This document shows, one piece after another, positions 1-64,000 of a stretch of DNA of 64,000 nucleotides (positions within the stretch are counted from its first letter, which is position 1; every line of letters begins with the position of its first letter). A program made the position numbers and the translations under genes. The notes beneath the pieces were generated by a model. The model searched no databases. It was not told where the DNA came from and worked only from the letters and a program-made list of their open reading frames with translations. This DNA comes from Escherichia coli. GTDB taxonomy: Bacteria; Pseudomonadota; Gammaproteobacteria; Enterobacterales; Enterobacteriaceae. The stretch lies in NCBI RefSeq assembly GCF_016903815.1, contig NZ_CP069972.1. One strand, written 5' to 3'.

Positions 1-171
1 CTGAACGATGAAAAAAGAAAATGGTTAACTGAATATACAACCAGGCAGAATACAACAATGTCTTTGCGACGCGTCACGTTGAGACCTGGCCTTGCCGAGA
101 ACCTTATTACAGGGCAAATACTACCTGTTAGCTTATTTAATACGTCTTTATTACCCTGGTAAATACCAGAT
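1..171 (+). CDS. 3' end of upstream tra gene, cut by window edge (position suggests traE)
   Basis: Frame open from base 1 for 56 codons to TAA at 169-171; no start in window; directly upstream of traF-like gene. Confidence 0.3.
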
Positions 172-247
172 AGTACCAAAGTAAAAAATTACGGCACATC
201 CGTGTCATAGCGTTGTTTTGTCTAAATTCTGATAAACAGGAAATTAA

Positions 248-1450
248 ATGATGAAGAAAAATCATATTACCCGCACCATCATTGCATCTGCTGTATTATT
301 TTCCTTTAACGCTGCAGCAGCGACGTCATATTTTGAAGCGCGTAACGATGCAATGGGTGGCACCGGGGTAGCATCTTCCCATTATGGTGTGGCACCTCTG
401 GCAAACCCGGCTTTACTGACAAAGCACAACAGCAATGATGATTTCAGCCTTCTTCTGCCGTCTGTTGGGGCACAAGTTGCTGATCCTGATGATGTATCAA
501 ATAAAGCTGATGATGTTAAAGATGACTGGGATTTGTTTGACAGTGCTGTAGATAACCAGCATGGCGTACAACAGGCAGCGGCAAATCTTAAACATCGTCT
601 GCAGGAATTCCGCAATATCAATGCAGATGCTCAGGTAGGTGTATCAGCTGTAGCAGCCATGGCAAATGACACTCTGCCGTTTGCCCTTATGGTCAAGTCT
701 TACGGAACTGTCAGCGTAAACGGAAAAGTAAACGATGCAGACCTGGATTATCTGGACAAAGTTGCCAATGGAACAATTACCGACGTCGATAAGAATGCCC
801 TGACCTCACGCGCATTCGGGCGTGCAGCTGTAATTACCGACGTCGGAATTTCATTTGCCAAAGAACTGGAAACGGCCGGACAAAAATGGTCTCTTGGCGT
901 CACACCAAAATATCAGCGTGTGGACCTGTTTAACTACAACGTAACGGTTCGTGATTACGACAAAGACGATTTTGACGGTGACAAGTACCACAACACGAAA
1001 AACGGATTCAACGCCGATATTGGTGCTTATACAGACCTGAATGACAACTGGACTGTCGGTCTTGTTGCCCAGAACATCATTCCACGCAGTATTGATACTA
1101 AAGTCGTCAATGGCTTTAAAGAAACCTTCAAAGTTCGTCCACAGGCAACCGCCGGTGTATCCTGGCATAATGACCTGTTTACCACTGCTCTTGACGTTGA
1201 TCTGACTCCTGCCAGTGGCTTCACTTCTGACAGCAAACGTCAGTTTGCAAGTGTTGGTGCTGAATTTAACGCATGGAAATGGGCGCAATTGCGTGCCGGT
1301 TATCGTCAGAACATGGCATCAAACTCCGGAAGCGCCTTCACCGCTGGCGTTGGTATCTCTCCATTTGACGTCGTACATATCGATGTTTCCGGCCTGGTAG
1401 GAACTGACCACGATTACGGTGCAATGGCACAACTTCAGTTCACTTTCTGA
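248..1450 (+). CDS. traF: TraF-like secreted/outer-membrane T4BSS protein (400 aa)
   Basis: AGGA before ATG; N-terminal signal peptide (MMKKNHITRTIIASAVLFSFNAAAA); C-terminus ...AQLQFTF ends in aromatic residue as in OM beta-barrels; symbol by position in IncI1 tra operon. Confidence 0.6.
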   Translation: MMKKNHITRTIIASAVLFSFNAAAATSYFEARNDAMGGTGVASSHYGVAPLANPALLTKHNSNDDFSLLLPSVGAQVADPDDVSNKADDVKDDWDLFDSAVDNQHGVQQAAANLKHRLQEFRNINADAQVGVSAVAAMANDTLPFALMVKSYGTVSVNGKVNDADLDYLDKVANGTITDVDKNALTSRAFGRAAVITDVGISFAKELETAGQKWSLGVTPKYQRVDLFNYNVTVRDYDKDDFDGDKYHNTKNGFNADIGAYTDLNDNWTVGLVAQNIIPRSIDTKVVNGFKETFKVRPQATAGVSWHNDLFTTALDVDLTPASGFTSDSKRQFASVGAEFNAWKWAQLRAGYRQNMASNSGSAFTAGVGISPFDVVHIDVSGLVGTDHDYGAMAQLQFTF

Positions 1451-1509
1451 TTACAGTCCCCGCCCCCGGCACTAAACCCGGGGGTATTTTTATATTCAGT
1501 TTAAATAAC

Positions 1510-2094
1510 ATGATGAAACCACGTTCTTCTTATTCAAAGACAGCATTCATTCTTTTATTTTCTGTTTTCCTGGTAGCTGCAGTGACAAAAGCAAAAAGCT
1601 CGCTTCCCGATATCACCCTGGAACAGGCAAAAGAAATTAATGCTGATAACACCGTTATTTTCCTTTTCCGCCATGGAGAACGTTGCGACCGTTCAGATAT
1701 GCCCTGCTATTCGGATAAGAGCGGAATCACTATTACCGGTACAGAGAAAGCACAGCAGGAAGGTATTAAGTTCGCAACAATCTTCAGTGAATATGATATT
1801 TACTCCAGCAATGCGGTAAGAACCATACAAACTGCAAAATTCTTCTCCGGTAAAGAACCCGTCGTTATGGACAGTTTATCAGACTGCAATAATGATCTTT
1901 ATAAGACGCTTGAATCAATCGCAAGAGAATCTCATAAAAGGAACATAGTAATAATGACACATAATCATTGTTTATCATTTCTGGCCAGAGATAGGCTCGG
2001 CAAGAAATTCAAACCGGCGTACCTTGATGCCCTGATCATGCATTACGATGGTACCCGGCTCATACTTGACGGAAAATACAACAAAGAGGCATAG
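1510..2094 (+). CDS. traG: TraG-like exported protein with histidine-phosphatase-like RHGE motif (194 aa)
   Basis: Signal-peptide-like N-terminus; FLFRHGERCDR motif; symbol by operon position. Confidence 0.5.
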   Translation: MMKPRSSYSKTAFILLFSVFLVAAVTKAKSSLPDITLEQAKEINADNTVIFLFRHGERCDRSDMPCYSDKSGITITGTEKAQQEGIKFATIFSEYDIYSSNAVRTIQTAKFFSGKEPVVMDSLSDCNNDLYKTLESIARESHKRNIVIMTHNHCLSFLARDRLGKKFKPAYLDALIMHYDGTRLILDGKYNKEA

Positions 2095-2487
2095 AGATAT
2101 TTGAATTTACATAAATTCTGATATACTCAGTAAGATACAAGAGTGTACGGGCACATGTGCCTGTCTGAATTGCAGGTTATCCGGACGAGGGCCGGGAACT
2201 GTTTCAGGGACAAGCGCCGGTACGTTCGATTCATAAATCGTCGAGTCATCCATCATGGATCGATTCGGCGCGGAGCGTTAAAGATTACGCTCACATTCAT
2301 ATTATGTCTGACGACCAATCAACCAGCCAGTATCAGGAATAATCACCTTCAGTAAACTATGAGGCTATTTACCTGGCCGCACTGGCATTTATTTCCGGTA
2401 ACGCAAGTATAGCCGGAAACAAACATCATCCTGTCTGTACCGGAGCACCGGTATATCCCATTCTGATTTAACTGCTCAGGAATTATT

Positions 2488-2946
2488 ATGAACCGTATTA
2501 TACCTGCGGGGTGTCTTGCCGCCCTTTTTCTGGCTGGCTGCAACTCCCCTTCTCAGCATACTCCTGTTCCGCGTAACTACGGTGCTGCCTCTGATGTGGC
2601 GGTTACCCGGCACACTCAGTACACATTATGGGACAAAGGTGTGTTTTCCGGCCAACTTCCGGTTTCAACGGGGTCTCATCTTCTGACAGCTAACAGCGAT
2701 CGCCTTTCCTTTGACTGGGAAGGTGATGCGATTGAATTACTGAACGAACTGGCCAGAGTCAGGGGGATGCAGTTTAACTACAATGGTGTCCGCCTGCCGT
2801 TACCAGTCAACCTTCACGTCCGGGATATGACGTTTTCCAATACGTTGAGACTTATTGAAGCCCAGACAGCCTGGAGAGCAACAATCCATCAATATCCGGG
2901 CTTGTTACAGGTCAGCTTCATGCAGCCGGAGAACCGGAAAAAATGA
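2488..2946 (+). CDS. traH: TraH-like lipoprotein (152 aa)
   Basis: Lipobox LFLAGC near N-terminus; stop overlaps next start (ATGA); operon position. Confidence 0.6.
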   Translation: MNRIIPAGCLAALFLAGCNSPSQHTPVPRNYGAASDVAVTRHTQYTLWDKGVFSGQLPVSTGSHLLTANSDRLSFDWEGDAIELLNELARVRGMQFNYNGVRLPLPVNLHVRDMTFSNTLRLIEAQTAWRATIHQYPGLLQVSFMQPENRKK

Positions 2947-3761
2947 AAGCACTCACCTCTCTCCTTTTGCCAGTAATACTGCTTACTGGTTGTTCTTCTT
3001 CCCCTACCATCTCGCCAGGTGGTGTCAATACGCCACCACCTGACATTAATGCATGGCTTAAACCACGAAGTGAAAAGCCGGATAGTCTGTCAGAAACACG
3101 CTGGAAAATGCTGACAGACGCAGGTAAAACGCTTGGATTTCGTGGTGGCAAGGCTCAGCGTTCATGGGAGCTGATTCAGGCGCTCAACGCCCGGGAAAGC
3201 ACACTTAATGCCTTATACGATTTCCGGCCACTGATTAGCCCGGAAGGCTGGCTACCACCGGTTATTGATGAAGCACAGGACGTAGCTCATATCACGCCAG
3301 ATCAAATCCGGACCTCTTCCCGGGTCTGGACCATCATTCGCCCTGAACGCTTTGTCAGCAATCCACCGGGCTGGCGTGACTGGCTTCTCCGGGGGCTTTC
3401 AACAACAGCCACTCCGGGTACAGAAGGCAGCGTCGTTCCAGAAGACAGCGTGCAACGAAAAGTGTGGGAAACCGCATTACGGCAGGGATGGCAGGAAGGA
3501 AGACAAAACGCCGACCTGACGCTTGAAGCCAACCAGAAAACCCTCACCCGTGATTACCGGGGCATGATGCTGTACTCACTTCTCTGGCGTCAGGGCATGA
3601 TCACCCGTCCGGATGTTTCTGATCAAATGCAAACCGTTACAGGTGACGGGAAAAAACTGGTCACTGGAGATCGTGTTCGTCGCCTTAAAAATCATGCGGA
3701 ATTCAATCTTCAGAAATCTCACTGGCGTCCGCTTATAGGCACTGAAGGAGGCTCCCGATGA
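2943..3761 (+). CDS. traI: TraI-like lipoprotein (272 aa), Dot/Icm-type
   Basis: Lipobox ILLTGC; translationally coupled to traH and traJ; operon position. Confidence 0.6.
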   Translation: MKALTSLLLPVILLTGCSSSPTISPGGVNTPPPDINAWLKPRSEKPDSLSETRWKMLTDAGKTLGFRGGKAQRSWELIQALNARESTLNALYDFRPLISPEGWLPPVIDEAQDVAHITPDQIRTSSRVWTIIRPERFVSNPPGWRDWLLRGLSTTATPGTEGSVVPEDSVQRKVWETALRQGWQEGRQNADLTLEANQKTLTRDYRGMMLYSLLWRQGMITRPDVSDQMQTVTGDGKKLVTGDRVRRLKNHAEFNLQKSHWRPLIGTEGGSR

Positions 3762-4906
3762 ATATTCCTGATGAGTTTGGTCTTTTTCCGTTTCAGCGTT
3801 TCACTGCAGATGAACTACGGCATTTCTTTGTCTGGTGTGCCTCACATAAAGTCAGTGATGTGGATCTGACCGGCGGGTCACCTGTATCTGTCAGTCGCTT
3901 TGGCCGACGGGTGCGTTGTTCCAGTGCAACGTTACCAACCACACTCATGTCCTCCCTGATTGATGAACTGTTCGGTCGGGAAGTCATTCCCCGCGTTCTG
4001 GCAGGCAATCCGGTTGACAGGACGATACAGATTAACGGGGATGCATCCGGGCGCTATGGTCTTAAACGCGGAGAACGCATCCGGTTACGCTCTCACCTCA
4101 TTCAGGGCACATCTGGTGCGGAGGAGAAAGCAATCTCAATAACCATGCGTGTCATCCCGACAGAAATACCGGACATTCTCTCCATGAACATTGAACCAGA
4201 CCTGCTTGAAGCAATGGTCTGCAAAAGCGGTCTGGGATTTGTATGTGGTGAAACCGGGTCAGGAAAATCAACGCTGTGTTCAGCACTGTACCGTTACATT
4301 ATGGACAATTTCCCCGACGCCAAAATCGTGACATATGAAGACCCGGTGGAATATATCCTGGGAAATGAAAACGATCTGCTCCCACCGCATCAGGCAGAAA
4401 TCGGGCGTGATGTGGTCAGTTTTGCTGCCGGACTGCGTTCTGCTGTACGACGTAATCCCGAAATTATCGGTGTTGGTGAGATCAGGGATAACGAAACCGC
4501 CGACGCAGCGGTACAGGCAGGCAACACCGGGCATTACTGCCTGAGCACCATGCATACGAAATCTCCTGGTGAAACGCTGGCACGTCTTCTTGGGCTGTTT
4601 CCCCCTGTCATCAGGGATTCGATGGCCTGGGCTGTCCTGTCACTGTTGCAGTTCATTCTGGTTCAGGTTCTGGTCAGAACAAATGACGGTGGTCGTAAAG
4701 CCGTCCGGGAATATATCGTCATTAACGATGAGCTTCGCGACAATCTTTCCGGAATGCCGCATGCAGAGTGGGGGCATCACATTGATGCCATAATCCGGCA
4801 GGAGAAGCGCCGTATCCGGGACCAGATTCTGGAAATGTATATCCGGAATGAAGTTGACCGAAGAGAAGCGATTCTTTTTATCCCGCCAGGGGAGTTACGG
4901 TCATGA
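3758..4906 (+). CDS. traJ: TraJ, VirB11/DotB/PilT-like secretion ATPase (382 aa)
   Basis: AGGAGG RBS; Walker A GETGSGKST; size and position match IncI1 TraJ as I recall it. Confidence 0.85.
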   Translation: MNIPDEFGLFPFQRFTADELRHFFVWCASHKVSDVDLTGGSPVSVSRFGRRVRCSSATLPTTLMSSLIDELFGREVIPRVLAGNPVDRTIQINGDASGRYGLKRGERIRLRSHLIQGTSGAEEKAISITMRVIPTEIPDILSMNIEPDLLEAMVCKSGLGFVCGETGSGKSTLCSALYRYIMDNFPDAKIVTYEDPVEYILGNENDLLPPHQAEIGRDVVSFAAGLRSAVRRNPEIIGVGEIRDNETADAAVQAGNTGHYCLSTMHTKSPGETLARLLGLFPPVIRDSMAWAVLSLLQFILVQVLVRTNDGGRKAVREYIVINDELRDNLSGMPHAEWGHHIDAIIRQEKRRIRDQILEMYIRNEVDRREAILFIPPGELRS

Positions 4907-5193
4907 AAAGAGAAGGTTTCTGGCGATATGCAACACCGCCAGTCAACATCCAGGGCGTACCTCTGCCGTTCACCATGATTTATCTGTTTATATGCCCCTT
5001 TCCCTCCAAAACAACCTTCTGGATTTGCACCGGCATCATTTTATTTTTCGTTATTCTCGACCGTTCAGGCTGGACTGTCAGGACTATCTGTACACGCATT
5101 TTCAGCATTCTGAGAGGGGCCATCGCCTCCGGTCGTCCATGGTGGTATCGCCACCATACGGAATCACCACGAGACTGGACTGGCCTCGATTAA
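4903..5193 (+). CDS. traK: TraK-like small membrane protein (96 aa)
   Basis: GGGAG RBS; start overlaps traJ stop; two hydrophobic segments; operon position. Confidence 0.55.
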   Translation: MKREGFWRYATPPVNIQGVPLPFTMIYLFICPFPSKTTFWICTGIILFFVILDRSGWTVRTICTRIFSILRGAIASGRPWWYRHHTESPRDWTGLD

Positions 5194-5207
5194 ATTCTGG
5201 AGTCTTT

Positions 5208-5759
5208 ATGTCAGGTAAAAAAACTATCGTTACTCTGCTCCGGGTATCGCTACTGGCATGCCCGTTACTGTTCACGACACCATCGTTTGCAATGATCGAC
5301 ACGCCATCCGTGAAGGTCGGCTTTTCTCCTGAAGGAAGCGCATCCGCTCTGGTGCTTGACACAATCAACAGTGCGGAAAGCTCCATCAGGATGATGGCAT
5401 ATTCCTTCACCGACCCGGATGTAATGCATGCGCTGGCAAAAGCGAAAAAACGCGGAGTGGACGTCCGTATTGTTGTTGATGACAAGGGGAATACGAACCG
5501 GGCAAGTCAGGAAGCGATGAAATATATCAACCTGCTGGACATTCCTCTCCGGACTGTAGATGCCTTCCCCATCCATCACGACAAAGTCATCATTGTTGAC
5601 GGAAACACGGTTGAAACTGGCTCCTATAACTTCTCTCGTGCTGCTGCACGCAAGAATTCAGAGAATGTCGTTGTGCTCAAGAATATGCCGGATGTAGCCG
5701 CACAATATCTTGAACACTGGCAGGATCGCTGGAATAAGGGTACAGACTGGAAACCCTGA
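5208..5759 (+). CDS. nuc: Phospholipase-D-family (HKD) endonuclease, Nuc-like, secreted (183 aa)
   Basis: ATG 5208 in frame with track ORF 4848..5759; signal peptide; HKD motif HHDKVIIVDGNTVETGSYNFS; resembles plasmid Nuc (pKM101-type). Confidence 0.85.
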   Translation: MSGKKTIVTLLRVSLLACPLLFTTPSFAMIDTPSVKVGFSPEGSASALVLDTINSAESSIRMMAYSFTDPDVMHALAKAKKRGVDVRIVVDDKGNTNRASQEAMKYINLLDIPLRTVDAFPIHHDKVIIVDGNTVETGSYNFSRAAARKNSENVVVLKNMPDVAAQYLEHWQDRWNKGTDWKP

Positions 5760-5789
5760 CAAACATTTCTCCCCCGATTTTCTATCCCC

Positions 5790-5822
5790 CCAGCCACCCC
5801 CGGCTTCCGGCGGTGGTTTTTT
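5790..5822 (+). terminator. Rho-independent terminator-like hairpin after nuc
   Basis: CCACCCCCGG/CCGGCGGTGG imperfect inverted repeat followed by T7 run. Confidence 0.45.
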
Positions 5823-5848
5823 TCCGTCTTTTTTCAGGAGAAGCACTC

Positions 5849-8800
5849 ATGCCGTCTGTATCCCGCTACCGCACCTGGCTTGCCGTGCCTGCAGATGAAA
5901 TAGAAGATCTCAAAAAAGCACATCCCCCGATGAACGGGCACACGCCCGTCATCTGGGACAAGGAGCACAAACTCTGGTTCGCCCGCCCGGGGGCGGACCT
6001 GTCCAGGCTGGACCGCTGGCTGCCCCGGCCACAGGACGTCTCCATGAACGGCAGTGATCCGGTCACCGAGTTTGCCCAGGTTCTGGAGAATGCCGGACTG
6101 GTTCTGAAAGAACTGCCGGTCATGGACGGGAAAATCCACCGTGTCCCGACCGCCGATGACAAAAAAGGACAAAAAAGTGGCGCATATCGCGGATTCCTGG
6201 ACGGCAGACCTGCCGGCTGGTACAGGGATTATCGCAGCGCGGATGATTCGCCGATCACCTGGACCTTCTCCGGCGGAGAACAGACAGATCCCCGCGCAAG
6301 ACTCCACCTGAAAGCGCATTCAATGCAACGCAGGGAGGACGCGGAGCGGGAACTGAAAGCACAGTACAACCGACAGGCCGCGTATGCCCGCCGCTATGTC
6401 AACAAATGGCCGCAGGCCACAGCACATGAATACCTGACCCGGAAAGGCATTCAGGCTGCACCGGGGGTGCGGGTAAACAACAAAAATGAACTGGTTATTC
6501 CCTTCAGTAACCGTAACGGCGCGATACGCTCTTACCAGCGTATTCCGGTCACCGGGGGGAAGGATGCCCGCATCCTGAAAGATTCAGAGAAAACCGGTAA
6601 CTGGTTTGCGCTGGGCACACCGCGCAACGGTCAGCCGGTACTGTTTGCCGAGGGCTATGCCACTGCGGCCTCCCTGCACGAAGCCACGGGCCTTCCGGTA
6701 CTGATGACGGTGGATGGAGGCAACATGATTGCCGTTGCCGAAAATGCCCGGCAAAAGTGGACGCAAAGCCCCTTTATCTTCTGTGCCGACAACGATCATG
6801 CAATCCGGGTTAACAAAGGTATCGTCAGTGCAACAAAAGCCGCAGAACTGACAGGAGGAACGGTCATCTTTCCTGCGTTCACCGATGCCGAAAAAGCGCA
6901 GGGGCTGACCGATTTCAATGACCTGGACGCAAGCCGGGGACGGGCCGCTTTTCAGCATGTCATCAACGCCCAGTTAGAACACATCGGGGTTTCCACCCCC
7001 AACAGTAACACCCCGGAAATCCGCGAGGCACTGGTGATCGGCAACCTCGTTTTTACACCGGTCCACACTGAGGAAAAAACCATGACTCCGACAGAATATC
7101 CTGAAACATCACCCGATACAGGGCACAGCCATGACCAGGGACCTTCTCTGCCGTCCGCCACGCAGCAGGAACAACCAGCTGCTTCCAGCAGTAACATTGC
7201 TGATGAAACACAGTCATTTACCAGTCACGCCACTGAAAATAACGGCAAAGATGAGCGGCACGCTGATAACGTTCAGGCGCAAACGGAAAGCTCTGTAGTT
7301 CAGGACTCCCCTGCAGAATCACCGGCGTCCCCGGAAAGTACAACGGCATCTGCCCCTGATGAACCCGCTCATCCGGCGGAACCTCCGGAAAAAGTTGTCT
7401 CGGTGGCCACAGATAAAGACTGGCGTGAATTTGAAGCCGAACTGTCACAACCGGAAAAAAACGAGTCACAACAGGAATCCGGCACTTCACCTGAAATACC
7501 GGCCCCTGCTGCCGCCCCCGCATCCCCTGAAGACAGTCCCTCATCTGAAACCATGAATGAATCAGCCGAGCCATCACCTTCCCCTGATGCAGTCAAAGAG
7601 GAAATGACCGTGATGACGGAGCCTGATGACAAACAAAGCACCGGAATATCCCCGGATACTCCCCGGGAAGAGGCGGTCAACCATGTAACTGAAGACATTC
7701 CCCTTCAGCCAGAGCCGTTCCTTCCTGAGTCAGATGGCCCCGAAGAATACGAAAACTACAGCGCATATCAGGAGCTGATGAACAATGAAAATCCTGAGCA
7801 TCTGCAGGAAAACAGTGATATGCCGTCGCAACCGGACACAGACCACGTTCAGGCAGATGAGTCAGAACTTCAGGCCACAACAGATACTGCAGAACCGGCT
7901 GTCCGGGATGAACCCACTCCACAGCAACCTGTTCAGAGCACATCACCTTCTGATAATACTTCATCGTTTCTCGACAAAGCGCGTGGCTTTTTTACGCGTA
8001 AAAAAACGGATTCACAGGCACATGAGAACAGTGATCCCACGCCCTCAGCGGAAACCACGACGACTCCACCGATACCTGACAGTATTGTCTACGCCCCGGA
8101 ACGTTCTGATGCACCGATATCGCTCAACATGGACGAAATTCTTAAAGAGCTTGACTGGGAAAAACGAGCAGACAGAACCGTCCTGTACAAACTGGATGGC
8201 AAACCTGCCTTCATTGACCGGGTAAACCGGCTGGAAATGGTCAACGGTGCCAGCAATGACGATCGCAGCGTTCTGGCCGCACTTGCTGTGGCCACCAAAT
8301 TTTATGGGGGCGTCATAGAGCTGACGGGCAGTGATGCCTTTAAGCAAAAAGCAATGCAGTTGATTATCGAGCACAACATCGATGTCCGGATGAAATTGCC
8401 AGATCAACGGGCTGAACTAGAAAAATTACGCAAGGAAATGGCTGTCAGTAAGGATGCAGTTGTCACCCATCAGCCAACACCGGAACTTAACCGGAATACC
8501 CCAGAACAACCGGCTGTCCCTGACCCCGTTCAGGAAAAAGAAGCCACACAATCCCCGGCGTCCCCTGTTGCCCCTGAAGCATCAACCGTCAGCACCGCCT
8601 CTGCACCATCACCGGCTGAACCAGGCAAAACGGCAGATGTGGCACCAGACGAAGAACCACCAGGAAAACTTCGCCCGGGAGAGAGCGTGACTGCCGTACT
8701 GCACAATTTTGGTCGTGCTGAATATGCACCCGGCAAAGGAGAGAGTTTCTTTGTTGAGCTTAAAAACCGCAGTGGCAGCAAACTCTACTGGGGGGAACAA

Positions 8801-9616
8801 CTGGAAAGTCTGGTCAAAAACCATCAGAAAGGTGACGTGGTGACACTGACACTTCAGAACCGCGAACAATTCATCCTCCCGGGAGAGCAAAAAGCACGTT
8901 TCCGGAATAAGTGGTCCATGGAGTCAGTTACCAACGGGATCTCGGTATCACATGATAATCCGGATAAAGGTCAGCGTATTCAGGCGATTCCGGTCGAAAC
9001 CTTTATGAAAGTGGCTGCGCAAATCAGCCAGGGGTGGCCCGAAGAGATGAAAGCGTTACGTATGCCAGAAAACGTCGGCTCACATCTGTTTATCGGTGAA
9101 GACCGACATCCGGTCTCCGCGCCACAGAACGCAAATCAGGTAACAGAAATAACCAGCGCAGCCCCTGACAAGCTGACACCTGTTCTGGGATCAGTGGATA
9201 AGGATACGCGTGAACTCAACCTGCTACTTGTCCAGAGTGCCGATGAACATCTGCAGGGTGTGGTCCGGCTGAACGGCACATTGTATCCGGCACTGGCCAC
9301 CCCATCAGCCGACAACAGTCAGCTGGTTATCAATGCGCTGACCGACAAAGGTTTACGCTTTGCAGGTTATGGTGAAGCGGTAAACCACGATGCTGACAGC
9401 ACGAATCGCCCCGCACCGGAGCTTATGCAGTTTCATCTGAAAACCCGGGAAGAACCGCTTTTTGCTGCTGTCTACACGCCGGAAAAACAACCTGATGCGT
9501 TGTACCGGAACCTGGGCTTCGAGCAGTCATGGCAGCAGTGGTCCAACAGCCAAAAGCCGGAGGACAGGCAGGAAAAAACTCTGCATCAGGATCTCTCCCA
9601 CAGCCCCGGCCGATGA
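5849..9616 (+). CDS. sogL: SogL-type conjugative DNA primase (1255 aa) with TOPRIM domain and long acidic P/E/S/T-rich linker
   Basis: AGGAG RBS before ATG 5849 (13 codons inside track ORF); TOPRIM motifs LFAEGY...CADNDH; 1255 aa equals recalled SogL length; low-complexity middle third. Confidence 0.85.
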   Translation: MPSVSRYRTWLAVPADEIEDLKKAHPPMNGHTPVIWDKEHKLWFARPGADLSRLDRWLPRPQDVSMNGSDPVTEFAQVLENAGLVLKELPVMDGKIHRVPTADDKKGQKSGAYRGFLDGRPAGWYRDYRSADDSPITWTFSGGEQTDPRARLHLKAHSMQRREDAERELKAQYNRQAAYARRYVNKWPQATAHEYLTRKGIQAAPGVRVNNKNELVIPFSNRNGAIRSYQRIPVTGGKDARILKDSEKTGNWFALGTPRNGQPVLFAEGYATAASLHEATGLPVLMTVDGGNMIAVAENARQKWTQSPFIFCADNDHAIRVNKGIVSATKAAELTGGTVIFPAFTDAEKAQGLTDFNDLDASRGRAAFQHVINAQLEHIGVSTPNSNTPEIREALVIGNLVFTPVHTEEKTMTPTEYPETSPDTGHSHDQGPSLPSATQQEQPAASSSNIADETQSFTSHATENNGKDERHADNVQAQTESSVVQDSPAESPASPESTTASAPDEPAHPAEPPEKVVSVATDKDWREFEAELSQPEKNESQQESGTSPEIPAPAAAPASPEDSPSSETMNESAEPSPSPDAVKEEMTVMTEPDDKQSTGISPDTPREEAVNHVTEDIPLQPEPFLPESDGPEEYENYSAYQELMNNENPEHLQENSDMPSQPDTDHVQADESELQATTDTAEPAVRDEPTPQQPVQSTSPSDNTSSFLDKARGFFTRKKTDSQAHENSDPTPSAETTTTPPIPDSIVYAPERSDAPISLNMDEILKELDWEKRADRTVLYKLDGKPAFIDRVNRLEMVNGASNDDRSVLAALAVATKFYGGVIELTGSDAFKQKAMQLIIEHNIDVRMKLPDQRAELEKLRKEMAVSKDAVVTHQPTPELNRNTPEQPAVPDPVQEKEATQSPASPVAPEASTVSTASAPSPAEPGKTADVAPDEEPPGKLRPGESVTAVLHNFGRAEYAPGKGESFFVELKNRSGSKLYWGEQLESLVKNHQKGDVVTLTLQNREQFILPGEQKARFRNKWSMESVTNGISVSHDNPDKGQRIQAIPVETFMKVAAQISQGWPEEMKALRMPENVGSHLFIGEDRHPVSAPQNANQVTEITSAAPDKLTPVLGSVDKDTRELNLLLVQSADEHLQGVVRLNGTLYPALATPSADNSQLVINALTDKGLRFAGYGEAVNHDADSTNRPAPELMQFHLKTREEPLFAAVYTPEKQPDALYRNLGFEQSWQQWSNSQKPEDRQEKTLHQDLSHSPGR

Positions 9617-9633
9617 GCCGGTAAGGAAGCCAT

Positions 9634-9981
9634 ATGAACATGCATAAGTCTCTGGTTGCCGTGCTCGGCCTTATCCTGATTTCATCCACGGCAAGTGCTG
9701 CAACCTGTCGTGCGGGTAGCGCGGCACAGGCCGGTAGTAATACAGGATATGAGCGAGCACGTGCAGCTGCGGATGCATGGTCACAACGTGAAAACGATGT
9801 TTCCTCATCCCTGCAGTCCTGTCTGTCACGAATCAAAAAAATCAGCATAAACCTCCCCCAGTTCCCCAGCCTTGACGACATTCTGTCGCAGCTGGAAAAC
9901 CAGGTCTGCGACGCGGTCGTGGACAAGGTGAATGAAAAGCTGCCGGGGAATATTGATCCCTGGAAGGACTACAACCTATGA
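9634..9981 (+). CDS. traL: TraL-like exported protein (115 aa)
   Basis: AGGAAG RBS; signal peptide; operon position. Confidence 0.55.
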   Translation: MNMHKSLVAVLGLILISSTASAATCRAGSAAQAGSNTGYERARAAADAWSQRENDVSSSLQSCLSRIKKISINLPQFPSLDDILSQLENQVCDAVVDKVNEKLPGNIDPWKDYNL

Positions 9982-10670
9982 CCGAAAATACCGAGCCATC
10001 CTCGCCATCACATCCGGCACCTGACCCGGAAATACTGAAGAGCACAATCAGGGCTATGAAGCAGTCAGAACAGCGGGCAAATAATGTCCCTGCGCTGATA
10101 AAAGCGCTTTTATGTACGGGCACATGTCTTCTTATCAGTATTACTGGTAACGCCATTCAGTACTGGCACTCAACGAATGTGGAGCGCGAATATTTCGCTA
10201 CAGACAATGGTCGTCTGGTCAGGCTGGCACCAACAAATCAGCCAGCATGGAGTCAGAATGACGCAATGGCCTTTGGCAGCCAGGCACTGGCGACCGCATT
10301 CAACCTGGATTTTGTGCACTATCGTTCACAGATTTCCTCTCTGTCTCCGCGTTTTTCTGACGAAGGTTTTGCCGGATATGTGAATGCATTACAGGCATCT
10401 AACATTCTGGAGACGATCAAGAAAGAGAAGATGAATCTGACCGCCACGACAGGCGCTGGCGTTCTGGTACGACAGGGACAAATGTCCGACGGCGTATGGT
10501 TCTGGACATTTCAGTATCCTGTCCGTATGCGTCTGGTCGGCCAGACAACCAGCAAGCCAGAACAGTCTTTTGTTTTCGAAATCACCATCCAGCGTGTTGA
10601 CCCCAGACTGAAACCATCCGGTATGGAAATCCGGCAGATGATCTCCCGTAACGCCGGACCGAACTCCTGA
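9978..10670 (+). CDS. traM: TraM-like T4BSS protein (230 aa)
   Basis: ATGA overlap with traL; one TM segment; operon position. Confidence 0.55.
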   Translation: MTENTEPSSPSHPAPDPEILKSTIRAMKQSEQRANNVPALIKALLCTGTCLLISITGNAIQYWHSTNVEREYFATDNGRLVRLAPTNQPAWSQNDAMAFGSQALATAFNLDFVHYRSQISSLSPRFSDEGFAGYVNALQASNILETIKKEKMNLTATTGAGVLVRQGQMSDGVWFWTFQYPVRMRLVGQTTSKPEQSFVFEITIQRVDPRLKPSGMEIRQMISRNAGPNS

Positions 10671-10680
10671 GATAAGTAAT

Positions 10681-11664
10681 ATGCAATCACGTTATTTACT
10701 GAGCACACTGCTCCTGGTGTGCAGCGCCGCCACGTCTGCAGATAACGCAGGATGGCAGAACGCACGCACACCACAAACGACAAATTCTGCCAGCGATCAC
10801 GTTCAGAACGCCTCCCAAAACACCGGAGGTGTTCCGGCAACACTGGTAAAAGGTGAGCTGCCTGCCCCCGGGCAGGCCAGCCCGCTGGTACAGGATGCGG
10901 CAAGACTTGATTCTGAGCTCTCCGCCGATGAGATTCGCTCACTACGCAGTCTCATGGCGGATAACGAGCGGGCCATCAATGCGCCCATCACCAGTGTTGT
11001 ACCCCGTATCAGCTCTCTGACAGTTAATCTGTCCCCCGGTGCCAGCCTTCCTCTTGTTCGCACAGCCATGAACAACCTGAGCGTAGTGACATTTACCGAT
11101 ATCAACGGTTCACCATGGCCACAATCCGATCCTCCTTATAACGCGGCACCAAAACTCTTTGATGTGCAGTACAACGAGAACATGGTGACAATCACACCAT
11201 TGCGGCCATGGGCATCCGGAAACATTTCTGTCTACCTGAAAGGTCTGTCGGTACCGGTCATCCTGAACGTAACCAGTGGCGAAACAGATACGCCGTCATC
11301 CAGTCAGGAAATGGACAGTCGTCTGGATCTGCGAATACCACGGCAGGGACCAACCAGCCCGGTTGTCTCCATCCCGACGGATAAAATCGCCCTGCATGAC
11401 GCAACATTACAGGCATTTCTGGATGGTATTCCTCCCCGGGACCCTTCAGTTAAGAGGCTGAAATTCACAGGTAATGTCCCGGATACAACGATCTGGCAAC
11501 ACGGCGATGACCTTCTGGTTCGTTCCCGGGCGATATTGCGCGATGAATTTGAACAGACCTTGTCCTCTGCCGACGGAACTCATCTCTGGAAGCTTCCCGT
11601 CACCCCACTACTGACTTTCTCTGTGAATGGCCAGTCCGTTCACGTGACACCAGAACTGGAGTAA
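10681..11664 (+). CDS. traN: TraN-like exported T4BSS protein (327 aa)
   Basis: Signal peptide MQSRYLLSTLLLVCSAATSA; operon position. Confidence 0.55.
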   Translation: MQSRYLLSTLLLVCSAATSADNAGWQNARTPQTTNSASDHVQNASQNTGGVPATLVKGELPAPGQASPLVQDAARLDSELSADEIRSLRSLMADNERAINAPITSVVPRISSLTVNLSPGASLPLVRTAMNNLSVVTFTDINGSPWPQSDPPYNAAPKLFDVQYNENMVTITPLRPWASGNISVYLKGLSVPVILNVTSGETDTPSSSQEMDSRLDLRIPRQGPTSPVVSIPTDKIALHDATLQAFLDGIPPRDPSVKRLKFTGNVPDTTIWQHGDDLLVRSRAILRDEFEQTLSSADGTHLWKLPVTPLLTFSVNGQSVHVTPELE

Positions 11665-11666
11665 TC

Positions 11667-12956
11667 ATGAGTGCTGAACAGGATGCCGGTAAATCCGGAA
11701 AGAAACTGGCTGCCCTGCTTGGGCTGAGCAGCATCATCTTATTTGGCGGCAGCTATATCGCGTTTTCCAAACTATCAGGGAGTAACAGCGATATGCAGTC
11801 AGCCGTGAACATAAACAGTGCTGCAAGTGGCGGTACGCGCAGCGTTACCGAAACGCCTCACTATCGTGAACTGTTAAGAGCGGATAATGAACGAGGGGCT
11901 GCGGCGGCAGCCCGCAATAATCAGACGTTCATTGCCAGTCTTCCGCAGGGGCTTGATATTCCGGACACTCCGGAAAAGCAACAACAGCCTGCAGCAAAAC
12001 CGGAAAACTATGCTTATCGCCAGGCTTCCGGCACACCAGAGGAGGATCGAGCAGCCAGTGAAAAGCGTATGGAACGGCTGCAAAAGCTGATTGTAAGAAT
12101 AAAAGATCAGCATCCTGCCGGTAGTACACCAACCATAGCAACGACTATGTGGAATAAATCTCCGGCTGAAACAACAGGGCAGAATGGTACGCAGCAATTC
12201 GCATTACAGAATGCCAGCCTGTCCACGCCTGTAGCAGAAAAAGGGATACAACTGATACCTGCCCTGACCCGTATACCGGCATATATTGATACTGCAGTGG
12301 ATTCTGATAACCCGTCATCCAAGGTTATCGCAACCATTCCCGCTGGCCCCTGGGCAGGGGCAACGCTGTTCAGTCCGGGAGTCAAACTGGTGGGTAACGG
12401 CGTGGAGATCCATTTCGACCGGATGAGCTGGAACGGCATGGACCTTAAGGTCAATGCATATGCTCAACGGGAAGACAACCTGATGTCATCCGTGGCCAGC
12501 AATGTGAATACACGCTGGTTTAAACATATCATTCTGCCGTCAGTGTTAGGAGGTGTGGGCAGTATTGGCACACTTTATAAAGATGCCAACACGCAGGTTA
12601 TTCAGGGTAACTATGGCACGGTTACCGGACGCGTGGGAATGCCCAGTGGTGAAGCTGTTGCGGGCGTTATTGCCGGTGGTATGGCGGAAAGAGGAAGTCA
12701 GATATTAACCCGCCAGGCAGAAAGTGAGCCCTATAAACAGGTAGAAGTGTATCAGCATGAAGTCGTATCAATTCTGTTTGTTGACCCGGTAATGACAAAC
12801 GACGCCAGGTCATCTTCCCTTTCCAGTGGCATTTCCCCTTCAGTTAATCGTACATCACAGGCGGAACAACGCTCGCAGGCACGAATGCAGACAGCCATGG
12901 AGCAAAGAAAAGCTGTGATGCAACGTCGGTATGATGAACAACCGGAGACACCATAA
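11667..12956 (+). CDS. traO: TraO-like T4BSS core protein (429 aa)
   Basis: GGAG RBS; N-terminal TM then Q/A-rich periplasmic region; operon position. Confidence 0.55.
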   Translation: MSAEQDAGKSGKKLAALLGLSSIILFGGSYIAFSKLSGSNSDMQSAVNINSAASGGTRSVTETPHYRELLRADNERGAAAAARNNQTFIASLPQGLDIPDTPEKQQQPAAKPENYAYRQASGTPEEDRAASEKRMERLQKLIVRIKDQHPAGSTPTIATTMWNKSPAETTGQNGTQQFALQNASLSTPVAEKGIQLIPALTRIPAYIDTAVDSDNPSSKVIATIPAGPWAGATLFSPGVKLVGNGVEIHFDRMSWNGMDLKVNAYAQREDNLMSSVASNVNTRWFKHIILPSVLGGVGSIGTLYKDANTQVIQGNYGTVTGRVGMPSGEAVAGVIAGGMAERGSQILTRQAESEPYKQVEVYQHEVVSILFVDPVMTNDARSSSLSSGISPSVNRTSQAEQRSQARMQTAMEQRKAVMQRRYDEQPETP

Positions 12957-13660
12957 TGAAACCTGAAACAGAAATAGATGAAACCGGCAGCTTCGGTGAA
13001 CCCGAAGAGAAACCCGCCCCCTTCTGGAAACGTTCCGTCTGGGGGATATCTGTAGCAACATGGGGGCTATGTGCAGTCGTGTTGCTCGCAGCCATATGGT
13101 ATCTGTTCCTGAGAGCGCCATCGGAAACAGGCATGCCTCCGTTTAATGATGCGGATGCTGGCGTACAGACCTGGCAAACCACACAAGAATCATCACCTTC
13201 TGTTCAGTCCACTGAGACTATGACTGTCCGGACAGGAGAAGATATGAGCCAGCTTGCCCGGGATGTAAAAACAGAGCTGGATAACCGCGATGAAAAAATT
13301 CAGGCAACACTGAATATGCTTCACGACAGCATTAACAAGCTGGGCGAAGCTATAAAAAAGGATGAAGAATACGCACAGGAAACGCGCCGTCAGCTGGATG
13401 ATATCCGGAGCCGCCTGAACGGAATAATGACACAGAAAAGCGTCACTGAATCCTCTTCCACACCGCATCCAGCAAAGAAAAAAACGTCGTCTGTTCTTAA
13501 CGGAATGAAAATCATGTCGATGGAAACTGGTATGGCCTGGATTCGCTGGCAGGGTAGTACCTGGGCTGTCAGAGAAGGTCAGACGCTGGGCAATGTGGTG
13601 ATCCAGCGGATTGATCCGACTACCCGGACCATCATCACCAGTGCAGGGACGTTACGCTGA
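12956..13660 (+). CDS. traP: TraP-like T4BSS protein (234 aa)
   Basis: ATGA overlap with traO; single TM, coiled-coil-like region; operon position. Confidence 0.55.
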   Translation: MKPETEIDETGSFGEPEEKPAPFWKRSVWGISVATWGLCAVVLLAAIWYLFLRAPSETGMPPFNDADAGVQTWQTTQESSPSVQSTETMTVRTGEDMSQLARDVKTELDNRDEKIQATLNMLHDSINKLGEAIKKDEEYAQETRRQLDDIRSRLNGIMTQKSVTESSSTPHPAKKKTSSVLNGMKIMSMETGMAWIRWQGSTWAVREGQTLGNVVIQRIDPTTRTIITSAGTLR

Positions 13661-14187
13661 TGAACATGGATGCCCTGACCGCCATTGAGAACTTTGCCAG
13701 CAGTATTTTCAGTGCCGGAATGGATTTCCTGTTTACCTGGGGAGAATTCATCGGGGTGATCAGCATGATTACCCTGTTTGCCCGCGCCCGTTCAGCCGGT
13801 CCGGTAAAAATGTCTCCCGGAAAATTTATTGCGGGGATGTTAACCAGCTGCATGCTCGTATCACTCCCGGCAATGATTAACGCCGGAGGCGTACAAATGG
13901 GATTCAGGGCTGACTCATTTGGCCCGATTGCATATGTACAACCTCAGACGTTTGGCGCTGCTGCTGGCGCAGCAAATGCAGTTCTGTCGCTGGCCAAGCT
14001 GGCCGGTGTGGGATTTGTCATGAACGGGATATCCATCTGGCGCAAGGCCGGACTCGATGGACATACCGCACTGAGTGCCAGTGAATCCGTCAGTAAGGGA
14101 AACGTCAAATTTATTGCCGGCGTCCTGCTGGTCTTTATCGATCGTGTCCTCAATGCCCTGCTGGCAAGCATTGGAATCGTCTTCTGA
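13660..14187 (+). CDS. traQ: TraQ-like integral membrane protein (175 aa)
   Basis: ATGA overlap; multiple hydrophobic helices; operon position. Confidence 0.55.
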   Translation: MNMDALTAIENFASSIFSAGMDFLFTWGEFIGVISMITLFARARSAGPVKMSPGKFIAGMLTSCMLVSLPAMINAGGVQMGFRADSFGPIAYVQPQTFGAAAGAANAVLSLAKLAGVGFVMNGISIWRKAGLDGHTALSASESVSKGNVKFIAGVLLVFIDRVLNALLASIGIVF

Positions 14188-14237
14188 TTTTTTTCACCTT
14201 CATATAAACCACTGATATATCCATTTAAGGAGAAACT

Positions 14238-14642
14238 ATGTCACGTATTCGTGTCGTGGCGGCCCGTCTGTACGCCGCATTTATCCATGCACAACTGTTT
14301 GTAATGTCATGCCGGAGCAAACTGACTAAGTACCTGCTGCTCATTCCCATGATGTTGCTGCCCAAAGCCGTTCTTGCCGATGGAGATCTTGCCGATATGG
14401 TTCGCAATGTTGGTGAAGGTGCTAAAACAGCACAGTCATCATCAATCACTATTGCGCAGTTCATCGGCGTAATTCTGTTTCTCGGGGGCCTGATTGGCCT
14501 GAAAAAAGTTGGGAAACAAGGGGGGATGGGACTGGCTGGTTGCATTGTATCTATCGTCATTGGGGCGGTACTTGTCGCCGGACCTGAAATGATGAGTCGC
14601 AGCCAGAAACAGTTGGGGATTTCCTCAATTTCCATTGGCTAA
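14238..14642 (+). CDS. traR: TraR-like membrane protein (134 aa)
   Basis: AAGGAG RBS; two TM segments; operon position. Confidence 0.5.
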   Translation: MSRIRVVAARLYAAFIHAQLFVMSCRSKLTKYLLLIPMMLLPKAVLADGDLADMVRNVGEGAKTAQSSSITIAQFIGVILFLGGLIGLKKVGKQGGMGLAGCIVSIVIGAVLVAGPEMMSRSQKQLGISSISIG

Positions 14643-14705
14643 TCTTGTCCAGGGCACTGGCATTTATCCGGTGCCCTTCCTATTCGGCAATACAAGGAGG
14701 CACAT

Positions 14706-14894
14706 ATGTCTGCCTGGAGCCCGGAGCACATAACGTTACGACGAACAGAAAACGGCAATGTGATTGCCCACGACAGTCGGGACGATCAGGAATTCATTTT
14801 TGCAGAATGCTGTTCCGATGAAATCGCAAACATCATTCTGGAAGCCGTGAAATGTTACACCAGTACGGAGCCTGCTCATGCAACACAGCATTAA
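14706..14894 (+). CDS. traS: TraS-like small protein (62 aa)
   Basis: AAGGAGG RBS 7 nt before ATG; operon position. Confidence 0.45.
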   Translation: MSAWSPEHITLRRTENGNVIAHDSRDDQEFIFAECCSDEIANIILEAVKCYTSTEPAHATQH

Positions 14895-15678
14895 AGACTT
14901 GTGGTTGTATCCCTTTCCAGAAATTGATGTGGTTCATACTCAGGAGGCACTGTTACCGGAACCGGAATTAACAACGCCCGGTCGATGTATCTGCTGCCGG
15001 CAAAACGTCAGGCACCGTTTCAGACTGGATGACTCATGGCCACTCAGACAGCTTACCGACACAATCAGTAACACACGAGTTCGTCTTAATAAGGCCACAG
15101 AACATCTGGTTAAGTTAATCAGGCGTGGTGAACCAGTCGCAACCGGCAAAAAGGAAAAGTACAACACGGCAGTAAAAGCCGCTGAACGGGCGCTTGAGCA
15201 TGCCCGTCTGTCTGCCAGACGTCTTTCACTCCGCCATGTACAGAAAGCTGAAATCACCAGTACAGAGCCGTTGTCAGGGAAAGAGCAGGAGCTGTTTCAT
15301 GAAGACGGCCCGCCTTACAGCTTATGTGCTTTCTGCCACGCCTGGCATTCACTGAATGGTTATGCCGCAGCACAGGGCGTTATGGTGTGGCTACCCGACC
15401 TTCATCCATCCACGGTCGTGGCCCTTAACCGTCGTTCATTACAGGAAGTTTTCAGTAATGATAAGTTCCGGGTCCGGCGAGGACGGGAAGCGCTCTCTGC
15501 ACTGATGCAAAACAGACTGGCGGTTGAGGATAAATTCCGAAGTTTCCGCCCGGCCGATTTCGCTGACGTTTTTCGTCGCTACCCACCTTCCGGTCGTTCG
15601 CCTCTGCGTGAAAAAATGAACGGTATTGCCCTGATTCTGACACCAGATTCATTCATCAAAAAAGAATACGTTGATTGA
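14878..15678 (+). CDS. traT: TraT-like protein (266 aa)
   Basis: Start overlaps traS end; stop overlaps traU ORF; operon position. Confidence 0.5.
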   Translation: MQHSIKDLWLYPFPEIDVVHTQEALLPEPELTTPGRCICCRQNVRHRFRLDDSWPLRQLTDTISNTRVRLNKATEHLVKLIRRGEPVATGKKEKYNTAVKAAERALEHARLSARRLSLRHVQKAEITSTEPLSGKEQELFHEDGPPYSLCAFCHAWHSLNGYAAAQGVMVWLPDLHPSTVVALNRRSLQEVFSNDKFRVRRGREALSALMQNRLAVEDKFRSFRPADFADVFRRYPPSGRSPLREKMNGIALILTPDSFIKKEYVD

Positions 15679-15767
15679 TTTTTCTTCATGCCACTCCAGC
15701 GCGGGGTGGCATTAAAAAAATCAAACTGCACAAACCTCCCTCCTGTAAGTCCGGAGTTCCCTCACCT

Positions 15768-18700
15768 ATGAACATAAACCGTTTAATCTTCACTATCGAA
15801 GACTGTCTGAACACGCTATCCCGTTTCTCTGTCGCAAGCAGTTTTGTTGAGTATTGCGATTTACGTACTGTAATTGGTCTGGACAGACAGGATCGTGAAC
15901 GTCGCCCATGGCTGAATTCGCCCTATATTGCAGCCACAAAGCGTGGAGAATATCTCTCTGTCTTTGAAGTCAGCGGTGCTTTCAGGGAAATGGATGAAGC
16001 ATCCGACCAGACTGGCTCAGGTTCACTGGAATCGCTGATCACCAGCATGAGTGACAGCCTGAATACGGCATATAAAAACAGCGGTCATAAAATCAGCTGC
16101 GTTTTCGAGCGTGACCCTGAAATGGGGAAAGAGGAAATCGAAGACATGGTCGCCCCACAAAAACGCTCACTGGCTAATACAGGTATCCAGTTACAGGATG
16201 TGGTCGATGAGAAAGTCACAACACTGTCCCCATGGCTGGTCCGGGAGCGTTGCTGGCTGGCGATCTGGAGTGGACCCGACCTTATCAGCAACAGCGATCG
16301 CACTGCCCATGATGAGCTTGTCAGAAGACTGGCTGAACGGGTACCGAAAGCACGCTTTGCCCAGTCCCCCTGGCAGTGGACCTTATCTGCACTGAAAATC
16401 CGCCACGAAGCTTTTCTTGATAATGTGGAACAGGCACTGAGACATTCATCTGATGGCCTGATTCTCCGGCTTCTGGATATACACGAAGTCGGGCGTGAAA
16501 TACGTCGTCAGACAGAACGGTACAGCACACCGCGTAACTGGCAACCCCACCTGCCTGAAGATGCCCAGCCAGCAGGATATCGCTGGACTGACGATGAATC
16601 CGTACTACATGCTCCTTCATTGCATTTGCAGTTATTCAACACGCAGGTGACCACACAGGGCAACCTGGTTCAGGCGGGCGGACTCTGGCACGGAATGGTA
16701 TCGATTACTTTACCTCCGCAAAATCTGCAGACGTTTAACGAACTGGTCCGTGCCGTCCCCCGCGCAGTCCCCTGGCGCATCAGAATGGATCTGATGCCCG
16801 GCGGGATGAAGGCTCTTAATCTGAAGAAAACGCTTCTGACTTACAGCAGCTTCATTTCTGCCGTTCGTCCAATGTATGAATCCGTTATGACCCTGGCGGC
16901 AACGGATGAAAAAGAACCTGTCTGCATAATGACCATCATGGCCTCCACGTGGGGAAAAACACGTGAAATATGCGCACGAAACCAGGCCATTCTGAAATCA
17001 GCCATTGAAGGCTGGGGCGTATGTGGCACCACGACAACATTTGGCGATCCCCGACGCGCCTGGGTGAATACCATTCTCGCGGCATCCGGAGGCTCCGGCC
17101 CGGTTCCCCTGTATCCCCCGTTGTCACATGCCATCTCGCTTTTCCCGCTTAACAGGGCAGGCTCTGTCTGGCGAGGCAAAGGGAATCTGATGTTACATAC
17201 AGAAGACGGTTCCGCATTTGAGGTTGGTCTGGCGTCATCCCAACAAAATAAACATACAGAACTGGCACCAGGCGATCCGGGACTGGGTAAATCAGTTCTG
17301 ATTAATACGTTGTCGGAAATACAGATATCATCTGCTCAGAAAAACCTGCCCTTCATTGCCTATATCGATAAGGGATACAGTGCTCAGGGACTGGTTCAGC
17401 TTATTCGCGACAGTCTTCCTCAGGAAAGAAAAGACGAAGCTGTCGGTATTATTCTGAGCAATGATCCGGACTACACCCGTAACCTTTTTGACGTGATGTA
17501 CGGCGCTAAAAAGCCTATTACGCCGGAAAAGAATTTCATGTCATCGGTGCTGTGTGCTCTCTGTGTCGATACCGGTACCGGTCAACCCTGTAACCCCGGA
17601 GACACCCGACAAATTATCAACCAGCTTATCGAGCTGGCTTTTAAAGAGTACGGTGAAAATAATCCGCGACTTTATCGCGCCTCAACGGAAGAACTGGTGG
17701 ATTCAGCACTGCAGGACTCGGGACTGTATGAAAAACATGATGCAGCCTGGTGGGCCAGATCAACCTGGTTTGAAGTCCGGGATATGCTCCACAATGCCGG
17801 GTATATCATGGCGGCTCAGCGGGCACATTATCAGGCAATGCCCCAGCTTCCCGAAGTGTCCTCGATGCTGGGCCATACCAGTCTCAGGGATGTTTTCGGT
17901 ACTGTTCAGCGTGATGGTTCAAACGAGCTTCTGCTGGACTACATCCGCCGCGCCCTGGAGCAGGGACATAACGACTACCCCATGATATCCGGGTATACCC
18001 GGTTTATGATCAACCCGGAAACCCGGGTTATCGCTGTCGATCTGAATAATGTTGCCGGTGACAAAACGCCTGCAGGCAGGCTTAAAACCGGCATCATGTA
18101 CCTGCTTGCAGGTCAGATCGCCGGTGGTGACTTCACCCTGCCACAATACAGGGATGAAGTGTTAAAGCAGCTTCCACGGGAATACCATGAAATCGCTCTT
18201 AAACGTATTAACCAACTTGATCAGGAGGTTAAGACAAAAGTTTATGATGAACTGCATAACGCCCGGGGCATTGACTTCATCTGGGAAAATCTGGATACCC
18301 AGGAGCGTGAGCAACGCAAGTTTGCTATCCGCACGGTTCTGAGTACGCAGTATCTGAGGGACTACCCGGAAAGCGTTCTTAAGTCAGCAAATACTCTCTG
18401 GTTACTGCGCTACAAACCCGAAGATATCCCCGTACTGAGGGATAACTTCAACGTGCCTGAATTTATGCTGAAACGCTTCCTGAAAATGCCGGAAGGCCCG
18501 GCACCAGATGGTAGTGGTGTTCCTGTTCTGGGAGTATTCAGGGTAAAAAGTGGCACGCTTGCGAGAATACTCAAATTTACCGTCGGTCCACTGGAGCTAT
18601 GGGCGCTGAACTCATCGCCAAAAGACAGTGCCCTGCGTAAAACACTGACAAATAAGTTAGGTTCAGTTCGGGCACGTAAGATTCTGGCCGAAAACTTCCC

Positions 18701-18812
18701 CAGAGGTTCTGCAACGTCATTAATTGAGCACCGGGCGGGCCAACATAACAGTGACAATGTTATTGAAGAACTGGCCTCGGAGCTCATCCGAAAACAGGGA
18801 TACAATCTCTGA
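15768..18812 (+). CDS. traU: TraU, DotO/IcmB (VirB4-like) T4BSS ATPase (1014 aa)
   Basis: ATG 15768 is in frame inside track ORF 15675..18812; Walker A GDPGLGKS; 1014 aa equals recalled R64 TraU length. Confidence 0.8.
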   Translation: MNINRLIFTIEDCLNTLSRFSVASSFVEYCDLRTVIGLDRQDRERRPWLNSPYIAATKRGEYLSVFEVSGAFREMDEASDQTGSGSLESLITSMSDSLNTAYKNSGHKISCVFERDPEMGKEEIEDMVAPQKRSLANTGIQLQDVVDEKVTTLSPWLVRERCWLAIWSGPDLISNSDRTAHDELVRRLAERVPKARFAQSPWQWTLSALKIRHEAFLDNVEQALRHSSDGLILRLLDIHEVGREIRRQTERYSTPRNWQPHLPEDAQPAGYRWTDDESVLHAPSLHLQLFNTQVTTQGNLVQAGGLWHGMVSITLPPQNLQTFNELVRAVPRAVPWRIRMDLMPGGMKALNLKKTLLTYSSFISAVRPMYESVMTLAATDEKEPVCIMTIMASTWGKTREICARNQAILKSAIEGWGVCGTTTTFGDPRRAWVNTILAASGGSGPVPLYPPLSHAISLFPLNRAGSVWRGKGNLMLHTEDGSAFEVGLASSQQNKHTELAPGDPGLGKSVLINTLSEIQISSAQKNLPFIAYIDKGYSAQGLVQLIRDSLPQERKDEAVGIILSNDPDYTRNLFDVMYGAKKPITPEKNFMSSVLCALCVDTGTGQPCNPGDTRQIINQLIELAFKEYGENNPRLYRASTEELVDSALQDSGLYEKHDAAWWARSTWFEVRDMLHNAGYIMAAQRAHYQAMPQLPEVSSMLGHTSLRDVFGTVQRDGSNELLLDYIRRALEQGHNDYPMISGYTRFMINPETRVIAVDLNNVAGDKTPAGRLKTGIMYLLAGQIAGGDFTLPQYRDEVLKQLPREYHEIALKRINQLDQEVKTKVYDELHNARGIDFIWENLDTQEREQRKFAIRTVLSTQYLRDYPESVLKSANTLWLLRYKPEDIPVLRDNFNVPEFMLKRFLKMPEGPAPDGSGVPVLGVFRVKSGTLARILKFTVGPLELWALNSSPKDSALRKTLTNKLGSVRARKILAENFPRGSATSLIEHRAGQHNSDNVIEELASELIRKQGYNL

Positions 18813-19426
18813 TGTGTACAATTCATATCACCCCACGCTGCCGGAGACCTGCCAGAGGGCAGGTATTTCTTAAAAAACTTGAGGTAAAAGGTGACAGTTT
18901 CTCATTCACTCTGCCGTCACGTGTCTTCAGGTTACATCCGGCCCCCAATCCCAGAGTGATATACGCCTCGGATGCCAGAACACAGGGAAAGGTCACAGGC
19001 ATGCGGCTGTTGTTGCCGTCCAGCACAGATGAGCTGATAACAACGGCAATATGGCAGGTTTCTGTCCCGGATGAAGCACCATTCGACGTTCAGCATGTCA
19101 TCCAGTGGATACTCCCTTCACCGCTGGCTTCGCTGATGTCCGATGATACCTGGTTATGGCCATCCGTTCCCGGAACGCCGGCACTGAGTGCCGGTGACTG
19201 GCCTGTTATGGATACTGACCCTTCCACCTTACGGCGCGTCAGACGTCGTTCTTTCAGCATCATCGATAACCGGAACAGGAAAGGTTATATCACCAGGCGA
19301 TATCAGTGTTTCCCACTGGCCCCACTACCTGAAGACAGAAAATACGACAGCCTTCCTGACCTTGTGCTCCATCCCGAGCAGGAGACAATAAAATGCAAAG
19401 AAAAACATTACTCGCAGCCCTTATAG
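18812..19426 (+). CDS. traV: TraV-like protein (204 aa)
   Basis: Start overlaps traU stop; operon position. Confidence 0.5.
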   Translation: MCTIHITPRCRRPARGQVFLKKLEVKGDSFSFTLPSRVFRLHPAPNPRVIYASDARTQGKVTGMRLLLPSSTDELITTAIWQVSVPDEAPFDVQHVIQWILPSPLASLMSDDTWLWPSVPGTPALSAGDWPVMDTDPSTLRRVRRRSFSIIDNRNRKGYITRRYQCFPLAPLPEDRKYDSLPDLVLHPEQETIKCKEKHYSQPL

Positions 19427-20595
19427 CCACCCTGAGTGGAACGGCATGCCAGGCTCATGCTTATTCAGTCACCGTCGTCGCCAGCCGGCCTGTTGAAGAG
19501 CAGGTCATCCCCAGAATGGAAGCCATCAAAGATGTCCTTGGCAACATACTGAGTACCCAGACAGCCACGGGTACCGCTATCAATCAGAACTCTGAAAAGC
19601 TGGCAAGTGTCATTGCCCAGAACGGACAGGCGACACGTCAGCAGATGATTTTCAGTAATGAAACTCAGCGCCTCGAGGAGGCTCGGAAAAGCTTCACCGT
19701 GCCGGACTCCATCTGCAGTGAATCCGCATCAGGGATTGCAACAGAAAGCAAAAGTGCCTCAGCATCCGCAGCCTCAAAACTCAGTAAAGGTGGCGGTGTG
19801 AGCAACCGTAGCCTCCGCGACCGTCTGGCCAGCGCAGCAAACTCTCCCGTGCGGGAAGCTTATGATGGCGCGGCCATACACGCCAGTTACTGTACAGAAG
19901 CAGAATATGCACGTTTTGGAGGAACCGCCGTTTGTCCTTCTGTGGGCGAAATACCAGGTGGAGACAGTCAGGTACGCTCGATTTACCACGGCGCAGGTAC
20001 AGCGGACACACCTGCGGCACTGACATGGGATCAGAAGCAAATAGATGCAGCGACTGCTTACATGAAAAACACTTCCCGCCCCTCTGCCGGTCGTGCTCTG
20101 GGTAAAGGAGAAGTGAATACCCAGAGTGGGCGAACCTACGTCGGACTCCAGAACGAATACAACGGCATCATTGATTCTGCGTCGAATCCCCAACTGACGC
20201 TGATTGCTGACAGCACGCCTAATGAAAGCACACGTAAAGCACTGGCTGAAACACTGCAGTCAGACTCAGCGGCCGCTTACTTCGACCAGGTGGCTTCACC
20301 AGAAGCAAAAGCACGGGGATATATGAGTACCCGTGAGTTTGAAGCTTTTGAGGCTGGCCGGCGCTACGCCAACACAGCATACCTGGTGGATTTACAGGAA
20401 ATGCAGGGAGATAACCTGCTCCGTGAACTGGTAAGAATCACTGCGCAAATGAACTGGCAACTGAACGACCTGAAAGAACAGATCCGCCAGGGTAATGTCA
20501 TCTCTGGACAGCAACTGGCTCTGACCGCCCGCCAGTATTATGAAAAACAACTCGGTAGCCTTGAGAAAACAATCAATCAGGCAAACGCACGTTGA
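19393..20595 (+). CDS. traW: TraW-like lipoprotein (400 aa)
   Basis: GGAGAC RBS; signal peptide with Cys (LSGTAC); operon position. Confidence 0.55.
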   Translation: MQRKTLLAALIATLSGTACQAHAYSVTVVASRPVEEQVIPRMEAIKDVLGNILSTQTATGTAINQNSEKLASVIAQNGQATRQQMIFSNETQRLEEARKSFTVPDSICSESASGIATESKSASASAASKLSKGGGVSNRSLRDRLASAANSPVREAYDGAAIHASYCTEAEYARFGGTAVCPSVGEIPGGDSQVRSIYHGAGTADTPAALTWDQKQIDAATAYMKNTSRPSAGRALGKGEVNTQSGRTYVGLQNEYNGIIDSASNPQLTLIADSTPNESTRKALAETLQSDSAAAYFDQVASPEAKARGYMSTREFEAFEAGRRYANTAYLVDLQEMQGDNLLRELVRITAQMNWQLNDLKEQIRQGNVISGQQLALTARQYYEKQLGSLEKTINQANAR

Positions 20596-20623
20596 AAGCT
20601 GACGTCAGAACAGGACTGAAAAA

Positions 20624-21208
20624 ATGAATAAGTTACCGGAAAATTCAGACCAGACGAAAAACGTCAAAAAATCACCATCCATAACCCGCATAGCCACCCG
20701 GGGGATTATTAACATTTTTGTTCCTCTGATGGAGACTCGCCTGATAACGAATTCTGTACAGCATATGCTGGAACAACAAAAACGCAGGCTGGACAGATTT
20801 CGTCAGGTAAATAATAAAAAGGCGCAACTCCACCTCACGTGGGAAGAAGCTCTGCAGGCCAGCCATATGTCAGTAGACGATCTGGATCGTCGTTTCCGCC
20901 GGCGCAGAACAGTATGGCGATTCTGTTGCTGGAGTCTGCTGGCCATCGCTTTGTTTCTCAGTGGTATGCTCTTTGCCGCCTCTTCATTACCTCTTACGAC
21001 TCTGGTACGCGCCATCAGCACTCTTGTGTTGATACTGTCAGGCGTCGCTCTTTGTGCTTCCAGAGCACTGATTGTTACATACCGCCTCTGGCAGTTGCAT
21101 GAACGAAAAGTCAGCGAACCCGAGCAGGGGACTTTCCGTGATTTTCTGAACGACCGCAATGGCTGGCGCAATGCCACATTAATTGCCGTAACCAGTAAAC
21201 AATACTGA
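20624..21208 (+). CDS. traX: TraX-like membrane protein (194 aa)
   Basis: Two TM helices in C-terminal half; operon position. Confidence 0.5.
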   Translation: MNKLPENSDQTKNVKKSPSITRIATRGIINIFVPLMETRLITNSVQHMLEQQKRRLDRFRQVNNKKAQLHLTWEEALQASHMSVDDLDRRFRRRRTVWRFCCWSLLAIALFLSGMLFAASSLPLTTLVRAISTLVLILSGVALCASRALIVTYRLWQLHERKVSEPEQGTFRDFLNDRNGWRNATLIAVTSKQY

Positions 21209-21235
21209 TCACGTCCAGATGCCAGTACCACTGGC

Positions 21236-23473
21236 ATGTCGCCATCCCCCTTAATTAAATCCTGTGTGGCCTTTGCCCATACGCAATTCTATTCCGGAGT
21301 TACTGTGAAAATTTTACTTCGCGCACTCTGTGCAGGCCTTGCTATATCCTCACTGCCGGCAATGGCTTCAGTGACCTATCAGGATATTGTGTCTGCCGCA
21401 ACCAATCCTGACGATCTGTCTCGCCAGGCGCTGGTCACGATATTCGGTGATGTAGTCACCAATCCACTGTCAACCAGCGCCCCCACTCTGATCGGAAGCA
21501 TGTTCGGGGCGTTCAACAGTATCATCGCCGTACTTGCCGTTGTCTGGTTTATGTTCATTGGTATCCGTCATGTTGTGCGTTCGGGGCATCAGGGACAGGT
21601 ATTCAGCACCGGACGCGATATCGTCGGCACACTGAGTGTCGTTGCAGGTTTTCTGATGATCGTTCCAACCGGAAATGGCTGGAGTATCGCTCAGCTCATT
21701 ATGTTATGGGGCGCATCGATAATGGGGGTTGGGTCCGCCAATGTGATGGTGCAACTTGCCGCTGATAATATCGCAAATGGTTATTCAATGACTGTACAGC
21801 CAGTTCAGGCATCCACACGAACAGCAGCGCGTGGCATTTTTGAAATGGAACTGTGTAAGTATGCGGTTAACGCAGGACTAAATGATTTTAATCAGACGGT
21901 CAAATCCTCGACTTCACTGATGACAGAATCAGCTAAAACCGCCAGTGGTAATTACACTGTCACGGTATCCAATGGCAGCGGTATCTGTGGTTCAGCCAGC
22001 CTGTCAGTAGAAGGAAACGGAACAACAGATCAATCGACGATTGGAAAATTCTTTAATCCCTTCAGTAAAAACGAATACAGCGGTGTTATCTCAGCACAAC
22101 GTGCAGCCATGGATAATATGATTAGCGACATGGACAACGCTGCCAGTGAGTTTGTGACAACATTTCTGGAAAAAAGAAATTCTGGCAACGGAACATTGCC
22201 GGATATCGAGACACGGATTCAGAGAGCAGCCGATGAGTATGAACGCGCTGTACAAAAATCGCTACCTATTGATAACGGAGAACAATCCAGGAAAGAAGCT
22301 CTCAAGTCTTATCTCACAACCTATGGATGGGTGACGCTTGGCGCGTGGTATCAGACCTTTGCCACTGCTAACCAGCGTCTGGCAGAGCTGGCTGACAGAG
22401 CTCCAGCTGTAACTTCAATGTCATCACTTGGGGAAGTTGGCGATACTGATTTATTTAGTGCTGTTATGGGGGCATACAAGACTCAATTACAGAACTCCAC
22501 ATATACTCCAACGATAGGAACGATAACAACTCAAGATGAAAGTAATGCAGCTAATAGCACAGACCCACAAAGTGTGGTCATGAAAAGTATAGCGCCAACC
22601 ATATTAAAATGGACAAACCAAGCTGCTACTGAATGGTCAGGAACAGGAACAACCAGCAACCAAGTTAACCCATTAATTAAGATGAAAAACATCGGCGATT
22701 ATACATTGGGTACAACAGAAATTCTCTGGACAGGATATACAACTGTCAGAGTTCTCGCGACAATGGGTGATAACTCTATTTTCGGAAAGGCTGTTAATTT
22801 GTTCTCTGGATTACCTAAAGGATTTGTTGCTCTGCTGGATGCTGCAGCTCCCCCAATATATTTCTTGTTGTTCCTGTTGTTTTGTGCGGGTTTTTCCTTA
22901 TCAATTTACCTACCATTTATACCATTCATTTTCTGGATGACAGGCATTGGGAACTGGATAGTAAGCGTATTAATAGGATGCACCGCCGGGCCTCTGTGGG
23001 CAGCAACACATCTAGGAACATCAGAGGACAGAGGAAGTCGAGCAGCTTACGGATATATATACTTAATTGACAGCATGATAAGACCACCTCTCATGGTATT
23101 CGGTTTCTTTTTTGCCTCTGTCGCCATCATTGCCGTCGGCACAATATTAAACTCACTGTTTGGCGCAGCACTAGTTAACGTACAGGTAAAATCATTAACA
23201 GGGATATTCAGCCTTGCCGGGTTCCTGCTAATTTACGCCCGTATGTGTACAACGTCTGTAGCTGCAATATTTGCTTTACAAGCATATCTTCCTGACCATG
23301 TTATCAATTTCTTGGGTGGTAGAGATGGTGTAAATACTCTTGGCAACCTCACCTCATCAGTAAAAGATATTTTTGCAGGTTCTAATAGAAATATTAGACA
23401 CAGCCCTGGAGTTAGAGAGGACAGACTAAAAAATGTCACAAAGGATGATAATAAAGATGGAATAAAAGGATAA
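21236..23473 (+). CDS. traY: TraY, DotA-like polytopic inner-membrane T4BSS protein (745 aa)
   Basis: Many TM helices at both ends with large soluble middle; 745 aa equals recalled R64 TraY length. Confidence 0.7.
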   Translation: MSPSPLIKSCVAFAHTQFYSGVTVKILLRALCAGLAISSLPAMASVTYQDIVSAATNPDDLSRQALVTIFGDVVTNPLSTSAPTLIGSMFGAFNSIIAVLAVVWFMFIGIRHVVRSGHQGQVFSTGRDIVGTLSVVAGFLMIVPTGNGWSIAQLIMLWGASIMGVGSANVMVQLAADNIANGYSMTVQPVQASTRTAARGIFEMELCKYAVNAGLNDFNQTVKSSTSLMTESAKTASGNYTVTVSNGSGICGSASLSVEGNGTTDQSTIGKFFNPFSKNEYSGVISAQRAAMDNMISDMDNAASEFVTTFLEKRNSGNGTLPDIETRIQRAADEYERAVQKSLPIDNGEQSRKEALKSYLTTYGWVTLGAWYQTFATANQRLAELADRAPAVTSMSSLGEVGDTDLFSAVMGAYKTQLQNSTYTPTIGTITTQDESNAANSTDPQSVVMKSIAPTILKWTNQAATEWSGTGTTSNQVNPLIKMKNIGDYTLGTTEILWTGYTTVRVLATMGDNSIFGKAVNLFSGLPKGFVALLDAAAPPIYFLLFLLFCAGFSLSIYLPFIPFIFWMTGIGNWIVSVLIGCTAGPLWAATHLGTSEDRGSRAAYGYIYLIDSMIRPPLMVFGFFFASVAIIAVGTILNSLFGAALVNVQVKSLTGIFSLAGFLLIYARMCTTSVAAIFALQAYLPDHVINFLGGRDGVNTLGNLTSSVKDIFAGSNRNIRHSPGVREDRLKNVTKDDNKDGIKG

Positions 23474-23522
23474 TTTTAATAAAACAACCTTGCCATAAAC
23501 ACTCAATCGCATTAAAATATCG

Positions 23523-24197
23523 ATGAGTGTTTATGGAGGGTTTATTATGCAAATGGTAAAAACAATCAATAGATATCCTGCTTGGTGGACATTATATTAC
23601 GCCCTTAGATTTATATATTTCATAAGCATACCAGTGTTATCCATTTTTATTCTTTTCGGCGTGCTCTCCATTACATCTTCAAGATATGTGACGCAAGAAG
23701 ATTATATTTATACTTGCGTCTGTCTGTTTTTACTAATTGCCCCTGCAATATTGATGTATTCCCGAGCAAGCTCAAGAAAAGACAAAATAAAAAAAATTGT
23801 CGCGGAGATAAAAAACACCGGTTTTTATTCACCTGACAAAGAATATGAGGGACTATCTTTTACTCAGGGCGTCTATTTTGGCGTGGATACCAAAAAAGGC
23901 ACTATGCTGTATGCTCGTGCTTACCCTGGAAATATAATGGATATTATCGGCTTTGACATTGACAACTTCACACGCACTGTGACCGACGCCAAGACACTAG
24001 AGATTTATACAAAATACATAAATATACCAATGGTCTCAATTCCGTCAGGATGCATCCATCCCAAAATGATGGCGGATACAATGCATGCAATGGCAGAAAG
24101 AGGATATGATTACCCTGTCGACTTTCCTCGCCTAATTCAGGAGAAGCGTAAGGAGTGGGAGCAGATTGCAGGCATGCCTGTAGCCGAAGTATTTTAA
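23523..24197 (+). CDS. excA: Entry-exclusion protein ExcA-like, inner membrane (224 aa; alternative start 23544)
   Basis: Immediately after traY; two N-terminal TM helices; AT-rich relative to tra genes; assigned by synteny. Confidence 0.5.
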
Positions 24198-24216
24198 GAT
24201 AAGCTCCCTCCATAAC

Positions 24217-24243
24217 AGCCGGTTCAAATGAGCCGGCTTTTGT
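24217..24243 (+). terminator. Rho-independent terminator after excA
   Basis: AGCCGG-loop-CCGGCT hairpin followed by TTTT. Confidence 0.45.
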
Positions 24244-24869
24244 TCATTACAACAGATAACTTATGCCGTTACCGATAAATTCGACCAAGTGCTTTAATCG
24301 CAGCAATTTTTATTTCCATATCATCACTTTGACTCAATCTATGTAATTCACGAGTAATGTTCTCCGCCTGACACCGGCCTTCACCTAATGCATAGATCGC
24401 AGCAAGTGTAACGTCTTTTGATTTACTCTTCATCATTTCAAACAAGAAAGTATTAGCTATCGCAGGAGGCATGCTCATAATCAATCCTCTTCATGAAATA
24501 AACAATGGCACTCACTTACAAACAGGAGTCCACTATCGCAAGCGACTCAACTTAGCAATATCTCTCAATTTGAATGAAAAAAACAGATGGCATGTGACAG
24601 GGAACCGTCCGCATGATGTCCGTGACCATTTAACCCCATAAGCTAACCTTGTCACAAACGGGCGCAGAACAGCCTGCCAGACAGACAACAAAACAAAAGT
24701 CCAAGATAAAACATGAATACCGGTATCTCAATGCGAAGAAATAATCTCCGTAGAAACCCCCATGAGAAAAATATCATATGGGAGAAAATCGCAATTATCA
24801 CAGCCAGCGCATTCATTACTTTCGCTGTGTTCTGGCATTAATTATTTTCAACACAAAAAGGAAAAAACA

Positions 24870-25046
24870 ATGAATCTGGTAGACGCCTTTGTCAAAAAAG
24901 TAATATCCGGTCCATATGAAGAATATGGAAAATGGTGGATAGATGTCGAATACATTTCATGGGGTGTTCCCGGGAAAACAAGACTGATGTTTGACTCAAA
25001 GGAGCAGGCACTGGAAGTTAAGGAAGGGTACAAATTTTTAACGTGA
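24870..25046 (+). CDS. Hypothetical small protein (58 aa)
   Basis: A-rich RBS-like stretch before ATG 24870 (inside track ORF 24762..25046); followed by hairpin 25061-25095. Confidence 0.3.
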   Translation: MNLVDAFVKKVISGPYEEYGKWWIDVEYISWGVPGKTRLMFDSKEQALEVKEGYKFLT

Positions 25047-25060
25047 GATCTCTTTTTGTT

Positions 25061-25095
25061 AAAGGGCAGGAAGCGGTAACTCCCTGCCCTTAGTT
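25061..25095 (+). terminator. Terminator-like hairpin
   Basis: AGGGCAGG ... CCTGCCCT perfect 8-bp stem. Confidence 0.4.
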
Positions 25096-25130
25096 ACGTT
25101 TCCAGGCTTATCAGTCGACAAGTTCCCGGA

Positions 25131-25205
25131 TCAGTTCCAGAACAGCAATCAGCGCGTTTGCAACGGCAACTACTGCCCTGAGAACGATGATTAACAGATT
25201 AATCA
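25131..25205 (-). CDS. Candidate type I toxin-like hydrophobic peptide (24 aa, MINLLIIVLRAVVAVANALIAVWN)
   Basis: Not in ORF track (<60 aa); GGAG 8 nt upstream of ATG; almost entirely hydrophobic; sits beside repeated sRNA-like elements. Confidence 0.35.
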
Positions 25206-25277
25206 TCCGCTTCTCCATCACTGGAGGAAATCACCGTTGCTTACTCTTACATTGCCTGTCACAACGGCACTTTCAGT

Positions 25278-25301
25278 GTTAGTTGAAAAGAGACTTCCTC
25301 C
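25278..25301 (+). repeat. Copy 1 of ~24-bp repeat GTTAGTTGAAAAGAGAYTTCCTCC
   Basis: Near-identical to 25465-25488. Confidence 0.6.
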
Positions 25302-25464
25302 TGCCAGAGCACTGAACACAGCACCACCTGTTTGTTCAGCCAGGACTTAAAATCTTGCATCCATAGTCCCGATGGATATCACGGCAGAAGTGTCGCCAGA
25401 CAGAGCTAACCTGCGGATTATAAGGATGGTTGCTATCAAATGAACAGCTCGCTATTATAAGAAC

Positions 25465-25551
25465 GTTAGTTGAAAAGAGATTTCCTCCGGTCAGGGCCAC
25501 CCACTCTGTAACGGAACAGTAAAAAAACCGACCTCACCAGTCGGTTTTTTT
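25465..25551 (+). ncRNA. Candidate ~85-nt small RNA (repeat copy 2 plus terminator)
   Basis: TATTAT -10-like box just upstream; repeat core then strong terminator 25521-25551. Confidence 0.3.
25521..25551. terminator. Bidirectional Rho-independent terminator
   Basis: A7-AACCGAC-loop-GTCGGTT-T7. Confidence 0.65.
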
Positions 25552-25704
25552 ACATCTGTTGTTTCTCAAAATCCGTCCGACATGCCCGTCACACCGGGGA
25601 AACTCATGCTCTGAATCAGAACCAACCATCTCAACTTTGCCGTCTCCTGAAAAAACTGGCACATTCAGTTCGATAACTACCCATAAATACAGAGAGAAAA
25701 TCCG

Positions 25705-25956
25705 ATGTCAGAAAAGTGGAGTAAAGAATTCGACTCTTGCTTTCAGGTGGGGAGCATAGAAGAAATTGCAGATGCTCTCGAGAAACGCAGCGGAAGCGAG
25801 GAAAATGCGTTAGCCATGCTGGCAATGACAGCCTTCACACTCATGACCCGACGTGGTATCTGCGAAATGCAGAACGTGGCCCCCGATGGCAAAGGCATTC
25901 GGCTGGAGCTAATCGGCTTCAGGGAAAATGAAACAATACCGGATACGCTTCATTGA
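25705..25956 (+). CDS. Hypothetical protein (83 aa)
   Basis: Track ORF with weak GAGAG RBS; no recognisable motif. Confidence 0.3.
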   Translation: MSEKWSKEFDSCFQVGSIEEIADALEKRSGSEENALAMLAMTAFTLMTRRGICEMQNVAPDGKGIRLELIGFRENETIPDTLH

Positions 25957-26027
25957 AGAAGAAAGGGCGCAATGAGGTCAGCCTTCGCAACAAAGCGGCG
26001 GCAGAAAACCTGCCGCCGTGTTGCCCG

Positions 26028-26180
26028 TTAACGTTTAACTTCGTAGGCTAACGTTGCCACAAGCACTGTGTTTCCCTGCTGGAGCCGGAGTCCGCAAAGC
26101 GAATCCCTCACCATCCAGACAAAACACAGAATCGTCACACAGATGACGATTAACATCATTAAAAACGTTCGCTGTGGCAT
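26028..26180 (-). CDS. pndA: Hok/Gef-family type I toxin, PndA-like (50 aa)
   Basis: Not in ORF track; translation MPQRTFLMMLIVICVTILCFVWMVRDSLCGLRLQQGNTVLVATLAYEVKR with GGAGG RBS; single TM plus conserved Cys typical of Hok family; hairpin 25996-26018 downstream. Confidence 0.8.
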   Translation of the reverse strand: MPQRTFLMMLIVICVTILCFVWMVRDSLCGLRLQQGNTVLVATLAYEVKR

Positions 26181-26212
26181 CATAGCCCCTCCATTGCCTT
26201 ACGGCGGTTATC

Positions 26213-26295
26213 GGGCTACTATAATGTTGTCTAGGCATTACAGTAGAGCCCTTGGTTGATTGATAAAAAAATCTCCAGGGGCTTTCTGCTGTATA
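26213..26295 (+). ncRNA. Candidate Sok/PndB-like antisense RNA region over the toxin leader
   Basis: TATAAT-like box at 26220-26225; lies antisense to the expected mok/pndC start upstream of pndA; exact ends not determined. Confidence 0.35.
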
Positions 26296-26510
26296 CCGTC
26301 CACAAAACGCTTTCGGCATACAGCCTCAAGCGCCCGCAGCTATTCTAACGACTTTCGTATCGGTAACAATCCTTTTAACCAGCCCCACACATCTTTCGGA
26401 CATGGTGAGTACAAAAGGCTGCGCTCTCGAACATTTGACATTGAAAATGATTCAGGTGACAGCCTGAATGTAGCAGGAGTCCCCGTCCTTCTGGCATAGA
26501 AGATGTCAAC

Positions 26511-26591
26511 GGGCTACTATAATGTCGTTCACGCATTACAGTAGAGCCCTTGGTTGATTGACAAAAATCTCCAGGGGCTTTCTGCTGTATA
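26511..26591 (+). repeat. Second copy (~85% identical) of the sok-like segment
   Basis: GGGCTACTATAATG...CATTACAGTAGAGCCCTTGGTTGATTGA...TCTCCAGGGGCTTTCTGCTGTATA shared with 26213-26295. Confidence 0.6.
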
Positions 26592-26748
26592 TGGTTTAGT
26601 TAACAAAGAGAGCCAGTGTTCCACTGAGCAAAACCAGTAGCTATTCATGCTTACAATTATCTTCTCCATATCTGAAATAACTCAAACAGCCCAATAGAAA
26701 CATATTGTTACATCTAAGATCTTGAAAAGACCTCTTTGAGAAATCAAT

Positions 26749-27735
26749 ATGAGATCACGGTATGTTGATAGGATAATATATATGAAGAAACTATTGATTC
26801 GATTAATACCTGATGCAATATATGAGGCTCTGGAAAAGACAGCTCTGCATTCTGAACGCTCCCTGGAAGCACAGGCCAGATATATCCTTAGTTGCTCCGT
26901 AGATAATGAAAAACAATTAACTGGTGGTGAACGCTATCAAAGAGAAATAACCGCGCGTCTTAATCAAGCGTTATCAGAAGCTAATGAGGTCATAACAGCC
27001 ATTAATCTTGTTCCCGCAAGAATTGCAGAACAATTAGGCCATCATGACGCCATAGAATCCGAAAATTGGTTCACCGGAAATGCTGTTCCTAGCTTTACAG
27101 AGCTTGACGAATTAAGCGATATCTTTGGATGCTCTCCAGATTGGTTAAAGTTTGGCGAAAATGTACCTTATCCAAAGAGTTCTAAAGGAAGGATAAACTG
27201 GAATCGTGGCGGAGAAAAAGATATCGATGCACTTTTAGAGCCTGACAACAAAGGTCGTAAAGTCTCATCTATTCATATTTTCAGGGTAAATGAATCTGGC
27301 AATATACTAATACTGAGAGAATTTGAAAACAGCATAACTACAGATTTTTTCTCAACAAACCTTTACTTATCAGACAAAGAAAAAATAGGACAGGGCGGAT
27401 TCCACGACCTGGTCGATTTCCTTGTAATTTTACAATCCCTTTATTTAAAATATATAAATAGCAATCTGTTAGTGAAAAGCTATAACATTAGCCAATATGT
27501 ACTGGATTCCTGTTATAAGAGCGGAGAAAAGCACCCCATAACTATATGTAGTGCAGGTGAGACAAGTACCTGGTGGGAAGACATATGGCATGAAGACATG
27601 ATAGCTCAATCGAGGAATAATGAGTCCTACTTCTGGGATGGTGACAAACCTCTTATTGATAGCCTTCATAAAGAACTTCAAAAAAATAACAGATTAAAGC
27701 CAAACAGTGAGTTAGATATGCCACTAATTGGTTAA
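26749..27735 (+). CDS. Composite DNA-binding protein: N-terminal Arc/MetJ-type RHH, central XRE-like HTH, ~170-aa C-terminal domain of unknown function (328 aa; alternative start 26782)
   Basis: RHH pattern LLIRLIPDAIYEALEKTALHSERSLEAQARYIL; HTH-like ARIAEQLG...GNAVPSFTELDELSDIFGCSPDWLKFG; AT-rich. Confidence 0.55.
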   Translation: MRSRYVDRIIYMKKLLIRLIPDAIYEALEKTALHSERSLEAQARYILSCSVDNEKQLTGGERYQREITARLNQALSEANEVITAINLVPARIAEQLGHHDAIESENWFTGNAVPSFTELDELSDIFGCSPDWLKFGENVPYPKSSKGRINWNRGGEKDIDALLEPDNKGRKVSSIHIFRVNESGNILILREFENSITTDFFSTNLYLSDKEKIGQGGFHDLVDFLVILQSLYLKYINSNLLVKSYNISQYVLDSCYKSGEKHPITICSAGETSTWWEDIWHEDMIAQSRNNESYFWDGDKPLIDSLHKELQKNNRLKPNSELDMPLIG

Positions 27736-27952
27736 ACACCAATTAAAGATTATCTAGCTAAAACAACATCGTACACGCATACTGCAAAGCCCTTGGTGAG
27801 TTAATAGAAGAATTACTAAGGGCTTATAAAAAATATATACCCCCACATTGGTGACACATTAAAATATTTTTTGTTGATGTGTTACCAGCCTGACCCAAAA
27901 ACAATTTTTAATCTTTCCGTTCGATTTAAATTCCAGAAATGGAGACTTTGTC

Positions 27953-29161
27953 ATGTCTTACAATCGACAGCCTGTCGCAGAAGATCCTATGCAGATATGG
28001 GGCGCTGTTGGTGTCCTTCTTATCCTGCTGCTATTCGTCATATGGTTATTCTTGCCGGAAGTGGTTTACACCAGCTGCCTGATTCTTCATACCTTATGGG
28101 GACTGGTCGACTGGGGACCATTTCATAACTATGCAGCACCACGATACAACCTGCTTGCCATGACCGGTAACAACGCCGCCAACATAAGCTATAGCCAGTG
28201 GGTTAACGTCATGGAACAGACCATAGGTATTCTGTGGATGTACCTCTTACCTGTGACACTCTGGTGTTTGTGGGAATGGTATCAACATCCGGGACAAAGC
28301 CGTTTCACCCGCAGACCAGTAGATATTACCCGACTGCCACACATCTTTGCTTCGTTATCCCCTGCTATCGCCCCTGTACTGGCAGATGGTGATCCGAAAA
28401 AACTCTTTCATGGTGGTAAACGACCTGAACGGCGGGTTGCTCTCACCCCGGAAGCATTTGTCGAACAGCATACTCTCATCACCAATATGCAGCTCGATGT
28501 TGCAGCTGCAAGACGATGTTTCATGGCCCAGTTGGGTAAACCTTTAACGTCCTGGAAAGACATGGCACCACATGAAAAAGCGCTCTTTGCCATATTTGGC
28601 CTTCAGTATTTCCTGGATGATCGGAAGGCAGCATTAAAGCTCATGGATACACTGAACCTCTCATGCAGAATTAAAAGCAAACGGGACAGCGGGAAATTCT
28701 GTACCCCTGTTTATTCATTGGCCAAATCAGCTTTCCAGAGCGTGATTAAAAGCAACGGAGCACAGCAATGGCTGAAACAACATCGCTACGTCCGCAGTGG
28801 GCTGGTCTGGCTGTATGCACATGACCTGCGGCTTACGCCACCCAACTGGATTTGGCTGAAAGGCGTGGACAGAACGCTGTTTTATGCATTACACCGCGCC
28901 AATACCACGAAAGGATTTATTGAAGGCGCTGGCGTGGTGGCCGTTGCACGTGCAGAGGCCGAAGCCATGCGTTTTGGTCTTCCCTGCCCTGAACCCTGTG
29001 TTGATGAAGCGGTGGAAGGCTTACGGCGGGATATGCTCAGTCTCGGTCTTATCTGGGATGAACCACAACCAGATCGCGACCGGAAACGCCGCATCCTGAC
29101 CAACTGGTCCCTCACCGACGACATCCTGCCCCGCACACCTGCTACAGACAACGAATTCTGA
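27953..29161 (+). CDS. trbA: TrbA-like inner-membrane T4BSS protein (402 aa)
   Basis: GGAG RBS; N-terminal TM helices; precedes trbB/trbC; symbol by synteny. Confidence 0.6.
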   Translation: MSYNRQPVAEDPMQIWGAVGVLLILLLFVIWLFLPEVVYTSCLILHTLWGLVDWGPFHNYAAPRYNLLAMTGNNAANISYSQWVNVMEQTIGILWMYLLPVTLWCLWEWYQHPGQSRFTRRPVDITRLPHIFASLSPAIAPVLADGDPKKLFHGGKRPERRVALTPEAFVEQHTLITNMQLDVAAARRCFMAQLGKPLTSWKDMAPHEKALFAIFGLQYFLDDRKAALKLMDTLNLSCRIKSKRDSGKFCTPVYSLAKSAFQSVIKSNGAQQWLKQHRYVRSGLVWLYAHDLRLTPPNWIWLKGVDRTLFYALHRANTTKGFIEGAGVVAVARAEAEAMRFGLPCPEPCVDEAVEGLRRDMLSLGLIWDEPQPDRDRKRRILTNWSLTDDILPRTPATDNEF

Positions 29162-29179
29162 TTATCCGGAGAACTGAAA

Positions 29180-30250
29180 ATGACAATCGAGTACTTTGCA
29201 ACACGCATTGCAAAACATATTTCCGTGCAGGCAATCTGGCCGGATGGCAGGACAGAAATTATTGCCGTCCTTCCACGGGATGCCCTGTCAGGGCTGGTAA
29301 CACGAAATAATCAACTGATTCATATAGCCTTTGACGCCATGGGCACCCGTAACAGAGAAACCGTCCTGATTGATAAACAGGAGCATAACGCTGACCAGAT
29401 ACTTACAGCTATTGATTCCTGCCTGCGCCTTGAATATCTGATGGAACGCCGCTTCAGCAGAACACCTTTGTTCCGTGGCATAATCGCCAGCGTTGTGCTG
29501 TTCGTAATGGCAACGATTGGCTTCTCTCTGTTCCGCTATGTTGATCGTGTATTCTGGGATGATACAACGCCTGAAGCAGTACAGACAGCAGGTGAGCCAC
29601 GACTGCTACCCCCTCACCTGAATCACACTGTGCCATTAAATGAAGGCATTCAACTCCCGGTTCCCCCGAAAAAAGACGTCCAGGTCCCGGAGAAAACAAT
29701 CACAAGCAAAAATCCGGAAGCCGCAGCTGCGCGACATAATCTGGCTACTGTTCTGAAGCGGAACGCCGATCGGGGCATGTTTACCATCAACCTGTCATCC
29801 GGTCATGAACGAACCCTGTTCGCATTTCTCGATCCTGCCTGTCCTAACTGCAGACTTCTGGAGCCGGCCTTAAAACGCCTGGCCAGCGACTTCAATGTCG
29901 TTATCTACCCGGTTTCAGTTATTGGTGGAGAGGAATCCACCGACCGTGTGGCACCACTGCTGTGTGAAAAAGATGCTCAGAAACGTGCTGCCGGCTGGCA
30001 CCGACTGTATTCCGCAGATAACGGAATGATGACGCCATCAGAAGAAACAACGCCTGCAGATGAAACATGCCTGAAAGCAGCCAGAGCTGCGATTGATGTT
30101 AACAATGTCGCCTTCCGTAAGTTCGGATTTGCCGGTACCCCATGGGTGCTGTCCGACACCGGCTGGCATCTGCCTACAGGAATTCTGCAGGAAACTGGCA
30201 CGCTTAATTTATTCCTGAAAACCACCGACAGCGAGTCTGGCCATGAGTGA
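29180..30250 (+). CDS. trbB: TrbB, thioredoxin-fold DsbC-like disulfide isomerase (356 aa)
   Basis: CPNC active-site motif (FLDPACPNCRLLEPAL); N-terminal TM. Confidence 0.7.
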   Translation: MTIEYFATRIAKHISVQAIWPDGRTEIIAVLPRDALSGLVTRNNQLIHIAFDAMGTRNRETVLIDKQEHNADQILTAIDSCLRLEYLMERRFSRTPLFRGIIASVVLFVMATIGFSLFRYVDRVFWDDTTPEAVQTAGEPRLLPPHLNHTVPLNEGIQLPVPPKKDVQVPEKTITSKNPEAAAARHNLATVLKRNADRGMFTINLSSGHERTLFAFLDPACPNCRLLEPALKRLASDFNVVIYPVSVIGGEESTDRVAPLLCEKDAQKRAAGWHRLYSADNGMMTPSEETTPADETCLKAARAAIDVNNVAFRKFGFAGTPWVLSDTGWHLPTGILQETGTLNLFLKTTDSESGHE

Positions 30251-32534
30251 ACATCGCGTTAACCCCGAGCTTTTACACCGTACAGCCTGGGGAAATCCTG
30301 TCTGGAATGCACTCCAGAGTCTCAATATCTATGGCTTTTGCCTGGTGGCAAGTCTTGTGGCCAGTTTTATCTGGCCACTTGCATTACCGGCATGTCTGTT
30401 GTTCACACTGATAACAATGCTGGTATTTAGTCTGCAGCGATGGCGCTGCCCTCTTCGTATGCCCATGACGCTGGAATGTGCTGACCCGTCACAGGACAGA
30501 ATGATTAAAAGAAGTCTTTTCAGCTTCTGGCCAACCCTGTTCCAGTATGAGGTCATTCTGGAATCACCGGCCAGCGGCATATTCTATGTTGGTTATCAAC
30601 GCGTCAGGGATATTGGCAGGGAGTTATGGCTGAGTATGGACGATCTGACCCGCCATATAATGTTTTTCGCCACCACCGGTGGCGGTAAAACGGAAACCAT
30701 CTTTGCCTGGGCGATTAACCCACTTTGCTGGGCAAGAGGATTCACCCTTGTCGATGGCAAGGCACAGAATGATACGGCAAGAACGATCTGGTATCTGGCC
30801 AGACGCTTTGGACGTGAAGACGATGTGGAAGTCATTAACTTCATGAACGGAGGAAAATCCCGCAGTGAAATCATTCTGAGTGGTGAAAAAACGCGTCCTC
30901 AGTCAAATACCTGGAATCCCTTCTGTTACAGCACTGAGGCATTCACAGCGGAGACAATGCAGTCAATGCTGCCCCAGAACGTCCAGGGGGGCGAGTGGCA
31001 GTCCCGGGCCATTGCCATGAATAAGGCACTGGTATTTGGTACTAAATTCTGGTGTGTGCGCGAAGGCAAAACAATGTCGCTGCAGATGCTCCGTGAACAT
31101 ATGACTCTCGAAGGGATGGCCAAACTTTACTGTCGTGGCCTCGATGATCAGTGGCCGGAAGAAGCTATCGCACCGTTACGTAACTACCTTCAGGACGTTC
31201 CCGGTTTCGACCTGTCGCTGGTCAGGACACCATCAGCCTGGACGGAAGAACCCAGAAAACAACATGCTTATCTCTCCGGGCAGTTTTCTGAAACTTTCAG
31301 CACATTCACGGAAGCATTCGGGGATATTTTTGCTGAAGATTCCGGTGATATCGATATCCGTGACAGCATTCACAGCGACAGGATTCTGATGGTAATGATC
31401 CCCGCTCTGGATACATCAGCGCATACAACGTCTGCTCTTGGACGAATGTTTATCACCCAGAAAAGTATGATTCTCGCCCGTGATTTGGGCTACCGCCTCG
31501 AAGGAACTGATTCCGATGCACTGGAAGTCAAAAAATATAAGGGGCGTTTCCCTTATCTGTGTTTCCTTGATGAAGTGGGGGCATACTATACGGACCGTAT
31601 TGCTGTGGAAGCCACTCAGGTGCGTTCACTGGATTTTGCTCTGATTTTGATGGCACAGGACCAGGAACGTATAGAAGGACAGACAACAGCCACGAATACT
31701 GCAACACTGATGCAGAACACGGGGACAAAATTTGCCGGCAGGATTGTCAGCGAGGGTAGTACGGCCAGAACGCTGAAAAGCGCCGCCGGTGAAGAAGCCA
31801 GGGCGAGGATGAACAACCTGCAGCGTCAGGACGGCATATTTGGTGAATCATGGATTGACAGCCCACAAATCAGCATCCTGATGGAAAGCAAGATAAATGT
31901 TCAGGAGTTGATTGAACTTCATCCTGGCGAGTTCTTTTCTATTTTCCGGGGAGAAACCGTACCATCAGCATCATTCTTCATCCCTGACGATGAGAAAAGC
32001 TGCAGCAGCGATCCCGTTGTTATAAACAGGTATATCAGCGTGGATGCGCCACGCCTGGACCGTCTCCGCCGTCTTGTTCCCCGTACAGCTCAACGTCGAA
32101 TCCCGTCACCGGAAAATGTCAGTGCCATCATTGGCGTCCTGACTGCGAAACCCTCCAGAAAAAGACGAAAAATTCGCACGGAGCCGCACACGATCGTGGA
32201 TACATTCCAGCAACGCATTGCAGGACGTCAGGCGGCTATGGCAATGCTGGAAGAGTACGACACGGATATCAACGCACGTGAAAGTGCCTTGTGGGAAACA
32301 GCGGTGAATACGCTTAAAACGACCACACGGGAAGAGCGACGAATTCGCTATATCACGCTGAACAGGCCAGAACTACCTGAAACAAAAGAGGAAAATCAGA
32401 TATCAGTGAGAGCAGAAAGAGCAGGTATAAACCTGTTAACGCTTCCACAGGACAATAACCACCCGACAGGGCGTCCTGTAAACGGGTTTCATCATAAAAA
32501 AACCAACCGTCCGGACTGGGACGGAATGTACTGA
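30243..32534 (+). CDS. trbC: TrbC, type IV coupling protein (DotL/TraD-like ATPase, 763 aa)
   Basis: N-terminal TM helices; Walker A FFATTGGGKTETIF; 763 aa. Confidence 0.8.
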   Translation: MSEHRVNPELLHRTAWGNPVWNALQSLNIYGFCLVASLVASFIWPLALPACLLFTLITMLVFSLQRWRCPLRMPMTLECADPSQDRMIKRSLFSFWPTLFQYEVILESPASGIFYVGYQRVRDIGRELWLSMDDLTRHIMFFATTGGGKTETIFAWAINPLCWARGFTLVDGKAQNDTARTIWYLARRFGREDDVEVINFMNGGKSRSEIILSGEKTRPQSNTWNPFCYSTEAFTAETMQSMLPQNVQGGEWQSRAIAMNKALVFGTKFWCVREGKTMSLQMLREHMTLEGMAKLYCRGLDDQWPEEAIAPLRNYLQDVPGFDLSLVRTPSAWTEEPRKQHAYLSGQFSETFSTFTEAFGDIFAEDSGDIDIRDSIHSDRILMVMIPALDTSAHTTSALGRMFITQKSMILARDLGYRLEGTDSDALEVKKYKGRFPYLCFLDEVGAYYTDRIAVEATQVRSLDFALILMAQDQERIEGQTTATNTATLMQNTGTKFAGRIVSEGSTARTLKSAAGEEARARMNNLQRQDGIFGESWIDSPQISILMESKINVQELIELHPGEFFSIFRGETVPSASFFIPDDEKSCSSDPVVINRYISVDAPRLDRLRRLVPRTAQRRIPSPENVSAIIGVLTAKPSRKRRKIRTEPHTIVDTFQQRIAGRQAAMAMLEEYDTDINARESALWETAVNTLKTTTREERRIRYITLNRPELPETKEENQISVRAERAGINLLTLPQDNNHPTGRPVNGFHHKKTNRPDWDGMY

Positions 32535-32539
32535 ACAGT

Positions 32540-32572
32540 GGCCGCGCCGGATTCTGGCGCGGCCTTTTTTTT
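32540..32572. terminator. Bidirectional terminator between convergent trbC and nikB
   Basis: GGCCGCGCC-loop-GGCGCGGCC then T8. Confidence 0.65.
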
Positions 32573-35270
32573 AACCTGGAGAAGGCGGTTCCCAGCGTTT
32601 ATCCTGCTCCGGCGGAGGCAGTGATGCGTCATCGTTGCTGTTCGCCGCGATATAATCGCGGTAGTAGCGTTCACTTCCTTCACGGTGATGATCCACGTCC
32701 GGTCGCGTAATCCTGTAGTCTTCGTGACCGGTACGGCCTGTCACATTATGCCAGGCAACCATTTCAGCAAAGACCTGGTTAAATTGTTTGTCGTTTCCTT
32801 CTGGTTCAAAACCCATGCGTGGATCACGCCCGAATAATACCGGTGCAATCAAATCCAGTTTATCTGCCAGCGCATTGCGGTCATGGTGATTACGGAAAAC
32901 AACCCTGTCACCATAATCCGTACAGACAAACTCTCCCGTCCGACGATCACGGAAACGAACACTCCCGTTCTTCTGCAAACGGGCCTCGAGATCACCGGTA
33001 TTACCGTATACCGGCGTTCCGCCCGGTTCACAAAGCACGACACAGCGGTCTGTTGTCGTTGTGCGTGACTTATCTTTACGGCGATCGCGATAATCCCAGC
33101 CTCTCAGCTGCGATACAGCAGCCCTGTCTCCCTGAGCAGCCTGAATTTCGACCCACTGACGGTAAGAGGGTGGATACCACTTCCCGTCAGCAATAAGTTT
33201 CTGCCGCTCATTCCTGATGTCTTCTTTCAGCCTGATCAATGCCTGCATTCGCTGAACTTCTGCAATGTGATAATGCAGCTTACGTAATGCCGGATCATCG
33301 TACTGCGCACGAATGTGTGACTTCCGCAGACGGCATGCCTGATGAATTTCCCGACAACGTTCCCCATAACGCAGATCTGGTTTACGCCATTGTTCACGCC
33401 ATGCCAGATAGCGGGCACGCAGGTCAGCACGGGCCTCAGCTCTGGCTTCACGTCGCTGCCGGCGCAGCATTGGGTCACGTTTACTGCTGACCCCGTACCT
33501 GTCACTGACAGCCAGCTCCGGGTTATAGCGACTTTCAGGTTGCACCCTGTCAAACAAATCTGCTGGGGCACTCACAAAAGGTCCGGCCTGTGGCTCTGCA
33601 CGCCCCAGAGTCAGATCAGGATGAATGCTGCTGGCCTTCACCGGCGTTTGCTCATGATTAAAGGCATCAACGACAACAAGCCCGTGATGTTGTTTCTGTA
33701 GCATCAGTCCCTGTTGTGCAAACAACTCATGACAACGCTGCCAGGTAAACTCACCCTGTGTGATCATTTCTTCAATCTGAGGGCTACAATGGCTGATGCT
33801 GTATCCCCACAGACTTTCTTTGTCAGAAAACAGTTCGCGTTTGATAGCCCCCTGCGGCCCCGTACCTGTACGCATACGGTGCCATTCTTTATCGGTCGCA
33901 GGACAGCTCTCCATACGACGACCACGGAAGCGTTCTGTTGGCGTAACCTGGAGGAAAATATCTGTTGGTACAGGCTGCCAGCCACCATCGAGTTGATTCA
34001 CATTGTCGAGCGTCAGCAGTGACCATACGCTGTCAGCACGAACGGGAGTCTGGTTATGATCATAACCGTCACAGATAACCAGGTGACCATGCTGAACACG
34101 CATCCATAATCCCGCTTCAGCCAGTGTGCGGTGAATAGCCTGGCAGTTTTCCAGCCGTCCTTCCCGTGCCATTTCCGGCAGACGTTCTCCAAGATGACGA
34201 CAGGCATACTGCTGCAGACTTTCTGTTTCAGCGATTTTTTCCGGGCGAACATCAGCTGCAATGAAGTCCGGATTATAGCGTCCTGGTGCTTCCACCTGGC
34301 TGAAAATGTCTTTTGGTACTGGCGTGTAGTCACCCATTTTTTTCATGAGTTTTTCTGCACACCAGGAGGGACCAAACGAGTCAAGCTGTACACCTTCCCT
34401 GTTGCGATCCCAGCCATCCATCACCAGAAATTTTCCGTCCATCTGAGACAGGTACAGACCATCTTCCGCAAGACGACGATGCAGGGATAACCAGTCATTT
34501 ACAGGTTCACTGCGTAAACCAGCGACCGCTGTCTGCGCGACATACTCGCGAAAAGTTTGTTTTTTTCCGCGTGTCCAAGCGTTCTGGCGATCACGTTCAA
34601 CGGCAGTTTTGCGAACGATACGATTTCCCGGCGCATGGACCCAGCAACCGTTATCCGGAGCAAAACCATGCTTCAGTTCAAGCTCACGGCAGGCACGACT
34701 GAGTTTTTCCTGACTCCATGATAATCGGTTCAGATAACCCGTTTCAGGGTGTACCCGGTTAACAGCCACATGGACGTGCAGATTATCTGTATCAGTATGC
34801 ACGGCAGAGACATACTGATGGTCGGCAAGGCCGAGTGATTTCAGCGTATGACGTACACTGTCATAAATCTGTTCCGGACGCGGGCTTTCATGTGACTGCC
34901 AGGAAAGGATGTAGTGAAAAACAGGATCAGTGTCATCTTTTGCATAGTGTGCCTGCCGGGCAATGTACTCCATATCTGCAGCGGCAGTTTCAAGAGAAGT
35001 ACAGTTATGAAAGCAGGTGACACCATAAAAGTTGACCCATTCGCAGCCGTCCTTCATGACATCAACCAGCGCCACGAATGACTCATTTCGAAGACGTGTC
35101 GCATAATCAACAAGGCGACTGAAACGGCTTCGGTGCGGTTGTTCAGCCTGCGAAGAAGAAGATAAATCCAGTTCCTCATCGGTCATGTCATCCCGGACAG
35201 AGACGTAGGATACCAGGTCTTCGAACGAAGACTTGCCGTCCCTTCTCTTTTTCGGAATGACTGCATTCAC
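32571..35270 (-). CDS. nikB: NikB, MobP-type relaxase (899 aa)
   Basis: Histidine triad ...NLHVHVAVNRVHPETGY; 899 aa; immediately downstream of nikA/oriT. Confidence 0.9.
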   Translation of the reverse strand: MNAVIPKKRRDGKSSFEDLVSYVSVRDDMTDEELDLSSSSQAEQPHRSRFSRLVDYATRLRNESFVALVDVMKDGCEWVNFYGVTCFHNCTSLETAAADMEYIARQAHYAKDDTDPVFHYILSWQSHESPRPEQIYDSVRHTLKSLGLADHQYVSAVHTDTDNLHVHVAVNRVHPETGYLNRLSWSQEKLSRACRELELKHGFAPDNGCWVHAPGNRIVRKTAVERDRQNAWTRGKKQTFREYVAQTAVAGLRSEPVNDWLSLHRRLAEDGLYLSQMDGKFLVMDGWDRNREGVQLDSFGPSWCAEKLMKKMGDYTPVPKDIFSQVEAPGRYNPDFIAADVRPEKIAETESLQQYACRHLGERLPEMAREGRLENCQAIHRTLAEAGLWMRVQHGHLVICDGYDHNQTPVRADSVWSLLTLDNVNQLDGGWQPVPTDIFLQVTPTERFRGRRMESCPATDKEWHRMRTGTGPQGAIKRELFSDKESLWGYSISHCSPQIEEMITQGEFTWQRCHELFAQQGLMLQKQHHGLVVVDAFNHEQTPVKASSIHPDLTLGRAEPQAGPFVSAPADLFDRVQPESRYNPELAVSDRYGVSSKRDPMLRRQRREARAEARADLRARYLAWREQWRKPDLRYGERCREIHQACRLRKSHIRAQYDDPALRKLHYHIAEVQRMQALIRLKEDIRNERQKLIADGKWYPPSYRQWVEIQAAQGDRAAVSQLRGWDYRDRRKDKSRTTTTDRCVVLCEPGGTPVYGNTGDLEARLQKNGSVRFRDRRTGEFVCTDYGDRVVFRNHHDRNALADKLDLIAPVLFGRDPRMGFEPEGNDKQFNQVFAEMVAWHNVTGRTGHEDYRITRPDVDHHREGSERYYRDYIAANSNDDASLPPPEQDKRWEPPSPG

Positions 35271-35280
35271 CGGAGAATCC

Positions 35281-35613
35281 TCAACCTTCCATTAACTGTT
35301 TACGCAATGTATTTGTAAGTTCGGTTATGGCAACAAGCACTTCTGCGTATTCCTTGTCACCGGTTCTTTTTCCCTGAACAAACAGATGCTTCTGCATCCT
35401 TCCCAGTCTCATTAACTCCTTCAGAAAAGCATCATCTGTCCGGGAGTTAATTCGCTTATTCAGTGCTGCATTTCGGATGTAAGCAGATACAGTAAGTCCG
35501 GAATCTTCAGCATTCTTACAGATAGTTTCATCCTCATCCGGTGAGAACCGGACCGCTCTCAGGATCGTCTTTTGCCGTCTTTCACTACCACTTCTTTGAC
35601 GTTTATCACTCAC
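35281..35613 (-). CDS. nikA: NikA, RHH relaxosome accessory protein (110 aa, GTG start)
   Basis: AAGGAG 7 nt upstream of GTG 35613; protein VSDKRQRSGSERRQKTILRAVRFSPDEDE...; track ORF extends 29 codons further without RBS. Confidence 0.85.
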   Translation of the reverse strand: MSDKRQRSGSERRQKTILRAVRFSPDEDETICKNAEDSGLTVSAYIRNAALNKRINSRTDDAFLKELMRLGRMQKHLFVQGKRTGDKEYAEVLVAITELTNTLRKQLMEG

Positions 35614-35619
35614 GGTCAG

Positions 35620-35720
35620 CTCCTTACTGGGGTGTCGGGGCGAAGCCCTGACCAGGAGGCAATTGTATAATCGCGCGTGCGCGGTTATACAATTGCACAT
35701 CCTGTCCCGTTTTTCAGTCC
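35620..35720 (+). other. oriT: oriT: 10-bp inverted repeats flanking a GC core (35661-35694) and IncP-like nick motif ATCCTG|T (predicted nic 35704/35705, + strand)
   Basis: AATTGTATAA-N14-TTATACAATT followed by GCACATCCTGTCCCG directly upstream of nikA. Confidence 0.65.
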
Positions 35721-35845
35721 ATTATAGCCTGTTATTTTTGTGCATCATAGTCTTATGCAGACGGCAGAGGCAGGGCGCAGCCCTGCCAGGAGTCAGTTTT
35801 TGATGATAAAATCAGGCTTCAACATTAAACGGAGAGAAAGTGCCA

Positions 35846-36181
35846 ATGGCGTCTAAAAAATTTTACTCAGATGATGACATCCAGCTGGCAAAAGCTGCTT
35901 TATCGGAATTGCCAGACCTCACCGCTCAACGGAAAACATTGCGTGATTTTCTTGATGCCATTCGTGATGACATCATTATCCTGGTAAGGACAAAGGGTTA
36001 TACACTGACAGATGTTCGTGACACGCTCAAAAATGCAGGATATGAAGTAGGAGAGAAAGCACTTCGTGACATTATTCGGGAAGCAGAATCGAAAAAACCA
36101 TCCCGCCGTTCTTCCTCTAAAACAGCACCTAAAAAGACAGACTCAGGCAGGAAAGATGGCATCGATATGAACAACAATTGA
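35846..36181 (+). CDS. Hypothetical protein with K/R/S-rich basic tail (112 aa)
   Basis: GGAGAGAAAG RBS before ATG 35846; C-terminal KKPSRRSSSKTAPKKTDSGRK. Confidence 0.4.
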   Translation: MASKKFYSDDDIQLAKAALSELPDLTAQRKTLRDFLDAIRDDIIILVRTKGYTLTDVRDTLKNAGYEVGEKALRDIIREAESKKPSRRSSSKTAPKKTDSGRKDGIDMNNN

Positions 36182-36266
36182 TGTGACAATGTCACATTGT
36201 GTTCTGAGATTATGATGATTACAGAAAAAAAAGCCCCGGCATAAATACCTGGGCTTTTCTGTTTAA

Positions 36267-37118
36267 TCAGACTCGTGGCGGCAATGCACCAGGATAATGC
36301 CGTGCAATAATATCATTCAGTTTTTCAACAAGGTCAGAACGCTTAAAGACAATGTGTACGGTCCCTTTCTGGTAGCCACGCACCGTAAAATATTCCCCTT
36401 CTAACAGCTTACCGACATTGTCACCGTTCCCGAGAAATTCACCATACTGCGCCCCGATGCTGTTCCTGAAGTCAGGAACGTTGCGCCCCTCCAGCAGATA
36501 AAACGGACGTACCAGGTCATCCAGTGCCTCCCGTCCGCTGCAGTCCAGCGTCACACGCCCGTTACTCCAGCGGTACAGTAGGTTTTCAATAATTATTTTC
36601 TTACCCAGACGGCAGGGATTATTGGTTCTGTAATCCCATGACAATTTCCGGTAGACATCAATCAGCCCCTGTTCAAACGTCTGCATCTTGCTGGCATTAA
36701 GATGGCGGAATGTTGCCAGTACATTGTCCAGGGTGATTTCAGGACAGGTGTCGCTCATCAGCTGGCTGTTCCACTCATCACGCTGGCATGAACTCATGAA
36801 GGTGTACATGCCCGTATCTGTCATCAGGCGGTCCCAGATTTTCCGGTCGGCAAGACGGGTGATATTCCTTTTCGCTTCTTCCGTCTTATCCATGCGACGA
36901 ACGGAATCAGTCACGCAGTCTTCAAACCCGTAAAGAAAAATATCACCTGACGCATCGAGCAGAATCTTGCGCGCTGTCGCCAGGCATTCCATCGCCTGCA
37001 TGAACAGTGCAATACCTTCGTTACGCTGCGCGATGATGCGGTCGATAGCTACAGACGGAATAACATCTGTCGTGCCGGCAGTATTCAGGTCAGCAGTGGG
37101 TAAAGTCTGATTCATCAC
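36267..37118 (-). CDS. Leading-region protein of unknown function (283 aa)
   Basis: Long ORF directly downstream (on - strand) of repeat A1; no motif recognised. Confidence 0.55.
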   Translation of the reverse strand: MMNQTLPTADLNTAGTTDVIPSVAIDRIIAQRNEGIALFMQAMECLATARKILLDASGDIFLYGFEDCVTDSVRRMDKTEEAKRNITRLADRKIWDRLMTDTGMYTFMSSCQRDEWNSQLMSDTCPEITLDNVLATFRHLNASKMQTFEQGLIDVYRKLSWDYRTNNPCRLGKKIIIENLLYRWSNGRVTLDCSGREALDDLVRPFYLLEGRNVPDFRNSIGAQYGEFLGNGDNVGKLLEGEYFTVRGYQKGTVHIVFKRSDLVEKLNDIIARHYPGALPPRV

Positions 37119-37159
37119 ATTGTCTCCTCATCGTCACGACTGCCGGGTCAGCCAGGTCA

Positions 37160-37495
37160 TTTCCCGGAGGAGCGAAGCTCCTTCTGCCGTCCGGGTCTTC
37201 GGGGATTTCCCCGCAGTGGACCTTTCCGACGGGGGACGCTCACCACGTCACGGGGCAGTTGTCCGGGGGCAGACGCAAAAGTTTTTGACGCCTGCGGCAA
37301 AAAGTTTTGTGGCTGGTACATCTCTCCCCTGGACGACTGAAACGGGATGTGGTCATGTATGTACCCCCGGAAAGTCCGTCTGCGGAGAACAGGCCGCAGT
37401 GCGGCGGCAGACAGGCAGAGACAGCTGCGCCATCAGGCGCAGTGGCCTTACACACCGTAAGGTGTGCAGGGAGCGCCGCATACGGCGCGACTGAA
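37160..37495 (-). repeat. Family-A GC-rich structured repeat, copy 1 (Frpo/ssi-like single-strand promoter candidate)
   Basis: ~335 bp highly similar to 40553-41055 and 46898-47400; many internal inverted repeats. Confidence 0.6.
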
Positions 37496-37592
37496 GAAAA
37501 ACGACGGCACAACAATGGCATGTGGTGGTCACTGGCACACCACTCCCGCACAGGTGAAAACAGAGAAAACCGCACGACATTTACAACCAAAA

Positions 37593-37680
37593 AAAGTGAA
37601 ATTTCTTCACTTTTTCACGCTTATTTTTCGCGTTGATTTGGTGATTATGATGATAAAATAAAGTGAAATTTTTTCACTTT
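37593..37680 (+). promoter_or_regulatory. Two AAAGTGAAA/TTTCACTTT palindromic operator-like sites bracketing a promoter-like TTGATT..TAAAAT
   Basis: Inverted repeat 37593-37616 and perfect 21-bp palindrome 37659-37679, directly upstream of HTH gene. Confidence 0.45.
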
Positions 37681-37694
37681 TTCAAAGGTGTTTT

Positions 37695-37946
37695 ATGACC
37701 GGCTGGGAACTGCGAATCTGGCGAAAAAGCATGCTCTGGTCACGCGAAAAAGCGGCCAGAGAATTTGGCGTGACGCAGAGAACATGGCACGCCTGGGAAA
37801 ATGCGGAACAGGTGGACGTCACCGTCTGGAGGACCACCCAGGCACTTTCAGTCCGTGACCTGCTGCCTCACATGCAGGGGATGCGTAAGGCAGATATCAT
37901 CAGGCGACTGGAAAATGAACTGGGGGAAACGGCAGGGAATGTGTGA
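37695..37946 (+). CDS. Small HTH DNA-binding protein (83 aa)
   Basis: HTH-like WSREKAAREFGVTQRTWHAWE; preceded by palindromic operators. Confidence 0.5.
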   Translation: MTGWELRIWRKSMLWSREKAAREFGVTQRTWHAWENAEQVDVTVWRTTQALSVRDLLPHMQGMRKADIIRRLENELGETAGNV

Positions 37947-37976
37947 GCGTGATTCACAGCCTGGCTGAATGCCAGG

Positions 37977-38159
37977 CTACTGCTCATCAGGAAACAGCTT
38001 TTTCAGTTCTTCACCGGAAAGTCCCGTGACCTCCTGAATCCGTTCCAGCGGCCAGCCTATATCCCGAAGCCGGCAGGCTATTTCCCGCGCCACTTCAAGA
38101 GCCCCTTGTTTAAAACCCTCGTCGAAACCTTTCTGTATAAGACGTTCTGCAATCGTCAT
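37977..38159 (-). CDS. Free-standing Rpn tail-domain ORF (RpnS-like, 60 aa)
   Basis: MTIAERLIQKG...TGLSGEELKKLFPDEQ parallels the C-terminal tail of the adjacent Rpn protein; lies after the rpn terminator; SD weak and distant. Confidence 0.45.
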   Translation of the reverse strand: MTIAERLIQKGFDEGFKQGALEVAREIACRLRDIGWPLERIQEVTGLSGEELKKLFPDEQ

Positions 38160-38181
38160 GCTGTTTGCTCTGCTCCTGCTG

Positions 38182-38208
38182 ACAAAAAAGCCCGGCATTT
38201 TGCCGGGC
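38182..38208 (-). terminator. Rho-independent terminator after rpn
   Basis: GCCCGGCA-loop-TGCCGGGC; on - strand followed by T6. Confidence 0.55.
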
Positions 38209-38221
38209 TTTGTGGTTCTCA

Positions 38222-39148
38222 TCAGTGAGTGATTTTCTTCAGTTCGTCATCGGAAAGTCCGGTAGCCTGCTTAATCTGCTCCGGCGTCATCCCCATTTTC
38301 TGAAGCTGGCACGCAATAGCCAGGGCTTTTTCAAGCGCTCCTTCCATGCGTCCTTCCATGCGTCCTTCCATCCTGCCTTCCTGGCGACCTTTTTGCTCAA
38401 GACGTTCTGCGATAGTCATCAGTTTATCCTCATGCTGCGGCAGACGCTCAGCCAGCGCCCGCATAAATTCCGGTGATACAGAGTCCCCTGCGTTAACGAT
38501 GTAATGAATCAGAACACGCACCTGCTCGTCTGAAATTTCCACCATGACCTGCGGGAGTTTGTCCAGCAGCTCCATCATGTCACGATGGCGGATATGCTTC
38601 ATCAGCAGCGTCAGTGCGGCCATCCGGCGATGGTTCATGATTTCATTGTCATCAACGACAGTGATATCAACCAGCGGAAACGGCTTTGTGTATATTTTAG
38701 CCGCAAGTGCCGGATTCTCAAAACAGTCCAGCCAGTTCATGCTGTACGGGTACGGGCTGCGCTCACCGTGATAGAACAGCACCGGAATCACCAGTGGCAA
38801 CGTTTTGTGCTGCTCCAGATGTCTCTGCATCGCCGCCACACTGTAGCGTAACATGCGAAAAGGCATGTACAGATTTTCTGTGCTCTGGTGCTCGATGAGC
38901 GTATAAACATAACCATCTTCACCCCCGGTGGTTTTCACGCTCCAGAGGATATCGCTGGCGTACTGATGCAGGTCCGGCTCAACAAAGGTGGCGGGTTCCA
39001 GCTTCAGCGTGGACAGGTCGCACAACTGCCGGTACTCCGCAGGAAGATGCAGTTCCAGAAAATCCCTGGCAACGTCGGGATTCGCCAGGAACGACCGGAA
39101 CGCGGCATCATGCGGCGTGGGCGTTGTGGTGTTTTTCTTCTTACTCAC
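38222..39148 (-). CDS. Rpn-family (YhgA-like) recombination-promoting nuclease (308 aa, GTG start)
   Basis: GGAGG before GTG; N-terminal domain with ...YVYTLIEHQSTEN... motif; C-terminal tail with (EGRM)3 repeat; internal in-frame ATG 38419 with GAGGA SD. Confidence 0.75.
   Translation of the reverse strand: MSKKKNTTTPTPHDAAFRSFLANPDVARDFLELHLPAEYRQLCDLSTLKLEPATFVEPDLHQYASDILWSVKTTGGEDGYVYTLIEHQSTENLYMPFRMLRYSVAAMQRHLEQHKTLPLVIPVLFYHGERSPYPYSMNWLDCFENPALAAKIYTKPFPLVDITVVDDNEIMNHRRMAALTLLMKHIRHRDMMELLDKLPQVMVEISDEQVRVLIHYIVNAGDSVSPEFMRALAERLPQHEDKLMTIAERLEQKGRQEGRMEGRMEGRMEGALEKALAIACQLQKMGMTPEQIKQATGLSDDELKKITH
38340..38387 (-). repeat. Tandem 12-bp coding repeat (CCTTCCATGCGT x3-4) encoding EGRMEGRMEGRMEG
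   Basis: Direct tandem copies inside the rpn tail. Confidence 0.8.
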
Positions 39149-39534
39149 GGTTCCTCCATCAAATCAGCAGCATCGCAGCAATCATCGCCCAAATCCCCAC
39201 AACCGAGAGGACAGCAATTGCGTTCAAAGCCATGACAACAATAGCCGCGTTCTGAGTCACGGCGTATTTCTTCAGCAATCTCTTCTGCGGAAAGGTAATC
39301 AAACTCCTCACGGGCCAGTTCCAGGACCAGTAGATGTTGTTCTGTCGGCAATGTGGCCACAAAATTATCAATAGCAGCACTCAAACGTCGCTGATATAGC
39401 TCATAAACAAGACCACAACGGGGCATTAGTTCTTCGGATAATAGTTCCAGTTTTGAGCGAATTCTGTCAGCGTTGAAAGTGACTTCATCAAAAGACATAT
39501 GAAAAGCTTTGTCAGTATCAAAACAAGACTTCAT
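39145..39534 (-). CDS. Hypothetical protein with Cys-rich C-terminus, translationally coupled to rpn (129 aa)
   Basis: GGAG before ATG 39534; stop overlaps rpn start (4-nt overlap); CCHGFERNCCPLGCGDLGDDCC tail. Confidence 0.4.
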   Translation of the reverse strand: MKSCFDTDKAFHMSFDEVTFNADRIRSKLELLSEELMPRCGLVYELYQRRLSAAIDNFVATLPTEQHLLVLELAREEFDYLSAEEIAEEIRRDSERGYCCHGFERNCCPLGCGDLGDDCCDAADLMEEP

Positions 39535-39710
39535 TGTTATCTCCAGCCCTCCCGGGCCCTGAATGAAAGAGAATCTGTTTCCCTTTTCTGTTTTTTGTGG
39601 AGACACCATGCAACACAGACGTCGTGATGTTTTTCATCTTGCTCACGGTTCCTCCTGGTAAAGTACCTGAACACATCCTGCCACCTGCACAGGCAGACGG
39701 CAGGGGTTAA

Positions 39711-39977
39711 TCAGTGACAGACCCGTTCAATTTCAAGCGCGCGGAGCAGGTGGCCCCATTCGCTGACTTTCATGGCGGGGATACGTACCCGCTTCTGCTC
39801 ACTGCAGCGTCTGGCGATATGACCGCCCATCGCCAGGACGTCCGGGTTAATCTCATCCGGTGCCAGTTCCTGGCGTCTGAAGCGGGTATGGCGGTGCAGG
39901 GGTTTGTTCTCCCGCAGGCACTCTTCACGCAGACGCTTTACATACTCGGCGGTTGCGAAGATAATTGATGGTCTCAT
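39711..39977 (-). CDS. Hypothetical protein (88 aa)
   Basis: GGAG 9 nt upstream of ATG 39977 (internal to track ORF 39711..40073). Confidence 0.4.
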   Translation of the reverse strand: MRPSIIFATAEYVKRLREECLRENKPLHRHTRFRRQELAPDEINPDVLAMGGHIARRCSEQKRVRIPAMKVSEWGHLLRALEIERVCH

Positions 39978-40069
39978 GGCATAATCTCCATAGTTAGTGA
40001 ATGAGATGCCGGACTTCCGTACGGGGAAGCGCCAGCGGAGAAAGGCAGGGTTTATCGCCCTGCTTTTTT

Positions 40070-40504
40070 TCATTCCGGACAGCGACGCAGTGCCAGCGCG
40101 AGCGCTTTCATCTTCCAGCCTTCCGGCGTGCGGTACATCACCTTCCAGTAGCCGTCGATGAACACATAATGGAAGCGCACCTCTTCAGTGCTTTCCGTGG
40201 CGATGGCCTCCCTGAAAGAACGGTACTCACGCGCCTCACTGTCCATCCGGAAACCACTGTCACGTCCGTAATAAGCCGTCACACCGTCCACCGGGTTCTG
40301 AAGCGTATGCCCGGCGGGTTTGTCGCAACGGGGACCGAGGCAACGGATATCACCGTGTTCAACCAGGGCTTCGGCCTGCTGACCGGTGGCATAGTGGGTA
40401 TGCAGGATGCGACCGTTCCAGGTCGGCTCACCGTGCAGGTGGCAGTAAACGGTACGGAACACCCCGTCGCGGCAAAAAACGGAAATCGTGCTGCTGACTG
40501 TCAT
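40070..40504 (-). CDS. Hypothetical protein (144 aa)
   Basis: AGGAG before ATG 40504; first gene downstream of repeat A2; His/Cys-containing, no motif recognised. Confidence 0.5.
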   Translation of the reverse strand: MTVSSTISVFCRDGVFRTVYCHLHGEPTWNGRILHTHYATGQQAEALVEHGDIRCLGPRCDKPAGHTLQNPVDGVTAYYGRDSGFRMDSEAREYRSFREAIATESTEEVRFHYVFIDGYWKVMYRTPEGWKMKALALALRRCPE

Positions 40505-40552
40505 GAAAACGTCTCCTTCTGCTGAATCAGGTCGCCGGGCCGACCGGTTGCT

Positions 40553-41055
40553 CCCCCGGAGGGGCGAAAGCCCCTTCTGCCGTCCACTTCTTCGGGGTTT
40601 CTCCCCGCAGTGGACCTTTCCGATGGGGCAGCGACTGCCACGGCACGGGGCAGTTGTCCGGGGGCAGACGCAAAAGTTTTTGACGCTTGCGGCAAAAAGT
40701 TTTGTGGCTGGTACATCTCTCCCCTGGACGGCTGAAACGTGTTGTGGCCGCTTCAGCCCCCGGAAAGTCCACAGCGGGGAAACAGGCCGCAGGGGGGGCG
40801 GCGGAAGGGCAGACAACTGCGCCATCAGGCGCAGTTTCCTTACACACCGTCAGGTGTGCAGGGAGCGCAGGTCACGGCGCGACAGAGGCGGCGCGACCGG
40901 AACGGTCGCTGCAAGCCTGGTTTTTCAGACATCGGACCGTAGCGGCAGCCCGAAACCGCGCCAGCGGGTTCGGCGGAGACTGGCGGGTGCGCCAGCAGCT
41001 GCCTGTCGGAGTCGGGCCTGACGACCGGATGCCGCCAGGCAGCCGGGAGCCGAAG
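40553..41055 (-). repeat. Family-A repeat, copy 2 (Frpo/ssi-like)
   Basis: ~500 bp; near-identical blocks shared with copies 1 and 3. Confidence 0.6.
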
Positions 41056-41236
41056 GGTGTCCCCGCCCCCGGGAGTCAGAACAACAGAAACGACAAAACA
41101 GAAAAATGCCTCACACTATGACAGGCAGGAAGGGTAGCGCCGCAGGCGCGGCCCTCCTGTATTTCAGGCAGGCGTAAGCCTGCCAGGGTTTTCCGGGGGC
41201 CTGGCAGGCCATCCCCCCGCCGGAGCGGGGAGTAAA

Positions 41237-41737
41237 TCACCGACGGAACACATGACCGTCAATAAAGGTGAAGGAGTCCAGGAATAAATCCCGCGCATAC
41301 GCCTCATAGTCAAAATAGAGCGCCACCGTCTCCGGCACGTCAGCCAGCAGGCCGGTATCACTGACGAACTCAACCGCAAAAGCCTCCTCACTGTCAGCCT
41401 CGCCCCACCAGGCATCGCGGAAGCTGTCAAAATCCGTCTCACCGGTATCATCCACCCAGAGACGATAAGCCTCTTCGCAGCCTTCATCCCGCGCCTGGCG
41501 GAAGCCTTCAACCCAGGCCCAGTTGATATGGCATTCAGAGGCCATATTCCCCGGGAATCCCTCATAATCCTGAAACATCAGTTCCGGGTCGGTTTCATCC
41601 TGGTGAAGGGCACGGCAGGCGGCGAAAAAGTCGCGTTCATCATCAAACGTTGTCAGGTCAAACCAGCGGCCAGCGATGCTTCCACAGTTGTATTTGTGCC
41701 AGGTTCCAACGTATACAGCAGGTGCAACAACAGACAT
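41237..41737 (-). CDS. ardA: ArdA antirestriction protein (166 aa)
   Basis: MSVVAPAVYVGTWHKYNCGSIAGRWFDLTTFDDERDFF..., acidic; matches ArdA as I recall it; ATG 41737 internal to track ORF. Confidence 0.9.
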   Translation of the reverse strand: MSVVAPAVYVGTWHKYNCGSIAGRWFDLTTFDDERDFFAACRALHQDETDPELMFQDYEGFPGNMASECHINWAWVEGFRQARDEGCEEAYRLWVDDTGETDFDSFRDAWWGEADSEEAFAVEFVSDTGLLADVPETVALYFDYEAYARDLFLDSFTFIDGHVFRR

Positions 41738-41761
41738 TCCCGAATCCTCCATAGTCACATG

Positions 41762-42095
41762 TTCTGCGACACCGGGCGGTGCCGTGCCTCCATCTTTGCC
41801 GGGCCTGCAGGGATGCAAGGGCGCAAGGGAAGCCGCAGCCCGACGCACACGGCTGGCGGGAGTTGGAGGGTGAGACCGCGAAATCTGAGCGGGTGAACGA
41901 CCGGAAAATCACGGCAGACGGGAAGGAGGGACCGGGTGACCGCAGCGGTTCATCTTACCTTGCATCCCGCCCGCAGAAGCCCGGCTACGATGGAGGCACG
42001 GCACAGCCCGCACACGACACGGCGGCCACATAACTGAAAACCCACAAGGCCATGCCCCGCATGGCCGGGTAAAAGCGGAGCCGGCGGCGACGTCC
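41762..42095 (-). repeat. Family-B GC-rich structured repeat, copy 1 (Frpo/ssi-like), upstream of ardA
   Basis: ~335 bp near-identical to 51055-51387. Confidence 0.55.
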
Positions 42096-42198
42096 TTATT
42101 CCGGCGAGAGCAGGGAGCACACCGCATGATCTCCAGACCACCCCTGGAACGAAACGATCATGACCGGCATGTCCCTGCGTAAAATATACATGCCTGGT

Positions 42199-42795
42199 TC
42201 ACCGGAGAATATCTGTGATATCCACAAGTTTTCTGTCGCGCAGCCAGTCCTGCGCTTCACGCACCACACAACTGTCCGGTTTCACCGCTTTCAGCGATGA
42301 TGCCAGTCGCTTGATCAACATCACCAGTTCCCGTGTCTGTATGTCCGGCATTGTCTCCGGCGGAGCAGGGGGACTCTCATTTCCGACGCTCATCCCATGC
42401 GCTTCCAGTGTGGCACGGACAAACCAGGCGGCATCGACCAGTTGCTGTCCAATCCAGGCCAGATCGGCATTTCTGTCACGGGCTGCCATTCGCTCGCCCG
42501 ACAGCGCCTTGCTGATATGGCTGCGCACCAGATTATCCAGGAGTGCCTGCGCTTCTTCCGGTGAAAAGCCACCTGGTATCTCTGTGCGCAACAGCCCTTT
42601 CCTGTACAGAAGCTGCAGCAGATCAACCTGCGACCGCACAGCAACTATCAGTACATAACGGACAACATTCGCACTGGCAGTGGTTTCTGTATCATTCAGC
42701 AGTTCTTCCGGATCGTTCCCCCCGGTGTTGCAGAGCAACGGCAACAGAGGTCGCATCCACGCGGGAACCTGGTATTTTTCGTCTGATTTCATCAT
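42199..42795 (-). CDS. Hypothetical protein downstream of psiA (~198 aa)
   Basis: Start adjacent to psiA stop (operon-like); no motif recognised. Confidence 0.45.
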   Translation of the reverse strand: MMKSDEKYQVPAWMRPLLPLLCNTGGNDPEELLNDTETTASANVVRYVLIVAVRSQVDLLQLLYRKGLLRTEIPGGFSPEEAQALLDNLVRSHISKALSGERMAARDRNADLAWIGQQLVDAAWFVRATLEAHGMSVGNESPPAPPETMPDIQTRELVMLIKRLASSLKAVKPDSCVVREAQDWLRDRKLVDITDILR

Positions 42796-43511
42796 ATTAC
42801 GTTCTCCAGCTTGTTCGGGATCATCCACTGCTCAAGTGCACGTACCTGTACCGGTGCACCACGACCGGCCTCACCGGCTTCAAAAATCAGCCGCCAGAGT
42901 GGTTCCTCCTGCCAGAAAAACCGGTCAAATGATGACAGTGATGGAAAACGCCCGCACCACCCCCAGAAAATCGTTTCCAGATCATGCTCCTCAACAACAC
43001 CAGACCAGCGGGACAACCAGCTTCCGACCGTGGCGGGAGTATGAAACGCAAGGTCAATCTGCGCCTGAGCAAAACATGTCTGGTATTCCAGTTCCCGTCG
43101 TTCTGCCTCACGTTCCCGCTGGCGGCTGTATTTCTGCTCTGTCAGCGTGGTTTTCTGACGACGACGCTCACCTTCACGAAAAGGCACGGACGGGAACAGA
43201 CGGTGCCCCGCATCGGATGGCAGGGGAAGAACACAGACTTCCCCAAAACTTTCAATCAGTTTATCCACGGCAGCCAGCCACAGGAGACGGTTGCCATGAA
43301 ATTCCTCCTTCGTCAGCGCAGGGGCAAAAAAGCGGAGATCGGTCAGCGAAATCCGGCGACTGCCATTCAGGCAGCGAAAGAAAGCGGTGGCATAAGGCCA
43401 TGCTGAAAGTGTGCGTCCCTGACGACGACGTTGTTCTGTGACAGCCACCGCCTGCATGGCGGCCTGTTGTTCTGCGCTGAGGGGGATCAGTGCCCGTGAA
43501 CGTGCGCTCAT
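42792..43511 (-). CDS. psiA: PsiA (239 aa)
   Basis: [22 protein letters not shown]...; overlaps psiB stop; psiB-psiA order as in F/ColIb. Confidence 0.85.
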
Positions 43512-43945
43512 GCCTGACCTCCTTCTGCCATCAGGATATGGATGATGTCGTTAACACTGTATCCCTGCGCATCCAGTGTCGCGGCAAGCGCCAGCGTGTG
43601 ACTGATCGCGACAGGCGTGAAGATATGTTGCACCTGAACGACGGCGAAAGGCTGTCCACCACCATTCACCAGAACCAGCATCCAGAGCTGAGAGACGTCT
43701 CCCGGCGAACATAATGCCAGGTGGAAACGTTCGTGGGCTGGCGTGAAACGAACCTGGACGGGGAAAAAGCCCCCGAACTCACTGCCATACTCTCCGTTCA
43801 TCACCCAGTTAGCCGGTGCGTCCACTTCACGCATCACCTCGTGAGTGAGATTACGGCGCATATCGCTTCCCGCAGCACGGATATCTTCATATTCCTGTGC
43901 GTTCATGGACTGCAGGGCATTCAGGGTCAGTTCAGTTTTCATCAC
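43508..43945 (-). CDS. psiB: PsiB, plasmid SOS-inhibition protein (145 aa)
   Basis: [28 protein letters not shown]... closely matches PsiB as I recall it. Confidence 0.9.
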
Positions 43946-43996
43946 GGTATCTCCCTTGCTGCCGCCCCGTCTCCGGCGGGGCGGTGTGGTTGTTCA

Positions 43997-45961
43997 TCAG
44001 GCGGCATCAGCCAGGTTAGCGGTGTGTTCAGTGGCATCCGTCTGTGGACGTGGTGCACACATCCAGCCAGGCACCCAGCGGTTGTCTTTCATATGGAACT
44101 CTGCATGTTCAGCCGCATCGCCTTTCTTCATTTTCTCCGCGTCCCGTGCGGCACCGGACAGTCCGGCCTCATTCAGGGCTGCGATAATCTGCGGCTTTTT
44201 CAGGTGTCCGAAGAAGTTTGCTTTTGTCGGCTGCCACCAGTCGCGCATGTGAAAGCCGATGGCGGTTTCCAGCGAGTCCAGCGGACTGCGTGACGTGTGA
44301 CCACACTCGCGGGTCTGGACACCGTTAAGACTGCACGCGGTACAGAAACTGAGCAGGGATAACAGCACCTCCTGGCTAAGTGACAGGAACGTCGTCATAT
44401 CCCGTTCCCATCCTTCCGGCAGCAGGGCAGCAAAACGAGAGTGTTCTGCCATCAGCGCCATGAATGCGGCACCTTCCTTCCCTGACGGTGCATCGCTGGT
44501 CAGCGCATAATGCTCACATTCCAGGCGAATTCTGGCGGGACTACTATGCGCTTTGCTGTCAAACACATTCAGGCAGAGCGTCCATGCCAGCAGTGCCAGG
44601 GATTTGTCCGGTTGCTGCATCAGTGCTGCCTGGACTGCCAGCGTGCGCTCTGAGGTCAATTTAGTCAGCAACGGCAGACTAATTTCCTCCACTGACGCGC
44701 TCTCCAGCCCCTGTTCCGTGCGGTCAGCGTCGTCAGCCACATCATCCTCACTGCGCAACTGCACACCACGCTGGATACACACATTACCGTAACGCCAGGA
44801 CACCACCACGCCACTTCCGGCACGCATCTCCGGCGTCCACGCCCTGACCTTCGCCATGCAGTCAATCAGCTTCATTTCTGCTGCCAGCAGGTCAGATTCC
44901 TCACACTGGTTTTCCAGCGAGTCGTAACGAGCCATCAGTTCGTTCAGACGTTCGTCTTCCGCCTCCGTCAGCACCGCTTCCGGCTCCGGCAGGTTGCGGT
45001 ATGCCCGGGCATCTTCACGGCACTCACCGACAGGCTCCATGCGTCCGGCGCACCATTCCCAGCCTTCGGCTTCCCGAAGGAACTCTGCGACAGCCTGGAG
45101 TTTTTCCAGCAGGGCGGCATCGAGCGCCACGCGGTCGACATAACCGTCCCCGTCATCGCTGAACAAATCGGTGCGCAGTTCGTCTGGCGAGAAGGCATCA
45201 GCCCCCACGAAGCGGAATTTACTGTTCCCCGCCACCGCCACTTCACTTTCGGTCACCAGACGACGAATGGTCTGTACTTCCGGTTTACCGCCCCATCCCG
45301 ACTGGCAGGCGGCTTCAAACACCTGCACCTGACGCGCGGTGTCGTTCTCCAGCGCCAGCGCCTGACAGTGCTCTGTGGTGATGCGGTCTTCTGCCAGCGC
45401 ATCGAGGATAACCGGAGCAAGGTCTGCCAGTTTCAGCATTCGCTGAACGTGGCGGGGTGAATAGCCCAGCAAATCACCGATTTGTGCAGGCGTTTTGCCT
45501 TCCTGCGCCATTGCGCGGAATCCGGCAATCTGTTCGGCAGGGTGCATATCCCGACGCTGACCGTTCTCGGTCATCGATGCGGCAGTCGCCAGCTCCTGCG
45601 GAATGACCTTCACGCGTACAGGCCAGTCAGCCGGAAGGATGTTGCGCTCTGCCAGCATGTTGAGTGCTGCCAGTCGGCGACCGCCTGCGGCGACAGCGTA
45701 ACGGTCACCAGGCAGGGTATGCACGACCAGATTCTGCAGCAGTCCGACGCCCTTAATGGACTCCGCCAGTTCGCTGACGGACTCCGCAGAATACGGCACC
45801 GTGCGCACATTCAGCGGTGATTTAATCAGCGAGGCCAGCGGCACGCTCACTTCCTCCGTCTGCGCCAGCAGGGCAGACAGGACAGTTTCCTGCGTTTTTA
45901 CAGATTTACGGCTTGCTTTGCGGGTGGTTTCTGGTTCACACTTCGTTACAGGCATAATCAT
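43997..45961 (-). CDS. ParB/Srx-like nuclease-domain protein of leading regions (654 aa)
   Basis: N-terminal ParB-like domain (GLLQNLVVH...AGGRRLAA); long acidic C-terminal region; between psiB and ssb. Confidence 0.75.
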   Translation of the reverse strand: MIMPVTKCEPETTRKASRKSVKTQETVLSALLAQTEEVSVPLASLIKSPLNVRTVPYSAESVSELAESIKGVGLLQNLVVHTLPGDRYAVAAGGRRLAALNMLAERNILPADWPVRVKVIPQELATAASMTENGQRRDMHPAEQIAGFRAMAQEGKTPAQIGDLLGYSPRHVQRMLKLADLAPVILDALAEDRITTEHCQALALENDTARQVQVFEAACQSGWGGKPEVQTIRRLVTESEVAVAGNSKFRFVGADAFSPDELRTDLFSDDGDGYVDRVALDAALLEKLQAVAEFLREAEGWEWCAGRMEPVGECREDARAYRNLPEPEAVLTEAEDERLNELMARYDSLENQCEESDLLAAEMKLIDCMAKVRAWTPEMRAGSGVVVSWRYGNVCIQRGVQLRSEDDVADDADRTEQGLESASVEEISLPLLTKLTSERTLAVQAALMQQPDKSLALLAWTLCLNVFDSKAHSSPARIRLECEHYALTSDAPSGKEGAAFMALMAEHSRFAALLPEGWERDMTTFLSLSQEVLLSLLSFCTACSLNGVQTRECGHTSRSPLDSLETAIGFHMRDWWQPTKANFFGHLKKPQIIAALNEAGLSGAARDAEKMKKGDAAEHAEFHMKDNRWVPGWMCAPRPQTDATEHTANLADAA

Positions 45962-46013
45962 CCCCTTATAATTGCTTATGTCCTGCCGGACGTTCGCGCG
46001 TCCGGCACCTCTC

Positions 46014-46247
46014 TTACTTAAGAATCCCGAAATCCCTGATGTACTGGTTCATCCAGTACCCGGCACAGTCCTCAAAATTCCAGGAGCGCCAGATCAACGT
46101 GCCATCCTGACGGACAACCAGGCGAAAATGCGTTCCCTGATCATCCTCGATAAAGACGTTCCGGTACTGTGCGGCAACGGCTTCCGCCTGTTCGCGGGTA
46201 AAGGAGCCGTCCGGCAGTCCCTGAAGTATTCTGAAATATTCGCTCAT
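46014..46247 (-). CDS. Hypothetical small protein (77 aa)
   Basis: GGAG 8 nt before ATG 46247; between ParB-like gene and ssb. Confidence 0.4.
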
Positions 46248-46304
46248 CCTCATATCTCCGGTGATGCCCCGCACAGGGCGGGGCGGTTGTCACAGTCAGC
46301 CCGA

Positions 46305-46832
46305 TCAGAACGGGATGTCGTCTGAAAACCCGTAATCCTCCCCCTCCGGCGGTTGCGGCTGAGGCTCTGGCTGCGCGGCCTTACGTCCACGGCCTTTCGT
46401 TTTCGCGCCACCTTTTTTCGTCGCGTCAGCACTCTGTGGCTGCCCATTCTGCTGAGGCTTCGGTTGCGCCTGAGCGTTCTGCTGTGGTGCACGTCCCAGC
46501 ATCTGCACGGTGCCCGTGGTCTTAACAAGAATTTCAGTGACGTAACGGGTGATACCGTTATCTTCCCAGCTACGGGTGCGAAGCTGACCTTCGATGTAGA
46601 CCTGCGCACCCTTGCGCAGATATTCACCTGCCACTTCCGCGAGCTTGCCGAACAGCACCACGCGGTGCCATTCCGTCTGCTCCCGCATCTCCCCCGTCTG
46701 TTTGTCACGCCAGCTTTCTGATGTGGCCACCTGCAGGTTTGCCACTGCGCCCCCGTTGGGGATGTAACGGACTTCCGGATCATTGCCCAGACGCCCGACG
46801 AGGATGACCTTGTTGATACCACGTGCACTCAT
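46305..46832 (-). CDS. ssb: Plasmid single-stranded DNA-binding protein (175 aa)
   Basis: OB-fold N-terminus [18 protein letters not shown]; Q/P-rich linker; acidic C-terminal DDIPF tail. Confidence 0.9.
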
Positions 46833-46897
46833 AAGAACCTCCTGACTGAAAGATGTGAGATAAACCGGATACCGGCGACGGGACGTTCATGTGCCCC

Positions 46898-47400
46898 TTC
46901 AGAGGAGCGAAAGCTCCTCCTGCCGTCCACTTCACAGGGGTTTCTCCCCGCAGTGGACCTTTCCGATGGGGGCCCGTTTACCGCCTCACGGGGCAGCTGT
47001 CCGGGGGCGGACGCAAAATTTTTTGCCGGGTTCATGGCTAAAAATTTTGTGGCCGGTGCATCTCACCCTGGACAGATGGAACGGGAGGGGGTTACGTCTG
47101 CCCCCCGGAAAGTCCACAGCGGGGAAACAGGCCGCAGGGGGGGCGGCAGGAGGGAGGACTGCTGCGCCATCAGGCGCAGTTTCCTCACACACCGTCAGGT
47201 GTGCAGGGAGCGCAGGTCACGGCGCGACAGGGGCGGCGCGACCGGAACGGTCGCTGCAAGCCCGGGTTTTCACGCATCGGACCGTAGCGGCAGCCCGAAA
47301 CCGCGCCAGCGGGTTCGGCGGAGACTGGCGGGTGCGCCAGCAGCTGCCCGTCGGAGTCGGGCCTGACGACCGGATGCCGCCAGGCAGCCGGGAGCCGAAG
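46898..47400 (-). repeat. Family-A repeat, copy 3 (Frpo/ssi-like), upstream of ssb
   Basis: ~500 bp near-identical to copy 2; right edge is where the intron begins. Confidence 0.6.
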
Positions 47401-47406
47401 TGGGCG

Positions 47407-49747
47407 GTGCGACAGGAAGTCGCTTAACGTATTGTTTTACATTGATAAAACCAGCTATCCCATTAGCTGTAGCCTACCGGGACAGGCGTTGCCGGCAACG
47501 GCGGGGTCTGAAGCTCCCGGGACAACGAGAGCCGGGCGTCAGCCCGGGTAATGCCCCGTGAGGGGCTTTACCTTGCTGCAAGCATCATGCGGCAGGAGAG
47601 CAAGGCTGGTCAGAAGGGTTAACACATGTGAACTGTTGATAAACACCGTTATCGGCAACAGGCCAAAGATGCTGACAGGCCTGAACCAAAAGGTACGGGG
47701 TCCGGTTGCTACCTCGCGCACAGGGAGCACATGGGCGCAGAGACCCCCGGTGAAGAGACAGAACCCGCCCTGACCCTCTGTATGTTAAGCGGAACCTGGT
47801 AAACCCGTATCGCTGCCTCACAGGCAGGTGAACCGCAAGGAACACTGTTAGCGGTGCGGGCATAGGAGGACGGAAAAAGCGAATGCCCGGCTGTAATAAC
47901 CGGGATACGGGGCAGGTTCCCCGACGCGAAAGCGGGCAGACTTCCGTCTGGTCTTTAATTGCATGAAAAGCTGTAAAGCAGTCAAAAGGATATCAGCGAG
48001 ATGAATACACACATCAGTGTGTCCACGATACCCCACCCGACAGGCTGGCACACCATAAACTGGAAAGCATGCCATGCCCGGGTGCGAAAGCTACAGTTAC
48101 GGATTGCAAAGGCAACCCGACAGCAACAATGGCGGCAGGTCAGAGAACTACAGCGCATCCTCACCCGCTCATTCTCCGGCAAAGCCGTGGCTGTCAGGCG
48201 TGTAACTGAAAATACCGGTAAAAGGACACCCGGTATTGACGGAAAAATATGGCACACACCGAAGGAGAAATGGGAAGGAATATGCAGCCTGAATCTGTGT
48301 GGTTACAGGCCACAGCCACTACGGCGAATACATATCCCAAAATCAAACGGCAAAACGCGACCGCTGGGCATACCCACAATGAGGGACCGGGCCATGCAGG
48401 CACTGTGGCTGCTGGCTCTGGAACCCGTATCCGAGACCACTGCTGACCATAACAGCTATGGTTTCAGACCAATGCGCAGCACGCATGACGCCATTGAGTC
48501 CATTTTTCTGCGGATGAGCCAGAAAGTATCGCCCAAATGGATACTGGAGGGCGATATTAAAGGGTGCTTCGATAACATCAGCCATGACTGGCTGCTTTCC
48601 CATATTCCGATGGACAGGAGACTGCTTAAAAAATGGTTGAAAGCAGGTTACATGGAAAGAGGCGTGTTTAACCATACGAACAGCGGGACACCGCAGGGAG
48701 GCATCATATCCCCTGTTCTCGCCAACATGGCTCTGGACGGACTGGAGAAGGAACTGATGCAAACGTTCAGGAAAAGTGGTTATCACAGTGCAAAGCACCA
48801 GGTGAATTATGTGAGATATGCTGATGATTTCATCTGTTCAGGCAGCTCCCGTGAATTGCTGGAAAATGAGGTCAGACCACTGATTGCAGCTTTCATGCGC
48901 GAACGAGGGCTGGAACTGTCGGAAGAAAAAACAGCGATCACACATATAGATAAAGGCTTCGACTTTTTAGGGCAGAACGTCAGGAAGTACAACGGTAAAA
49001 TGCTGATTAAACCGTCGAAGAAAAACCTGAAGAACTTCCTCTGTAAAGTCAGAGAAATAATTAAACGCAATCCGACGCTCCCGGCATGGAAACTGATAGG
49101 CCAGCTAAACCCGGTGATCCGGGGATGGGCTACCTATCACCGACACGTCGTGGCGAAAGAAACATTTAATTATGTCGACACCCAAATCTGGCGAGCTATA
49201 TGGCGATGGTGTGTAAGACGGCATCCCCGGAAAGGATTGCGGTGGATCGCCGGACGATACTTCTCCTTTGAAGGCAGGCGCTGGATCTTTAAAGCCATAA
49301 CCCCGGAAGGGAAAATTCTGACACTCTTCCGGGCAATGGAAACACCGATAAAGCGCCATATAAAAATCAAAGGCGAAGCAACACCATACACCCCCGGAAT
49401 GGAAATCTACTTTGAACGTCGTCTGGATCTAATCTGGAAAGGCAAATCAAAGAAGATGAAGACAGTAGTTCAACTCTGGAAGAGGCAGGGGAAACACTGT
49501 CCGCAGTGCGGACAACTCATAACCAACCAGACCGGATGGAATATACATCACCGGATCAGGAAAGTTATGGGCGGCAGTGACGAACTGACCAATCTCGAGT
49601 TGTTACATCCGAACTGCCACCGACAGTTACACAGCAGGGAAGCCGGTGCTCACCGAAAGCACTTATAAAGGCTTGAGCGGAGTGCGGGGAAACTCGCACG
49701 CTCCGTTCTTAGGGGGCGGCGGCGCAGCAATGTGCCGCTGCTACCCG
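47407..49747 (+). mobile_element. Group II intron (boundaries approximate)
   Basis: 5' GTGCG at 47407; ORF in domain IV; domain V-like 34-nt hairpin 49675-49708; domain VI-like stem to ~49747. Confidence 0.8.
48001..49668 (+). CDS. Group II intron-encoded reverse transcriptase/maturase with HNH endonuclease (555 aa)
   Basis: RT motifs incl. YADD; maturase X region; C-terminal HNH (HCPQCG...HHRIRKVMGG...HPNCHRQLH). Confidence 0.9.
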   Translation: MNTHISVSTIPHPTGWHTINWKACHARVRKLQLRIAKATRQQQWRQVRELQRILTRSFSGKAVAVRRVTENTGKRTPGIDGKIWHTPKEKWEGICSLNLCGYRPQPLRRIHIPKSNGKTRPLGIPTMRDRAMQALWLLALEPVSETTADHNSYGFRPMRSTHDAIESIFLRMSQKVSPKWILEGDIKGCFDNISHDWLLSHIPMDRRLLKKWLKAGYMERGVFNHTNSGTPQGGIISPVLANMALDGLEKELMQTFRKSGYHSAKHQVNYVRYADDFICSGSSRELLENEVRPLIAAFMRERGLELSEEKTAITHIDKGFDFLGQNVRKYNGKMLIKPSKKNLKNFLCKVREIIKRNPTLPAWKLIGQLNPVIRGWATYHRHVVAKETFNYVDTQIWRAIWRWCVRRHPRKGLRWIAGRYFSFEGRRWIFKAITPEGKILTLFRAMETPIKRHIKIKGEATPYTPGMEIYFERRLDLIWKGKSKKMKTVVQLWKRQGKHCPQCGQLITNQTGWNIHHRIRKVMGGSDELTNLELLHPNCHRQLHSREAGAHRKHL

Positions 49748-49946
49748 ACCAATAAAAGACAGCCAGAAACGGTGACAGTGTCACGGAATATCACACCTGT
49801 TCCCTGCATACAGCCATACACTACCTTCTGACCGGAAAGCCGGGCCGGCAGCGCCGCAGGCGCTGCACCCCGCGTTTCCGGCAGGCGTCAGCCTGCCAGG
49901 GGTTTTCGCGCGGGCTGACAGGCGGCCTCCACCGCCTGCCCCTGTA

Positions 49947-50138
49947 TCACCTGTTTCTGCTGCCCTGAAGGATGTAGTGACCGCCCAGGAAAACCGCCTG
50001 CTGATTCGCCACAAAATCGCAGATTTCATCAACAATCTGCGCGGTGGTGAGCGGTTTCTGCCCCATTTCACGACGCCGCGCATTAATCACGGCCCTGTAA
50101 TTACGCAGAATTTCGCGGGTTTCTGTGCTGATATTCAT
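49947..50138 (-). CDS. Hypothetical small protein (63 aa)
   Basis: Start overlaps stop of upstream ORF (coupling); 3' end runs into the repeat flank, so it may be truncated. Confidence 0.3.
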   Translation of the reverse strand: MNISTETREILRNYRAVINARRREMGQKPLTTAQIVDEICDFVANQQAVFLGGHYILQGSRNR

Positions 50139-50557
50139 GACATCGTCTCCCCGTCCAGCGCCTGCAACACAACGTCCATTGCTTCGAGTTCCTCCCTGAC
50201 GAATGCGTCACCGTCGCCCCCGTTCTCACTCCCGACGGCATACAGGCGCTTCATTTCACTACCTGCCAGCGCCATCACTTTTTCCAGCATCACCGCCGGG
50301 ACTGTCACATGACGGCTGGCGCGCTTTTCTTCCATCAGTTCATTGACAATATCGGAAACAACTCTGTCACATGCGCCATATACAAAAGCATCGTCCAGCC
50401 GCTGCATGACGGTTTCCAGCTCATCGTCTGACAGGTTCCAGTCCTGGGCTATGTGACGCACATCCCCACGGGTCAGCACCACGGCAAAAACGCATTCACT
50501 GTCCGGCACGTCTGTATCCAGTACATCGCGGATGATTTCTTTAACAGTACAGTACAT
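50135..50557 (-). CDS. Hypothetical leading-region protein (140 aa), paralogue of 52260..52694
   Basis: Shared blocks with the 144-aa ORF (LSD[DH]E.[IE]TV...RL[DE]D; VTVPA); downstream of klcA-like gene. Confidence 0.5.
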   Translation of the reverse strand: MYCTVKEIIRDVLDTDVPDSECVFAVVLTRGDVRHIAQDWNLSDDELETVMQRLDDAFVYGACDRVVSDIVNELMEEKRASRHVTVPAVMLEKVMALAGSEMKRLYAVGSENGGDGDAFVREELEAMDVVLQALDGETMS

Positions 50558-50603
50558 GTTCTCGTCTCCTTTACAGGGGCGGCATTGCCGCCCCGTCCGT
50601 TAA

Positions 50604-51029
50604 TCAGTCAAGTGCCGCGTAAATCGCGTTGCATTCGGGGTGAAATTCGATGTGGCTCCACAACTGCGCATCACGCATCCTGTACAGGTGTGTCAACCCT
50701 GCATCCCCGCTGTCGTGGTACAGCCACAACTGGCGGTTAATCACAAGGGAGGTAAGGATGATGCCTGCGGCATCAGCGCTCACGGTACGGTCAAACCAGT
50801 TTGCACCGTTCACCATGTGGAAACGGTCGCCATCCGGCATCATGTAACCGCCACCGTCCGGCAGGCGGATGAAGTGCCAGAATCCGCCTTCATATTCCGG
50901 CATCATTTTTTTCGCCAGCGCGTATACAGACGCTTCGGCATACAGAAAATCCAGGCCAAACAGGTAAGGCAGAAAAGACAGACGGTCGCACTCTTCAACG
51001 TTCAGAGTGACAGGTTTCGCATATTGCAT
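50604..51029 (-). CDS. klcA: KlcA/ArdB-family antirestriction protein (141 aa)
   Basis: Conserved blocks [44 protein letters not shown] as in KlcA/ArdB. Confidence 0.75.
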
Positions 51030-51054
51030 GATGTTTTCCTCCGTTGTTCACATA

Positions 51055-51387
51055 TTCCGCGACACCGGGCGGTGCCGTGCCTCCATCTTTGCCGGGCCTG
51101 CAGGGTTGCAAGGGCGCAAGGGAAGCCGCAGCCTGACGCGCACGGCTGACGGGAGTTGAAGGGTGAGACCGCGAAATCTGAGCGGGTGAACGACCGGAAA
51201 ATCACGGCAGACGGGAAGGAGGGACCGGGTGACCGCAGCGGTTCACCTTACCTTGCAACCCGCCCGCAGAAGCCCGGCTACGATGGAGGCACGGCACAGC
51301 CCGCACACGGCGCTGAGGCCACATAACTGAAAACCCACAAGGCCATGCCCCGCATGGCCGGGTAAAGCGGAGCCTGCGGCGACATCC
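51055..51387 (-). repeat. Family-B repeat, copy 2 (Frpo/ssi-like), upstream of klcA-like gene
   Basis: Near-identical to 41762-42095. Confidence 0.55.
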
Positions 51388-51444
51388 TTTTGCTCTTTCC
51401 GGGGACCGGCTGGAAAAGGCGGAGATTTTTCCCCGCCAGCGTCA

Positions 51445-52215
51445 TCATTTCCGGATTTTCGCCAGTGCATCCGCCATGCTGCGGATTTCAGTCCGGGCTT
51501 CCAGGACCACCTCCCGCAGAATATCCCGGTCAAACCAGCGACGGGACGGTTCATCCGGTATACGCAGCACATCGCAGGCCAGCCCACTGGACAGGATATG
51601 CTCCACACACTCACTGACCAGATACATTTCCACCGACGAAAAACGAGCGCCCCGGTTCAGGATGGCATCGAGCACCACGGGCAGGTTTTCGTCGTCTTCA
51701 TCGAGCCAGCAGGGGTGATCGCTTTCCTTCACAACCAGGCGAAAGCGGCGCGTCTGGCGGGTCAGCAACGTCTGACCGGTTGTGGTCAGCGCCGCCCTGA
51801 TACGCCGCGCATCTTCTGCCACCCGGCAACTGACACTGCGTACCGCATCGTGCACCGCATCAAGAACTGCCCTGATTTCGTCTTCGGTCAGCCATTCTCC
51901 GGCATACGGGAAAGACACCTGCGTTCCGTCTGCCGGAAGTACCGGCAGCGACTGCCACTGACTGCCGGACAGAACAAGTTCCGCCCCGGTTCCGGTCAGT
52001 TTCTGAATGGCAGAGGCCAGGAGCGGCGGCAGTACGCCGCCGTGACGGTTGATAAGTAACGTCGCCAGCCGGGGCGCATCCAGCAGAACATAAATGCTGA
52101 TCCAGCCCGGATACTTCGGGTTACGCTGGTCAACATCCGTCTCTTCCGGCCAGCCCTGCGCCAGCAGCAGGTTACGGGCGTGGCGACAAATCAGTGCATT
52201 CAGCGTTTCGTTCAT
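51445..52215 (-). CDS. Hypothetical leading-region protein (256 aa)
   Basis: Long ORF, no motif recognised. Confidence 0.5.
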
Positions 52216-52259
52216 GATTCATGGTCTCCCTGAATCGCCGCCCGCAGGCGGCGATAACA

Positions 52260-52694
52260 TCAGTCGTTTTCGCGTGTGTTGTTTTTCAGCAGGGCGCGGG
52301 CCTGATTAACCACCGCCTGTCGGCGGGTGACGCATTCCGGGACGGCGAGGCCGTTATCACGGGCGGCCCACTCACGTTTCCACAGTGCCTGTTCGGCGGT
52401 CTGAATCAGGGACGCCAGCAGTTCAGCAGGGACGGTCACCTGGCGGTTTTCTCTCACGTTATTGATGATCTCCATCGCCGCACCGGAAGAAATACCGGAT
52501 TCAGTCCGCTGGTCTTCCGGGATGTCCTCCAGGCGCGCCAGGACAGTCCTGATTTCATGATCGGACAGGGAAATATCCATTCCGTCAGCGAGGGCCTGAA
52601 TTTCTTCCGGGGACCAGATAACCAGCATCAGCGGCGTATCTCCCGGATACTTTGCTGCCAGCGCCCGGCAGAGCGTTTCGCATGTTCCGTACAT
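52260..52694 (-). CDS. Hypothetical leading-region protein (144 aa), paralogue of 50135..50557
   Basis: See paralogue. Confidence 0.5.
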   Translation of the reverse strand: MYGTCETLCRALAAKYPGDTPLMLVIWSPEEIQALADGMDISLSDHEIRTVLARLEDIPEDQRTESGISSGAAMEIINNVRENRQVTVPAELLASLIQTAEQALWKREWAARDNGLAVPECVTRRQAVVNQARALLKNNTREND

Positions 52695-52707
52695 TCTCGT
52701 CTCCTTC

Positions 52708-52929
52708 TCAATCTTTGAAGCAGGAATCCAGTTCCAGAATTTCGGTATACGCTTCCATGAACAGGCGATTGGCGCGATACAGCGTCTGGCGTGTCAGGCG
52801 TTCAACAAGCACATCGGAATCAAAGCGACAGCGATGCTCCATATCGTTCAGCCTGGCCCGAAGGTCACACATGGTGTTGGCCACCTCCGCCACGTCGGCG
52901 CGAAGTTTTTCGTGTCCGGCATAGTTCAT
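52708..52929 (-). CDS. Hypothetical small protein (73 aa)
   Basis: Stop abuts MTase start (52930); operon-like. Confidence 0.4.
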   Translation of the reverse strand: MNYAGHEKLRADVAEVANTMCDLRARLNDMEHRCRFDSDVLVERLTRQTLYRANRLFMEAYTEILELDSCFKD

Positions 52930-53613
52930 TTACGCAGCCTCCGGTTCAAACCAGTTATCATTCGCGGCCCCCTGCTGCATGGCCCGTTGCACGGCGGTCA
53001 GTCGTTGCTGTCCGGCACGGTGATACTGTTCAAGCAGCTCGATACCGATATACCGGCGTCCGGACTGAAGAGCGGCCACGCAGGTTGATCCGCTGCCTGC
53101 AAACGGGTCCAGCACAATCGCGTTCGGATGTGTGAAGCTCTCAATCAGTGGTTGCAGGCTGGTAACGGGCTTTTCCGTCGGGTGATGGCGATTGCCCGAA
53201 TATTTCCAGCCCAGCACGTCCGGCAGCGGGTTTTGTGGCAGACGTGGACGGCCTTTTGCCAGGATGTAGGCACATTCGTGGCGATAGCCCACATATGCGG
53301 CCTTCGATGTGTAGTTTTTGGTGAAGACCAGGTGACCAACAACGCTGAATCCCGCATTTTTCCAGGCAGACATAAAACGATCGACGCGATTCCAGCCATA
53401 GAAGCTCACCATTAACGCGTCTTTTTTGAGTACGCGGTACATCTCATTACAGGCCGGTTGCAGCCATTCATCGGTTTTATCGCCGGCAATGGTACGCCCC
53501 TGACGGTCACGAAAACCGACGAGGTACGGCGGGTCGGTGAGGATGAAATCAATGGCGTTATCAGGGATACGGGCCATAACATCGATGCAGTTACCGAGGA
53601 CAAAACGGGACAT
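52930..53613 (-). CDS. Orphan DNA methyltransferase, N6-adenine/N4-cytosine type (227 aa)
   Basis: Motif IV ILTDPPY near N-terminus; motif I-like DPFAGSGST near C-terminus; no restriction gene adjacent. Confidence 0.85.
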   Translation of the reverse strand: MSRFVLGNCIDVMARIPDNAIDFILTDPPYLVGFRDRQGRTIAGDKTDEWLQPACNEMYRVLKKDALMVSFYGWNRVDRFMSAWKNAGFSVVGHLVFTKNYTSKAAYVGYRHECAYILAKGRPRLPQNPLPDVLGWKYSGNRHHPTEKPVTSLQPLIESFTHPNAIVLDPFAGSGSTCVAALQSGRRYIGIELLEQYHRAGQQRLTAVQRAMQQGAANDNWFEPEAA

Positions 53614-53996
53614 ACCAAACTCCTTCTCTTACAGAGGGCACCGGGAGGGCACCCCTGTGGTGCCCGTTCCCCGCTGCCTGTGGGCTGTTCACCGCGTCCG
53701 GTAACGGGTCAGGCCGACCGTGGAATACCGCAGCCGTCGTCTTTTTGACGGCAAGGCTATGCCGCGAAAGCGGCTTGAAGGGCGTTCATCAGAAAAGGGC
53801 GACGGGCTGGCGTACACTGTCACCGACGCCAGCCGGGAGCGGTAAAAGCGCCCGTCCCGTGCCCGGCCGGACGCGGACACTGACCACAGGCAGCGTTTAT
53901 GCCGCGCCGCGTCAGCCGGCGCAGTAAAAAGAGGAGCACGGCGACATCCTTTACCGGAAAAGAAACGGGCGGTTGCCCGCCCGTCTCCGTCATACT

Positions 53997-54923
53997 TCAT
54001 CCGCCATAATGCGCCACATTGTCGATTATCCACGCAGGTCCGGTGACTTCCGGCAGCTCATCATCATCTGTCGGGGAAGACCATTCCAGTTCCCCCCACA
54101 GCACATCAACGAGCTCTCCGCGCTCATACAACTGCCAGCCACAGAAATTGCAGCCCTGTTCGGCGTACCAGTGCTCCAGCGTGCAGCCGAAACGGCGGCT
54201 TAATTCTGCAACAACGTCGCTTTCCGGCTGACACCACGGCGTGTCGAAATCTACCTGAATGAAGTTTTCCCCCTGACTGCTGATATTCAGGTCATACCCA
54301 CAAGGCCACTTCACGCCATACCGTTCTGTATACCAGTGATATGCAGAAGGAACACCGTTCAGAACACCGCCGTTAAAGCCATTCACTTCAATATCCAGGC
54401 GGGTCGGCAAAACCGTCAGCAGGTCAAACGGCATGGTTTTTTCCGGCAGTACGTTGTCACACAGACGGTTCCACCACACCGATACATCCTCGTTACCCCA
54501 GATGTCACACCAGTCACCTCTTTTTGCGGTGAAATGCACAGTGATAGTTTCCCTGACATCATCCGGTAACTCTTCCCAGCGACGCTGTCCAGTACCGCTC
54601 TGCAGCCAGAGTTCATGCAGCATCAGGCAGTTTTGCTCATCCAGCAGTACACCGTTCTGCAGGTGTGTCAGCCAGCGGGTGAACGCGATATTTTCCGGTG
54701 ATACAGCACCACGTCCGGCAGCCGTCACTCCGGGGCACTGCTCAGAGCGGATATTTTCAGTGATCTGCAGAAGTCCGGCACTTCCGGCCAGAAACAGCTG
54801 AATACCTTCATTTGTGGCGCGGCGATAAAGCGGTGTAACTGCACCGCTGGCCAGTCGTTTAATCTCAGCGATCTGTGCCGGTTCACCAGAAAAATACATA
54901 CGATTCGAGCACCAGTTTGGCAT
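53997..54923 (-). CDS. Hypothetical leading-region protein (308 aa)
   Basis: GAGGAG before ATG 54923 (inside track ORF); W/C-rich; no motif recognised. Confidence 0.5.
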   Translation of the reverse strand: MPNWCSNRMYFSGEPAQIAEIKRLASGAVTPLYRRATNEGIQLFLAGSAGLLQITENIRSEQCPGVTAAGRGAVSPENIAFTRWLTHLQNGVLLDEQNCLMLHELWLQSGTGQRRWEELPDDVRETITVHFTAKRGDWCDIWGNEDVSVWWNRLCDNVLPEKTMPFDLLTVLPTRLDIEVNGFNGGVLNGVPSAYHWYTERYGVKWPCGYDLNISSQGENFIQVDFDTPWCQPESDVVAELSRRFGCTLEHWYAEQGCNFCGWQLYERGELVDVLWGELEWSSPTDDDELPEVTGPAWIIDNVAHYGG

Positions 54924-55275
54924 GGGAATTCTCCTCTCACATGCGGCCTCCATCAGGCCGTGCCGCACCTGTTACCGGGCGACCGCATACGAATGCAGGT
55001 GCGGCCCCGAAGCCGCAGCGCGTGGAGGAGGAACGACGAAACGTGACCGGGTGAGGAGGCCGGCGACAGCGACACACTTGCATCGGATGCAGCCCGGTTA
55101 ACGTGCCGGCACGGCCTGGGTAACCAGGTATTTTGTCCACAGAACCGTGCACAAAATGCTGTGGATAAGCTGGACACAGCAGCCCACAGCAGGCATACAG
55201 CCACACACTCAGAGAATTGAGCGTTTTTTAGTCACAACAATGACATTTGACTGTGTGCGGATTCAGTTATTAGAA

Positions 55276-55295
55276 TACTGTATAAACATACAGCA
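55276..55295 (+). promoter_or_regulatory. LexA (SOS) box upstream of impC
   Basis: TACTGTATAAACATACAGCA fits CTGT-N8-ACAG; 22 nt upstream of impC. Confidence 0.75.
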
Positions 55296-55317
55296 TAAAG
55301 AAAAGGGAGATGAGAAC

Positions 55318-55566
55318 ATGATCCGCATTGAAATTCTTTTCGACCGCCAGAGCACAAAAAACCTCAAATCAGGCACACTTCAGGCGCTACAGAATGAAAT
55401 CGAACAACGTCTGAAACCACACTACCCGGAAATCTGGCTGCGTATAGACCAGGGCAGCGCCCCGTCTGTATCTGTCACAGGAGCCCGCAACGACAAGGAT
55501 AAAGAACGTATCCTGTCTCTGCTGGAAGAAATCTGGCAGGACGACAGCTGGCTGCCTGCAGCATGA
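55318..55566 (+). CDS. impC: ImpC, DinI-like regulator (82 aa)
   Basis: GGGAG RBS; ATG 55318 internal to track ORF; first gene of SOS-boxed operon. Confidence 0.75.
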   Translation: MIRIEILFDRQSTKNLKSGTLQALQNEIEQRLKPHYPEIWLRIDQGSAPSVSVTGARNDKDKERILSLLEEIWQDDSWLPAA

Positions 55567-56000
55567 GTACCGTTTATCACCGTCCGGCTGACCCTTCAGG
55601 CGATGACAGTTACGTGCGACCGTTGTTTGCCGATCGTTGCCAGGCCGGTTTTCCTTCGCCTGCCACTGATTATGCTGAGCAGGAACTGGATCTGAACAGC
55701 TATTGCATCAGCAGACCTGCAGCCACCTTCTTTCTGCGCGCCAGCGGTGAATCGATGAACCAGGCTGGCGTGCAGAATGGTGATCTGCTGGTAGTGGACA
55801 GGGCCGAAAAACCACAACACGGGGACATCGTTATCGCTGAGATCGACGGTGAGTTCACCGTCAAACGACTGCTGTTGCGCCCACGCCCGGCACTGGAGCC
55901 GGTTTCAGACAGCCCGGAGTTCCGCACACTGTATCCGGAAAACATCTGTATTTTTGGTGTTGTCACTCACGTGATACACAGGACGCGGGAGTTACGCTGA
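55563..56000 (+). CDS. impA: ImpA, UmuD/MucA-like S24 peptidase (145 aa)
   Basis: LexA/UmuD-type fold with RASGESM and lysine dyad; ATGA overlap with impC. Confidence 0.85.
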   Translation: MSTVYHRPADPSGDDSYVRPLFADRCQAGFPSPATDYAEQELDLNSYCISRPAATFFLRASGESMNQAGVQNGDLLVVDRAEKPQHGDIVIAEIDGEFTVKRLLLRPRPALEPVSDSPEFRTLYPENICIFGVVTHVIHRTRELR

Positions 56001-57271
56001 TGTTTGCACTGGCTGATATCAACAGTTTCTACGCCTCATGTGAAAAAGTTTTCCGCCCGGACCTTCGCAACGAACCGGTCATCGTACTCAGCAATAACGA
56101 TGGCTGTGTGATCGCGCGCAGCCCGGAGGCAAAAGCCCTTGGCATCAGAATGGGGCAGCCCTGGTTTCAGGTGAGACAAATGCGCCTGGAGAAGAAAATA
56201 CATGTATTTTCCAGCAATTATGCGCTGTACCACAGCATGAGCCAACGGGTTATGGCTGTTCTGGAGTCGCTTTCTCCCGCAGTTGAGCCCTACTCAATTG
56301 ATGAAATGTTCATTGATTTGCGGGGGATAAATCATTGCATCTCTCCGGAGATTTTTGGTCATCAGCTCAGGGAACAGGTAAAGAGCTGGACAGGACTCAC
56401 CATGGGGGTGGGCATTGCGCCTACAAAAACGCTGGCTAAAAGTGCCCAGTGGGCAACAAAGCAATGGCCACAGTTTTCCGGTGTGGTCGCGCTGACGGCA
56501 GAAAACCGTAATCGGATCTTGAAGCTACTGGGGTTGCAGCCAGTTGGTGAGGTCTGGGGAGTAGGACGCAGACTGACGGAAAAGCTGAATGCGCTGGGTA
56601 TTAACACAGCACTGCAGCTGGCGCAGGCTAACACGGCATTCATCCGGAAAAACTTCAGCGTCATTCTTGAGCGTACGGTACGCGAACTCAACGGCGAGTC
56701 CTGCATATCTCTGGAAGAAGCACCGCCGGCAAAACAGCAGATTGTCTGTAGTCGCAGTTTTGGTGAACGAATCACAGACAAAGATGCCATGCACCAGGCT
56801 GTTGTTCAGTATGCAGAGCGGGCCGCAGAGAAACTACGTGGGGAGCGTCAGTATTGCCGGCAGGTGACGACATTTGTACGGACATCCCCCTTTGCAGTAA
56901 AAGAACCCTGTTACAGCAATGCCGCTGTGGAAAAGCTTCCATTGCCCACACAGGACAGCCGGGACATTATTGCCGCAGCATGCAGAGCGTTAAACCATGT
57001 CTGGCGTGAAGGGTACCGCTATATGAAGGCAGGTGTCATGCTGGCTGATTTCACACCATCGGGTATAGCGCAGCCGGGATTATTTGATGAAATCCAGCCC
57101 CGTAAAAACAGTGAAAAGTTAATGAAAACACTCGATGAACTGAACCAGTCGGGAAAAGGGAAAGTGTGGTTTGCGGGGCGAGGAACCGCCCCTGAATGGC
57201 AAATGAAACGGGAAATGCTTTCTCCTGCGTATACCACCAGATGGACAGATTTGCCAGTAGCCCAGTTATGA
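56000..57271 (+). CDS. impB: ImpB, UmuC/MucB-like Y-family polymerase subunit (423 aa)
   Basis: MFALADINSFYASCEKVFRPDLRNEPVIVLSNNDGCVIARS... Y-family N-terminus. Confidence 0.9.
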   Translation: MFALADINSFYASCEKVFRPDLRNEPVIVLSNNDGCVIARSPEAKALGIRMGQPWFQVRQMRLEKKIHVFSSNYALYHSMSQRVMAVLESLSPAVEPYSIDEMFIDLRGINHCISPEIFGHQLREQVKSWTGLTMGVGIAPTKTLAKSAQWATKQWPQFSGVVALTAENRNRILKLLGLQPVGEVWGVGRRLTEKLNALGINTALQLAQANTAFIRKNFSVILERTVRELNGESCISLEEAPPAKQQIVCSRSFGERITDKDAMHQAVVQYAERAAEKLRGERQYCRQVTTFVRTSPFAVKEPCYSNAAVEKLPLPTQDSRDIIAAACRALNHVWREGYRYMKAGVMLADFTPSGIAQPGLFDEIQPRKNSEKLMKTLDELNQSGKGKVWFAGRGTAPEWQMKREMLSPAYTTRWTDLPVAQL

Positions 57272-57292
57272 ATATGTAATCCACCCATAATA

Positions 57293-57366
57293 TTGTTATC
57301 CTGTTATCCTGCTATCTTGTTATCTTGTTATCTTGTTATCTTGTTATCTTGTTATCTTGTTATCTT
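57293..57366. repeat. Upstream array of ~9 direct 8-bp repeats (TTGTTATC): centromere-like iterons
   Basis: Tandem unit read directly. Confidence 0.8.
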
Positions 57367-57379
57367 AATTAATCTATAA

Positions 57380-57490
57380 ATCAAATACTTAACAACTTGC
57401 TAAGTTGTTAACATAACAAAAATAATTGCATGGTTCGCGTTCAGATGGCAATATTAAGTTGTTAACTTAACAGCTTAATATGAGGCTATA
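57380..57490 (+). promoter_or_regulatory. par promoter/operator region with palindromes
   Basis: TTAACAACTTGCTAAGTTGTTAA and TTAAGTTGTTAACTTAA upstream of parA-like start. Confidence 0.4.
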
Positions 57491-58117
57491 ATGATAATAG
57501 TATTAGGTAGTCAAAAGGGTGGGGTAGGTAAAAGTACACTGGCGGTATCTATAGCTGCGTATCTGATGTCACTAGGCAATAGAGTGATTATTGTCGACGC
57601 AGATGACCAGAAATCAGTATTAACCTGGTACAACAATCGCCCTGAAGATCTCCCTCATATTCCGGTTACAGGCGCGACAGGTAACATCAAAGCCATGTTA
57701 AAGGAACACGAAAAATCCTATGATTTTGTTATTGCAGACTGTGCTGGCCGTGATAGCGCAGAAATGCGTAGTGGATTGATGGCCGCAGATGTATTCATTT
57801 CTCCTTTGCGCCCATCTCAGATGGACCTGGATGTTGTGCCTCATACATGCTCCGTTTTTACAGCAGCAAAAGATTTTAATGAGGATGTTCGGGGATATCT
57901 CGTTTTAAACATGACGCCCACAAATATGTTTGTTAATGAAGCCAATGAGGCAGCTGAAGTACTTAAGGATTACCCTGAAATGCATCTGGCAAACTCCCGG
58001 GTATGTGATCGTAAAGCACATCGAGATGCTTGGGCCGAATCAATGACAATTTTTGAAACGCAAAATGATAAAGCCCAGCAAGAAATCGAAGCGTTAGTGA
58101 AAGAGGTTATTCTGTGA
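57491..58117 (+). CDS. parA: ParA/ParF-like small Walker-type partition ATPase (208 aa)
   Basis: Deviant Walker A GSQKGGVGKST. Confidence 0.85.
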   Translation: MIIVLGSQKGGVGKSTLAVSIAAYLMSLGNRVIIVDADDQKSVLTWYNNRPEDLPHIPVTGATGNIKAMLKEHEKSYDFVIADCAGRDSAEMRSGLMAADVFISPLRPSQMDLDVVPHTCSVFTAAKDFNEDVRGYLVLNMTPTNMFVNEANEAAEVLKDYPEMHLANSRVCDRKAHRDAWAESMTIFETQNDKAQQEIEALVKEVIL

Positions 58118-58416
58118 GAAATAGAGCAAACACTTCACCTCGTGACGAGGCAGCATTTATTAACGGTGGCACGGCTGGCCTTGATAATACCAAAAAGTCA
58201 TCAGATAAATCATCGGTTGTAAGCAAAGCAAAACCAGTGAGTATTTCTTTTTTTGAAGAAAACCTAAAAGACATTGATGCCCTTATAACGGCTGAGATGG
58301 TTTCAGGTAAAGGCAGAGTGAATCGTTCTGATGTTGTCAGGGCGGCGGTAGAAGCACTTAAAACACTATCAAAAACAGAGGTATCACGATTGATAGCAGA
58401 AGTAAAACAAAGATAA
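58114..58416 (+). CDS. ParG-like centromere-binding protein with C-terminal RHH (100 aa)
   Basis: Translationally coupled to parA; C-terminal GRVNRSDVVRAAVEALK RHH-like. Confidence 0.6.
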   Translation: MRNRANTSPRDEAAFINGGTAGLDNTKKSSDKSSVVSKAKPVSISFFEENLKDIDALITAEMVSGKGRVNRSDVVRAAVEALKTLSKTEVSRLIAEVKQR

Positions 58417-58420
58417 CACC

Positions 58421-58486
58421 TTGTTATCTTGTTATCTTGTTATCTTGTTATCTTGTTATCTTGTTATCTTGTTATCTTGTTATCTT
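58421..58486. repeat. Downstream array of ~8 direct 8-bp repeats (TTGTTATC)
   Basis: Same unit as upstream array. Confidence 0.8.
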
Positions 58487-58541
58487 CAATGTATTTTAGG
58501 ATGACCTATGTTGAATAGAACCTAAAACAAAACAAATATTA

Positions 58542-58833
58542 ATAGGGGTCCGCTTGGAAAAGGGAAATTTTCCCACGCTAAGAGAATTGAGTTGAACGAG
58601 TGGTTACATCCAGGCCAGCTAACTCACTGAACGTAAAGGCTGTACGAAATGTTCCGGCCGTCCGATAACCGTTTGGCTTACTTCCGTACATTCCCTTGCG
58701 TAGATGTACAGAATTGTACGATTTCGGACACCAAAACCGCTGTTGTCCCGCCATTCTGGCGATTCCTGAAAGTCCTTTGACTAAAAAATAGTCTTAACGT
58801 GGTTTATTTTCCGAATTCCAAGCGGACCCCTAT
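58542..58833. mobile_element. 292-bp element bounded by 18-bp perfect terminal inverted repeats (MITE/IS-remnant-like)
   Basis: ATAGGGGTCCGCTTGGAA at 58542-58559, reverse complement at 58816-58833; no ORF inside. Confidence 0.4.
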
Positions 58834-59035
58834 CAGGCCTGCCGTGGGGATTTTGTGGTGCGTCTCGACGGCAGCACCTGTCTGCAGTTATGGAATAAAG
58901 AAGGCAGGGTGGTACGCCGGGAGGGCGATCCGCTGGAAGTGGCGCAGTGGCTGCTGGCCTGTCATGACGCAGGAATAGAAGTTCGCGTACAGATAAATGA
59001 AAGTGCCGCTCCGTAAGAACACGCCTGTGCACGGT

Positions 59036-59383
59036 TTACACATCATCCCATGGTGGCAGCCGGTTAACTTTCCTGCGCCACCAGTGGAAAGAGGCCATGC
59101 ACAGTCCGAACAAAAAACCCCCCGTGATACTTATAATAATGGCCTCACCTGCCACCATTCCTGACGGCCCCCAGTAGATAAACCACATTGCACATCCCCA
59201 GGAAATGCCCCATAAGCCCCCCGTCAGCACCGTGACCTGCCAGAACGGCATAAAGGGTAATGGCGGAAGCCGGATACCCAGCCGCCATAGAATACGCAGA
59301 AGAGGAGGGGCATAATTGCTCCGCCACATCTTTTTGCTGTCCATCAGGGCAATGGCCCGGGCTTTTTTCTGCTCAAAGGTCAC
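59036..59383 (-). CDS. Hypothetical Trp-rich membrane protein (115 aa, GTG start)
   Basis: GGAGG 7 nt before GTG; 2-3 TM helices; adjacent to immunity gene. Confidence 0.45.
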   Translation of the reverse strand: MTFEQKKARAIALMDSKKMWRSNYAPPLLRILWRLGIRLPPLPFMPFWQVTVLTGGLWGISWGCAMWFIYWGPSGMVAGEAIIISITGGFLFGLCMASFHWWRRKVNRLPPWDDV

Positions 59384-59511
59384 AGGAGCACCTCCGTTCC
59401 ATGATGTAAACGTGACACAGCTTATTGTTATTGATTATTATTATCATGCTGTGGTTATGTTGTCATGCATCAGTACACTGACAAAAGTGCAAAAGAAAGG
59501 AAAACAGGCAG

Positions 59512-59847
59512 ATGAACAGAAAATATTATTTTAATAATATGTGGTGGGGATGGGTGACGGGGGGATATATGCTGTATATGTCATGGGATTATGATTTTAA
59601 ATACAGATTACTGTTCTGGTGTATTTCTCTCTGCGGAATGGTTTTGTATCCAGTTGCAAAATGGTATATTGAGGATACAGCTCTGAAATTTACCCGGCCT
59701 GATTTCTGGAACAGCGGTTTTTTTGCTGATACACCTGGAAAAATGGGATTGCTTGCTGTTTATACGGGTACTGTTTTCATATTATCTCTTCCGTTAAGTA
59801 TGATATATACTCTTTCTGTTATTATAAAAAGGCTGTCTGTAAGATAG
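59512..59847 (+). CDS. iia: Colicin Ia-type immunity protein (111 aa)
   Basis: MNRKYYFNNMWWGWVTGGYMLYMSW...; 3 TM helices; opposite strand to colicin gene as in pore-former colicins; Ia versus Ib rests on recalled 111-aa length. Confidence 0.8.
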   Translation: MNRKYYFNNMWWGWVTGGYMLYMSWDYDFKYRLLFWCISLCGMVLYPVAKWYIEDTALKFTRPDFWNSGFFADTPGKMGLLAVYTGTVFILSLPLSMIYTLSVIIKRLSVR

Positions 59848-59866
59848 ACAGCCTGTCTTATATTTT
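59821..59866. terminator. Bidirectional terminator shared by convergent colicin and immunity genes
   Basis: GGCTGTCT-loop-AGACAGCC with T/A-rich flanks. Confidence 0.55.
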
Positions 59867-59868
59867 AT

Positions 59869-61749
59869 TTAAATACCCCAGAACTTATTCGCTTTTTCCA
59901 CAAGCGATTCATCAATCAGCGCACCGGTGACAGCCATCAGTAAACCATACCCGATAATGCCTAAAGCGCTTCCGGTAAGAATACTGAAGACCAGTGCAAC
60001 AAGAGCCGTTGCGGCATTGCCTGCTATAATGGCTTCTGTTTTAACAAAAAGAGGACGCCAGTTCTCTGTCCGGACAGCCTTACCAAACTCAGTGATCCAG
60101 TCAGCAAGACTTGTAAATTTTCCTGCATATCCCAGTCCCCGACTGAATCTGTTCAGATTAGACGATATATCAGACAGCTTCACAGACTCAAGGGCTGCGG
60201 CAATCGCTGCACGATCTTTTGCATTAATTTTTTTGTTAATGTCAGCCCGGTACTTTTCATACGTTTTTAATGCCTCTTCAACATTACGTATTTTCTTCCC
60301 TTTAGCCTGCCCGGCCATCTCTCTGGCTAACTGCTCAGCTTTTGCACCATATTTTTCTGAAACTGATTTCAGGAACTCTGTTGTGAAATTAATTGCGTCT
60401 TTCGTTTCCTTCAGTTCATCCTGTTTTCTTTTCTCTTCCGCTATCTTCTGATTGATGCCGGCAAGCTGGTTACGGATATTCTCTTTTTCCTTCAACAGGG
60501 CATTAAGAGCGTCATTTGCATGCTTTTGCTCATTTGTTCTGGCACTGAGGTTATTTCTCGCCGAATTTACCGCAGATTCAGCAGAGGTGATTTTATTTCT
60601 GGCATCAAGCAATCTTTGCCGTAACTTATCCCATTCAGCAACTTCAGCATTATAAATTTTCTTGTCACCTTCCACATCCTCTGTCACCACCGGATTCCGG
60701 TCATTCAGAATATTGCGTTTATAGTCCAGACCGGAATGGGTCAGAAGATAATTCAGGTTTGCACGGTTATCGATGACTGCGCTGGTTGTGATTTTTATCG
60801 TACCGGCAAATCTCGGATCACCGCTCACAACAATAGAATGATTTGTTGATGAACGCCCCGGGAATTTTTCAGGGGAAACTATCGTTTTGCCGTCAGGCGT
60901 GTTTTTCTGTTGCGTCAGCTGTTGTTCAGCTCTGGTTAATGCATTACGGGCCGTGTTAAGCGATTCCGTCACTGAACTGAGTTTATTCCGGGCCTCTGAA
61001 ATGGCCCTGTCATTCCGTGTCTGCTGCCCGAGCAGACGGGCCTGTTGTGCATCAAGAACGGCAAGGGCTGCCCCGCCATTTTTTTCCAGCTCTGACAACC
61101 GCGTGTCCAGAATACCTTTTCTGCGCTCGTATTCAGCAAGCATATCAGCGGCCTTCTTGTCTGCGTTCTGCGCATCCTTCTGCCGTTTTTCAGCCTGTTC
61201 GATTAACGACCTGGCCTCCCGGGGAGATATACGAAGAGAATCAGCATCAGCAAAGAGCATCCGGCTCTCTGTATGCAGCCGGAGGGCATCATATCCGGCG
61301 ATTTCAGTACGGAATCCGTATTCTCTCAGCTCTGCCTGCAGGAGTCTGAACTCCTGTCGTGTAATATCAGCGGCATCTGCGTTTCCGGCACGGAGTGTTT
61401 TCAGTGTGTTTTCATCTTTTTCCCTTGCAGCAATCGCCGCAGAGAGGCGTTTTCCGGCTTCAGTACGCTTATTCTCATTCTCTTTCTGCTGCGCGCTGAG
61501 CGTGTTTTTGTACGCTGTGATTTCCTTGTCCCTTTTTTCGATATCACTTCGGGTTGGGGAATCATCAACCCACTCGTTTCCGCCCCAGATGGTTTTGTTC
61601 CCGAAGGAACTCCATGCAGGCGGGGTACCATGAAAGACATCGACACGTGGAGGGTTTACATAAATATCAACGGCCATAATTTCATGGCCATCTGAATCAT
61701 ACCCCAGCGATTCTGCACCGGGATTTGTAATACGTACAGGGTCAGACAT
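59869..61749 (-). CDS. cia: Colicin Ia/Ib-family pore-forming colicin (626 aa)
   Basis: MSDPVRITNPGAESLGYDSDGHEIMAVDIYVNPPRVD...; long coiled-coil; C-terminal hydrophobic hairpin; 626 aa. Confidence 0.9.
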   Translation of the reverse strand: MSDPVRITNPGAESLGYDSDGHEIMAVDIYVNPPRVDVFHGTPPAWSSFGNKTIWGGNEWVDDSPTRSDIEKRDKEITAYKNTLSAQQKENENKRTEAGKRLSAAIAAREKDENTLKTLRAGNADAADITRQEFRLLQAELREYGFRTEIAGYDALRLHTESRMLFADADSLRISPREARSLIEQAEKRQKDAQNADKKAADMLAEYERRKGILDTRLSELEKNGGAALAVLDAQQARLLGQQTRNDRAISEARNKLSSVTESLNTARNALTRAEQQLTQQKNTPDGKTIVSPEKFPGRSSTNHSIVVSGDPRFAGTIKITTSAVIDNRANLNYLLTHSGLDYKRNILNDRNPVVTEDVEGDKKIYNAEVAEWDKLRQRLLDARNKITSAESAVNSARNNLSARTNEQKHANDALNALLKEKENIRNQLAGINQKIAEEKRKQDELKETKDAINFTTEFLKSVSEKYGAKAEQLAREMAGQAKGKKIRNVEEALKTYEKYRADINKKINAKDRAAIAAALESVKLSDISSNLNRFSRGLGYAGKFTSLADWITEFGKAVRTENWRPLFVKTEAIIAGNAATALVALVFSILTGSALGIIGYGLLMAVTGALIDESLVEKANKFWGI

Positions 61750-61790
61750 TCGGTATCTCCTTCATCCTCTGAGGAAAACAAATGAATTAA

Positions 61791-61820
61791 CTGCTTACGC
61801 ATATGGATACATATACAGTA
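61791..61820 (-). promoter_or_regulatory. Overlapping double LexA box in the colicin promoter
   Basis: Coding-strand TACTGTATATGTATCCATATGCGTAAGCAG, ~40 nt upstream of the start. Confidence 0.55.
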
Positions 61821-62027
61821 TTAATTTATTAAGGAGAAAATGGCATGTCAAGATTTGATGATAGTGATTATCATTAACATGAAGTGATGTTACACCGTTC
61901 AGAAAGCCTGCTGACGCTGTGGCAGCATCACAGTCTGGGTATTCTCTGGTGCAATACAAAAACCGGACTTTCCCGTAACAACAGACAATGTTACGGGAAA
62001 AGTTACAGAACTGAGCCACAAAATATC

Positions 62028-63374
62028 TCAGTACCTGAGATGCATAAAAACACCGTACATATGTTTCTTAAAAGGGGGATGCTCGTTATCCAGCCATTTC
62101 GGTGGATCGGTATGCAGAACACCAATCTGCTTCATGCCGGTATGCTGCCTGGATTTTCTCGCGCAGTAATCACTGTCTTCATATCCCATCGTTTCGATGA
62201 CCACTCTGGCCGTCTTTCCGTCAGGAGCCCTTGCTGTGACAATGAAATCCGGCAGTACATATTTCTTTTCACCATTAACATAAACTTCTGTATCAAACAG
62301 GGGCCTTTCCAGACTTAATTCCGGCGTACCTGGCTTTCTTTTAAGCCAGCTGGCCACATTCAGAAGAGCAGTGAGCGTGTTTCGTTCCAGTTTGCTGTCC
62401 ACAGGCACCGGACATGTCAGTTGATAAAGAGCATGAGCATACCCTTCACTGCAGATGATTCTGCCATCGGCACTCCGGCAAAAAGCAAGAATAACCCAGT
62501 AAGGGGGACGTATTCCGCCCTGCGCTTCACCATTAATACTGATCCCCCGCACAGGTCTGATGACCTGAATATTACCGTTCGCCCAGTGAATTTCCACAGC
62601 ATCACGACAGATGTGCTGCGCCATAAAAATCTGAAAGAACATATGCTTTCTTCTGGCAGGCCAGTGTCGTTCTGAATTCTCCAGCGTTTCCATTAACCGC
62701 TCCTGAGACCTTTCAGACATTCCTGGCCGGAAATGGATAATTTCAGATAAGGCTCTTCCCCGAATATACTCCTGCTGTAGTGTAACCTGCCGTATGGCAT
62801 CAAGACACTCACGATAATTAGTCCGGATACGGGGATTAGCCAGGGAATCCAGTTTATTCAGCCCTGCATCTTCAATAAGCGACAGGAGTAAACGGCCAAG
62901 GCGCGGACGTTTCTTGCGAACGGAGGAGCGCTCACCATTATGGTAAGCAGAGCGGGCCTGCAGTCTGATAACAGAATTACTGTCATCAGGTGGTAAAAAG
63001 TTTCTGTAATTTATACGGGTGCTAACGGGATGCCGGCTTGCTCCGAAGGATGTTTCCTCTTCATTTCCGGATAACTGACGATACATGGGGCATTCAGGTG
63101 CATGCTCATGATTAAAACTGGACAGATAAAGAGTACCCGTATTGTTTTTAAGAGCAGCAAAATTCATGGCCGGCGAATCTCCCGGAATACAGTCACACTG
63201 TAACCATGCATCATACTCACGCATTTCCCGGAGAAGATCATTGGCCAGGTTATGTTGTGCCATGGTTGCTGGCCTTTTCAGTCCACAGACCGTCTTTACT
63301 GCAGTCTCTTCCTCACTGCTAAGCTCCCGAATCACTTTGCCCCGGGGATTCTTCTTTACAAGTATCATTGGCAT
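62028..63374 (-). CDS. Hypothetical protein (448 aa)
   Basis: AAGGAG before ATG 63374 (M24 of track ORF); no motif recognised with confidence. Confidence 0.5.
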   Translation of the reverse strand: MPMILVKKNPRGKVIRELSSEEETAVKTVCGLKRPATMAQHNLANDLLREMREYDAWLQCDCIPGDSPAMNFAALKNNTGTLYLSSFNHEHAPECPMYRQLSGNEEETSFGASRHPVSTRINYRNFLPPDDSNSVIRLQARSAYHNGERSSVRKKRPRLGRLLLSLIEDAGLNKLDSLANPRIRTNYRECLDAIRQVTLQQEYIRGRALSEIIHFRPGMSERSQERLMETLENSERHWPARRKHMFFQIFMAQHICRDAVEIHWANGNIQVIRPVRGISINGEAQGGIRPPYWVILAFCRSADGRIICSEGYAHALYQLTCPVPVDSKLERNTLTALLNVASWLKRKPGTPELSLERPLFDTEVYVNGEKKYVLPDFIVTARAPDGKTARVVIETMGYEDSDYCARKSRQHTGMKQIGVLHTDPPKWLDNEHPPFKKHMYGVFMHLRY

Positions 63375-63727
63375 AATGAAAGCACTCCTTATGTACATGC
63401 TTAAACAGTAAGTAAAATATACAAAGAACCCCCCATGAAACAAAGGCAGAGATGAACTGTGCGCCCCGATATCTTCTTCTGATATCCTTTCAAATGAATT
63501 GTTTTTATTTATATCATGACAACATTAAAGTGAGAGAATATATCAACCATGTTTCTGTCAGGGTTCAGTAGAATATCAATTCGACTGTCACGCCATAACT
63601 GTAACTACCTCGAGTATAAATATTCAGAGAATGGACTTATTAGCCATGAAAAATCACCTGATGGGAAATTTACTAATTTATGGATTGTGATATTATTAAA
63701 GAGTAAAACCAGCCAGCCGAGGTATTT

Positions 63728-64000
63728 ATGGGAAAAAATCAGGAAGAAAGGAAAACTCCCGTCATTGTGGTGAAAAAACGTCGTACTTTTTCGCCACCGT
63801 CCTTATCCGAAAAAACAGATATTATCGCACCTGTATTTACTGAACAGACGGCAGAATCAGCCCCCGCCGGAATAAATTCATCTGCCGTCGAAACACATAT
63901 CCCCGAAGCGCCAGCCAGGAAGAAGAAAAAGAAAAAACGCCGTTTCCCACGTCCCTCCCACTGGACCCGTGAGTATACTCACGAGTGCGTGGAAAAAATA
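63728..64000 (+). CDS. Window-truncated ORF (>=91 codons), basic K-rich N-terminal region
   Basis: ATG 63728 open to window end; not in track because no stop. Confidence 0.3.
   Translation, partial: MGKNQEERKTPVIVVKKRRTFSPPSLSEKTDIIAPVFTEQTAESAPAGINSSAVETHIPEAPARKKKKKKRRFPRPSHWTREYTHECVEKI

Follow-up and report, generated by a model that had tools for sequence, protein, structure and literature searches.

The DNA analysed here is a stretch of 64,000 nucleotides, referred to below as the window, and represents the leading region of an I-complex (IncI1/IncK/IncB/O) plasmid. According to the annotation, the relaxase and a nikA-type gene lie at lower coordinates and ardA, psiA and ssb at higher ones, all on the minus strand and pointing towards oriT, an order that bears out the leading-region location that was predicted when this DNA was first read. 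The block of interest, 2.5–4 kb away from oriT, belongs to the strand that is first to enter; its features are on the minus strand unless otherwise stated. It is a cassette of the R64 ygdB type, composed of an Rpn nuclease toxin/internal-antitoxin gene and an extra stand-alone tail gene, and it is common on IncI-type conjugative plasmids. Cassette DNA is found in ~2,000 plasmids of PLSDB, the exact 308-aa RpnL protein occurs in 10,385 blocks of public assemblies, and plasmids of ECOR 3 and ECOR 24 carry the rpn gene of the window. All five sequence features named in the original prediction are present where it placed them.

The central gene of the block, rpnL (R64-type ygdB; 38222..39148), starts with GTG and encodes a 308-aa PD-(D/E)XK nuclease of the Rpn/YhgA family that is presumed to be a toxin. 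The original prediction had called this ORF Rpn-like and had named a lack of similarity to Rpn/YhgA (Transposase_31) proteins as the outcome that would count against it. The similarity proves to be strong: residues 11–207, which by the boundaries of the Pfam match form the N-terminal nuclease domain (38528..39118), match positions 1–197 of 203 in the Transposase_31 model (PF04754; E 2.3e-78). The protein scores 180.4 bits against TIGR01784 ('Rpn family'; curated cut-off 52.1) and 320.7 bits against the RpnA equivalog model (cut-off 583), and is therefore a member of the family but, unlike the chromosomal protein, not RpnA itself. It also matches PHROG 3300 (E 1e-104). The residues D66 and E86-H-Q88 (LIEHQS) are visible in RpnL, are kept in all intact relatives and are candidates for the catalytic residues of the PD-(D/E)XK site. 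Neither RpnL nor the small tail protein RpnSs described below matches any of the PADLOC models of 2023, and a single-sequence search of PDB sequences with RpnL missed RpnA-S.

Within rpnL, an in-frame ATG (38419..38417) stands 7 bases downstream of a GAGGA Shine–Dalgarno sequence (38427..38431) and would give a 65-aa tail-only product, RpnS (38222..38419), the presumed cognate intragenic antitoxin. This internal start was part of the original prediction, and all of 114 related loci retain the arrangement GAGGA-N7-ATG, although they include two diverged tail types (IQQG among them) and synonymous changes nearby. A profile built from RpnS tails matches PDB 7TH0 (the RpnA-S chain) over its full length (E 5.5e-9). 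Four-residue repeats begin at residue 8–12 after the tail methionine, and in the window the array reads EQKG-RQEG-RMEG ×3 (38339..38398). The 12-bp tandem repeat that had been noticed there is recovered by Tandem Repeats Finder as a perfect repeat at 38339–38371 (2.8 copies, 100% matches), which in protein is EGRM ×3. Across 122 related loci the array is 1–7 units long, always changing by multiples of 12 bp. A promoter-like site within rpnL, TTGAGA-16-TAAAAT (38694..38721), is a candidate internal promoter for an RpnS transcript on the strength of its consensus match (10/12); a promoter consensus scan of the region returns three sites, this one inside rpnL included, where 2.1 are expected by chance. 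Internal transcription start sites have been reported in E. coli rpn genes (PMC10400941).

Downstream of rpnL lies an intrinsic-terminator-like hairpin followed by a T-run (38184..38211), with an 11-bp stem and a folding energy of −19 to −24 kcal/mol (z about −4.1). A simple terminator scan missed this hairpin because the stem extends into the T-run, and it was RNA folding that showed it. The hairpin is conserved, and a change of 1 nt in the length of the T-run shifts the frame of an extension annotated for the next gene. That gene, rpnSs (37977..38159), is a free-standing 60-aa tail paralogue and the counterpart of ypaA/rpnESs. PGAP annotates it as an 81-aa product starting at 38222, but 35 of 112 related loci have this extension in another frame, so that the ATG at 38159 is the conserved start. 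RpnSs is about 51% identical to the 65-aa tail (BLASTP, E 4e-16) and shares with RpnS the N-terminal MTIAERL.QKG and C-terminal TGLS.EELKK segments, so that the second ORF said to parallel the tail beyond a terminator is indeed its paralogue. In the comparison with Rpn C-termini that had been suggested as a check, it matches positions 219–273 of TIGR01784, at the C-terminal end of the model (E 3.4e-7), and it also matches PHROG 12274 (E 1.9e-9). The AlphaFold model of RpnSs (pLDDT 76.5) has RpnA-S (7TH0) as its top PDB match in Foldseek, with a probability of 0.96 and 44% identity. A search of Pfam-A, DUF4351 (PF14261) included, gave no significant match to RpnSs, and its precomputed matches hold only a 'faint' PF27070 HTH_Rpn_C.

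RpnSs has a repeat array of its own, IQKG-FDEG-FKQG (38103..38138), which comprises 3 units in the window; the related loci have 1–6 units, always in frame. The repeat unit in the I-complex lineage is GF[DK][EQ], as against EGRM in the neighbouring tail, and in a Salmonella IncFIB relative RpnSs and the adjacent tail are near-copies of one another. Beyond rpnSs, a further hairpin (37958..37978; −20.7 kcal/mol, z −4.18) separates it from the convergent gene ygeA (37695..37946, plus strand), which encodes an 83-aa XRE-type HTH protein (Pfam HTH_31, E 1e-4). The latter stays beside rpn on the unrelated backbone of a Salmonella IncFIB/MOBF megaplasmid, with 86% amino acid identity.

The linker and the RpnS-coding part together form an exchangeable tail module (38232..38590). 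When identity between the window and LC567060 is followed along the gene, it lies at 0.98–1.0 in the nuclease half, drops to 0.38–0.78 over 38232–38590 (40–75% identity) and recovers downstream, and the tail of LC567060 carries a different repeat unit from that of the window. Three tail types are seen (EGRM, IQQG and mixed), and the nuclease half is 97–100% identical between plasmids with differing tails. The tail swap envisaged in the original prediction can thus be observed between plasmids.

At its other end, rpn is partly duplicated. The functional 5′ end (39106..39157), with the GGAGGA ribosome-binding site, the GTG and the first ~14 codons, is the right-hand copy of a direct repeat, of which the diverged upstream copy lies at 39604..39655. 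A recurrence of the ribosome-binding site and first codons had been reported at 39638–39655; the aligned repeat is longer, extending to 52 nt at 79% identity, with the copies 498 bp apart. A search with a 30-mer, allowing ≤3 mismatches, finds solely these two sites, and 0 are expected in 100 shuffles. The first 40 nt of the upstream copy match only the ordinary rpn start (90% to insert-free plasmids), and from ~70 nt onward its match is to the sequence that natively precedes ccgAII homologues on small plasmids; a search for an rpn paralogue that could have donated the upstream copy found no intact donor gene. The two copies form the edges of an indel of about 498 bp (39156..39655), the upstream copy being its left edge, that the window has and most I-complex plasmids lack. 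In alignments the segment is lacking from LC567060 and MG545910 and present in LC567081; a plasmid class covering 82% of the query is without it, and of the intact loci it is found in 45 and missing from 68. The duplication had been interpreted as a recombination scar, and this presence in some plasmids and absence from others supports that interpretation.

Within the indel lies a 129-aa ORF of the CcgAII family (39145..39534), which was identified by tblastn. It is 73% identical to an IncF leading-region ORF and has no match in Pfam or NCBIfam. CcgAII is a 'CUP-controlled gene' of the leading region of the IncN plasmids pKM101/R46. Like it, the ORF in the window is a leading-region gene, with 55.6% identity to ccgAII of R46 over residues 26–106; unlike it, the ORF is flanked by two rpn 5′ copies and has a Cys- and Asp-rich C-terminal extension whose last codons double as the rpn ribosome-binding site. 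The TGA of the ORF and the rpn GTG overlap (GTGA). Given that the segment sits between the two rpn 5′ copies, we propose that ccgAII is translationally coupled to rpn.

Upstream of rpn, the first conserved neighbour is ygdA (88 aa; 39711..39977), of which a 57%-identical homologue occupies the same place on the IncFIB megaplasmid, followed by ygcA (144 aa; 40070..40504; PHROG 1987, E 5e-21), the first gene of a presumed operon. Neither ygdA nor ygeA has an NCBIfam match. Directly upstream of ygcA-ygdA-ccgAII-rpn is an Frpo/ssi-like repeat (40555..40886, plus strand), which presumably serves on the transferred (+) strand as a single-strand promoter. Two further copies are dispersed at 37163–37494 and at 46902–47228 (just upstream of ssb), the three being 81–89% identical. 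As ssDNA, the repeat folds into a long hairpin (−115 kcal/mol, z −8.7). In RNA folding, a further hairpin, lacking a T-run, appears at about 39660–39700, between ygdA and the ribosome-binding site of rpn; it could attenuate read-through from the ssi promoter.

The usual cargo of Frpo/ssi leading-region operons consists of anti-defence or SOS-inhibition genes such as ardA, psiB and ssb. The arrangement in the window resembles these operons (F Frpo, ColIb-P9 ssi1–3, pESBL) in its proximity to oriT, in its transferred-strand template and in its ~330-nt upstream repeat with an ssDNA hairpin; it differs in that the cargo includes a presumed toxic nuclease together with its antitoxin, and induction of the operon is a prediction. 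As the block lies downstream of an ssi/Frpo-like repeat, near oriT and on the strand that enters first, it is probably transcribed upon entry into the recipient, and early expression of the cassette there is plausible. In an IncI1 plasmid, ssi1–3 act as single-strand promoters and drive operons that are induced zygotically; for IncI1 pESBL, six operons, and not all leading-region genes, are reported to be zygotically induced, the genes being unnamed in the text (PMC12672017). Leading regions are also enriched in toxin–antitoxin genes and orphan antitoxins (PMC11541004).

The two repeat arrays of the cassette, each of 1–6 units, vary independently of one another among the 116 intact loci, and 34 distinct haplotype pairs were present among the first 73 loci. 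Their unit numbers are equal in a single intact locus, where permutation gives an expectation of 24.7. When distinct haplotypes are counted, one of 36 has equal numbers against 6.1 expected (P about 0.01); both comparisons draw on plasmids that are related and non-randomly sampled. A census of PLSDB plasmids with a 3-unit RpnSs returns 252, 0, 282, 60 and 86 plasmids for 2, 3, 4, 5 and 6 RpnS units, respectively. Natural haplotype queries were used for this purpose in place of a chimeric (3,3) query, which is ambiguous because split alignments hide gaps, and the corresponding (2,2) census says little, as few PLSDB plasmids have that sequence background. The sole recurrent equal-number combination found adjoins an rpnL that is without its 5′ end; the one intact equal-length locus is L090.

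We read the block, with the family membership, anatomy, population variation, indel and location described above, as an Rpn long/short toxin–antitoxin cassette of I-complex conjugative plasmids, and put the probability of this explanation as a whole at roughly 0.8. What is said of toxicity, of neutralisation, of translation starting at the internal ATG and of early expression is taken here from the literature or from the sequence. In the mechanism that we propose, full-length RpnL would be a DNA endonuclease that is toxic when unopposed, and initiation at the internal ATG, in the same frame, would supply RpnS. The latter would block the nuclease by pairing with its identical counterpart, the long helix of the RpnL tail. 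This helix carries the slippage-prone array of 12-bp, four-residue repeats, the length of which would set the pairing register and therefore decide which RpnS fits which RpnL. The gene beyond the terminator, rpnSs, is a free-standing, diverged version of the tail; its array varies independently and is kept at a unit number unlike that of RpnL/RpnS. Being so kept, RpnSs is probably not a second antitoxin for its neighbour; it is more likely to serve as a spare tail or one for exchange, or to act as partner to other Rpn variants. The 5′-end duplication we take to be a scar of recombination, in which a CcgAII-family segment came to lie between two copies of the rpn initiation region (ribosome-binding site and first codons), one decayed and one working.

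The role of RpnSs allows several readings, and the repeat numbers bear on each of them. Closest to the original prediction, an antitoxin cassette with an extra tail gene, would be a second, redundant antitoxin for the adjacent RpnL, for which the homology of RpnSs to the tail, with shared segments at both ends, and the production of free-standing RpnESs in E. coli (PMC10400941) can be cited. Outside the repeats, however, RpnSs is about 51% identical to the tail, its helix differs in unit number from that of RpnL/RpnS in 115 of 116 intact loci, and the equal-number combination is absent from the largest PLSDB background; since a mismatch of one repeat abolishes neutralisation, as shown for RpnC (PMC10400941), this role is distinctly unlikely. 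The predicted free-standing tail gene is there as a tail paralogue, and its service as second antitoxin to the adjacent toxin is improbable. It is doubtful, too, that RpnSs has no function as a protein and is a silent tail cassette, used for replacement by deletion or fusion, in which the mismatch in length is incidental. Tails are indeed swapped between otherwise identical nuclease halves, and the Shine–Dalgarno spacing of rpnSs is poor (AGGAG 13 nt from the ATG); on the other hand, nearly all loci preserve an intact, in-frame ORF that has a conserved ATG and is flanked by hairpins of its own, and an incidental mismatch would leave the missing equal-number class unexplained where 2, 4, 5 and 6 units are common. 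A third possibility, that RpnSs is an orphan antitoxin deployed at entry against foreign Rpn toxins of the recipient or of rival plasmids, and hence an anti-defence factor, would suit its leading-region position on the transferred-strand template, the enrichment of leading regions in orphan antitoxins (PMC11541004) and the wide variation in RpnSs length, as an arms race would give. We consider it unlikely: a terminator separates rpnSs from the ssi-driven operon, the chromosomal rpnC and rpnE also have RpnSs genes downstream where conjugative entry plays no part, and such an antitoxin is expected to be neutral to the length of its own RpnL rather than to avoid it. Tentatively, and with less than even odds, we suggest that RpnSs is a length-coded third component whose helix is held at a repeat number unlike that of the RpnL/RpnS helix, since an RpnSs of the same length would pair and disturb the toxin–antitoxin balance, for example through titration of RpnS or by holding RpnL in an off state. 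In keeping with this, combinations of equal number are nearly absent, and the sole recurrent one adjoins the rpnL without its 5′ end. Such a register code could matter at plasmid entry, when plasmid and host Rpn variants first meet, because the cassette is predicted to lie in a zygotically induced leading-region operon.

The duplicated 5′ end has been open to other interpretations as well. The upstream copy might be functional, opening a leader ORF from which two successive overlaps would set the translation of ccgAII and then of rpn: it keeps the full GGAGGAACCGTG initiation region, and the candidate ORF that it opens (39518..39646; 42 codons) ends 14 nt inside ccgAII (a 17-nt overlap with the start of that gene), and the ccgAII stop overlaps the rpn GTG. 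This arrangement is rather unlikely to be a functional one, given that the copy diverges after ~10 codons into a peptide unrelated to Rpn, that ccgAII has an initiation signal of its own (GGAGA-N6-ATG) and that the whole segment is absent from most plasmids, in which rpn is kept. The notion that rpn is a transposase, with the direct repeat as its target-site duplication, draws on an older annotation ('Transposase_31') and on the 52-nt repeat itself. We reject it as extremely improbable, since rpn has no flanking terminal inverted repeats and the direct repeat, only 79% identical, flanks ccgAII and not rpn; nor did Zhong et al. see any evidence that the family transposes autonomously (PMC10400941).

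The finding of an Rpn toxin–antitoxin cassette with a separate tail gene is real but essentially known, because Zhong et al. (2023, PNAS; PMC10400941) describe the RpnL toxin and the intragenic antitoxin RpnS of E. coli RpnA–E, their variable four-residue repeats and repeat-number specificity, downstream RpnSs genes, and plasmid copies, including RpnP2 of ECOR13, which has antiphage activity. The cassette in the window is like these systems in its nuclease family, in its in-frame internal start with a Shine–Dalgarno sequence, in its RpnA-S-like tail, in its strain-variable repeats 8–12 residues past the tail methionine and in being plasmid-borne, as those systems can be. Like rpnE-ypaA (rpnESs) and rpnC-rpnCSs, it has a small tail-homologous ORF directly downstream with its own variable four-residue repeats. 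However, rpnESs and rpnCSs cluster with their own upstream tails, whereas RpnSs of the window is 51% identical to its neighbour and has a different unit, a near-copy being seen only in the distant Salmonella IncFIB relative. The scar and the leading-region location are the sole parts of the original interpretation not already published (PMC10400941); that paper is silent on the leading-region setting and on any link to an ssi repeat, and a relation between the repeat numbers of RpnS and RpnSs was not found in its main text. Three points appear to be additions: the duplicated 5′ end as the edges of a 498-bp indel with a CcgAII-family gene, the placing of the operon immediately after one of the three Frpo/ssi-like repeats (presumed single-strand promoters), and the independent variation of the RpnS and RpnSs repeats, with a stand-alone tail that almost never has the repeat number of the toxin tail.

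As the cassette has been textbook material since 2023, it adds little as a discovery. Nevertheless, the sequenced resistance plasmids that carry it, from E. coli, Salmonella and Shigella, number ~2,000, and it lies at the place where genes are first expressed after transfer. The ccgAII indel between the two rpn 5′ ends is a clean natural example of a cassette rebuilt by recombination at a ribosome-binding site, and the near-absence of equal repeat numbers provides a simple population-genetic handle on the function of RpnSs and opens the way to a direct experiment.

Rpn proteins (RpnL) are toxic endonucleases whose small cognate antitoxin, RpnS, is translated in frame from a start internal to rpn (Zhong et al., PNAS 2023, PMC10400941). 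RpnS folds as a three-helix bundle in which the long helix 1 bears four-residue repeats, the number of which varies between strains; one extra repeat in just one partner abolishes neutralization. Some chromosomal and plasmid rpn genes have a separate tail gene downstream (RpnSs, e.g. ypaA), and the plasmid-borne RpnP2 of ECOR13 protects against T-even phages (PMC10400941). The cassette in the window shares the sequence-level features of this system that are set out below, so the original prediction of an Rpn-type tail-swap/antitoxin cassette correctly recognized a kind of system already described. All of its observations are confirmed in full and its interpretation is supported.

The presumed toxin gene, rpnL, is a 308-aa ORF with a GTG start (38222..39148, minus strand), already annotated by NCBI as 'Rpn family' and termed ygdB ('transposase_31') in R64-style annotation. 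Pfam Transposase_31 (YhgA-like) covers residues 11–207 (E 2.3e-78), and the protein scores 180.4 bits on the NCBI Rpn family model TIGR01784 (cut-off 52.1). It does not reach the threshold of the RpnA equivalog model. Among public assemblies, 10,385 blocks list this exact protein, and the gene is also found on plasmids of ECOR 3 and ECOR 24; flanking inverted repeats of rpn are absent. The predicted repeat-bearing tail and its internal start are both present: Tandem Repeats Finder detects a perfect 12-bp repeat of 2.8 copies at 38339-38371, coding for EGRM x3, and an in-frame ATG lies at 38419 with GAGGA 7 nt ahead. This GAGGA-N7-ATG arrangement is retained in 114/114 related loci, and a profile of the cassette tails matches the solved RpnA-S chain 7TH0 (E 5.5e-9).

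Both tail swapping and hypervariability do occur in the lineage of this cassette. The nuclease half is 97–100% identical to that of LC567060, a relative with a different tail; from approximately 38590 to 38232 identity falls to 0.38–0.78 and IQQG replaces EGRM as the repeat unit, with identity recovering past the stop codon, as the tail-swap reading had proposed. A third, mixed tail type is also present among related loci. Across loci collected from metagenomes (59, by exact-match probe), PLSDB (19) and an exact-protein look-up (50), the RpnS array ranges from 1 to 7 units and that of RpnSs from 1 to 6, always in 12-bp steps, and the first 73 loci already contained 34 distinct repeat haplotype pairs. 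A ygdA-rpn-rpnSs-ygeA block also occurs on an unrelated backbone, the Salmonella Macclesfield IncFIB/MOBF megaplasmid NZ_CP022118 (locus L084:1546-3354), where protein identity to the window is 57% for YgdA, 76% for the N-terminal half of Rpn and 86% for YgeA, an XRE-type HTH protein. Because the block recurs on this megaplasmid, ygeA may be part of the cassette, and its presence there suggests that it travels with it. The RpnSs of L084 is almost a copy of the RpnS encoded with it, with GRQE-type repeats (6 vs 5 units), which suggests that the tail has been duplicated locally, and repeatedly.

The free-standing tail gene, rpnSs, is a 60-aa ORF (37977..38159, minus strand) that follows a hairpin and T-run, a good terminator between it and rpn. 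Its predicted likeness to the tail is borne out by 51% identity to the 65-aa tail of the predicted RpnS (E 4e-16), and it matches the last 55 positions of TIGR01784; the AlphaFold model of RpnSs (pLDDT 76.5) has 7TH0 as its top PDB match (probability 0.96). PGAP annotates a longer, doubtful 81-aa version, extended over 38160-38222, which begins at an ATG that overlaps the rpn stop and runs through the terminator hairpin. Since this extension is frame-shifted in 35/112 loci, the ATG at 38159 is probably the real start. The region immediately 3′ of rpn is an insertion site in several related loci: a DUF6016 gene and a beta-lactamase replace rpnSs in L122:2192-3291, an IS66-family transposase adjoins it in L095:2509-3303, and in L049 RpnSs is shortened and runs on into unrelated sequence.

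At the other end of rpn, the ribosome-binding site and first codons are repeated 498 bp upstream (52 nt, 79% identical; nothing comparable is expected by chance), in agreement with the proposed duplicated 5′ start. Alignment of plasmids with and without the intervening segment places the two copies at the edges of an indel of approximately 498 bp (39156-39655), present in about a quarter of PLSDB carriers and in 45 intact sampled loci, and absent from 68. Inside the indel lies a CcgAII-family ORF of 129 aa (39145..39534), 55.6% identical to CcgAII of IncN R46 and 73% to an IncF leading-region ORF; the IncN homologue, too, lies in a leading region. The rpn ribosome-binding site and GTG coincide with the last four codons and stop of the 129-aa ORF (…ATGGAGGAACCGTGA), with a GTGA overlap, so that ccgAII would be translationally coupled to rpn. 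The upstream 5′ copy starts a 42-codon ORF that reaches 17 nt into ccgAII. The segment could be a fresh duplication or an import from a diverged homologous locus. Beyond approximately 70 nt it is similar to the sequence that natively precedes ccgAII homologues, and the 25 nt left of the upstream copy have also diverged between the allele classes with and without it; because of both, import is the reading that the sequence suggests. 'Recombination scar', the term originally used, is a fair description of copies bounding an indel that is present or absent among plasmids. Loci L010:3000-4200 and L031 show a third upstream context, in which other sequence adjoins an initiation region that differs slightly (GGAGGAAAAGTGAG); here too, therefore, the cassette has its left recombination boundary at the ribosome-binding site.

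Many E. coli and Shigella plasmids carry the 2.5-kb cassette region at 100% identity. It is found in 2,081 PLSDB records, almost all of which are conjugative I-complex plasmids (IncI1, IncK, IncB/O and IncZ) typed as MOBP/MPF_I. In the annotated relative NZ_CP024254, a relaxase and a nikA-type gene lie at the low-coordinate side of the cassette, and ardA, psiA, a ParB-like gene and ssb at the high-coordinate side, all on the minus strand and directed at oriT; as predicted, the cassette is in the leading region, with the plus strand as the first-entering template. The window contains three copies of a Frpo/ssi-like repeat of approximately 330 nt (81–89% identical): upstream of the DUF4942 gene ygfB (37163-37494), directly upstream of ygcA-ygdA-(ccgAII)-rpn (40555-40886) and directly upstream of ssb (46902-47228), in agreement with the three dispersed ssi elements of ColIb-P9. 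As transferred-strand ssDNA, the middle copy folds into a long hairpin (-115 kcal/mol, z -8.7). In IncI1 pESBL, the ssi elements were shown to be active single-strand promoters for zygotically induced operons (PMC12672017; the text consulted does not name the induced genes). With an ssi-like repeat ahead of the operon, as in pESBL, it may reasonably be expected that the recipient expresses rpn early. A hairpin without a T-run stands between ygdA and rpn. Just past the repeat upstream of ssb, Rfam group II intron domains D1-D4 match at 47451-47600 on the plus strand (RF02012, 121.8 bits, E 7e-26). Some GenBank labels in this region are doubtful (CP088489, CP057977 and others): the CcgAII-like ORF appears in some records as 'cobalamin biosynthesis protein CbiX', ygcA in some as 'post-segregation killing protein PndC', and the small gene by oriT as 'molybdopterin-guanine dinucleotide biosynthesis protein MobC'.

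Matching repeat numbers would be expected of a spare antitoxin serving the neighbouring RpnL, but RpnSs shows the opposite. The arrays, which in the window lie at 38339-38398 (RpnL/RpnS) and 38103-38138 (RpnSs), have equal unit numbers in 1/116 loci with intact rpnL (L090, 3 and 3), where permutation expects 24.7, and in 1/36 distinct haplotypes vs 6.1 expected (P about 0.01), figures drawn from related, non-randomly sampled plasmids with one intact exception. Each RpnSs class occurs with RpnS classes both above and below its unit number, and for five of the six RpnSs classes no locus has the equal number, while for the sixth just L090 does. The sole other equal pair, which is recurrent (4 and 4, L016 and L023, same haplotype), has an rpnL whose first approximately 95 codons, nuclease motifs included, are replaced by an insertion (L016:560-760); the inserted end in L016 carries inverted-repeat-like sequence (…TGGAGATCACT…AGTGATCTCCA…). 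A PLSDB census using haplotype-specific queries on one sequence background, with RpnSs at 3 units and identity of at least 99%, returned 252 records for RpnS with 2 units, 0 for 3, 282 for 4, 60 for 5 and 86 for 6; no full-length match to the natural (4,4) haplotype was found in PLSDB. The 3-unit RpnS state is mutationally reachable, since it is common alongside other RpnSs lengths. Within this sample of related plasmids, equal length thus seems to be selected against, and the near-absence of equal numbers argues that RpnSs is not a second antitoxin of the neighbouring RpnL.

Three modest candidates for novelty may be put forward: the placement of the cassette within a leading-region operon headed by an ssi-like repeat, the ccgAII indel bordered by rpn 5′ ends, and the fact that RpnL/RpnS and RpnSs almost never share a repeat number, a relation not found in the main text of Zhong et al. 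(PMC10400941). The last of these provides a direct experimental handle on the role of RpnSs.

Follow-up and report, generated by a model that had tools for sequence, protein, structure and literature searches.

Leading region, anti-restriction genes and the family-B repeat

Judged from its sequence, the window (the whole 64-kb stretch of Escherichia coli DNA that was analysed, from contig NZ_CP069972.1) is the leading region of an IncI1 plasmid; its best plasmid match is typed IncI1/B/O, MOBP and MPF_I. The nikB and nikA genes lie at 32571-35700, and the leading-region genes are all on the minus strand, with transcription toward oriT. From this nikAB/oriT layout and the known IncI1 arrangement, we infer that the plus strand of the window is the transferred (T) strand, which would enter the recipient first. 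The region contains ardA (41237..41737, minus strand, 166 aa; Pfam ArdA PF07275, 6.3e-30), which is called ArdA in the pDETEC47 annotation, and a klcA/ardB-type antirestriction gene (50604..51029, minus strand, 141 aa; Pfam Antirestrict PF03230, 3.1e-26), with ATG start codons at 41737 and 51029, respectively. Pfam was used for both proteins, as ArdA and KlcA are without an NCBIfam model. The remainder of the klcA operon (49947..50557, minus strand) consists of a DUF1380 gene (50135-50557) and a 63-aa ORF (49947-50138), according to the ORF list and the annotations of pDETEC47 and pESBL.

A repeat search of the whole window showed that family B occurs twice, at 41755-42054 and 51048-51347 (300 nt at 96% identity), with no third copy in the 64 kb. 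When one indel was allowed, the repeat grew to 41755-42100 and 51048-51390 (~95% identical), and these extended units, both oriented on the minus strand, were annotated by repeat search and alignment as putative class-2 single-stranded DNA (ssDNA) promoter modules: copy 1 (41755..42100) 5' of ardA, 87.5% identical to ssp2 of plasmid F, and copy 2 (51048..51390) 5' of klcA/ardB. Each copy ends 18-19 nt from the start codon of its gene and lies directly 5' of a minus-strand operon, 6.0 and 15.3 kb, respectively, from the nikA/oriT end. A motif derived from the family, CCTTGCA-N16-21-TAnnnT-N6-ACGGC, matched exactly these two sites (0.00 matches expected). The repeat search, this motif and the Pfam assignments together confirmed the original prediction that the only two family-B copies lie upstream of ardA and of the klcA/ardB-like gene.

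The upstream edge of each copy carries a terminator-like stem-loop, detected by a terminator scan on the minus strand. In copy 1 (42043..42061) it reads GGCCATGC-GGG-GCATGGCC with a T-rich run after it, is kept in all close family-B copies, and would, from its sequence, stop the ssb-psiB-psiA transcript ahead of ardA; its counterpart in copy 2 lies at 51336..51354.

Family A had been predicted to precede ssb and two unknown operons, and its three copies were indeed found there, all on the minus strand: 5' of a DUF4942 gene (37140..37500, 99% identical to pESBL contig L024:18563-18923), 5' of a hypothetical operon starting at 40504 (40510..41060) and 5' of ssb (46850..47400), the latter two identified by blastn and their pESBL matches. 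These copies match the Frpo1 region of F and the ssi elements of pESBL, and correspond to the class-1 promoters (Frpo/Frpo1-2 of F, Masai and Arai 1997, Couturier et al. 2023; ssi1-3 of ColIb-P9, Bates et al. 1999). As blastn (word size 7, E 1e-3) detected no similarity between A and B, the idea that B is a diverged family A was ruled out, and an assignment of B to class 1 was rejected because blastn gave no homology to Frpo or ssi1-3. A hexamer scan for class-1 -35 and -10 boxes passed no candidates. The class-3 promoter region (53614..53996, minus strand; hairpin at about 53672-53895, fold z -6.2) lies 5' of a 227-aa M.EcoGIX-type DNA methylase (52930-53613, minus strand; NCBIfam PRK13699) and is 98% identical to pESBL L024:4399-4775, directly 5' of the pESBL DNA methylase. 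By sequence comparison, all six pESBL ssDNA promoter elements were found in the window. The pairing of two class-2 copies with the two anti-restriction operons, among six hairpin-led operons, would arise by chance within the window alone in 1 case in 15, which is weakly significant.

Relation to published class-2 elements

The family-B copies are 88% identical over ~345 nt to pESBL L024:7012-7353 (5' of klcA) and L024:13955-14300 (5' of ardA), and 87-88% identical to the single copy of F (L004:12395-12737), which is 5' of the F antirestriction gene (yfgB/ardB). For pESBL, an IncI1 plasmid, Wen et al. (NAR 2025, PMC12672017) described six zygotically induced operons whose transcription starts were mapped by 5' RACE, with promoters of class 1 (ssi1-3/Frpo), class 2 (the klcA and ardA hairpins, defined by RNA-seq and 5' RACE) and class 3 (the M.EcoGIX hairpin). 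Induction occurred while the DNA was single-stranded and decayed after conversion, the highest transcription came from class 1, and by 15 min every one of the six operons had been induced, as seen by a method that the authors describe as lacking temporal resolution. In F, ssp2 drives the ardB homologue yfgB and is a roadblock to complementary-strand synthesis that is resolved by UvrD; its deletion led to faster conversion of downstream loci and halved PsiB output, and its replacement with ssp3, of equal strength and without roadblock activity, restored transfer only in part (Fraikin et al. 2026 preprint). The same element was independently identified as Frpo3 (bioRxiv 10.1101/2025.04.03.647016).

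The window shares with pESBL the plasmid family, the two positions of class 2 (5' of klcA and of ardA) and 87-88% identity, and like ssp2/Frpo3 its copies are predicted to form a long G+C-rich T-strand hairpin; the stem of the window hairpins holds candidate -35 and -10 boxes. It differs from pESBL and F in its mid-stem allele: the window copies carry 'v1', with a 20-nt non-template spacer and bulges on the non-template arm, instead of 'v2', whose spacer measures 15 nt and whose template arm has a 4-5-nt bulge. By analogy, the activity and roadblock behaviour of v1 are assumed to equal those of v2. The proposal that v1 is v2 with two arm segments swapped by inversion was dropped, as alignment scores did not favour it. 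Class 1 resembles class 2 in being a T-strand hairpin that imitates a double-stranded promoter, works on ssDNA alone, and heads a leading-region operon in the same orientation. It differs in being less G+C-rich, in its A/T-rich apex, in having no detectable sequence similarity to B, in its reported greater strength and reported priming, instead of blocking, of complementary-strand synthesis, and in heading ssb/psiB and unknown operons rather than anti-restriction genes.

Folding and covariation of the family-B hairpins

On the transferred (template) strand, copy 1 is predicted to form a 238-nt hairpin (41773..42010, plus strand, 67.6% G+C, dG -73.6) and copy 2 a hairpin of the same length (51066..51303, plus strand, 67.2% G+C), both from the ssDNA fold and a duplex view. 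The ssDNA fold of 41738-42110 had a dG of -94.2 kcal/mol (z -4.95) and that of 51030-51400 a dG of -92.9 kcal/mol (z -4.04), and none of 100 shuffles folded as well as the family-B copies. The T strand folds only 4-7 kcal/mol better than its complement, too small a gap for the energy by itself to identify the transferred strand.

With 16 close copies, whose stems do not vary and whose two alleles misalign, RNAalifold therefore found 0 compensatory pairs; this was resolved with diverged members. Among nine of these, the 45 pairs of the stem were paired in 89.6% of cells, compared with 34-42% when the partner was slid, and 12 pairs showed compensatory double changes, a covariation that none of 500 shuffles reached. 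The 21-bp basal stem of F ssp2 is identical to that of the window copies save for one position, a G-C pair in F that is a G.A mismatch in the window.

Candidate promoter boxes

The non-template (3') arm of both copies reads TTGCA(T/A)-N20-TACGAT-N6-A. In copy 1, the candidate -35 box TTGCAT (41960..41965, plus strand) was assigned from the conserved CCTTGCA, and the candidate -10 box TACGAT (41986..41991, plus strand) from the TAnnnT that is invariant in all family members; positions -12 and -10 of this box are mismatched against the template arm in the duplex view. The corresponding candidates in copy 2, assigned by motif and alignment, are TTGCAA (51253..51258) and TACGAT (51279..51284), both on the plus strand. 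CCTTGCA-N-TAnnnT-N6-ACGGC was present on the distal arm of the T strand in 32/32 copies examined, and neither TAnnnT nor the +1 A changes among family-B members, while the stems co-vary. From the conserved A located 7 nt past the -10 box, transcription of copy 1 is predicted to start at 41785 (minus strand), with an RNA that begins with A and has a 48-nt leader containing GGAGGA before the ATG at 41737; the klcA operon start is predicted at the equivalent A past the -10 box, 51078 (minus strand), giving a 49-nt leader. These boxes match the consensus weakly (3-4/6 at -35 and 4/6 at -10), and the non-template spacer is unusual, at 20 nt in the window copies versus 15 nt in F and in the majority of relatives; the box assignment could therefore be off.

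Distribution of class 2 in other plasmids

The class-2 element before anti-restriction genes recurs in pESBL, IncI-gamma/K, F, IncFII and more distant plasmids, so the arrangement is conserved in related plasmids, the point on which the original prediction had been open to refutation. In IncF, IncI and a Serratia plasmid, class 2 heads a variable anti-restriction slot containing klcA, klcA-ardA or ardA. That B stands 'specifically' before antirestriction genes holds in the window but is too strong across plasmids, as a second class-2 copy precedes the DNA-methylase operon in some IncFII plasmids, from Salmonella, Enterobacter and Citrobacter. Two class-2 copies of one plasmid tend toward the same core allele. 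In records that appeared to hold the element in 3-5 places, the extra copies before other genes were rejected, being self-complementary arm matches and one palindromic assembly artefact (L002).

At least 5000 plasmid records contain the family-B element. An exact 20-mer scan, with each species represented by one genome, yielded 9 contigs, 8 of which matched the B copies by blastn at 88% identity or more (L007 gave no match), and no distant relatives. Several of the 8 matching contigs are in non-enterobacterial genomes or MAGs, and are probably misassigned plasmid DNA. KlcA tblastn gave at least 5000 near-identical matches, with no diversity among the matches listed.

Evaluation of alternative explanations

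We consider it very probable that the two family-B copies are class-2 ssDNA promoters (ssp2/Frpo3) of the IncI1 leading region. An alternative that is compatible with this explanation, although we regard it as unlikely, is that class 2 has been selected mainly at the DNA level, as a roadblock or priming site for complementary-strand synthesis, and that transcription of ardA and klcA is secondary. The effects of ssp2 deletion and replacement on conversion, PsiB and transfer in F (Fraikin et al. 2026 preprint) favour this alternative, but the roadblock was demonstrated for the F allele only, and IncI1 has two copies, more than one barrier would require. The hairpin G+C content of class 2 (67%) exceeds that of class 1 (58-62%), yet that of the non-roadblock class 3 is about equal (66.5%). 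Furthermore, the promoter boxes, the +1 base and the Shine-Dalgarno spacing are all conserved, and a class-2 element always heads an operon, which also speaks against this alternative.

IncN leading regions have dispersed repeated upstream elements under repressor control: the CUP (conserved upstream) repeats of plasmids such as pKM101 place ardA and ardB, together with other leading-region genes, under a common type of control and, unlike class 2, are double-stranded promoters repressed by ArdK/ArdR. By this precedent, family B might be an ordinary double-stranded promoter and operator duplicated before two co-regulated genes, and the IncN ardA locus (L016) does carry ardR, with a different upstream region from which the class-2 motif is absent. 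We consider this explanation highly improbable for family B, since no repressor gene accompanies the element and no sigma-70 consensus promoter was found in the family-B regions read as linear sequence on either strand; in the duplex reading, AAAGAT or TTTTAT occupies the -10 position at the wrong spacing. In addition, it is the base pairing that is conserved, by the 12 compensatory pairs, and not merely the sequence, and the published induction on ssDNA with decay after conversion (PMC12672017) also argues against a double-stranded promoter.

There is equally little likelihood that B is a palindrome of selfish or structural origin, MITE-like or left as a scar by recombination, that happens to sit between operons with no promoter role. 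It is a long imperfect inverted repeat, is as widespread in plasmid records as noted above and has copies that exchange sequence within a plasmid. Nevertheless, in every lineage examined its orientation relative to the transferred strand is the same and it lies a short, similar distance 5' of the first gene of an anti-defence operon, its TAnnnT and +1 A do not vary with the stems, and transcription starts within the element are reported for pESBL (PMC12672017).

Proposed mechanism

According to the class-2 promoter explanation, the plus strand of the window, as deduced from the nikAB/oriT layout, would enter the recipient first as ssDNA during conjugation. Folding and comparison suggest that each B element on this strand folds into a 238-nt G+C-rich hairpin in which the gene-proximal arm would be the template and the distal arm a sigma-70-like non-template strand, TTGCA(T/A)-spacer-TACGAT-N6-A, with the -10 box placed within mismatches and an asymmetric bulge of ~5 nt between the boxes. 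By analogy with the 88%-identical pESBL and F elements, host RNA polymerase would start in the basal stem and leave the hairpin to transcribe ardA from copy 1 or the klcA operon from copy 2; with transcription leaving the hairpin on ssDNA, the anti-restriction proteins would be made before the complementary strand exists. Conversion to duplex, again as in pESBL and F, would destroy the hairpin and switch the promoter off. The family-B hairpins probably also stall complementary-strand synthesis until unwinding by UvrD, as their F counterpart does, and so would prolong the single-stranded state between the hairpins and oriT.

More tentatively, and with rather less than an even chance of being right as a whole, class 2 may serve as a portable head-piece for a variable slot of anti-restriction genes, one whose copies within a plasmid are homogenised by gene conversion, which forms a double roadblock in IncI1, and which depends on ssDNA through its bulge. 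The head-piece would stand before klcA, klcA-ardA, ardA alone or, in some IncFII plasmids, a methylase operon. The two IncI1 copies might act in succession, so that first a 15-kb and then a 6-kb oriT-proximal segment is kept single-stranded, and the conserved ~5-nt bulge between the boxes, on either arm, might be what makes the promoter dependent on ssDNA.

Discussion

The proposal that A and B are distinct promoter classes is supported by the published experiments on 88%-identical elements (PMC12672017). Of the distinct timing or strength suggested for the two families, only a difference in strength agrees with these data, class 1 being strongest in pESBL (PMC12672017). The family-B finding is a correct rediscovery of the published class-2 ssDNA promoters and was already known: a separate anti-restriction promoter class matches a late-2025 publication, extended in 2026 with the roadblock, and our result is therefore a validation and not a discovery. 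Our additions are small: the anti-restriction slot is variable in content, a methylase operon can be headed by a second copy, the bulge comes as two alleles, and two copies in one plasmid tend to be homogenised. These comparative details could guide a plasmid-wide survey and mutational tests of class-2 hairpin function. ssDNA promoters determine the set of plasmid genes that are switched on within minutes of entry by conjugation, and therefore influence the survival of resistance plasmids against the restriction systems of the recipient.

Location of the family B repeats in the leading region

A repeat search and Pfam matches bore out the original prediction that the two copies of family B precede ardA and a klcA/ardB-like gene, while family A precedes ssb and other genes. 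The family B copies at 41755-42100 (B1) and 51048-51390 (B2) were about 95% identical (96% over an ungapped 300 nt), and neither the repeat search nor alignment found a third copy in the 64-kb window. B1 ends 18 nt before the start codon of ardA, the product of which matched Pfam ArdA, and B2 ends 19 nt before the start codon of a 141-aa ArdB/KlcA-type protein (Pfam Antirestrict). The three family A copies lie 5' of a DUF4942 gene, a hypothetical operon and ssb, and blastn of the window copies found no similarity between the two families.

The 20 kb around the family B copies matched thousands of enterobacterial plasmids, and the best full-length plasmid match was typed as IncI1/B/O, MOBP, MPF_I. 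Its annotation and our ORF list placed nikB and nikA at 32571-35700 on the minus strand, followed on the same strand by the DUF4942 gene, hypothetical genes, ardA, psiA and psiB, a parB-like gene, ssb, the klcA-type gene, an orphan DNA methylase gene and parM. As the IncI1 strand that departs oriT beside nikA reaches the recipient 5' end first, the plus strand of the window would be the one transferred (the T strand) and would serve as template for the leading genes. This assignment combines the gene layout with the general rule of Samuel et al. (2024).

Several other elements were observed in the window. A group II intron on the plus strand, opposite to the leading genes, occupies 47451-49749 (Rfam D1-D4 and domain V-VI matches; ltrA ORF at 48001-49668), between the end of the klcA operon and the family A element 5' of ssb; an identical LtrA protein is encoded after the klcA operon in one IncFII and one IncI-gamma plasmid. 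The 8-bp unit TTGTTATC forms two arrays (57262-57406 and 58390-58518) with 1048 bp between them. Rfam matches to AgrB antisense RNA and sok antitoxin RNA at 25466-25553 and 26178-26335 indicated a hok/sok-type locus. A 63-nt repeat (89% identical) lies at 26207-26269 and 26505-26567.

Predicted hairpin promoters in family B

Each family B copy contains a plus-strand hairpin of 238 nt and 67% G+C (41773-42010 and 51066-51303), and folding of the surrounding regions gave a dG of about -93 kcal/mol, with z of -5 (B1) and -4 (B2). The gene-proximal arm must be the template, and the distal arm is therefore the non-template strand; it reads CC-TTGCA(T/A)-20 nt-TACGAT-GGAGGC-A. The -35-like box is completely paired in the hairpin, the spacer contains bulges, and positions -12 and -10 of the -10-like box lie opposite mismatches. 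When the B regions were read linearly, scans of both strands found no sigma-70-type promoter. A conserved A seven bases past the -10-like box predicts transcription starts at 41785 and 51078; the leaders would then be 48-49 nt long and include GGAGGA as a ribosome-binding site. A terminator scan identified a terminator-like stem-loop at the upstream edge of both copies, which would insulate each copy from the operon before it.

Correspondence to published single-stranded DNA promoters

Wen et al. (NAR December 2025, PMC12672017) identified six operons of the IncI1 plasmid pESBL that undergo zygotic induction; each was assigned a predicted hairpin promoter, and the transcription starts were located by 5' RACE. 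Their class 1 corresponds to ssi1-3/Frpo (our family A), class 2 comprises the pair of similar hairpins before klcA and ardA (our family B), and class 3 is the M.EcoGIX hairpin; class 1 was the strongest, and classes 2 and 3 were conserved in F. The F class-2 element was named Frpo3 in an independent preprint (bioRxiv 10.1101/2025.04.03.647016) and ssp2 by Fraikin et al. (2026 preprint), who reported that it forms a roadblock to complementary-strand synthesis, which UvrD resolves, and that this roadblock prolongs expression from ssDNA promoters between the roadblock and oriT. All six pESBL elements were present in the window, with identities of 88-99% for the A copies, 88% for the B copies and 98% for the class-3 region. 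Family B is a known feature, with experimental characterisation in near-identical plasmids, and our initial interpretation was largely correct: the distinct promoter class of distinct strength that it proposed has been found in the sister plasmid pESBL, where class 1 surpasses class 2.

We assigned 53614-53996, directly 5' of a 227-aa orphan DNA methylase gene (52930-53613), as the published class-3 ssDNA promoter because it shared 98% identity with the DNA preceding the pESBL methylase gene; its large T-strand hairpin spans about 53672-53895 (z -6.2). The records of pESBL, F and other plasmids annotate a 'hypothetical protein' of roughly 100 aa here; nearly all of this ORF falls inside the promoter, and the ORF is probably spurious. 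The 12-mer AAGGAYGTCGCC occurs on the minus strand at exactly three sites in the window (0.67 expected with one mismatch allowed), 42086-42097, 51378-51389 and 53940-53951; these sites delimit B1, B2 and the class-3 element on their upstream side.

Distribution and structural conservation of the class-2 element

The class-2 element was present in at least 5000 plasmid records. F and one IncFII plasmid each have a single copy, before the klcA/ardB homologue; IncI-gamma/K plasmids and pESBL resemble the window in having two, before klcA and before ardA. Distant members, which blastn barely detects or misses, were reached through diverged ArdA homologues. In Klebsiella IncFII(K) plasmids and in Salmonella pRSE40 they precede a klcA-ardA operon, in Salmonella, Enterobacter and Citrobacter IncFII plasmids a lone ardA that occupies the klcA slot, and in a Serratia plasmid (MPF_I) ardA. 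The antirestriction slot behind the promoter (L015:2521-3498, L018:2502-3486, L022:3019-3998 and L019-L021:3492-3998 in our locus set) thus varies among klcA (F, IncI1), klcA-ardA (Klebsiella IncFII(K), pRSE40) and ardA alone (some IncFII), and the flanking genes are syntenic.

The placement of the element specifically before antirestriction genes, as first proposed, recurred in these related plasmids but was not exclusive, as the IncFII plasmids of Salmonella, Enterobacter and Citrobacter (L019-L021) carry a second class-2 copy directly 5' of a DNA-methylase operon (L019:659-698, L020:620-925, L021:659-698), 83% identical to their ardA copy. This position is held by class 3 in F and IncI1, whereas it is held by class 2 in these three plasmids. 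A motif search found no class-2 element at the IncN ardA locus. The link to antirestriction genes is therefore strong, though not exclusive.

The T-strand motif CCTTGCA-N-TAnnnT-N6-ACGGC was kept in all 32 class-2 copies. Across nine diverged members, 89.6% of the cells in 45 stem pairs were paired, compared with 34-42% when the partner was slid, and 12 of the 45 pairs showed compensatory double changes, a result that none of 500 shuffles equalled. This pairing and these compensatory changes show that selection acts on the class-2 hairpin as a structure.

Alleles and probable homogenisation of the class-2 copies

Two mid-stem alleles were distinguished. In allele v1 (the window, the annotated plasmid pDETEC47 and about 1400 plasmid records), the non-template spacer is 20 nt long and bulges lie on the non-template arm; in v2 (F, pESBL and all distant members), the spacer is 15 nt long and the template arm has a bulge of 4-5 nt. 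As these bulges sit on different arms, an asymmetric bulge between the boxes is conserved and its arm is not; we infer that this bulge may make the class-2 promoter work only as a hairpin.

Comparison of the two copies in each of six two-copy plasmids (the window, pESBL (L024) and loci L001, L002, L003 and L012) showed the same core allele in both copies in four, involving three different alleles (v1, v2-CCCTGCC or v2-CAACGCC), and mixed alleles in two; the outer edges track position. Quartet comparisons grouped copies by plasmid at 29-33 sites, every one of them within the promoter core, and by position at only 6-7 sites, mostly at the outer edges. This division between core and edge sites suggests that gene conversion acts between the copies, which are 7-9 kb apart. 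The L002 record (NZ_CP041394.1, 99290-137828), labelled 'linear', contains the leading region twice, inverted around oriT, in what looks like an assembly artefact, and it raises apparent copy counts of the class-2 repeat.

The residual value of the family B finding lies in these comparative details; the small new points are the two mid-stem alleles, the sharing of alleles within a plasmid and the border motif.

Follow-up and report, generated by a model that had tools for sequence, protein, structure and literature searches.

A complete IIB1-like group II intron beside a predicted single-stranded-DNA promoter repeat on an IncI-type plasmid of Escherichia coli

Relationship to described group II introns

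Two described IIB1 introns encoding reverse transcriptases (RTs) of the CL1 class provide comparisons for the intron considered here, i.e. Th.e.I3/T.el4h from Thermosynechococcus elongatus, for which cryo-EM structures are available (6ME0/6MEC), and the highly mobile EcI5 from pO157 of E. coli O157:H7. Target recognition by EcI5 is mostly by RNA-DNA pairing, including at the -14 IBS2a position (PMC8643678). A 'putative group II intron downstream of ycjA' has been reported in F33:A-:B- plasmids such as pHN7A8 (PMC6052338, PMC10654068), and an intron that jumped into p15ESBL has been described (PMC10104558). The intron at the present locus has been described before; what is added here is minor, i.e. 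the connection of its homing site with a promoter repeat. In the literature consulted, neither a database name for this intron nor a paper tying it to Frpo/ssi elements was found, only passing mentions.

The locus was analysed within a 64,000-nucleotide stretch of E. coli DNA (the window). The likeness to Th.e.I3/T.el4h, which comes from the intron-encoded protein (IEP) and not the ribozyme, extends over nearly the full length of the protein, including the C-terminal HNH-type region, and the probable EBS2a/EBS2/EBS1/IBS3 layout is that of IIB1 introns (PMC8643678). By contrast, Th.e.I3/T.el4h has a cyanobacterial chromosome as host and another target, whereas the window intron resides on an enterobacterial plasmid. 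EcI5, the likeness to which is drawn from the literature, is likewise a plasmid-borne IIB1-type intron of E. coli with an En-containing RT, but is a separate element with a different insertion site. The pHN7A8 copy is this 2343-nt element too, differing at 21 positions, and lies at the homologous position between a 63-aa ORF (ycjA) and the repeat tail; it occupies, however, a type II site (GGTGCGC/CCGG, the slash marking the insertion point), whereas the window copy occupies an IncI type I site (GTGGGCG/CAAT).

Ll.LtrB, in a relaxase gene of lactococcal conjugative elements (PMC4256276), is also a group II intron that spreads with a conjugative element. However, it is a IIA/ML intron lying in sense orientation in an essential transfer gene, such that its splicing is required for conjugation, whereas the window intron lies between genes and runs antisense to those on either side.

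The window intron shares with class C (IIC) introns an extragenic placement beside strongly structured, repeated non-coding DNA. Class C introns, including the IIC-attC type, home beside DNA stem-loops, inserting directly after them, and are without EBS2 and an En domain. By contrast, the window intron has a putative EBS2-IBS2 pairing, a full-size IIB-type ribozyme, an endonuclease domain and, in manB, unstructured coding targets. A stem-loop-targeting intron of class C was considered and rejected in view of the HNH domain, the EBS2-IBS2 complementarity, the distance of ~250 nt from the hairpin and the coding targets.

Intron boundaries, ribozyme domains and encoded protein

A preliminary description of the window had called a group II intron here, and the boundaries, Rfam matches to domain I and domains V/VI, an ORF for an IEP and an exact junction were all found. 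The intron is complete and IIB1-like, spanning 2343 nt on the + strand (47407-49749), as delimited by boundary motifs, Rfam matches and exact excision. It begins with GTGCG (GUGCG in RNA; 47407-47411), in agreement with the conserved GUGYG, and ends at 49749 with ...CUACCCGAC (...CCCGAC), in agreement with the conserved 3' AY. The start had been placed at ~47401-47407; the GTGCG start stands, with 47407, not 47401, as the exact first base.

The 5' ribozyme part of domain I (47451-47600, + strand) matches RF02012 (group-II-D1D4-7) with 121.8 bits (E 3.5e-25; gathering score 34), the whole model being aligned. The assignment of domain I is taken from the Rfam models instead of a global minimum free energy (MFE) fold, which, computed over the first 600 nt, did not resolve domain I reliably; domains II and III are visible solely as plausible stems in the MFE fold. 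At the other end, RF00029 matches 49673-49749 with 60.1 bits (gathering score 40). Its alignment places the domain V catalytic hairpin, with the AGC triad, at 49675-49708 (+ strand), exactly the extent of a domain-V-like hairpin picked out in the earlier account, and domain VI at 49711-49747 (+ strand), with the bulged branch-point A at 49743, 7 nt before the intron 3' end.

Domain IV contains a 555-aa ORF (48001-49668, + strand) for an IEP with RT, maturase (X), DNA-binding and HNH endonuclease regions. Pfam matches to RVT_N, RVT_1, GIIM and HNH bear out the RT/maturase/HNH reading given previously; the TIGR04416 score is 385 bits (cut-off 300), and the YADD motif (residue 273) and the HNH motifs are both intact. 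The closest solved relative is the T.el4h RT (6ME0_C; E 1.1e-177, residues 12-553 aligned), other solved RTs being far weaker matches (LtrA, 6e-46; GsI-IIC, 7e-41). The T.el4h RT has been assigned to IIB1/CL1 (PMC8643678), and, given the large gap between this match and the other solved RTs, the window IEP is predicted to belong to the chloroplast-like 1 (CL1) RT lineage. Classification from the IEP, one of the checks that had been suggested, points to an IIB1/CL1-type intron related to T.el4h and EcI5.

Insertion site and target recognition

The plasmid is of the conjugative IncI type, and its polarity can be read from the relaxase (32571-35270) and from the leading-region genes, which are on the - strand. 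The window contains three copies of a repeat, all on the + strand, i.e. A1 (37167-37491), which is partial and without the target-bearing tail, A2 (40559-41055), the tail of which (GCCGAAGGGTGTCC) is a poor intron target and is empty, and A3 (46902-47400), beside which the intron lies. Copy A3 has its main hairpin at ~46916-47150, and its + strand DNA fold has z = -9.6. The repeat is assigned to the ssi3/Frpo-type class 1 single-stranded-DNA promoter elements (PMC12672017, PMC3817090, PMC10104558), its promoter activity being predicted; the first gene of the operon that copy A3 would drive is ssb (46305-46832, - strand; NF010292, 385.8 bits). At ssi promoters, the transferred strand serves as the template (PMC12672017, PMC10104558). 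Homology of the repeat to plasmid F is partial (77-94%) and is located upstream of ssb and of DUF932-operon genes; the target tail is absent from the classic F plasmid, which shares the hairpin apex and middle repeat segment only.

The earlier statement that the intron interrupts copy A3 is inexact. The detectable A2/A3 homology stops at 47400, so that the intron lies 6 nt outside it, and the promoter repeat itself is unbroken, with the insertion point in the outer repeat tail, ~250 nt beyond the promoter hairpin. It had also been proposed that homologous flank resumes after ~49750; in the window, the sequence following the intron has only a weak likeness to the A2 flank, but in IncF plasmids the repeat does extend beyond the insertion point, by 40 nt or more. 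The intron site is in a non-coding spacer downstream of the adjacent antirestriction (klcA-like) operon, hence no gene is interrupted. The flanking ssb, ParB-like, DUF1380 and antirestriction genes are all on the - strand and the intron is on the + strand, in the opposite polarity described initially.

When the two exon flanks (47207-47406 and 49750-49949) were joined, as the preliminary description had recommended, they proved to be contiguous at 100% in many intron-less IncI plasmids, which shows that not a single nucleotide was gained or lost at the insertion point. There is no target-site duplication relative to the empty alleles, and the same holds for empty alleles of the type II site. 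The canonical site is empty at 5403 places in 2635 records. The exact insertion relative to empty sites, and the ssi3/Frpo type of the repeat, agree with the earlier proposal of retrohoming beside the ssb promoter region.

Comparison of insertion sites gives the target rule A-GCCGRW-G-RUGCGY/Y. In the window, the 5' exon target (47393-47406, + strand) consists of IBS2a (A47393), IBS2 (GCCGAA, 47394-47399), G47400 and a non-consensus IBS1 (TGGGCG, 47401-47406); IBS3 is the first 3' exon base (C49750, + strand). The +1 base is C in type I, type II and manB sites and T in the site between tesA and ybbN. The target motif is common to independent sites, i.e. the tail of the common type II site, the tesA-ybbN spacer and chromosomal manB, where it falls within the conserved TEPVVR/LNVE codons.

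Within the intron, complementarity to the exon targets suggests that EBS2a (U243/U244) and EBS2 ((A)UCGGC, intron 245-250) are at 47649-47656 (+ strand). These bases would pair with A(-14) and GCCGA(A) (-13 to -8) in every site family, the manB site differing by G-U and A-U changes; the UCGGC at intron 246-250 has a U 2-3 nt upstream, like EBS2a of IIB1 introns (PMC8643678). EBS1 is probably GCGCAC (intron 310-315; 47716-47721, + strand), which lies in the loop of a hairpin in a local fold and complements the IBS1 sequences GUGCGC, GUGCGU and AUGCGC of the type II, manB and tesA-ybbN sites. The target rule is complementary to these putative EBS2a, EBS2 and EBS1 loops. Four site families fit the EBS1-IBS1/EBS2-IBS2/EBS2a-IBS2a/IBS3 layout, though EBS3 was not located and the window IBS1 is out of register.

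The window copy is at the minority type of site, which has a poor IBS1 fit to the target rule. In the canonical register, only one of the six bases of its TGGGCG pairs with the proposed EBS1, compared with 6 of 7 after a one-base slide of EBS1; the slide is an ad hoc rescue. CGCCC (intron 360-364) was also considered as EBS1, as it pairs with GGGCG of the window site; it was rejected because a 5-mer match in domain I is expected by chance and no other site was fitted. There are no compensating EBS changes between type I and type II copies, identical introns being present at both.

Mobility, alternative explanations and implications

The intron is present in 1067 plasmid records (PLSDB), nearly always at the repeat tail; the 5' junction is at the tail in 1008 of these (common type, 840; window type, 136), and the window-type 3' junction is found in 131 records. 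About a thousand plasmids of E. coli and Klebsiella carry it under the RefSeq annotation ltrA. Chromosomal copies occur inside manB, in six chromosomes with differing downstream genes, and in the tesA-ybbN spacer. Near-identical copies are present at at least four kinds of site, and some plasmids carry two or three each, with two on one contig in one case and three places in NZ_CP020519. There are two alleles, 21 positions apart, each of which is found at type I, type II and manB sites, and copies with exactly the window sequence are found at other sites. A hybrid intron junction was also seen among the copies, and ltrA-adjacent plasmid integration is on record (PMC12403872).

Versions of otherwise (near-)identical plasmids with and without the intron both exist (PMC6052338). 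In experimental evolution, de novo intron insertion at a matching position occurred in two replicate populations, the plasmid type and position suggesting the same intron, and the invaded plasmid had entered a host that already carried the intron (PMC10104558). The element appears to be mobile, as judged indirectly from the multiple near-identical copies at different sites and the published de novo insertion.

The window copy is very probably an intact, autonomous and mobile IIB1 intron with a CL1-type RT carrying an HNH domain, which is a selfish passenger on an IncI plasmid and arrived by retrohoming. Its anatomy, exact insertion and distribution, and the likeness of its sites, are observed directly, whereas the EBS/IBS pairings, the sequence of events and the source of expression are deductions. 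The excised intron RNA, with its own RT, would pair with A-GCCGAA-G-TGGGCG/C on the + strand via EBS2a, EBS2, EBS1 and EBS3, and would reverse-splice between 47406 and 49750, after which a DNA copy would be made. The preferred target would be that in the repeat tail of many IncF/IncI plasmids and in manB, with the window copy at a minority variant. Spliceable RNA can come only from a + strand transcript, as had correctly been stated. The sense strand of the intron is the transferred (T) strand, hence it is not transcribed in the single-stranded entry phase and is outside the leading operons; its expression would need + strand transcription from the double-stranded plasmid.

The relation between insertion site and plasmid transfer raises the question of whether homing is itself adapted to conjugation. 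In its broader form, the proposal is that site and polarity are adapted to T-strand invasion, with cDNA primed by complementary-strand synthesis, and that the repeat tail reproduces the chromosomal manB homing site on plasmids and carries the intron from one host to another; this is considered unlikely. Were it correct, each naive plasmid entering an intron-bearing cell would be an invasion opportunity. The specific mechanism, in which the ribonucleoprotein reverse-splices into the incoming single-stranded T strand by the ssDNA promoter, such that site and orientation are adaptations to ssDNA entry, is regarded as slightly less likely still. Consistent with it, in each of the plasmid copies seen it is the transferred strand that bears the IBS sequences, all of these copies are at the tails of ssDNA-promoter repeats in leading regions, and the plasmid invaded in the evolution experiment had been introduced into an intron-carrying host (PMC10104558). 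However, one repeated target sequence dictates the orientation, therefore all the plasmid copies amount to a single observation, and the chromosomal manB and tesA-ybbN sites are explained by ordinary retrohoming into double-stranded DNA. The HNH endonuclease domain is also intact. Nor is the target distinctly exposed in the folded T strand, its predicted probability of being unpaired being 0.39-0.42 compared with 0.33-0.35 overall.

It is most improbable that the intron is a silent relic, or a co-opted antisense or insulating barrier between the antirestriction and ssi3-ssb operons, as the preliminary description had entertained: although it is antisense to every neighbouring gene, a consensus scan of 46700-50200 found no sigma-70-like + strand promoter upstream of it, the window IBS1 fits poorly, and, depending on the host, mutations around ssi3 alter the transfer rate (PMC10104558), its ORF and catalytic motifs are all intact in a sequence identical to copies elsewhere, and the element appears mobile from its multiple sites and from the evolution experiment (PMC10104558). 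The near-identical copies at at least four kinds of site, the multi-copy plasmids, the two alleles per site type and the insertion at this place in experimental evolution argue against silence. A barrier role finds no support, the promoter repeat being unbroken and the intron varying in presence among otherwise near-identical plasmids, as for a dispensable passenger, so that no conserved function is indicated (PMC6052338).

The intron, as a probable selfish passenger, is itself ordinary and routine, being mentioned in plasmid-epidemiology papers, and the choice of landing site is mildly interesting. Its position adjoining the ssi3 locus, where mutations alter the transfer rate, means that studies of leading-region expression should record its presence. 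The identical 2.3-kb copies on plasmids and chromosomes constitute portable homology that can mediate plasmid-plasmid and plasmid-chromosome recombination. The target can be expressed as a short RNA-guided motif, shared by the ssi/Frpo repeat tails of IncF/IncI leading regions and the conserved C-terminal part of the manB coding sequence in capsule/O-antigen loci; epidemic resistance plasmids can therefore seed the intron into surface-polysaccharide genes.

Anatomy and boundaries of the intron

The element at 47407-49749 (+) is a complete group II intron of 2343 nt, beginning with GUGCG and ending in CUACCCGAC. The Rfam domain I model (RF02012, 121.8 bits, E 3.5e-25) is matched over its full length at 47451-47600 (+) and the domain V/VI model (RF00029, 60.1 bits) at 49673-49749 (+), so the ribozyme domains whose absence would have told against the intron named in the preliminary description are present; RF00029 gives for domain V exactly the hairpin singled out there, 49675-49708. 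The bulged A of domain VI is 7 nt from the intron 3' end. The RT/maturase/HNH reading frame, likewise borne out, encodes an intron-encoded protein (IEP) of 555 aa (48001-49668, +) with RVT_N, RVT_1, GIIM and HNH domains and intact YADD and HNH motifs, which scores 385 bits against the NCBIfam group II RT/maturase equivalog (cut-off 300).

The joined exons (a 400-mer, 47207-47406 plus 49750-49949), a comparison that the preliminary description had proposed, align without a break, at 100% identity, to many intron-less IncI-type plasmids. Read from this alignment, the insertion point is thus between G47406 and C49750, with no bases duplicated or lost, as is characteristic of group II retrohoming. 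The interruption of repeat copy A3 had been put at ~47401-47407; the intron does start at 47407, but homology between copies A2 and A3 is already over at 47400, six nt earlier. Homologous flank had also been described as returning beyond the intron; in the window the following sequence bears only a weak resemblance to the A2 flank. By those tests that sequence can address, the window copy is a mobile group II intron.

Plasmid context and the promoter repeat

The window is from an IncI-type conjugative plasmid, with a MOBP relaxase gene (32571-35270, -) and ssb (46305-46832, -). The region 34.9-57.2 kb is collinear with an annotated IncI-gamma/K1 plasmid (nikB-nikA, pndC, psiA, psiB, a ParB-like gene, a DUF905 gene and ssb); beyond ssb the order is intron, 63-aa ORF, DUF1380 gene, antirestriction gene and DNA methylase. 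The repeat copies A1 (37167-37491), A2 (40559-41055) and A3 (46902-47400) belong to the ssi1-3/Frpo 'class 1' single-stranded-DNA promoters, A3 being ssi3, the ssb-operon promoter (PMC12672017, PMC10104558, PMC3817090). A long hairpin is predicted in the + strand of A3 at ~46916-47150 (z = -9.6), and segments of A3 are 77-94% identical to regions 5' of ssb and DUF932-operon genes in plasmid F. Such promoters are read from the transferred strand (PMC12672017, PMC10104558), and here the leading genes lie on the - strand; hence the + strand is the transferred (T) strand, and it carries the window intron in sense.

In classic F (NC_002483.1; 8175-8480 and 13559-13867) the likeness to the repeat is limited to the hairpin apex and a middle segment. 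The target-bearing tail, looked for in this plasmid, is absent, so F itself is not expected to be a target. There is also a second direct-repeat family (41755-42054 and 51048-51347, 96% identical over 300 nt). With one copy immediately 5' of the klcA-like antirestriction gene (50604-51029), it is consistent with the 'class 2' ssDNA promoter hairpins described ahead of klcA and ardA (PMC12672017). Outside the leading region, Rfam matches to sok antitoxin RNA (134 bits; 26178-26335, -) and AgrB antisense RNA (55 bits; 25466-25553, +) mark a hok/sok-type post-segregational killing locus.

Insertion sites and target recognition

Site contexts, gathered via the exact IEP sequence and via plasmid matches, are of four kinds (a slash marks the insertion point): the type II repeat tail (GGAGCCGAAGGTGCGC/CCGGCAGACAG) of IncF and some IncI plasmids, in 840 records; the type I tail (GGAGCCGAAGTGGGCG/CAATAAAAG) found in the window, in 136 records with the 5' junction and 131 with the 3' junction; manB in sense orientation (GAGCCGGTGGTGCGT/CTGAAC, codons TEPVVR/LNVE), in six chromosomes; and a tesA-ybbN-like spacer (GAAGCCGAAGATGCGC/TATCC), in one. 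Type II sites without the intron were counted at 5403 places, spread over 2635 plasmid records, and there the repeat runs on for at least 40 nt past the insertion point. Two or three repeat copies can be occupied in a single plasmid (L012/L013; NZ_CP020519).

The sites share A(-14), GCCG(A/G)(A/T) at -13 to -8, G(-7), (G/A)TGCG(C/T) at -6 to -1 and C/T at +1, and have little else in common. Complementarity to the exon target segments (IBS) suggests candidate pairing loops (EBS) in domain I: GCGCAC, in a local hairpin loop, as EBS1 (intron 310-315, window 47716-47721, +), (A)UCGGC as EBS2 (intron 245-250, window 47651-47656, +) and U at intron 243/244 (+), opposite the -14 base, as EBS2a. At manB, G-U and A-U substitutions keep the pairing. 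This putative layout matches that described for IIB1 introns, e.g. EcI5 and Th.e.I3 (PMC8643678), and the closest solved relative of the IEP is the Th.e.I3/T.el4h RT (E 1.1e-177, residues 12-553), the next lineages scoring 6e-46 or weaker; on both grounds the intron is placed in IIB1/CL1. It probably acts like EcI5 or T.el4h; identity as a stem-loop-targeting IIC intron was rejected.

The window IBS1, TGGGCG, pairs with GCGCAC at 1/6 positions in the canonical register. Sliding EBS1 by one base, to C309-C315, lets GUGGGCG pair at 6/7 while keeping the IBS2 distance and the +1 C, an ad hoc adjustment. The type I site is used repeatedly despite its poor IBS1 fit: two intron alleles, differing at 21 positions, both occur between type I 5' and 3' exons, in type II sites and in manB. 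EBS changes tracking the site types, looked for among the intron copies, were not found.

Several loci merit separate comment. In capsule or O-antigen loci of six chromosomal contigs (L011, L015, L017, L019, L023, L024; intron at locus 3407-5749) the intron interrupts manB (phosphomannomutase), and the gene caller shortens the product to 437-438 aa; as downstream genes vary between genomes, manB appears to be a second natural homing site, invaded more than once. A hybrid junction in NZ_CP087632.1 (L004, intron at locus 6101-8443), with type I 5' exon GTGGGCG and type II 3' exon CCGGCAGAC, suggests recombination between intron copies of different plasmids or a further site variant. In NZ_CP131687.1 (L026, 5' junction at locus 3030) the occupied tail GGGGAGCCAGGTACGC lacks 2 nt within the IBS2 region and is mismatched in IBS1, which reflects either intron tolerance or exon decay after insertion. 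CP186411.1 (L018), a 5.4-Mb chromosome record, contains an F-type leading region with the intron, and a K. pneumoniae plasmid integrated adjoining ltrA has been described (PMC12403872); copies of the intron may act as portable stretches of homology at which plasmids recombine with chromosomes.

Mobility and behaviour at the locus

In PLSDB the intron query (2360 nt) matched 1067 records (526 Escherichia, 491 Klebsiella), 999 at ≥99% identity; 1008 have a 5' junction at a repeat tail, in 1118 places. The 'group II intron' of pHN7A8-type F33 plasmids is the same element, with 21 positions differing. In a 15-day evolution experiment, an intron of matching description produced a new junction at the same IncI position, which arose in 2 replicate populations (PMC10104558). 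The suggestion of a silent element is contradicted by this published insertion, the other sites, the multi-copy plasmids and the two alleles; nothing favours an antisense barrier, against which presence/absence polymorphism speaks (PMC6052338).

The intron is most likely a selfish retroelement sitting where it does no harm. It breaks no ORF, leaves the promoter repeat intact and sits 3' of the antirestriction operon, ~250 nt clear of the ssi3 hairpin. Because its sense strand is the T strand, it cannot be transcribed while the plasmid is single-stranded, falling outside the early leading transcripts; its RNA must derive from + strand transcription of the plasmid in double-stranded form, although a consensus scan for sigma-70-like + strand promoters upstream of the intron came up empty. 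The IncF plasmid NZ_CP020519.1 (L027), which has three copies of the window intron, also encodes a different group II intron RT (WP_000936285.1, 633 aa; 23653-25554, -), placed between its ssb and promoter repeat. This RT is oriented with the leading genes and so, unlike the window intron, could be read from the ssDNA promoter as the plasmid enters.

That the intron RNA instead invades the incoming single-stranded T strand, with complementary-strand synthesis priming the cDNA, is improbable. The strand receiving the RNA is indeed that which enters recipients as ssDNA, and ssDNA promoters adjoin every plasmid copy, but the plasmid sites all repeat one sequence in one orientation and so count as a single observation. 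Chromosomal coding and spacer targets are used by this intron too, its endonuclease domain is intact, and in the predicted fold of the T strand the target is not distinctly more exposed than the average (P(unpaired) 0.39-0.42 vs 0.33-0.35).

The finding is thus real and was rightly identified in the preliminary description, and the element was already known, being annotated as ltrA in PLSDB records and having a published insertion. What is added is its exact boundaries, its IIB1/CL1 placement, a target motif common to the ssi/Frpo tail and manB, and the recognition of the window site as a non-consensus variant.

Follow-up and report, generated by a model that had tools for sequence, protein, structure and literature searches.

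Two probable transcription units and a separate gene in a leading-region gene block of an IncI-complex plasmid, with putative single-stranded-DNA promoter hairpins

Genes of the block and their relatives in other plasmids

Eight open reading frames (ORFs), all on the - strand, lie in the block summarized in Table 1, at the positions given in the first-pass annotation of the window (the whole stretch of 64,000 nucleotides that was analysed). Profile matches and sequence identity identify two of them as encoding a KlcA/ArdB antirestriction protein and an M.EcoGIX-type methyltransferase (MTase), with which the uncharacterized ORFs are indeed interleaved. Other details of that annotation also hold: the 73-aa ORF directly abuts the MTase gene, the start codon of the 63-aa ORF overlaps the stop codon of the preceding gene by 4 nt (ATGA), and the 308-aa protein is rich in Trp and Cys (16 and 10 residues, respectively). 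A Shine-Dalgarno (SD) sequence stands 5–10 nt ahead of the ATG of each ORF in the block. In comparisons of the window, pESBL and F, dN/dS ranges from 0.05 to 0.37 across the ORFs of the block, which indicates purifying selection and thus argues that these ORFs are real genes and did not arise by chance; this holds individually for both DUF1380 genes, YubE, YchA, the 63-aa ORF and the DUF1281 gene.

Table 1. Genes and predicted elements of the block
Feature	Position	Strand	Basis or remark
63-aa basic ORF (pESBL Hp13), last gene of klcA unit	49947..50138	-	98% identical to pESBL Hp13
DUF1380 paralogue 1 (pESBL Hp12; YcjA, YcgC or YubJ elsewhere), 140 aa	50135..50557	-	Pfam DUF1380 i-E 0.0034; phrog_9024 E 2.7e-4
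KlcA/ArdB-type antirestriction protein, first gene of class 2 unit	50604..51029	-	Pfam Antirestrict PF03230 E 3.1e-26; phrog_10132
Putative class 2 ssDNA promoter hairpin (klcA driven on - strand)	51030..51444	+ (transferred, template)	Fold and pESBL identity
Class 2 basal stem	51066-51097 / 51272-51303	+	32-nt arms, 91% complementary
Terminator-like hairpin for upstream (MTase) unit	51336-51354		Within class 2 gap
YchA (pESBL Hp11; NgrC or YubG elsewhere), 256 aa, last gene of MTase unit	51445..52215	-	
DUF1380 paralogue 2 (pESBL Hp10; YcgB, YceB or YubF elsewhere), 144 aa	52260..52694	-	Canonical PF07128 member; phrog_9024 E 4.3e-73
YubE-family ORF, 73 aa (pESBL Hp9)	52708..52929	-	phrog_4830 E 9.8e-37; Pfam PF27407 (YubE) precomputed for orthologues
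M.EcoGIX-type orphan N6-adenine DNA methyltransferase, first gene of class 3 unit	52930..53613	-	NCBIfam PRK13699
Putative class 3 ssDNA promoter hairpin for MTase unit	53614..53996	+ (transferred)	Fold and pESBL identity
RefSeq 103-aa ORF inside class 3 gap, probably spurious	53689-54000		No SD, pI 11.7
Terminator-like stem-loop just past DUF1281 stop	Stem 53965-53984, T-run 53956-53964	-	Read from sequence
DUF1281 / YubB (Api92-like) protein (pESBL Hp8), 308 aa, acidic	53997..54923	-	Pfam DUF1281 E 1.8e-46, DUF1281_C E 1.4e-14
Weaker inverted repeat upstream of DUF1281 gene, before divergent impCAB	54954..55118	+	27-nt arms, 78% complementary; fold z -2.7

Domain searches assigned families to the DUF1380 pair, YubE, the DUF1281 protein, KlcA and the MTase, whereas the 63-aa ORF matched no Pfam, NCBIfam or PHROG family. 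The MTase (PRK13699, E 7.9e-151, with 500 bits where the cutoff is 244; MTase_II in PADLOC) is 93.4% identical to M.EcoGIX, and its translation shows DPPY and FAGSGST motifs. M.EcoGIX is specific for single-stranded DNA and guards against EcoGIII on entry (PMC7736820, PMC4288162). KlcA is 95.7% identical to pESBL KlcA/ArdB and, by homology to characterized proteins, is predicted to be an antirestriction protein. The DUF1281 protein, a member of phrog_37043 that is 93.8% identical to pESBL Hp8, matches the PDB entry 2IJR ('hypothetical protein api92', E 3.1e-47). YchA has a confident predicted model (pLDDT 92), for which a structure search returned no annotated structural relative; in the leading regions of other plasmids, its homologues, at 25–40% identity, adjoin KlcA or ArdA. 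For the 63-aa ORF, dN/dS is 0.07–0.11, an estimate with few substitutions behind it, and in a distant locus (L011) the gene after KlcA is an orthologue with 60% identity.

Comparison with other plasmids identifies the block as the known early-gene block of the leading region of F-like and I-like conjugative plasmids, and not as a new one. In PLSDB it occurs with 90% or higher DNA identity in at least 5000 plasmids, and IncI-complex plasmids have it at 100% identity. In pESBL (IncI1, E. coli O104:H4) the order and orientation are identical, Hp8-M.EcoGIX-Hp9-Hp10-YchA(Hp11)-KlcA/ArdB-Hp12-Hp13 (PMC4288162, PMC7736820, PMC12672017), and the proteins are 77–98% identical. The YubE/Hp9 allele of the window is far more diverged from pESBL (77% amino acid identity; dS ~1) and is nearer to that of F; this dS points to an allele mosaic, and dN/dS of the gene is 0.13–0.21. 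The window also differs from pESBL in having a group II intron of 2343 bp, located between ssb and the 63-aa gene; an otherwise identical plasmid likewise lacks this intron. Upstream of ssb, the F plasmid (NC_002483) carries the same seven genes from the methylase onward in the same order, namely a DNA methylase, a 73-aa ORF, a DUF1380 gene, a 258-aa YchA homologue, an antirestriction gene, a second DUF1380 gene and a 63-aa ORF (dN 0.014–0.049). However, F has a different backbone (MOBF, IncF) and no impCAB adjoining the block, and it has no DUF1281 gene in its PLSDB listing, although its hairpin is preceded by related sequence.

Intergenic hairpins and transcription units

The first-pass annotation had read the block as a single operon-like unit, but it probably comprises two transcription units, each behind its own putative hairpin promoter, and a separate DUF1281 gene set off by a terminator-like hairpin. 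The class 3 hairpin would drive the methylase, YubE, DUF1380 paralogue 2 and YchA, and the class 2 hairpin would drive KlcA, DUF1380 paralogue 1 and the 63-aa protein. The DUF1281 gene, which lies upstream of both units and is followed by its own terminator-like hairpin, is probably a transcription unit of its own.

Both intergenic gaps fold far more stably than their shuffled versions. The predicted DNA folds are -109.3 kcal/mol for the class 3 gap (z -7.10) and -103.6 kcal/mol for the class 2 gap (z -4.15, with none of 100 shuffles as stable), whereas three coding controls gave z of -0.64, -0.67 and -1.28. The class 3 gap is 97.9% identical to pESBL and 95% identical to F, against a dS of 0.39–0.53 for the adjacent MTase gene, and its matches in at least 5000 plasmids are nearly all 95% or more identical; the class 2 gap is 90% identical to its pESBL counterpart. 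Relative to synonymous sites of the adjacent genes, divergence is ~8-fold lower in the class 3 gap and ~2.5-fold lower in the class 2 gap. The stems of both hairpins are kept across plasmids with a few compensatory changes, and the class 3 consensus fold is retained, with two compensatory pairs in F, whose hairpin regions are 88–95% identical to those of the window. A near-identical second copy of the klcA hairpin lies upstream of ardA, and the class 2 basal stem is invariant in four copies, save for a 4-nt internal loop at the -10-like TA(C/A)GAT.

We assign these gaps to the class 2 and class 3 single-stranded-DNA (ssDNA) promoters on the basis of their folding and their 90–98% identity to the pESBL elements. 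Six hairpin promoters have been described in pESBL with start sites mapped by 5'RACE, that of class 2 among them; the orthologous regions are induced up to ~500-fold 15 min after transfer, and the class 2 and class 3 promoters are reported to be conserved in F (PMC12672017). We found no sigma-70-like duplex promoter on the - strand of the block, no confident placement of -35 and -10 elements within the hairpins, and no sequence relationship between the class 2 and class 3 hairpins. The weaker repeat upstream of the DUF1281 gene, in a region 99% identical to pESBL, has no significant similarity to either of them (27 and 39 of 300 shuffles score at least as high).

These elements suggest a model in which the + strand of the window enters the recipient first during conjugation, as ssDNA, and its intergenic regions fold into long stem-loops that would rebuild double-stranded promoter elements. 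Host RNA polymerase could then transcribe the leading-region genes for a few minutes, until complementary-strand synthesis melts the hairpins and silences the promoters. The class 1 promoters Frpo and ssi of F and ColIb-P9 work on the same principle, in which a long imperfect hairpin of the transferred strand restores promoter elements and has a mismatch bubble at a -10-like hexamer, although classes 2 and 3 have no sequence homology to class 1 according to the pESBL study (PMC12672017). Outside the block, a strong class-1-like hairpin (z -7.9) is present upstream of ssb.

The DUF1380 paralogues

A pairwise BLASTP alignment covering 116 aa at 27% identity (E=2e-8) bore out the paralogy of the two DUF1380 proteins proposed from the sequence; the blocks that they share are LSD.E..TV..RL.D and R.VTVPA. 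Paralogue 2 is 94% identical to pESBL Hp10 (dN/dS 0.22–0.28), and homologues at least 90% identical to it carry PF07128; its AF2 model is all-helical and of low confidence (pLDDT 57). Paralogue 1, which we regard as a divergent DUF1380 member because of its weak Pfam score, is very acidic (net charge -17, pI 4.24). At the DNA level the two genes are fully diverged except for short blocks. Other plasmids carry natural chimeras of the two, in which YchA and klcA are deleted and a single hybrid DUF1380 gene is left. The two are ancient paralogues, and we suggest that their N- and C-terminal halves may be interchangeable.

Diversifying selection or a dosage requirement, as first proposed, is a very improbable explanation of the second copy. 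Paralogue 1 does have the highest dN/dS in the block (0.18–0.37), and alleles are mosaic between plasmids, but every whole-gene value is well under 1 and gives no sign of diversifying selection. Nor does a recent duplication for dosage fit copies that are only 27% identical, when a related plasmid lineage (L011) has one copy; the two represent old, separately conserved subfamilies and are therefore not redundant, and each stands behind a different promoter class.

This arrangement, with one paralogue per unit downstream of an anti-restriction effector, could also mean that each is a dedicated cofactor or regulator of the protein heading its unit, paralogue 2 of the methylase and paralogue 1 of KlcA. 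Partner proteins are plausible because the in vitro activity of the methylase reportedly needs PolI (PMC7736820). Nevertheless, we consider this unlikely: M.EcoGIX cloned alone methylates ssDNA (PMC7736820), the 63-aa gene directly follows KlcA in L011 without paralogue 1, another locus (L006) has KlcA and a YchA-like gene without MTase or DUF1380, and the chimeras retain one hybrid DUF1380 once KlcA and YchA are lost.

Finally, many DUF1380 members are named 'adenine-specific methyltransferase' in UniProt and NCBI, and one published family table follows suit. That these proteins are such enzymes is almost certainly wrong, as BLASTP (E 45) and hhalign (probability 0.1%) show no similarity between them and the adjacent MTase, and they have no N6_N4_Mtase Pfam match and, in 140 aa predicted to be all-helical, neither a DPPY nor an FxGxG motif. 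Gene calls fused or adjacent to the real MTase are the probable source from which this name spread.

Leading-region setting and anti-defence role

A MOBP relaxase and MobA/NikA-like protein are encoded at 32571-35700 in the window, and the genes for ArdA, PsiA, PsiB, a ParB-like protein and SSB come next on this strand. The genes of the block lie 14–19 kb from oriT, all oriented such that the transferred strand is the template, and the impCAB operon diverges from the DUF1281 gene beyond the weaker inverted repeat. The leading-region anti-defence islands of Samuel et al. 2024 (PMC11541004) offer a close parallel: the block belongs to the ~30 ORFs nearest to oriT, is likewise T-strand-templated throughout, has known anti-defence genes in a cluster and has umuDC-like genes at the far edge. 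Six of its gene families can be matched to the largest of their leading-region-enriched families (no. 7 DUF1380, 8 MTase, 9 KlcA, 10 YchA, 14 YcjA/YubJ and 27 DUF1281), although that study searched for Frpo-type (class 1) promoters, whereas the two in the block belong to the later-defined classes. In all likelihood, the window belongs to a conjugative plasmid of the IncI complex (MOBP), in whose leading ('establishment and anti-defence') region the block, with two early units and one separate gene, is the part distal to oriT.

The anti-defence character proposed for the whole block in the first-pass annotation stands in part. The leading-region setting supports it, and the role is established for homologues of the methylase and KlcA alone; for the other six ORFs it is inferred. 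By analogy with these homologues, the methylase would modify the incoming strand and so protect it from type II restriction. The same gene families have been classed as leading-region-enriched and 'uncharacterized, probably anti-defence' (PMC11541004), and all six uncharacterized genes of pESBL are dispensable for maintenance and transfer into E. coli K-12 (PMC4288162). Neither homology, structure matches nor defence databases tied any uncharacterized ORF to a target.

It is possible, if on the doubtful side, that the uncharacterized proteins are establishment factors unrelated to defence, acting in host reprogramming, SOS or replication modulation, or single- to double-strand conversion. A neighbouring leading-region ParB-like protein, YfjB/HerB, proved to be a host transcription reprogrammer and not an anti-defence protein (PMC13370423); the uncharacterized proteins match no anti-defence or defence families, and dispensability for transfer into K-12 fits either role. 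Conversely, a known anti-restriction function heads each unit, distant plasmids again place YchA homologues beside KlcA or ArdA, and several of the proteins resemble the DNA mimic ArdA in being strongly acidic, although none of these points is decisive. The DUF1380 pair, YubE, YchA and the 63-aa protein, which are predicted to be co-transcribed with the methylase or KlcA, are small and mostly acidic, with no recognizable catalytic motifs. We favour a model in which they serve as protein-binding establishment or anti-defence factors that would act in the same short time window as the two anti-restriction proteins.

Setting of the block in the leading region

All of the ORFs called by the first-pass annotation were recovered on the - strand in a listing of ORFs at 46-59 kb (see table), and each of the eight is preceded by a Shine-Dalgarno sequence. 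The window is a MOBP conjugative plasmid of the IncI complex on which the relaxase and MobA/NikA-like genes are followed, in same-strand order, by genes for ArdA, PsiA, PsiB, a ParB-like protein, a DUF905 protein and SSB. Since the block lies past this ArdA-to-SSB series, 14-19 kb beyond the relaxase and MobA/NikA genes, we place it at the oriT-distal end of the leading region, where a divergent impCAB (umuDC-like) operon bounds it. It falls within the first tens of ORFs on the leading side of oriT, and the families that match its genes have median positions of 15-22 (PMC11541004). The eight ORFs share the strand of ardA, psiB and ssb and point to oriT, with the transferred strand as template if, as in the IncI1 literature from which its identity is taken, that strand is +.

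Features of the block and its surroundings, with predicted transcription units (all read on the - strand)
Feature	Position	Strand	Basis or remark	Predicted unit
Relaxase and MobA/NikA-like genes	32571-35700
Group II intron	47407-49749	+	exactly 2343 bp
RT/maturase ORF of the intron	48001-49668
63-aa ORF	49947-50138	-	ATGA overlap with stop of upstream gene	2
DUF1380 paralogue 1, 140 aa	50135-50557	-	ORF listing	2
KlcA-like gene	50604-51029	-	ORF listing	2
Class 2 promoter region	51030-51444		upstream of klcA	start of 2
klcA hairpin, basal arms	51066-51097 / 51272-51303		32 nt each
Terminator-like hairpin	51336-51354		after YchA	end of 1
YchA, 256 aa	51445-52215	-	ORF listing	1
DUF1380 paralogue 2, 144 aa	52260-52694	-	ORF listing	1
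YubE, 73 aa	52708-52929	-	adjoins methyltransferase directly	1
Methyltransferase	52930-53613	-	ORF listing	1
Class 3 promoter region	53614-53996		upstream of methylase	start of 1
RefSeq 103-aa "hypothetical protein"	53689-54000	-	wholly within class 3 hairpin
GC-rich stem and T-run	53956-53984		directly past DUF1281 stop codon	end of 3
DUF1281, 308 aa	53997-54923	-	ORF listing	3 (alone)
Inverted repeat	54954-55118		about 30 nt upstream of DUF1281 start

The anti-defence context proposed at first pass is right: the block holds recognised anti-defence genes, for KlcA/ArdB and an orphan methyltransferase of the M.EcoGIX type, with ArdA and PsiB close by. The KlcA-like protein matches the Pfam family Antirestrict (PF03230, E 3e-26). 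The methylase scores 500 bits against NCBIfam PRK13699 (cutoff 244), is 93.4% identical to M.EcoGIX, and has the beta-class N6-adenine methyltransferase fold with the DPPY and FxGxG motifs of that type, its translation containing a "TDPPY" catalytic and a "FAGSGST" SAM-binding motif. M.EcoGIX methylates single-stranded but not double-stranded DNA (PMC7736820) and shields the plasmid pESBL from EcoGIII restriction at entry (PMC7736820; PMC4288162).

Earlier work has described the block together with its promoters and operon structure, and the candidate status of its uncharacterised genes is already published; the window contributes only one more copy of a known block and a few small observations. 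In pESBL the same gene order is found (Hp8, M.EcoGIX, Hp9, Hp10, YchA as Hp11, KlcA/ArdB, Hp12 and Hp13; PMC4288162; locus L002), with proteins 77-98% identical to those of the window, and plasmid F carries the methylase through the 63-aa gene in the window's order. Six block families match families no. 7, 8, 9, 10, 14 and 27 among the largest enriched in leading regions, the non-enzymatic ones being labelled uncharacterised (Samuel et al., PMC11541004). At least 5000 PLSDB records carry the block at 90% identity or more, and many Shigella, E. coli and Klebsiella plasmids carry the 5.1-kb block at 100%. The YubE gene is a mosaic element: the window's allele is near that of F (dS 0.09) but far from that of pESBL (dS about 1.0, 77% at the amino acid level), and the flanking genes are related differently to L002 and to locus L003. 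These differing relationships point to frequent recombination inside the block, and the widely unequal dS of neighbouring genes likewise argues for a mosaic, recombining history.

Between ssb and the 63-aa gene sits a complete group II intron that runs antisense to the genes of the leading region; it lies 197 nt past the stop of the 63-aa gene and 574 nt before the start of ssb. It has an RT/maturase ORF and Rfam matches to D1-D4 and to domain V/VI, and these two group II intron parts were the only Rfam matches in 46000-56000. The otherwise identical plasmid L001 is without it. The insertion leaves intact the strong hairpin (z -7.9) that lies upstream of ssb.

Predicted hairpin promoters and transcription units

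Two intergenic gaps are unusually long, one of 415 nt upstream of klcA and one of 383 nt upstream of the methylase. As single-stranded DNA of the + strand, they fold at -103.6 kcal/mol (z -4.15) and -109.3 kcal/mol (z -7.10), respectively, against z values of -0.64, -0.67 and -1.28 in three equally long stretches of coding sequence. A large, stable and conserved stem-loop stands in the transferred strand directly upstream of each operon. The klcA hairpin has a near-exact second copy upstream of ardA. The methylase-upstream region is 95-98% identical among the window, pESBL and F, next to a methylase gene with dS of 0.39-0.53, and it is found at 95% identity or more in nearly all of at least 5000 plasmids. 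Judged by sequence, both promoter regions are conserved well past neutral expectation. Consensus folding of the window, pESBL and F copies showed that the stems are retained in all, with few compensatory changes. In the klcA/ardA stem, the sole variable positions form a 4-nt internal loop facing a -10-like TA(C/A)GAT on the distal arm, an arrangement that recalls, by analogy, the mismatch bubble of Frpo-type promoters. Neither hairpin offered a convincing pair of -35 and -10 hexamers at the standard distance, and a simple scan of the block's - strand gave no sigma-70-like duplex promoter.

The two hairpin regions are 90% (class 2) and 98% (class 3) identical to mapped elements of pESBL, and so appear to correspond to its class 2 (klcA, ardA) and class 3 (M.EcoGIX) ssDNA promoters. 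In pESBL, 5'RACE mapped start sites and ssDNA-dependent transcription was found from class 2 and class 3 hairpins, with RNA-seq of early transconjugants recording induction of up to about 500-fold at 15 min (PMC12672017). Terminator-like hairpins after YchA and DUF1281 set the predicted unit boundaries listed in the table. Hairpins and terminator-like sites together thus replace the single operon-like block of the first-pass annotation with two early operons and a DUF1281 gene that stands alone.

Two further features were noted around the class 3 region. The RefSeq 103-aa ORF is probably spurious and propagated across thousands of plasmids, because it has no Shine-Dalgarno sequence, has a pI of 11.7 and lies in the hairpin. 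Upstream of the DUF1281 gene, an inverted repeat with 27-nt arms (78% complementary, z -2.7) lies in a region 99% identical to pESBL. We rejected the idea that this repeat adds a third copy to either promoter class 2 or class 3, as its similarity to them did not exceed that of shuffles.

The DUF1380 paralogues

The proposed paralogous pair was borne out: the 140-aa and 144-aa proteins align at 27% identity over 116 aa (BLASTP, E=2e-8), have the blocks LSD.E..TV..RL.D and R.VTVPA in common, and both match phrog_9024, paralogue 2 at E 4.3e-73. By its sequence, the 144-aa protein is the canonical DUF1380, belonging to PF07128 as do near-identical proteins that carry this annotation, and the 140-aa protein is a divergent member. 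Paralogue 1 matches the Pfam DUF1380 model weakly (i-E 0.0034), and precomputed Pfam annotation is blank for most of its close homologues; we base its homology to DUF1380 on the BLASTP match, the R.VTVPA hinge and natural in-frame chimeras. The DUF1380 proteins are acidic (net charge -17 for paralogue 1) and predicted to be all-helical, in a poor model (pLDDT 57). Wider searches for DUF1380 homologues reached no further than proteins of enterobacterial plasmids, none of them with an informative domain fusion. Among phage records, there was no protein match to paralogue 1 and the DNA matches amounted to one 1.9-kb fragment; given this near-absence, PHROG membership is not evidence of phage origin.

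Public databases often name DUF1380 proteins (for example, the homologue P0393) "adenine-specific methyltransferase", and the name has been copied into a published family table. We rejected this assignment: comparison with the adjacent methyltransferase gave a BLASTP E of 45 and an hhalign probability of 0.1%, and there was no methyltransferase Pfam match.

The duplicated gene had been attributed to diversifying selection or dosage. The former is rejected by whole-gene dN/dS of 0.05-0.37 across the block (window, pESBL and F compared), where the uncharacterised genes are all under purifying selection. Dosage is unsupported by the history of the paralogues, given a single copy in one relative and chimeras in others. 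In the related lineage L011, the sole DUF1380 gene shares 57% identity with paralogue 2 and the 63-aa gene directly follows KlcA, so that paralogue 1 was either gained by the IncF/IncI lineage or lost in L011.

In-frame chimeras of the paralogue 2 N-half and the paralogue 1 C-half, joined at RQVTVPA, occur in other plasmids (homologue P0141, read on 24 contigs; 5001-5429 in each of loci L008, L009 and L010). The chimera plasmids have lost YchA, klcA and the class 2 promoter, suggesting that the paralogues serve as a direct repeat through which the intervening DNA can be deleted. The N- and C-halves of DUF1380 appear interchangeable. P0197 represents a second type of chimera, and P0121 is a form with an internal duplication. 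At another plasmid locus (L004, 3608-4078), the gene just ahead of a distant homologue of YchA encodes a 156-aa protein whose last 70 residues bear a weak likeness to the N-terminal region of DUF1380 (shared motifs YP.D and L(S/T)D.EI; hhalign probability 25%), which makes this protein a possible remote relation of the DUF1380 N-domain.

Candidate functions of the uncharacterised families

In searches of NCBIfam, PADLOC and Pfam, no family was hit by the 63-aa, 73-aa or 256-aa ORF, nor, beyond the weak DUF1380 match, by paralogue 1; the 73-aa protein is a member of the new Pfam family YubE. The 308-aa protein has a DUF1281 domain followed by a ferredoxin-like DUF1281_C (E 1.8e-46 and 1.4e-14) and matches PDB 2IJR (Api92, a structural-genomics entry without assigned function) over residues 3-274 (E 3.1e-47). 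PDB searches with DUF1380 and YchA, as single sequences and as profiles, returned only chance-level matches.

Our best guess is that the uncharacterised proteins would be short-lived, protein-binding establishment or anti-defence factors. All five families are dispensable for transfer of pESBL into E. coli K-12 (PMC4288162). We tentatively entertain, at somewhat short of an even chance, that one or more of the five would block some host defence system outside classical restriction. A serious alternative is that these proteins have establishment roles unrelated to defence, as has been shown for the neighbouring ParB-like protein HerB (PMC13370423). If there is a defence inhibitor among them, YchA is the best candidate, because its structure is predicted with confidence and resembles no annotated structure, and because it turns up again next to KlcA or ArdA in distant leading regions; after it rank the DUF1380 proteins, which are very acidic and built of two modules. 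Such an inhibitor would represent a new family of anti-defence proteins expressed from the incoming single strand.

The block is carried by resistance and virulence plasmids that number in the thousands in E. coli, Salmonella, Klebsiella and Shigella, and homology to pESBL suggests that the block's genes rank among the earliest expressed in a new host. The roles of DUF1380, YubE, YchA, the 63-aa protein and DUF1281, once known, would give insight into plasmid establishment and could suggest means to block plasmid spread.
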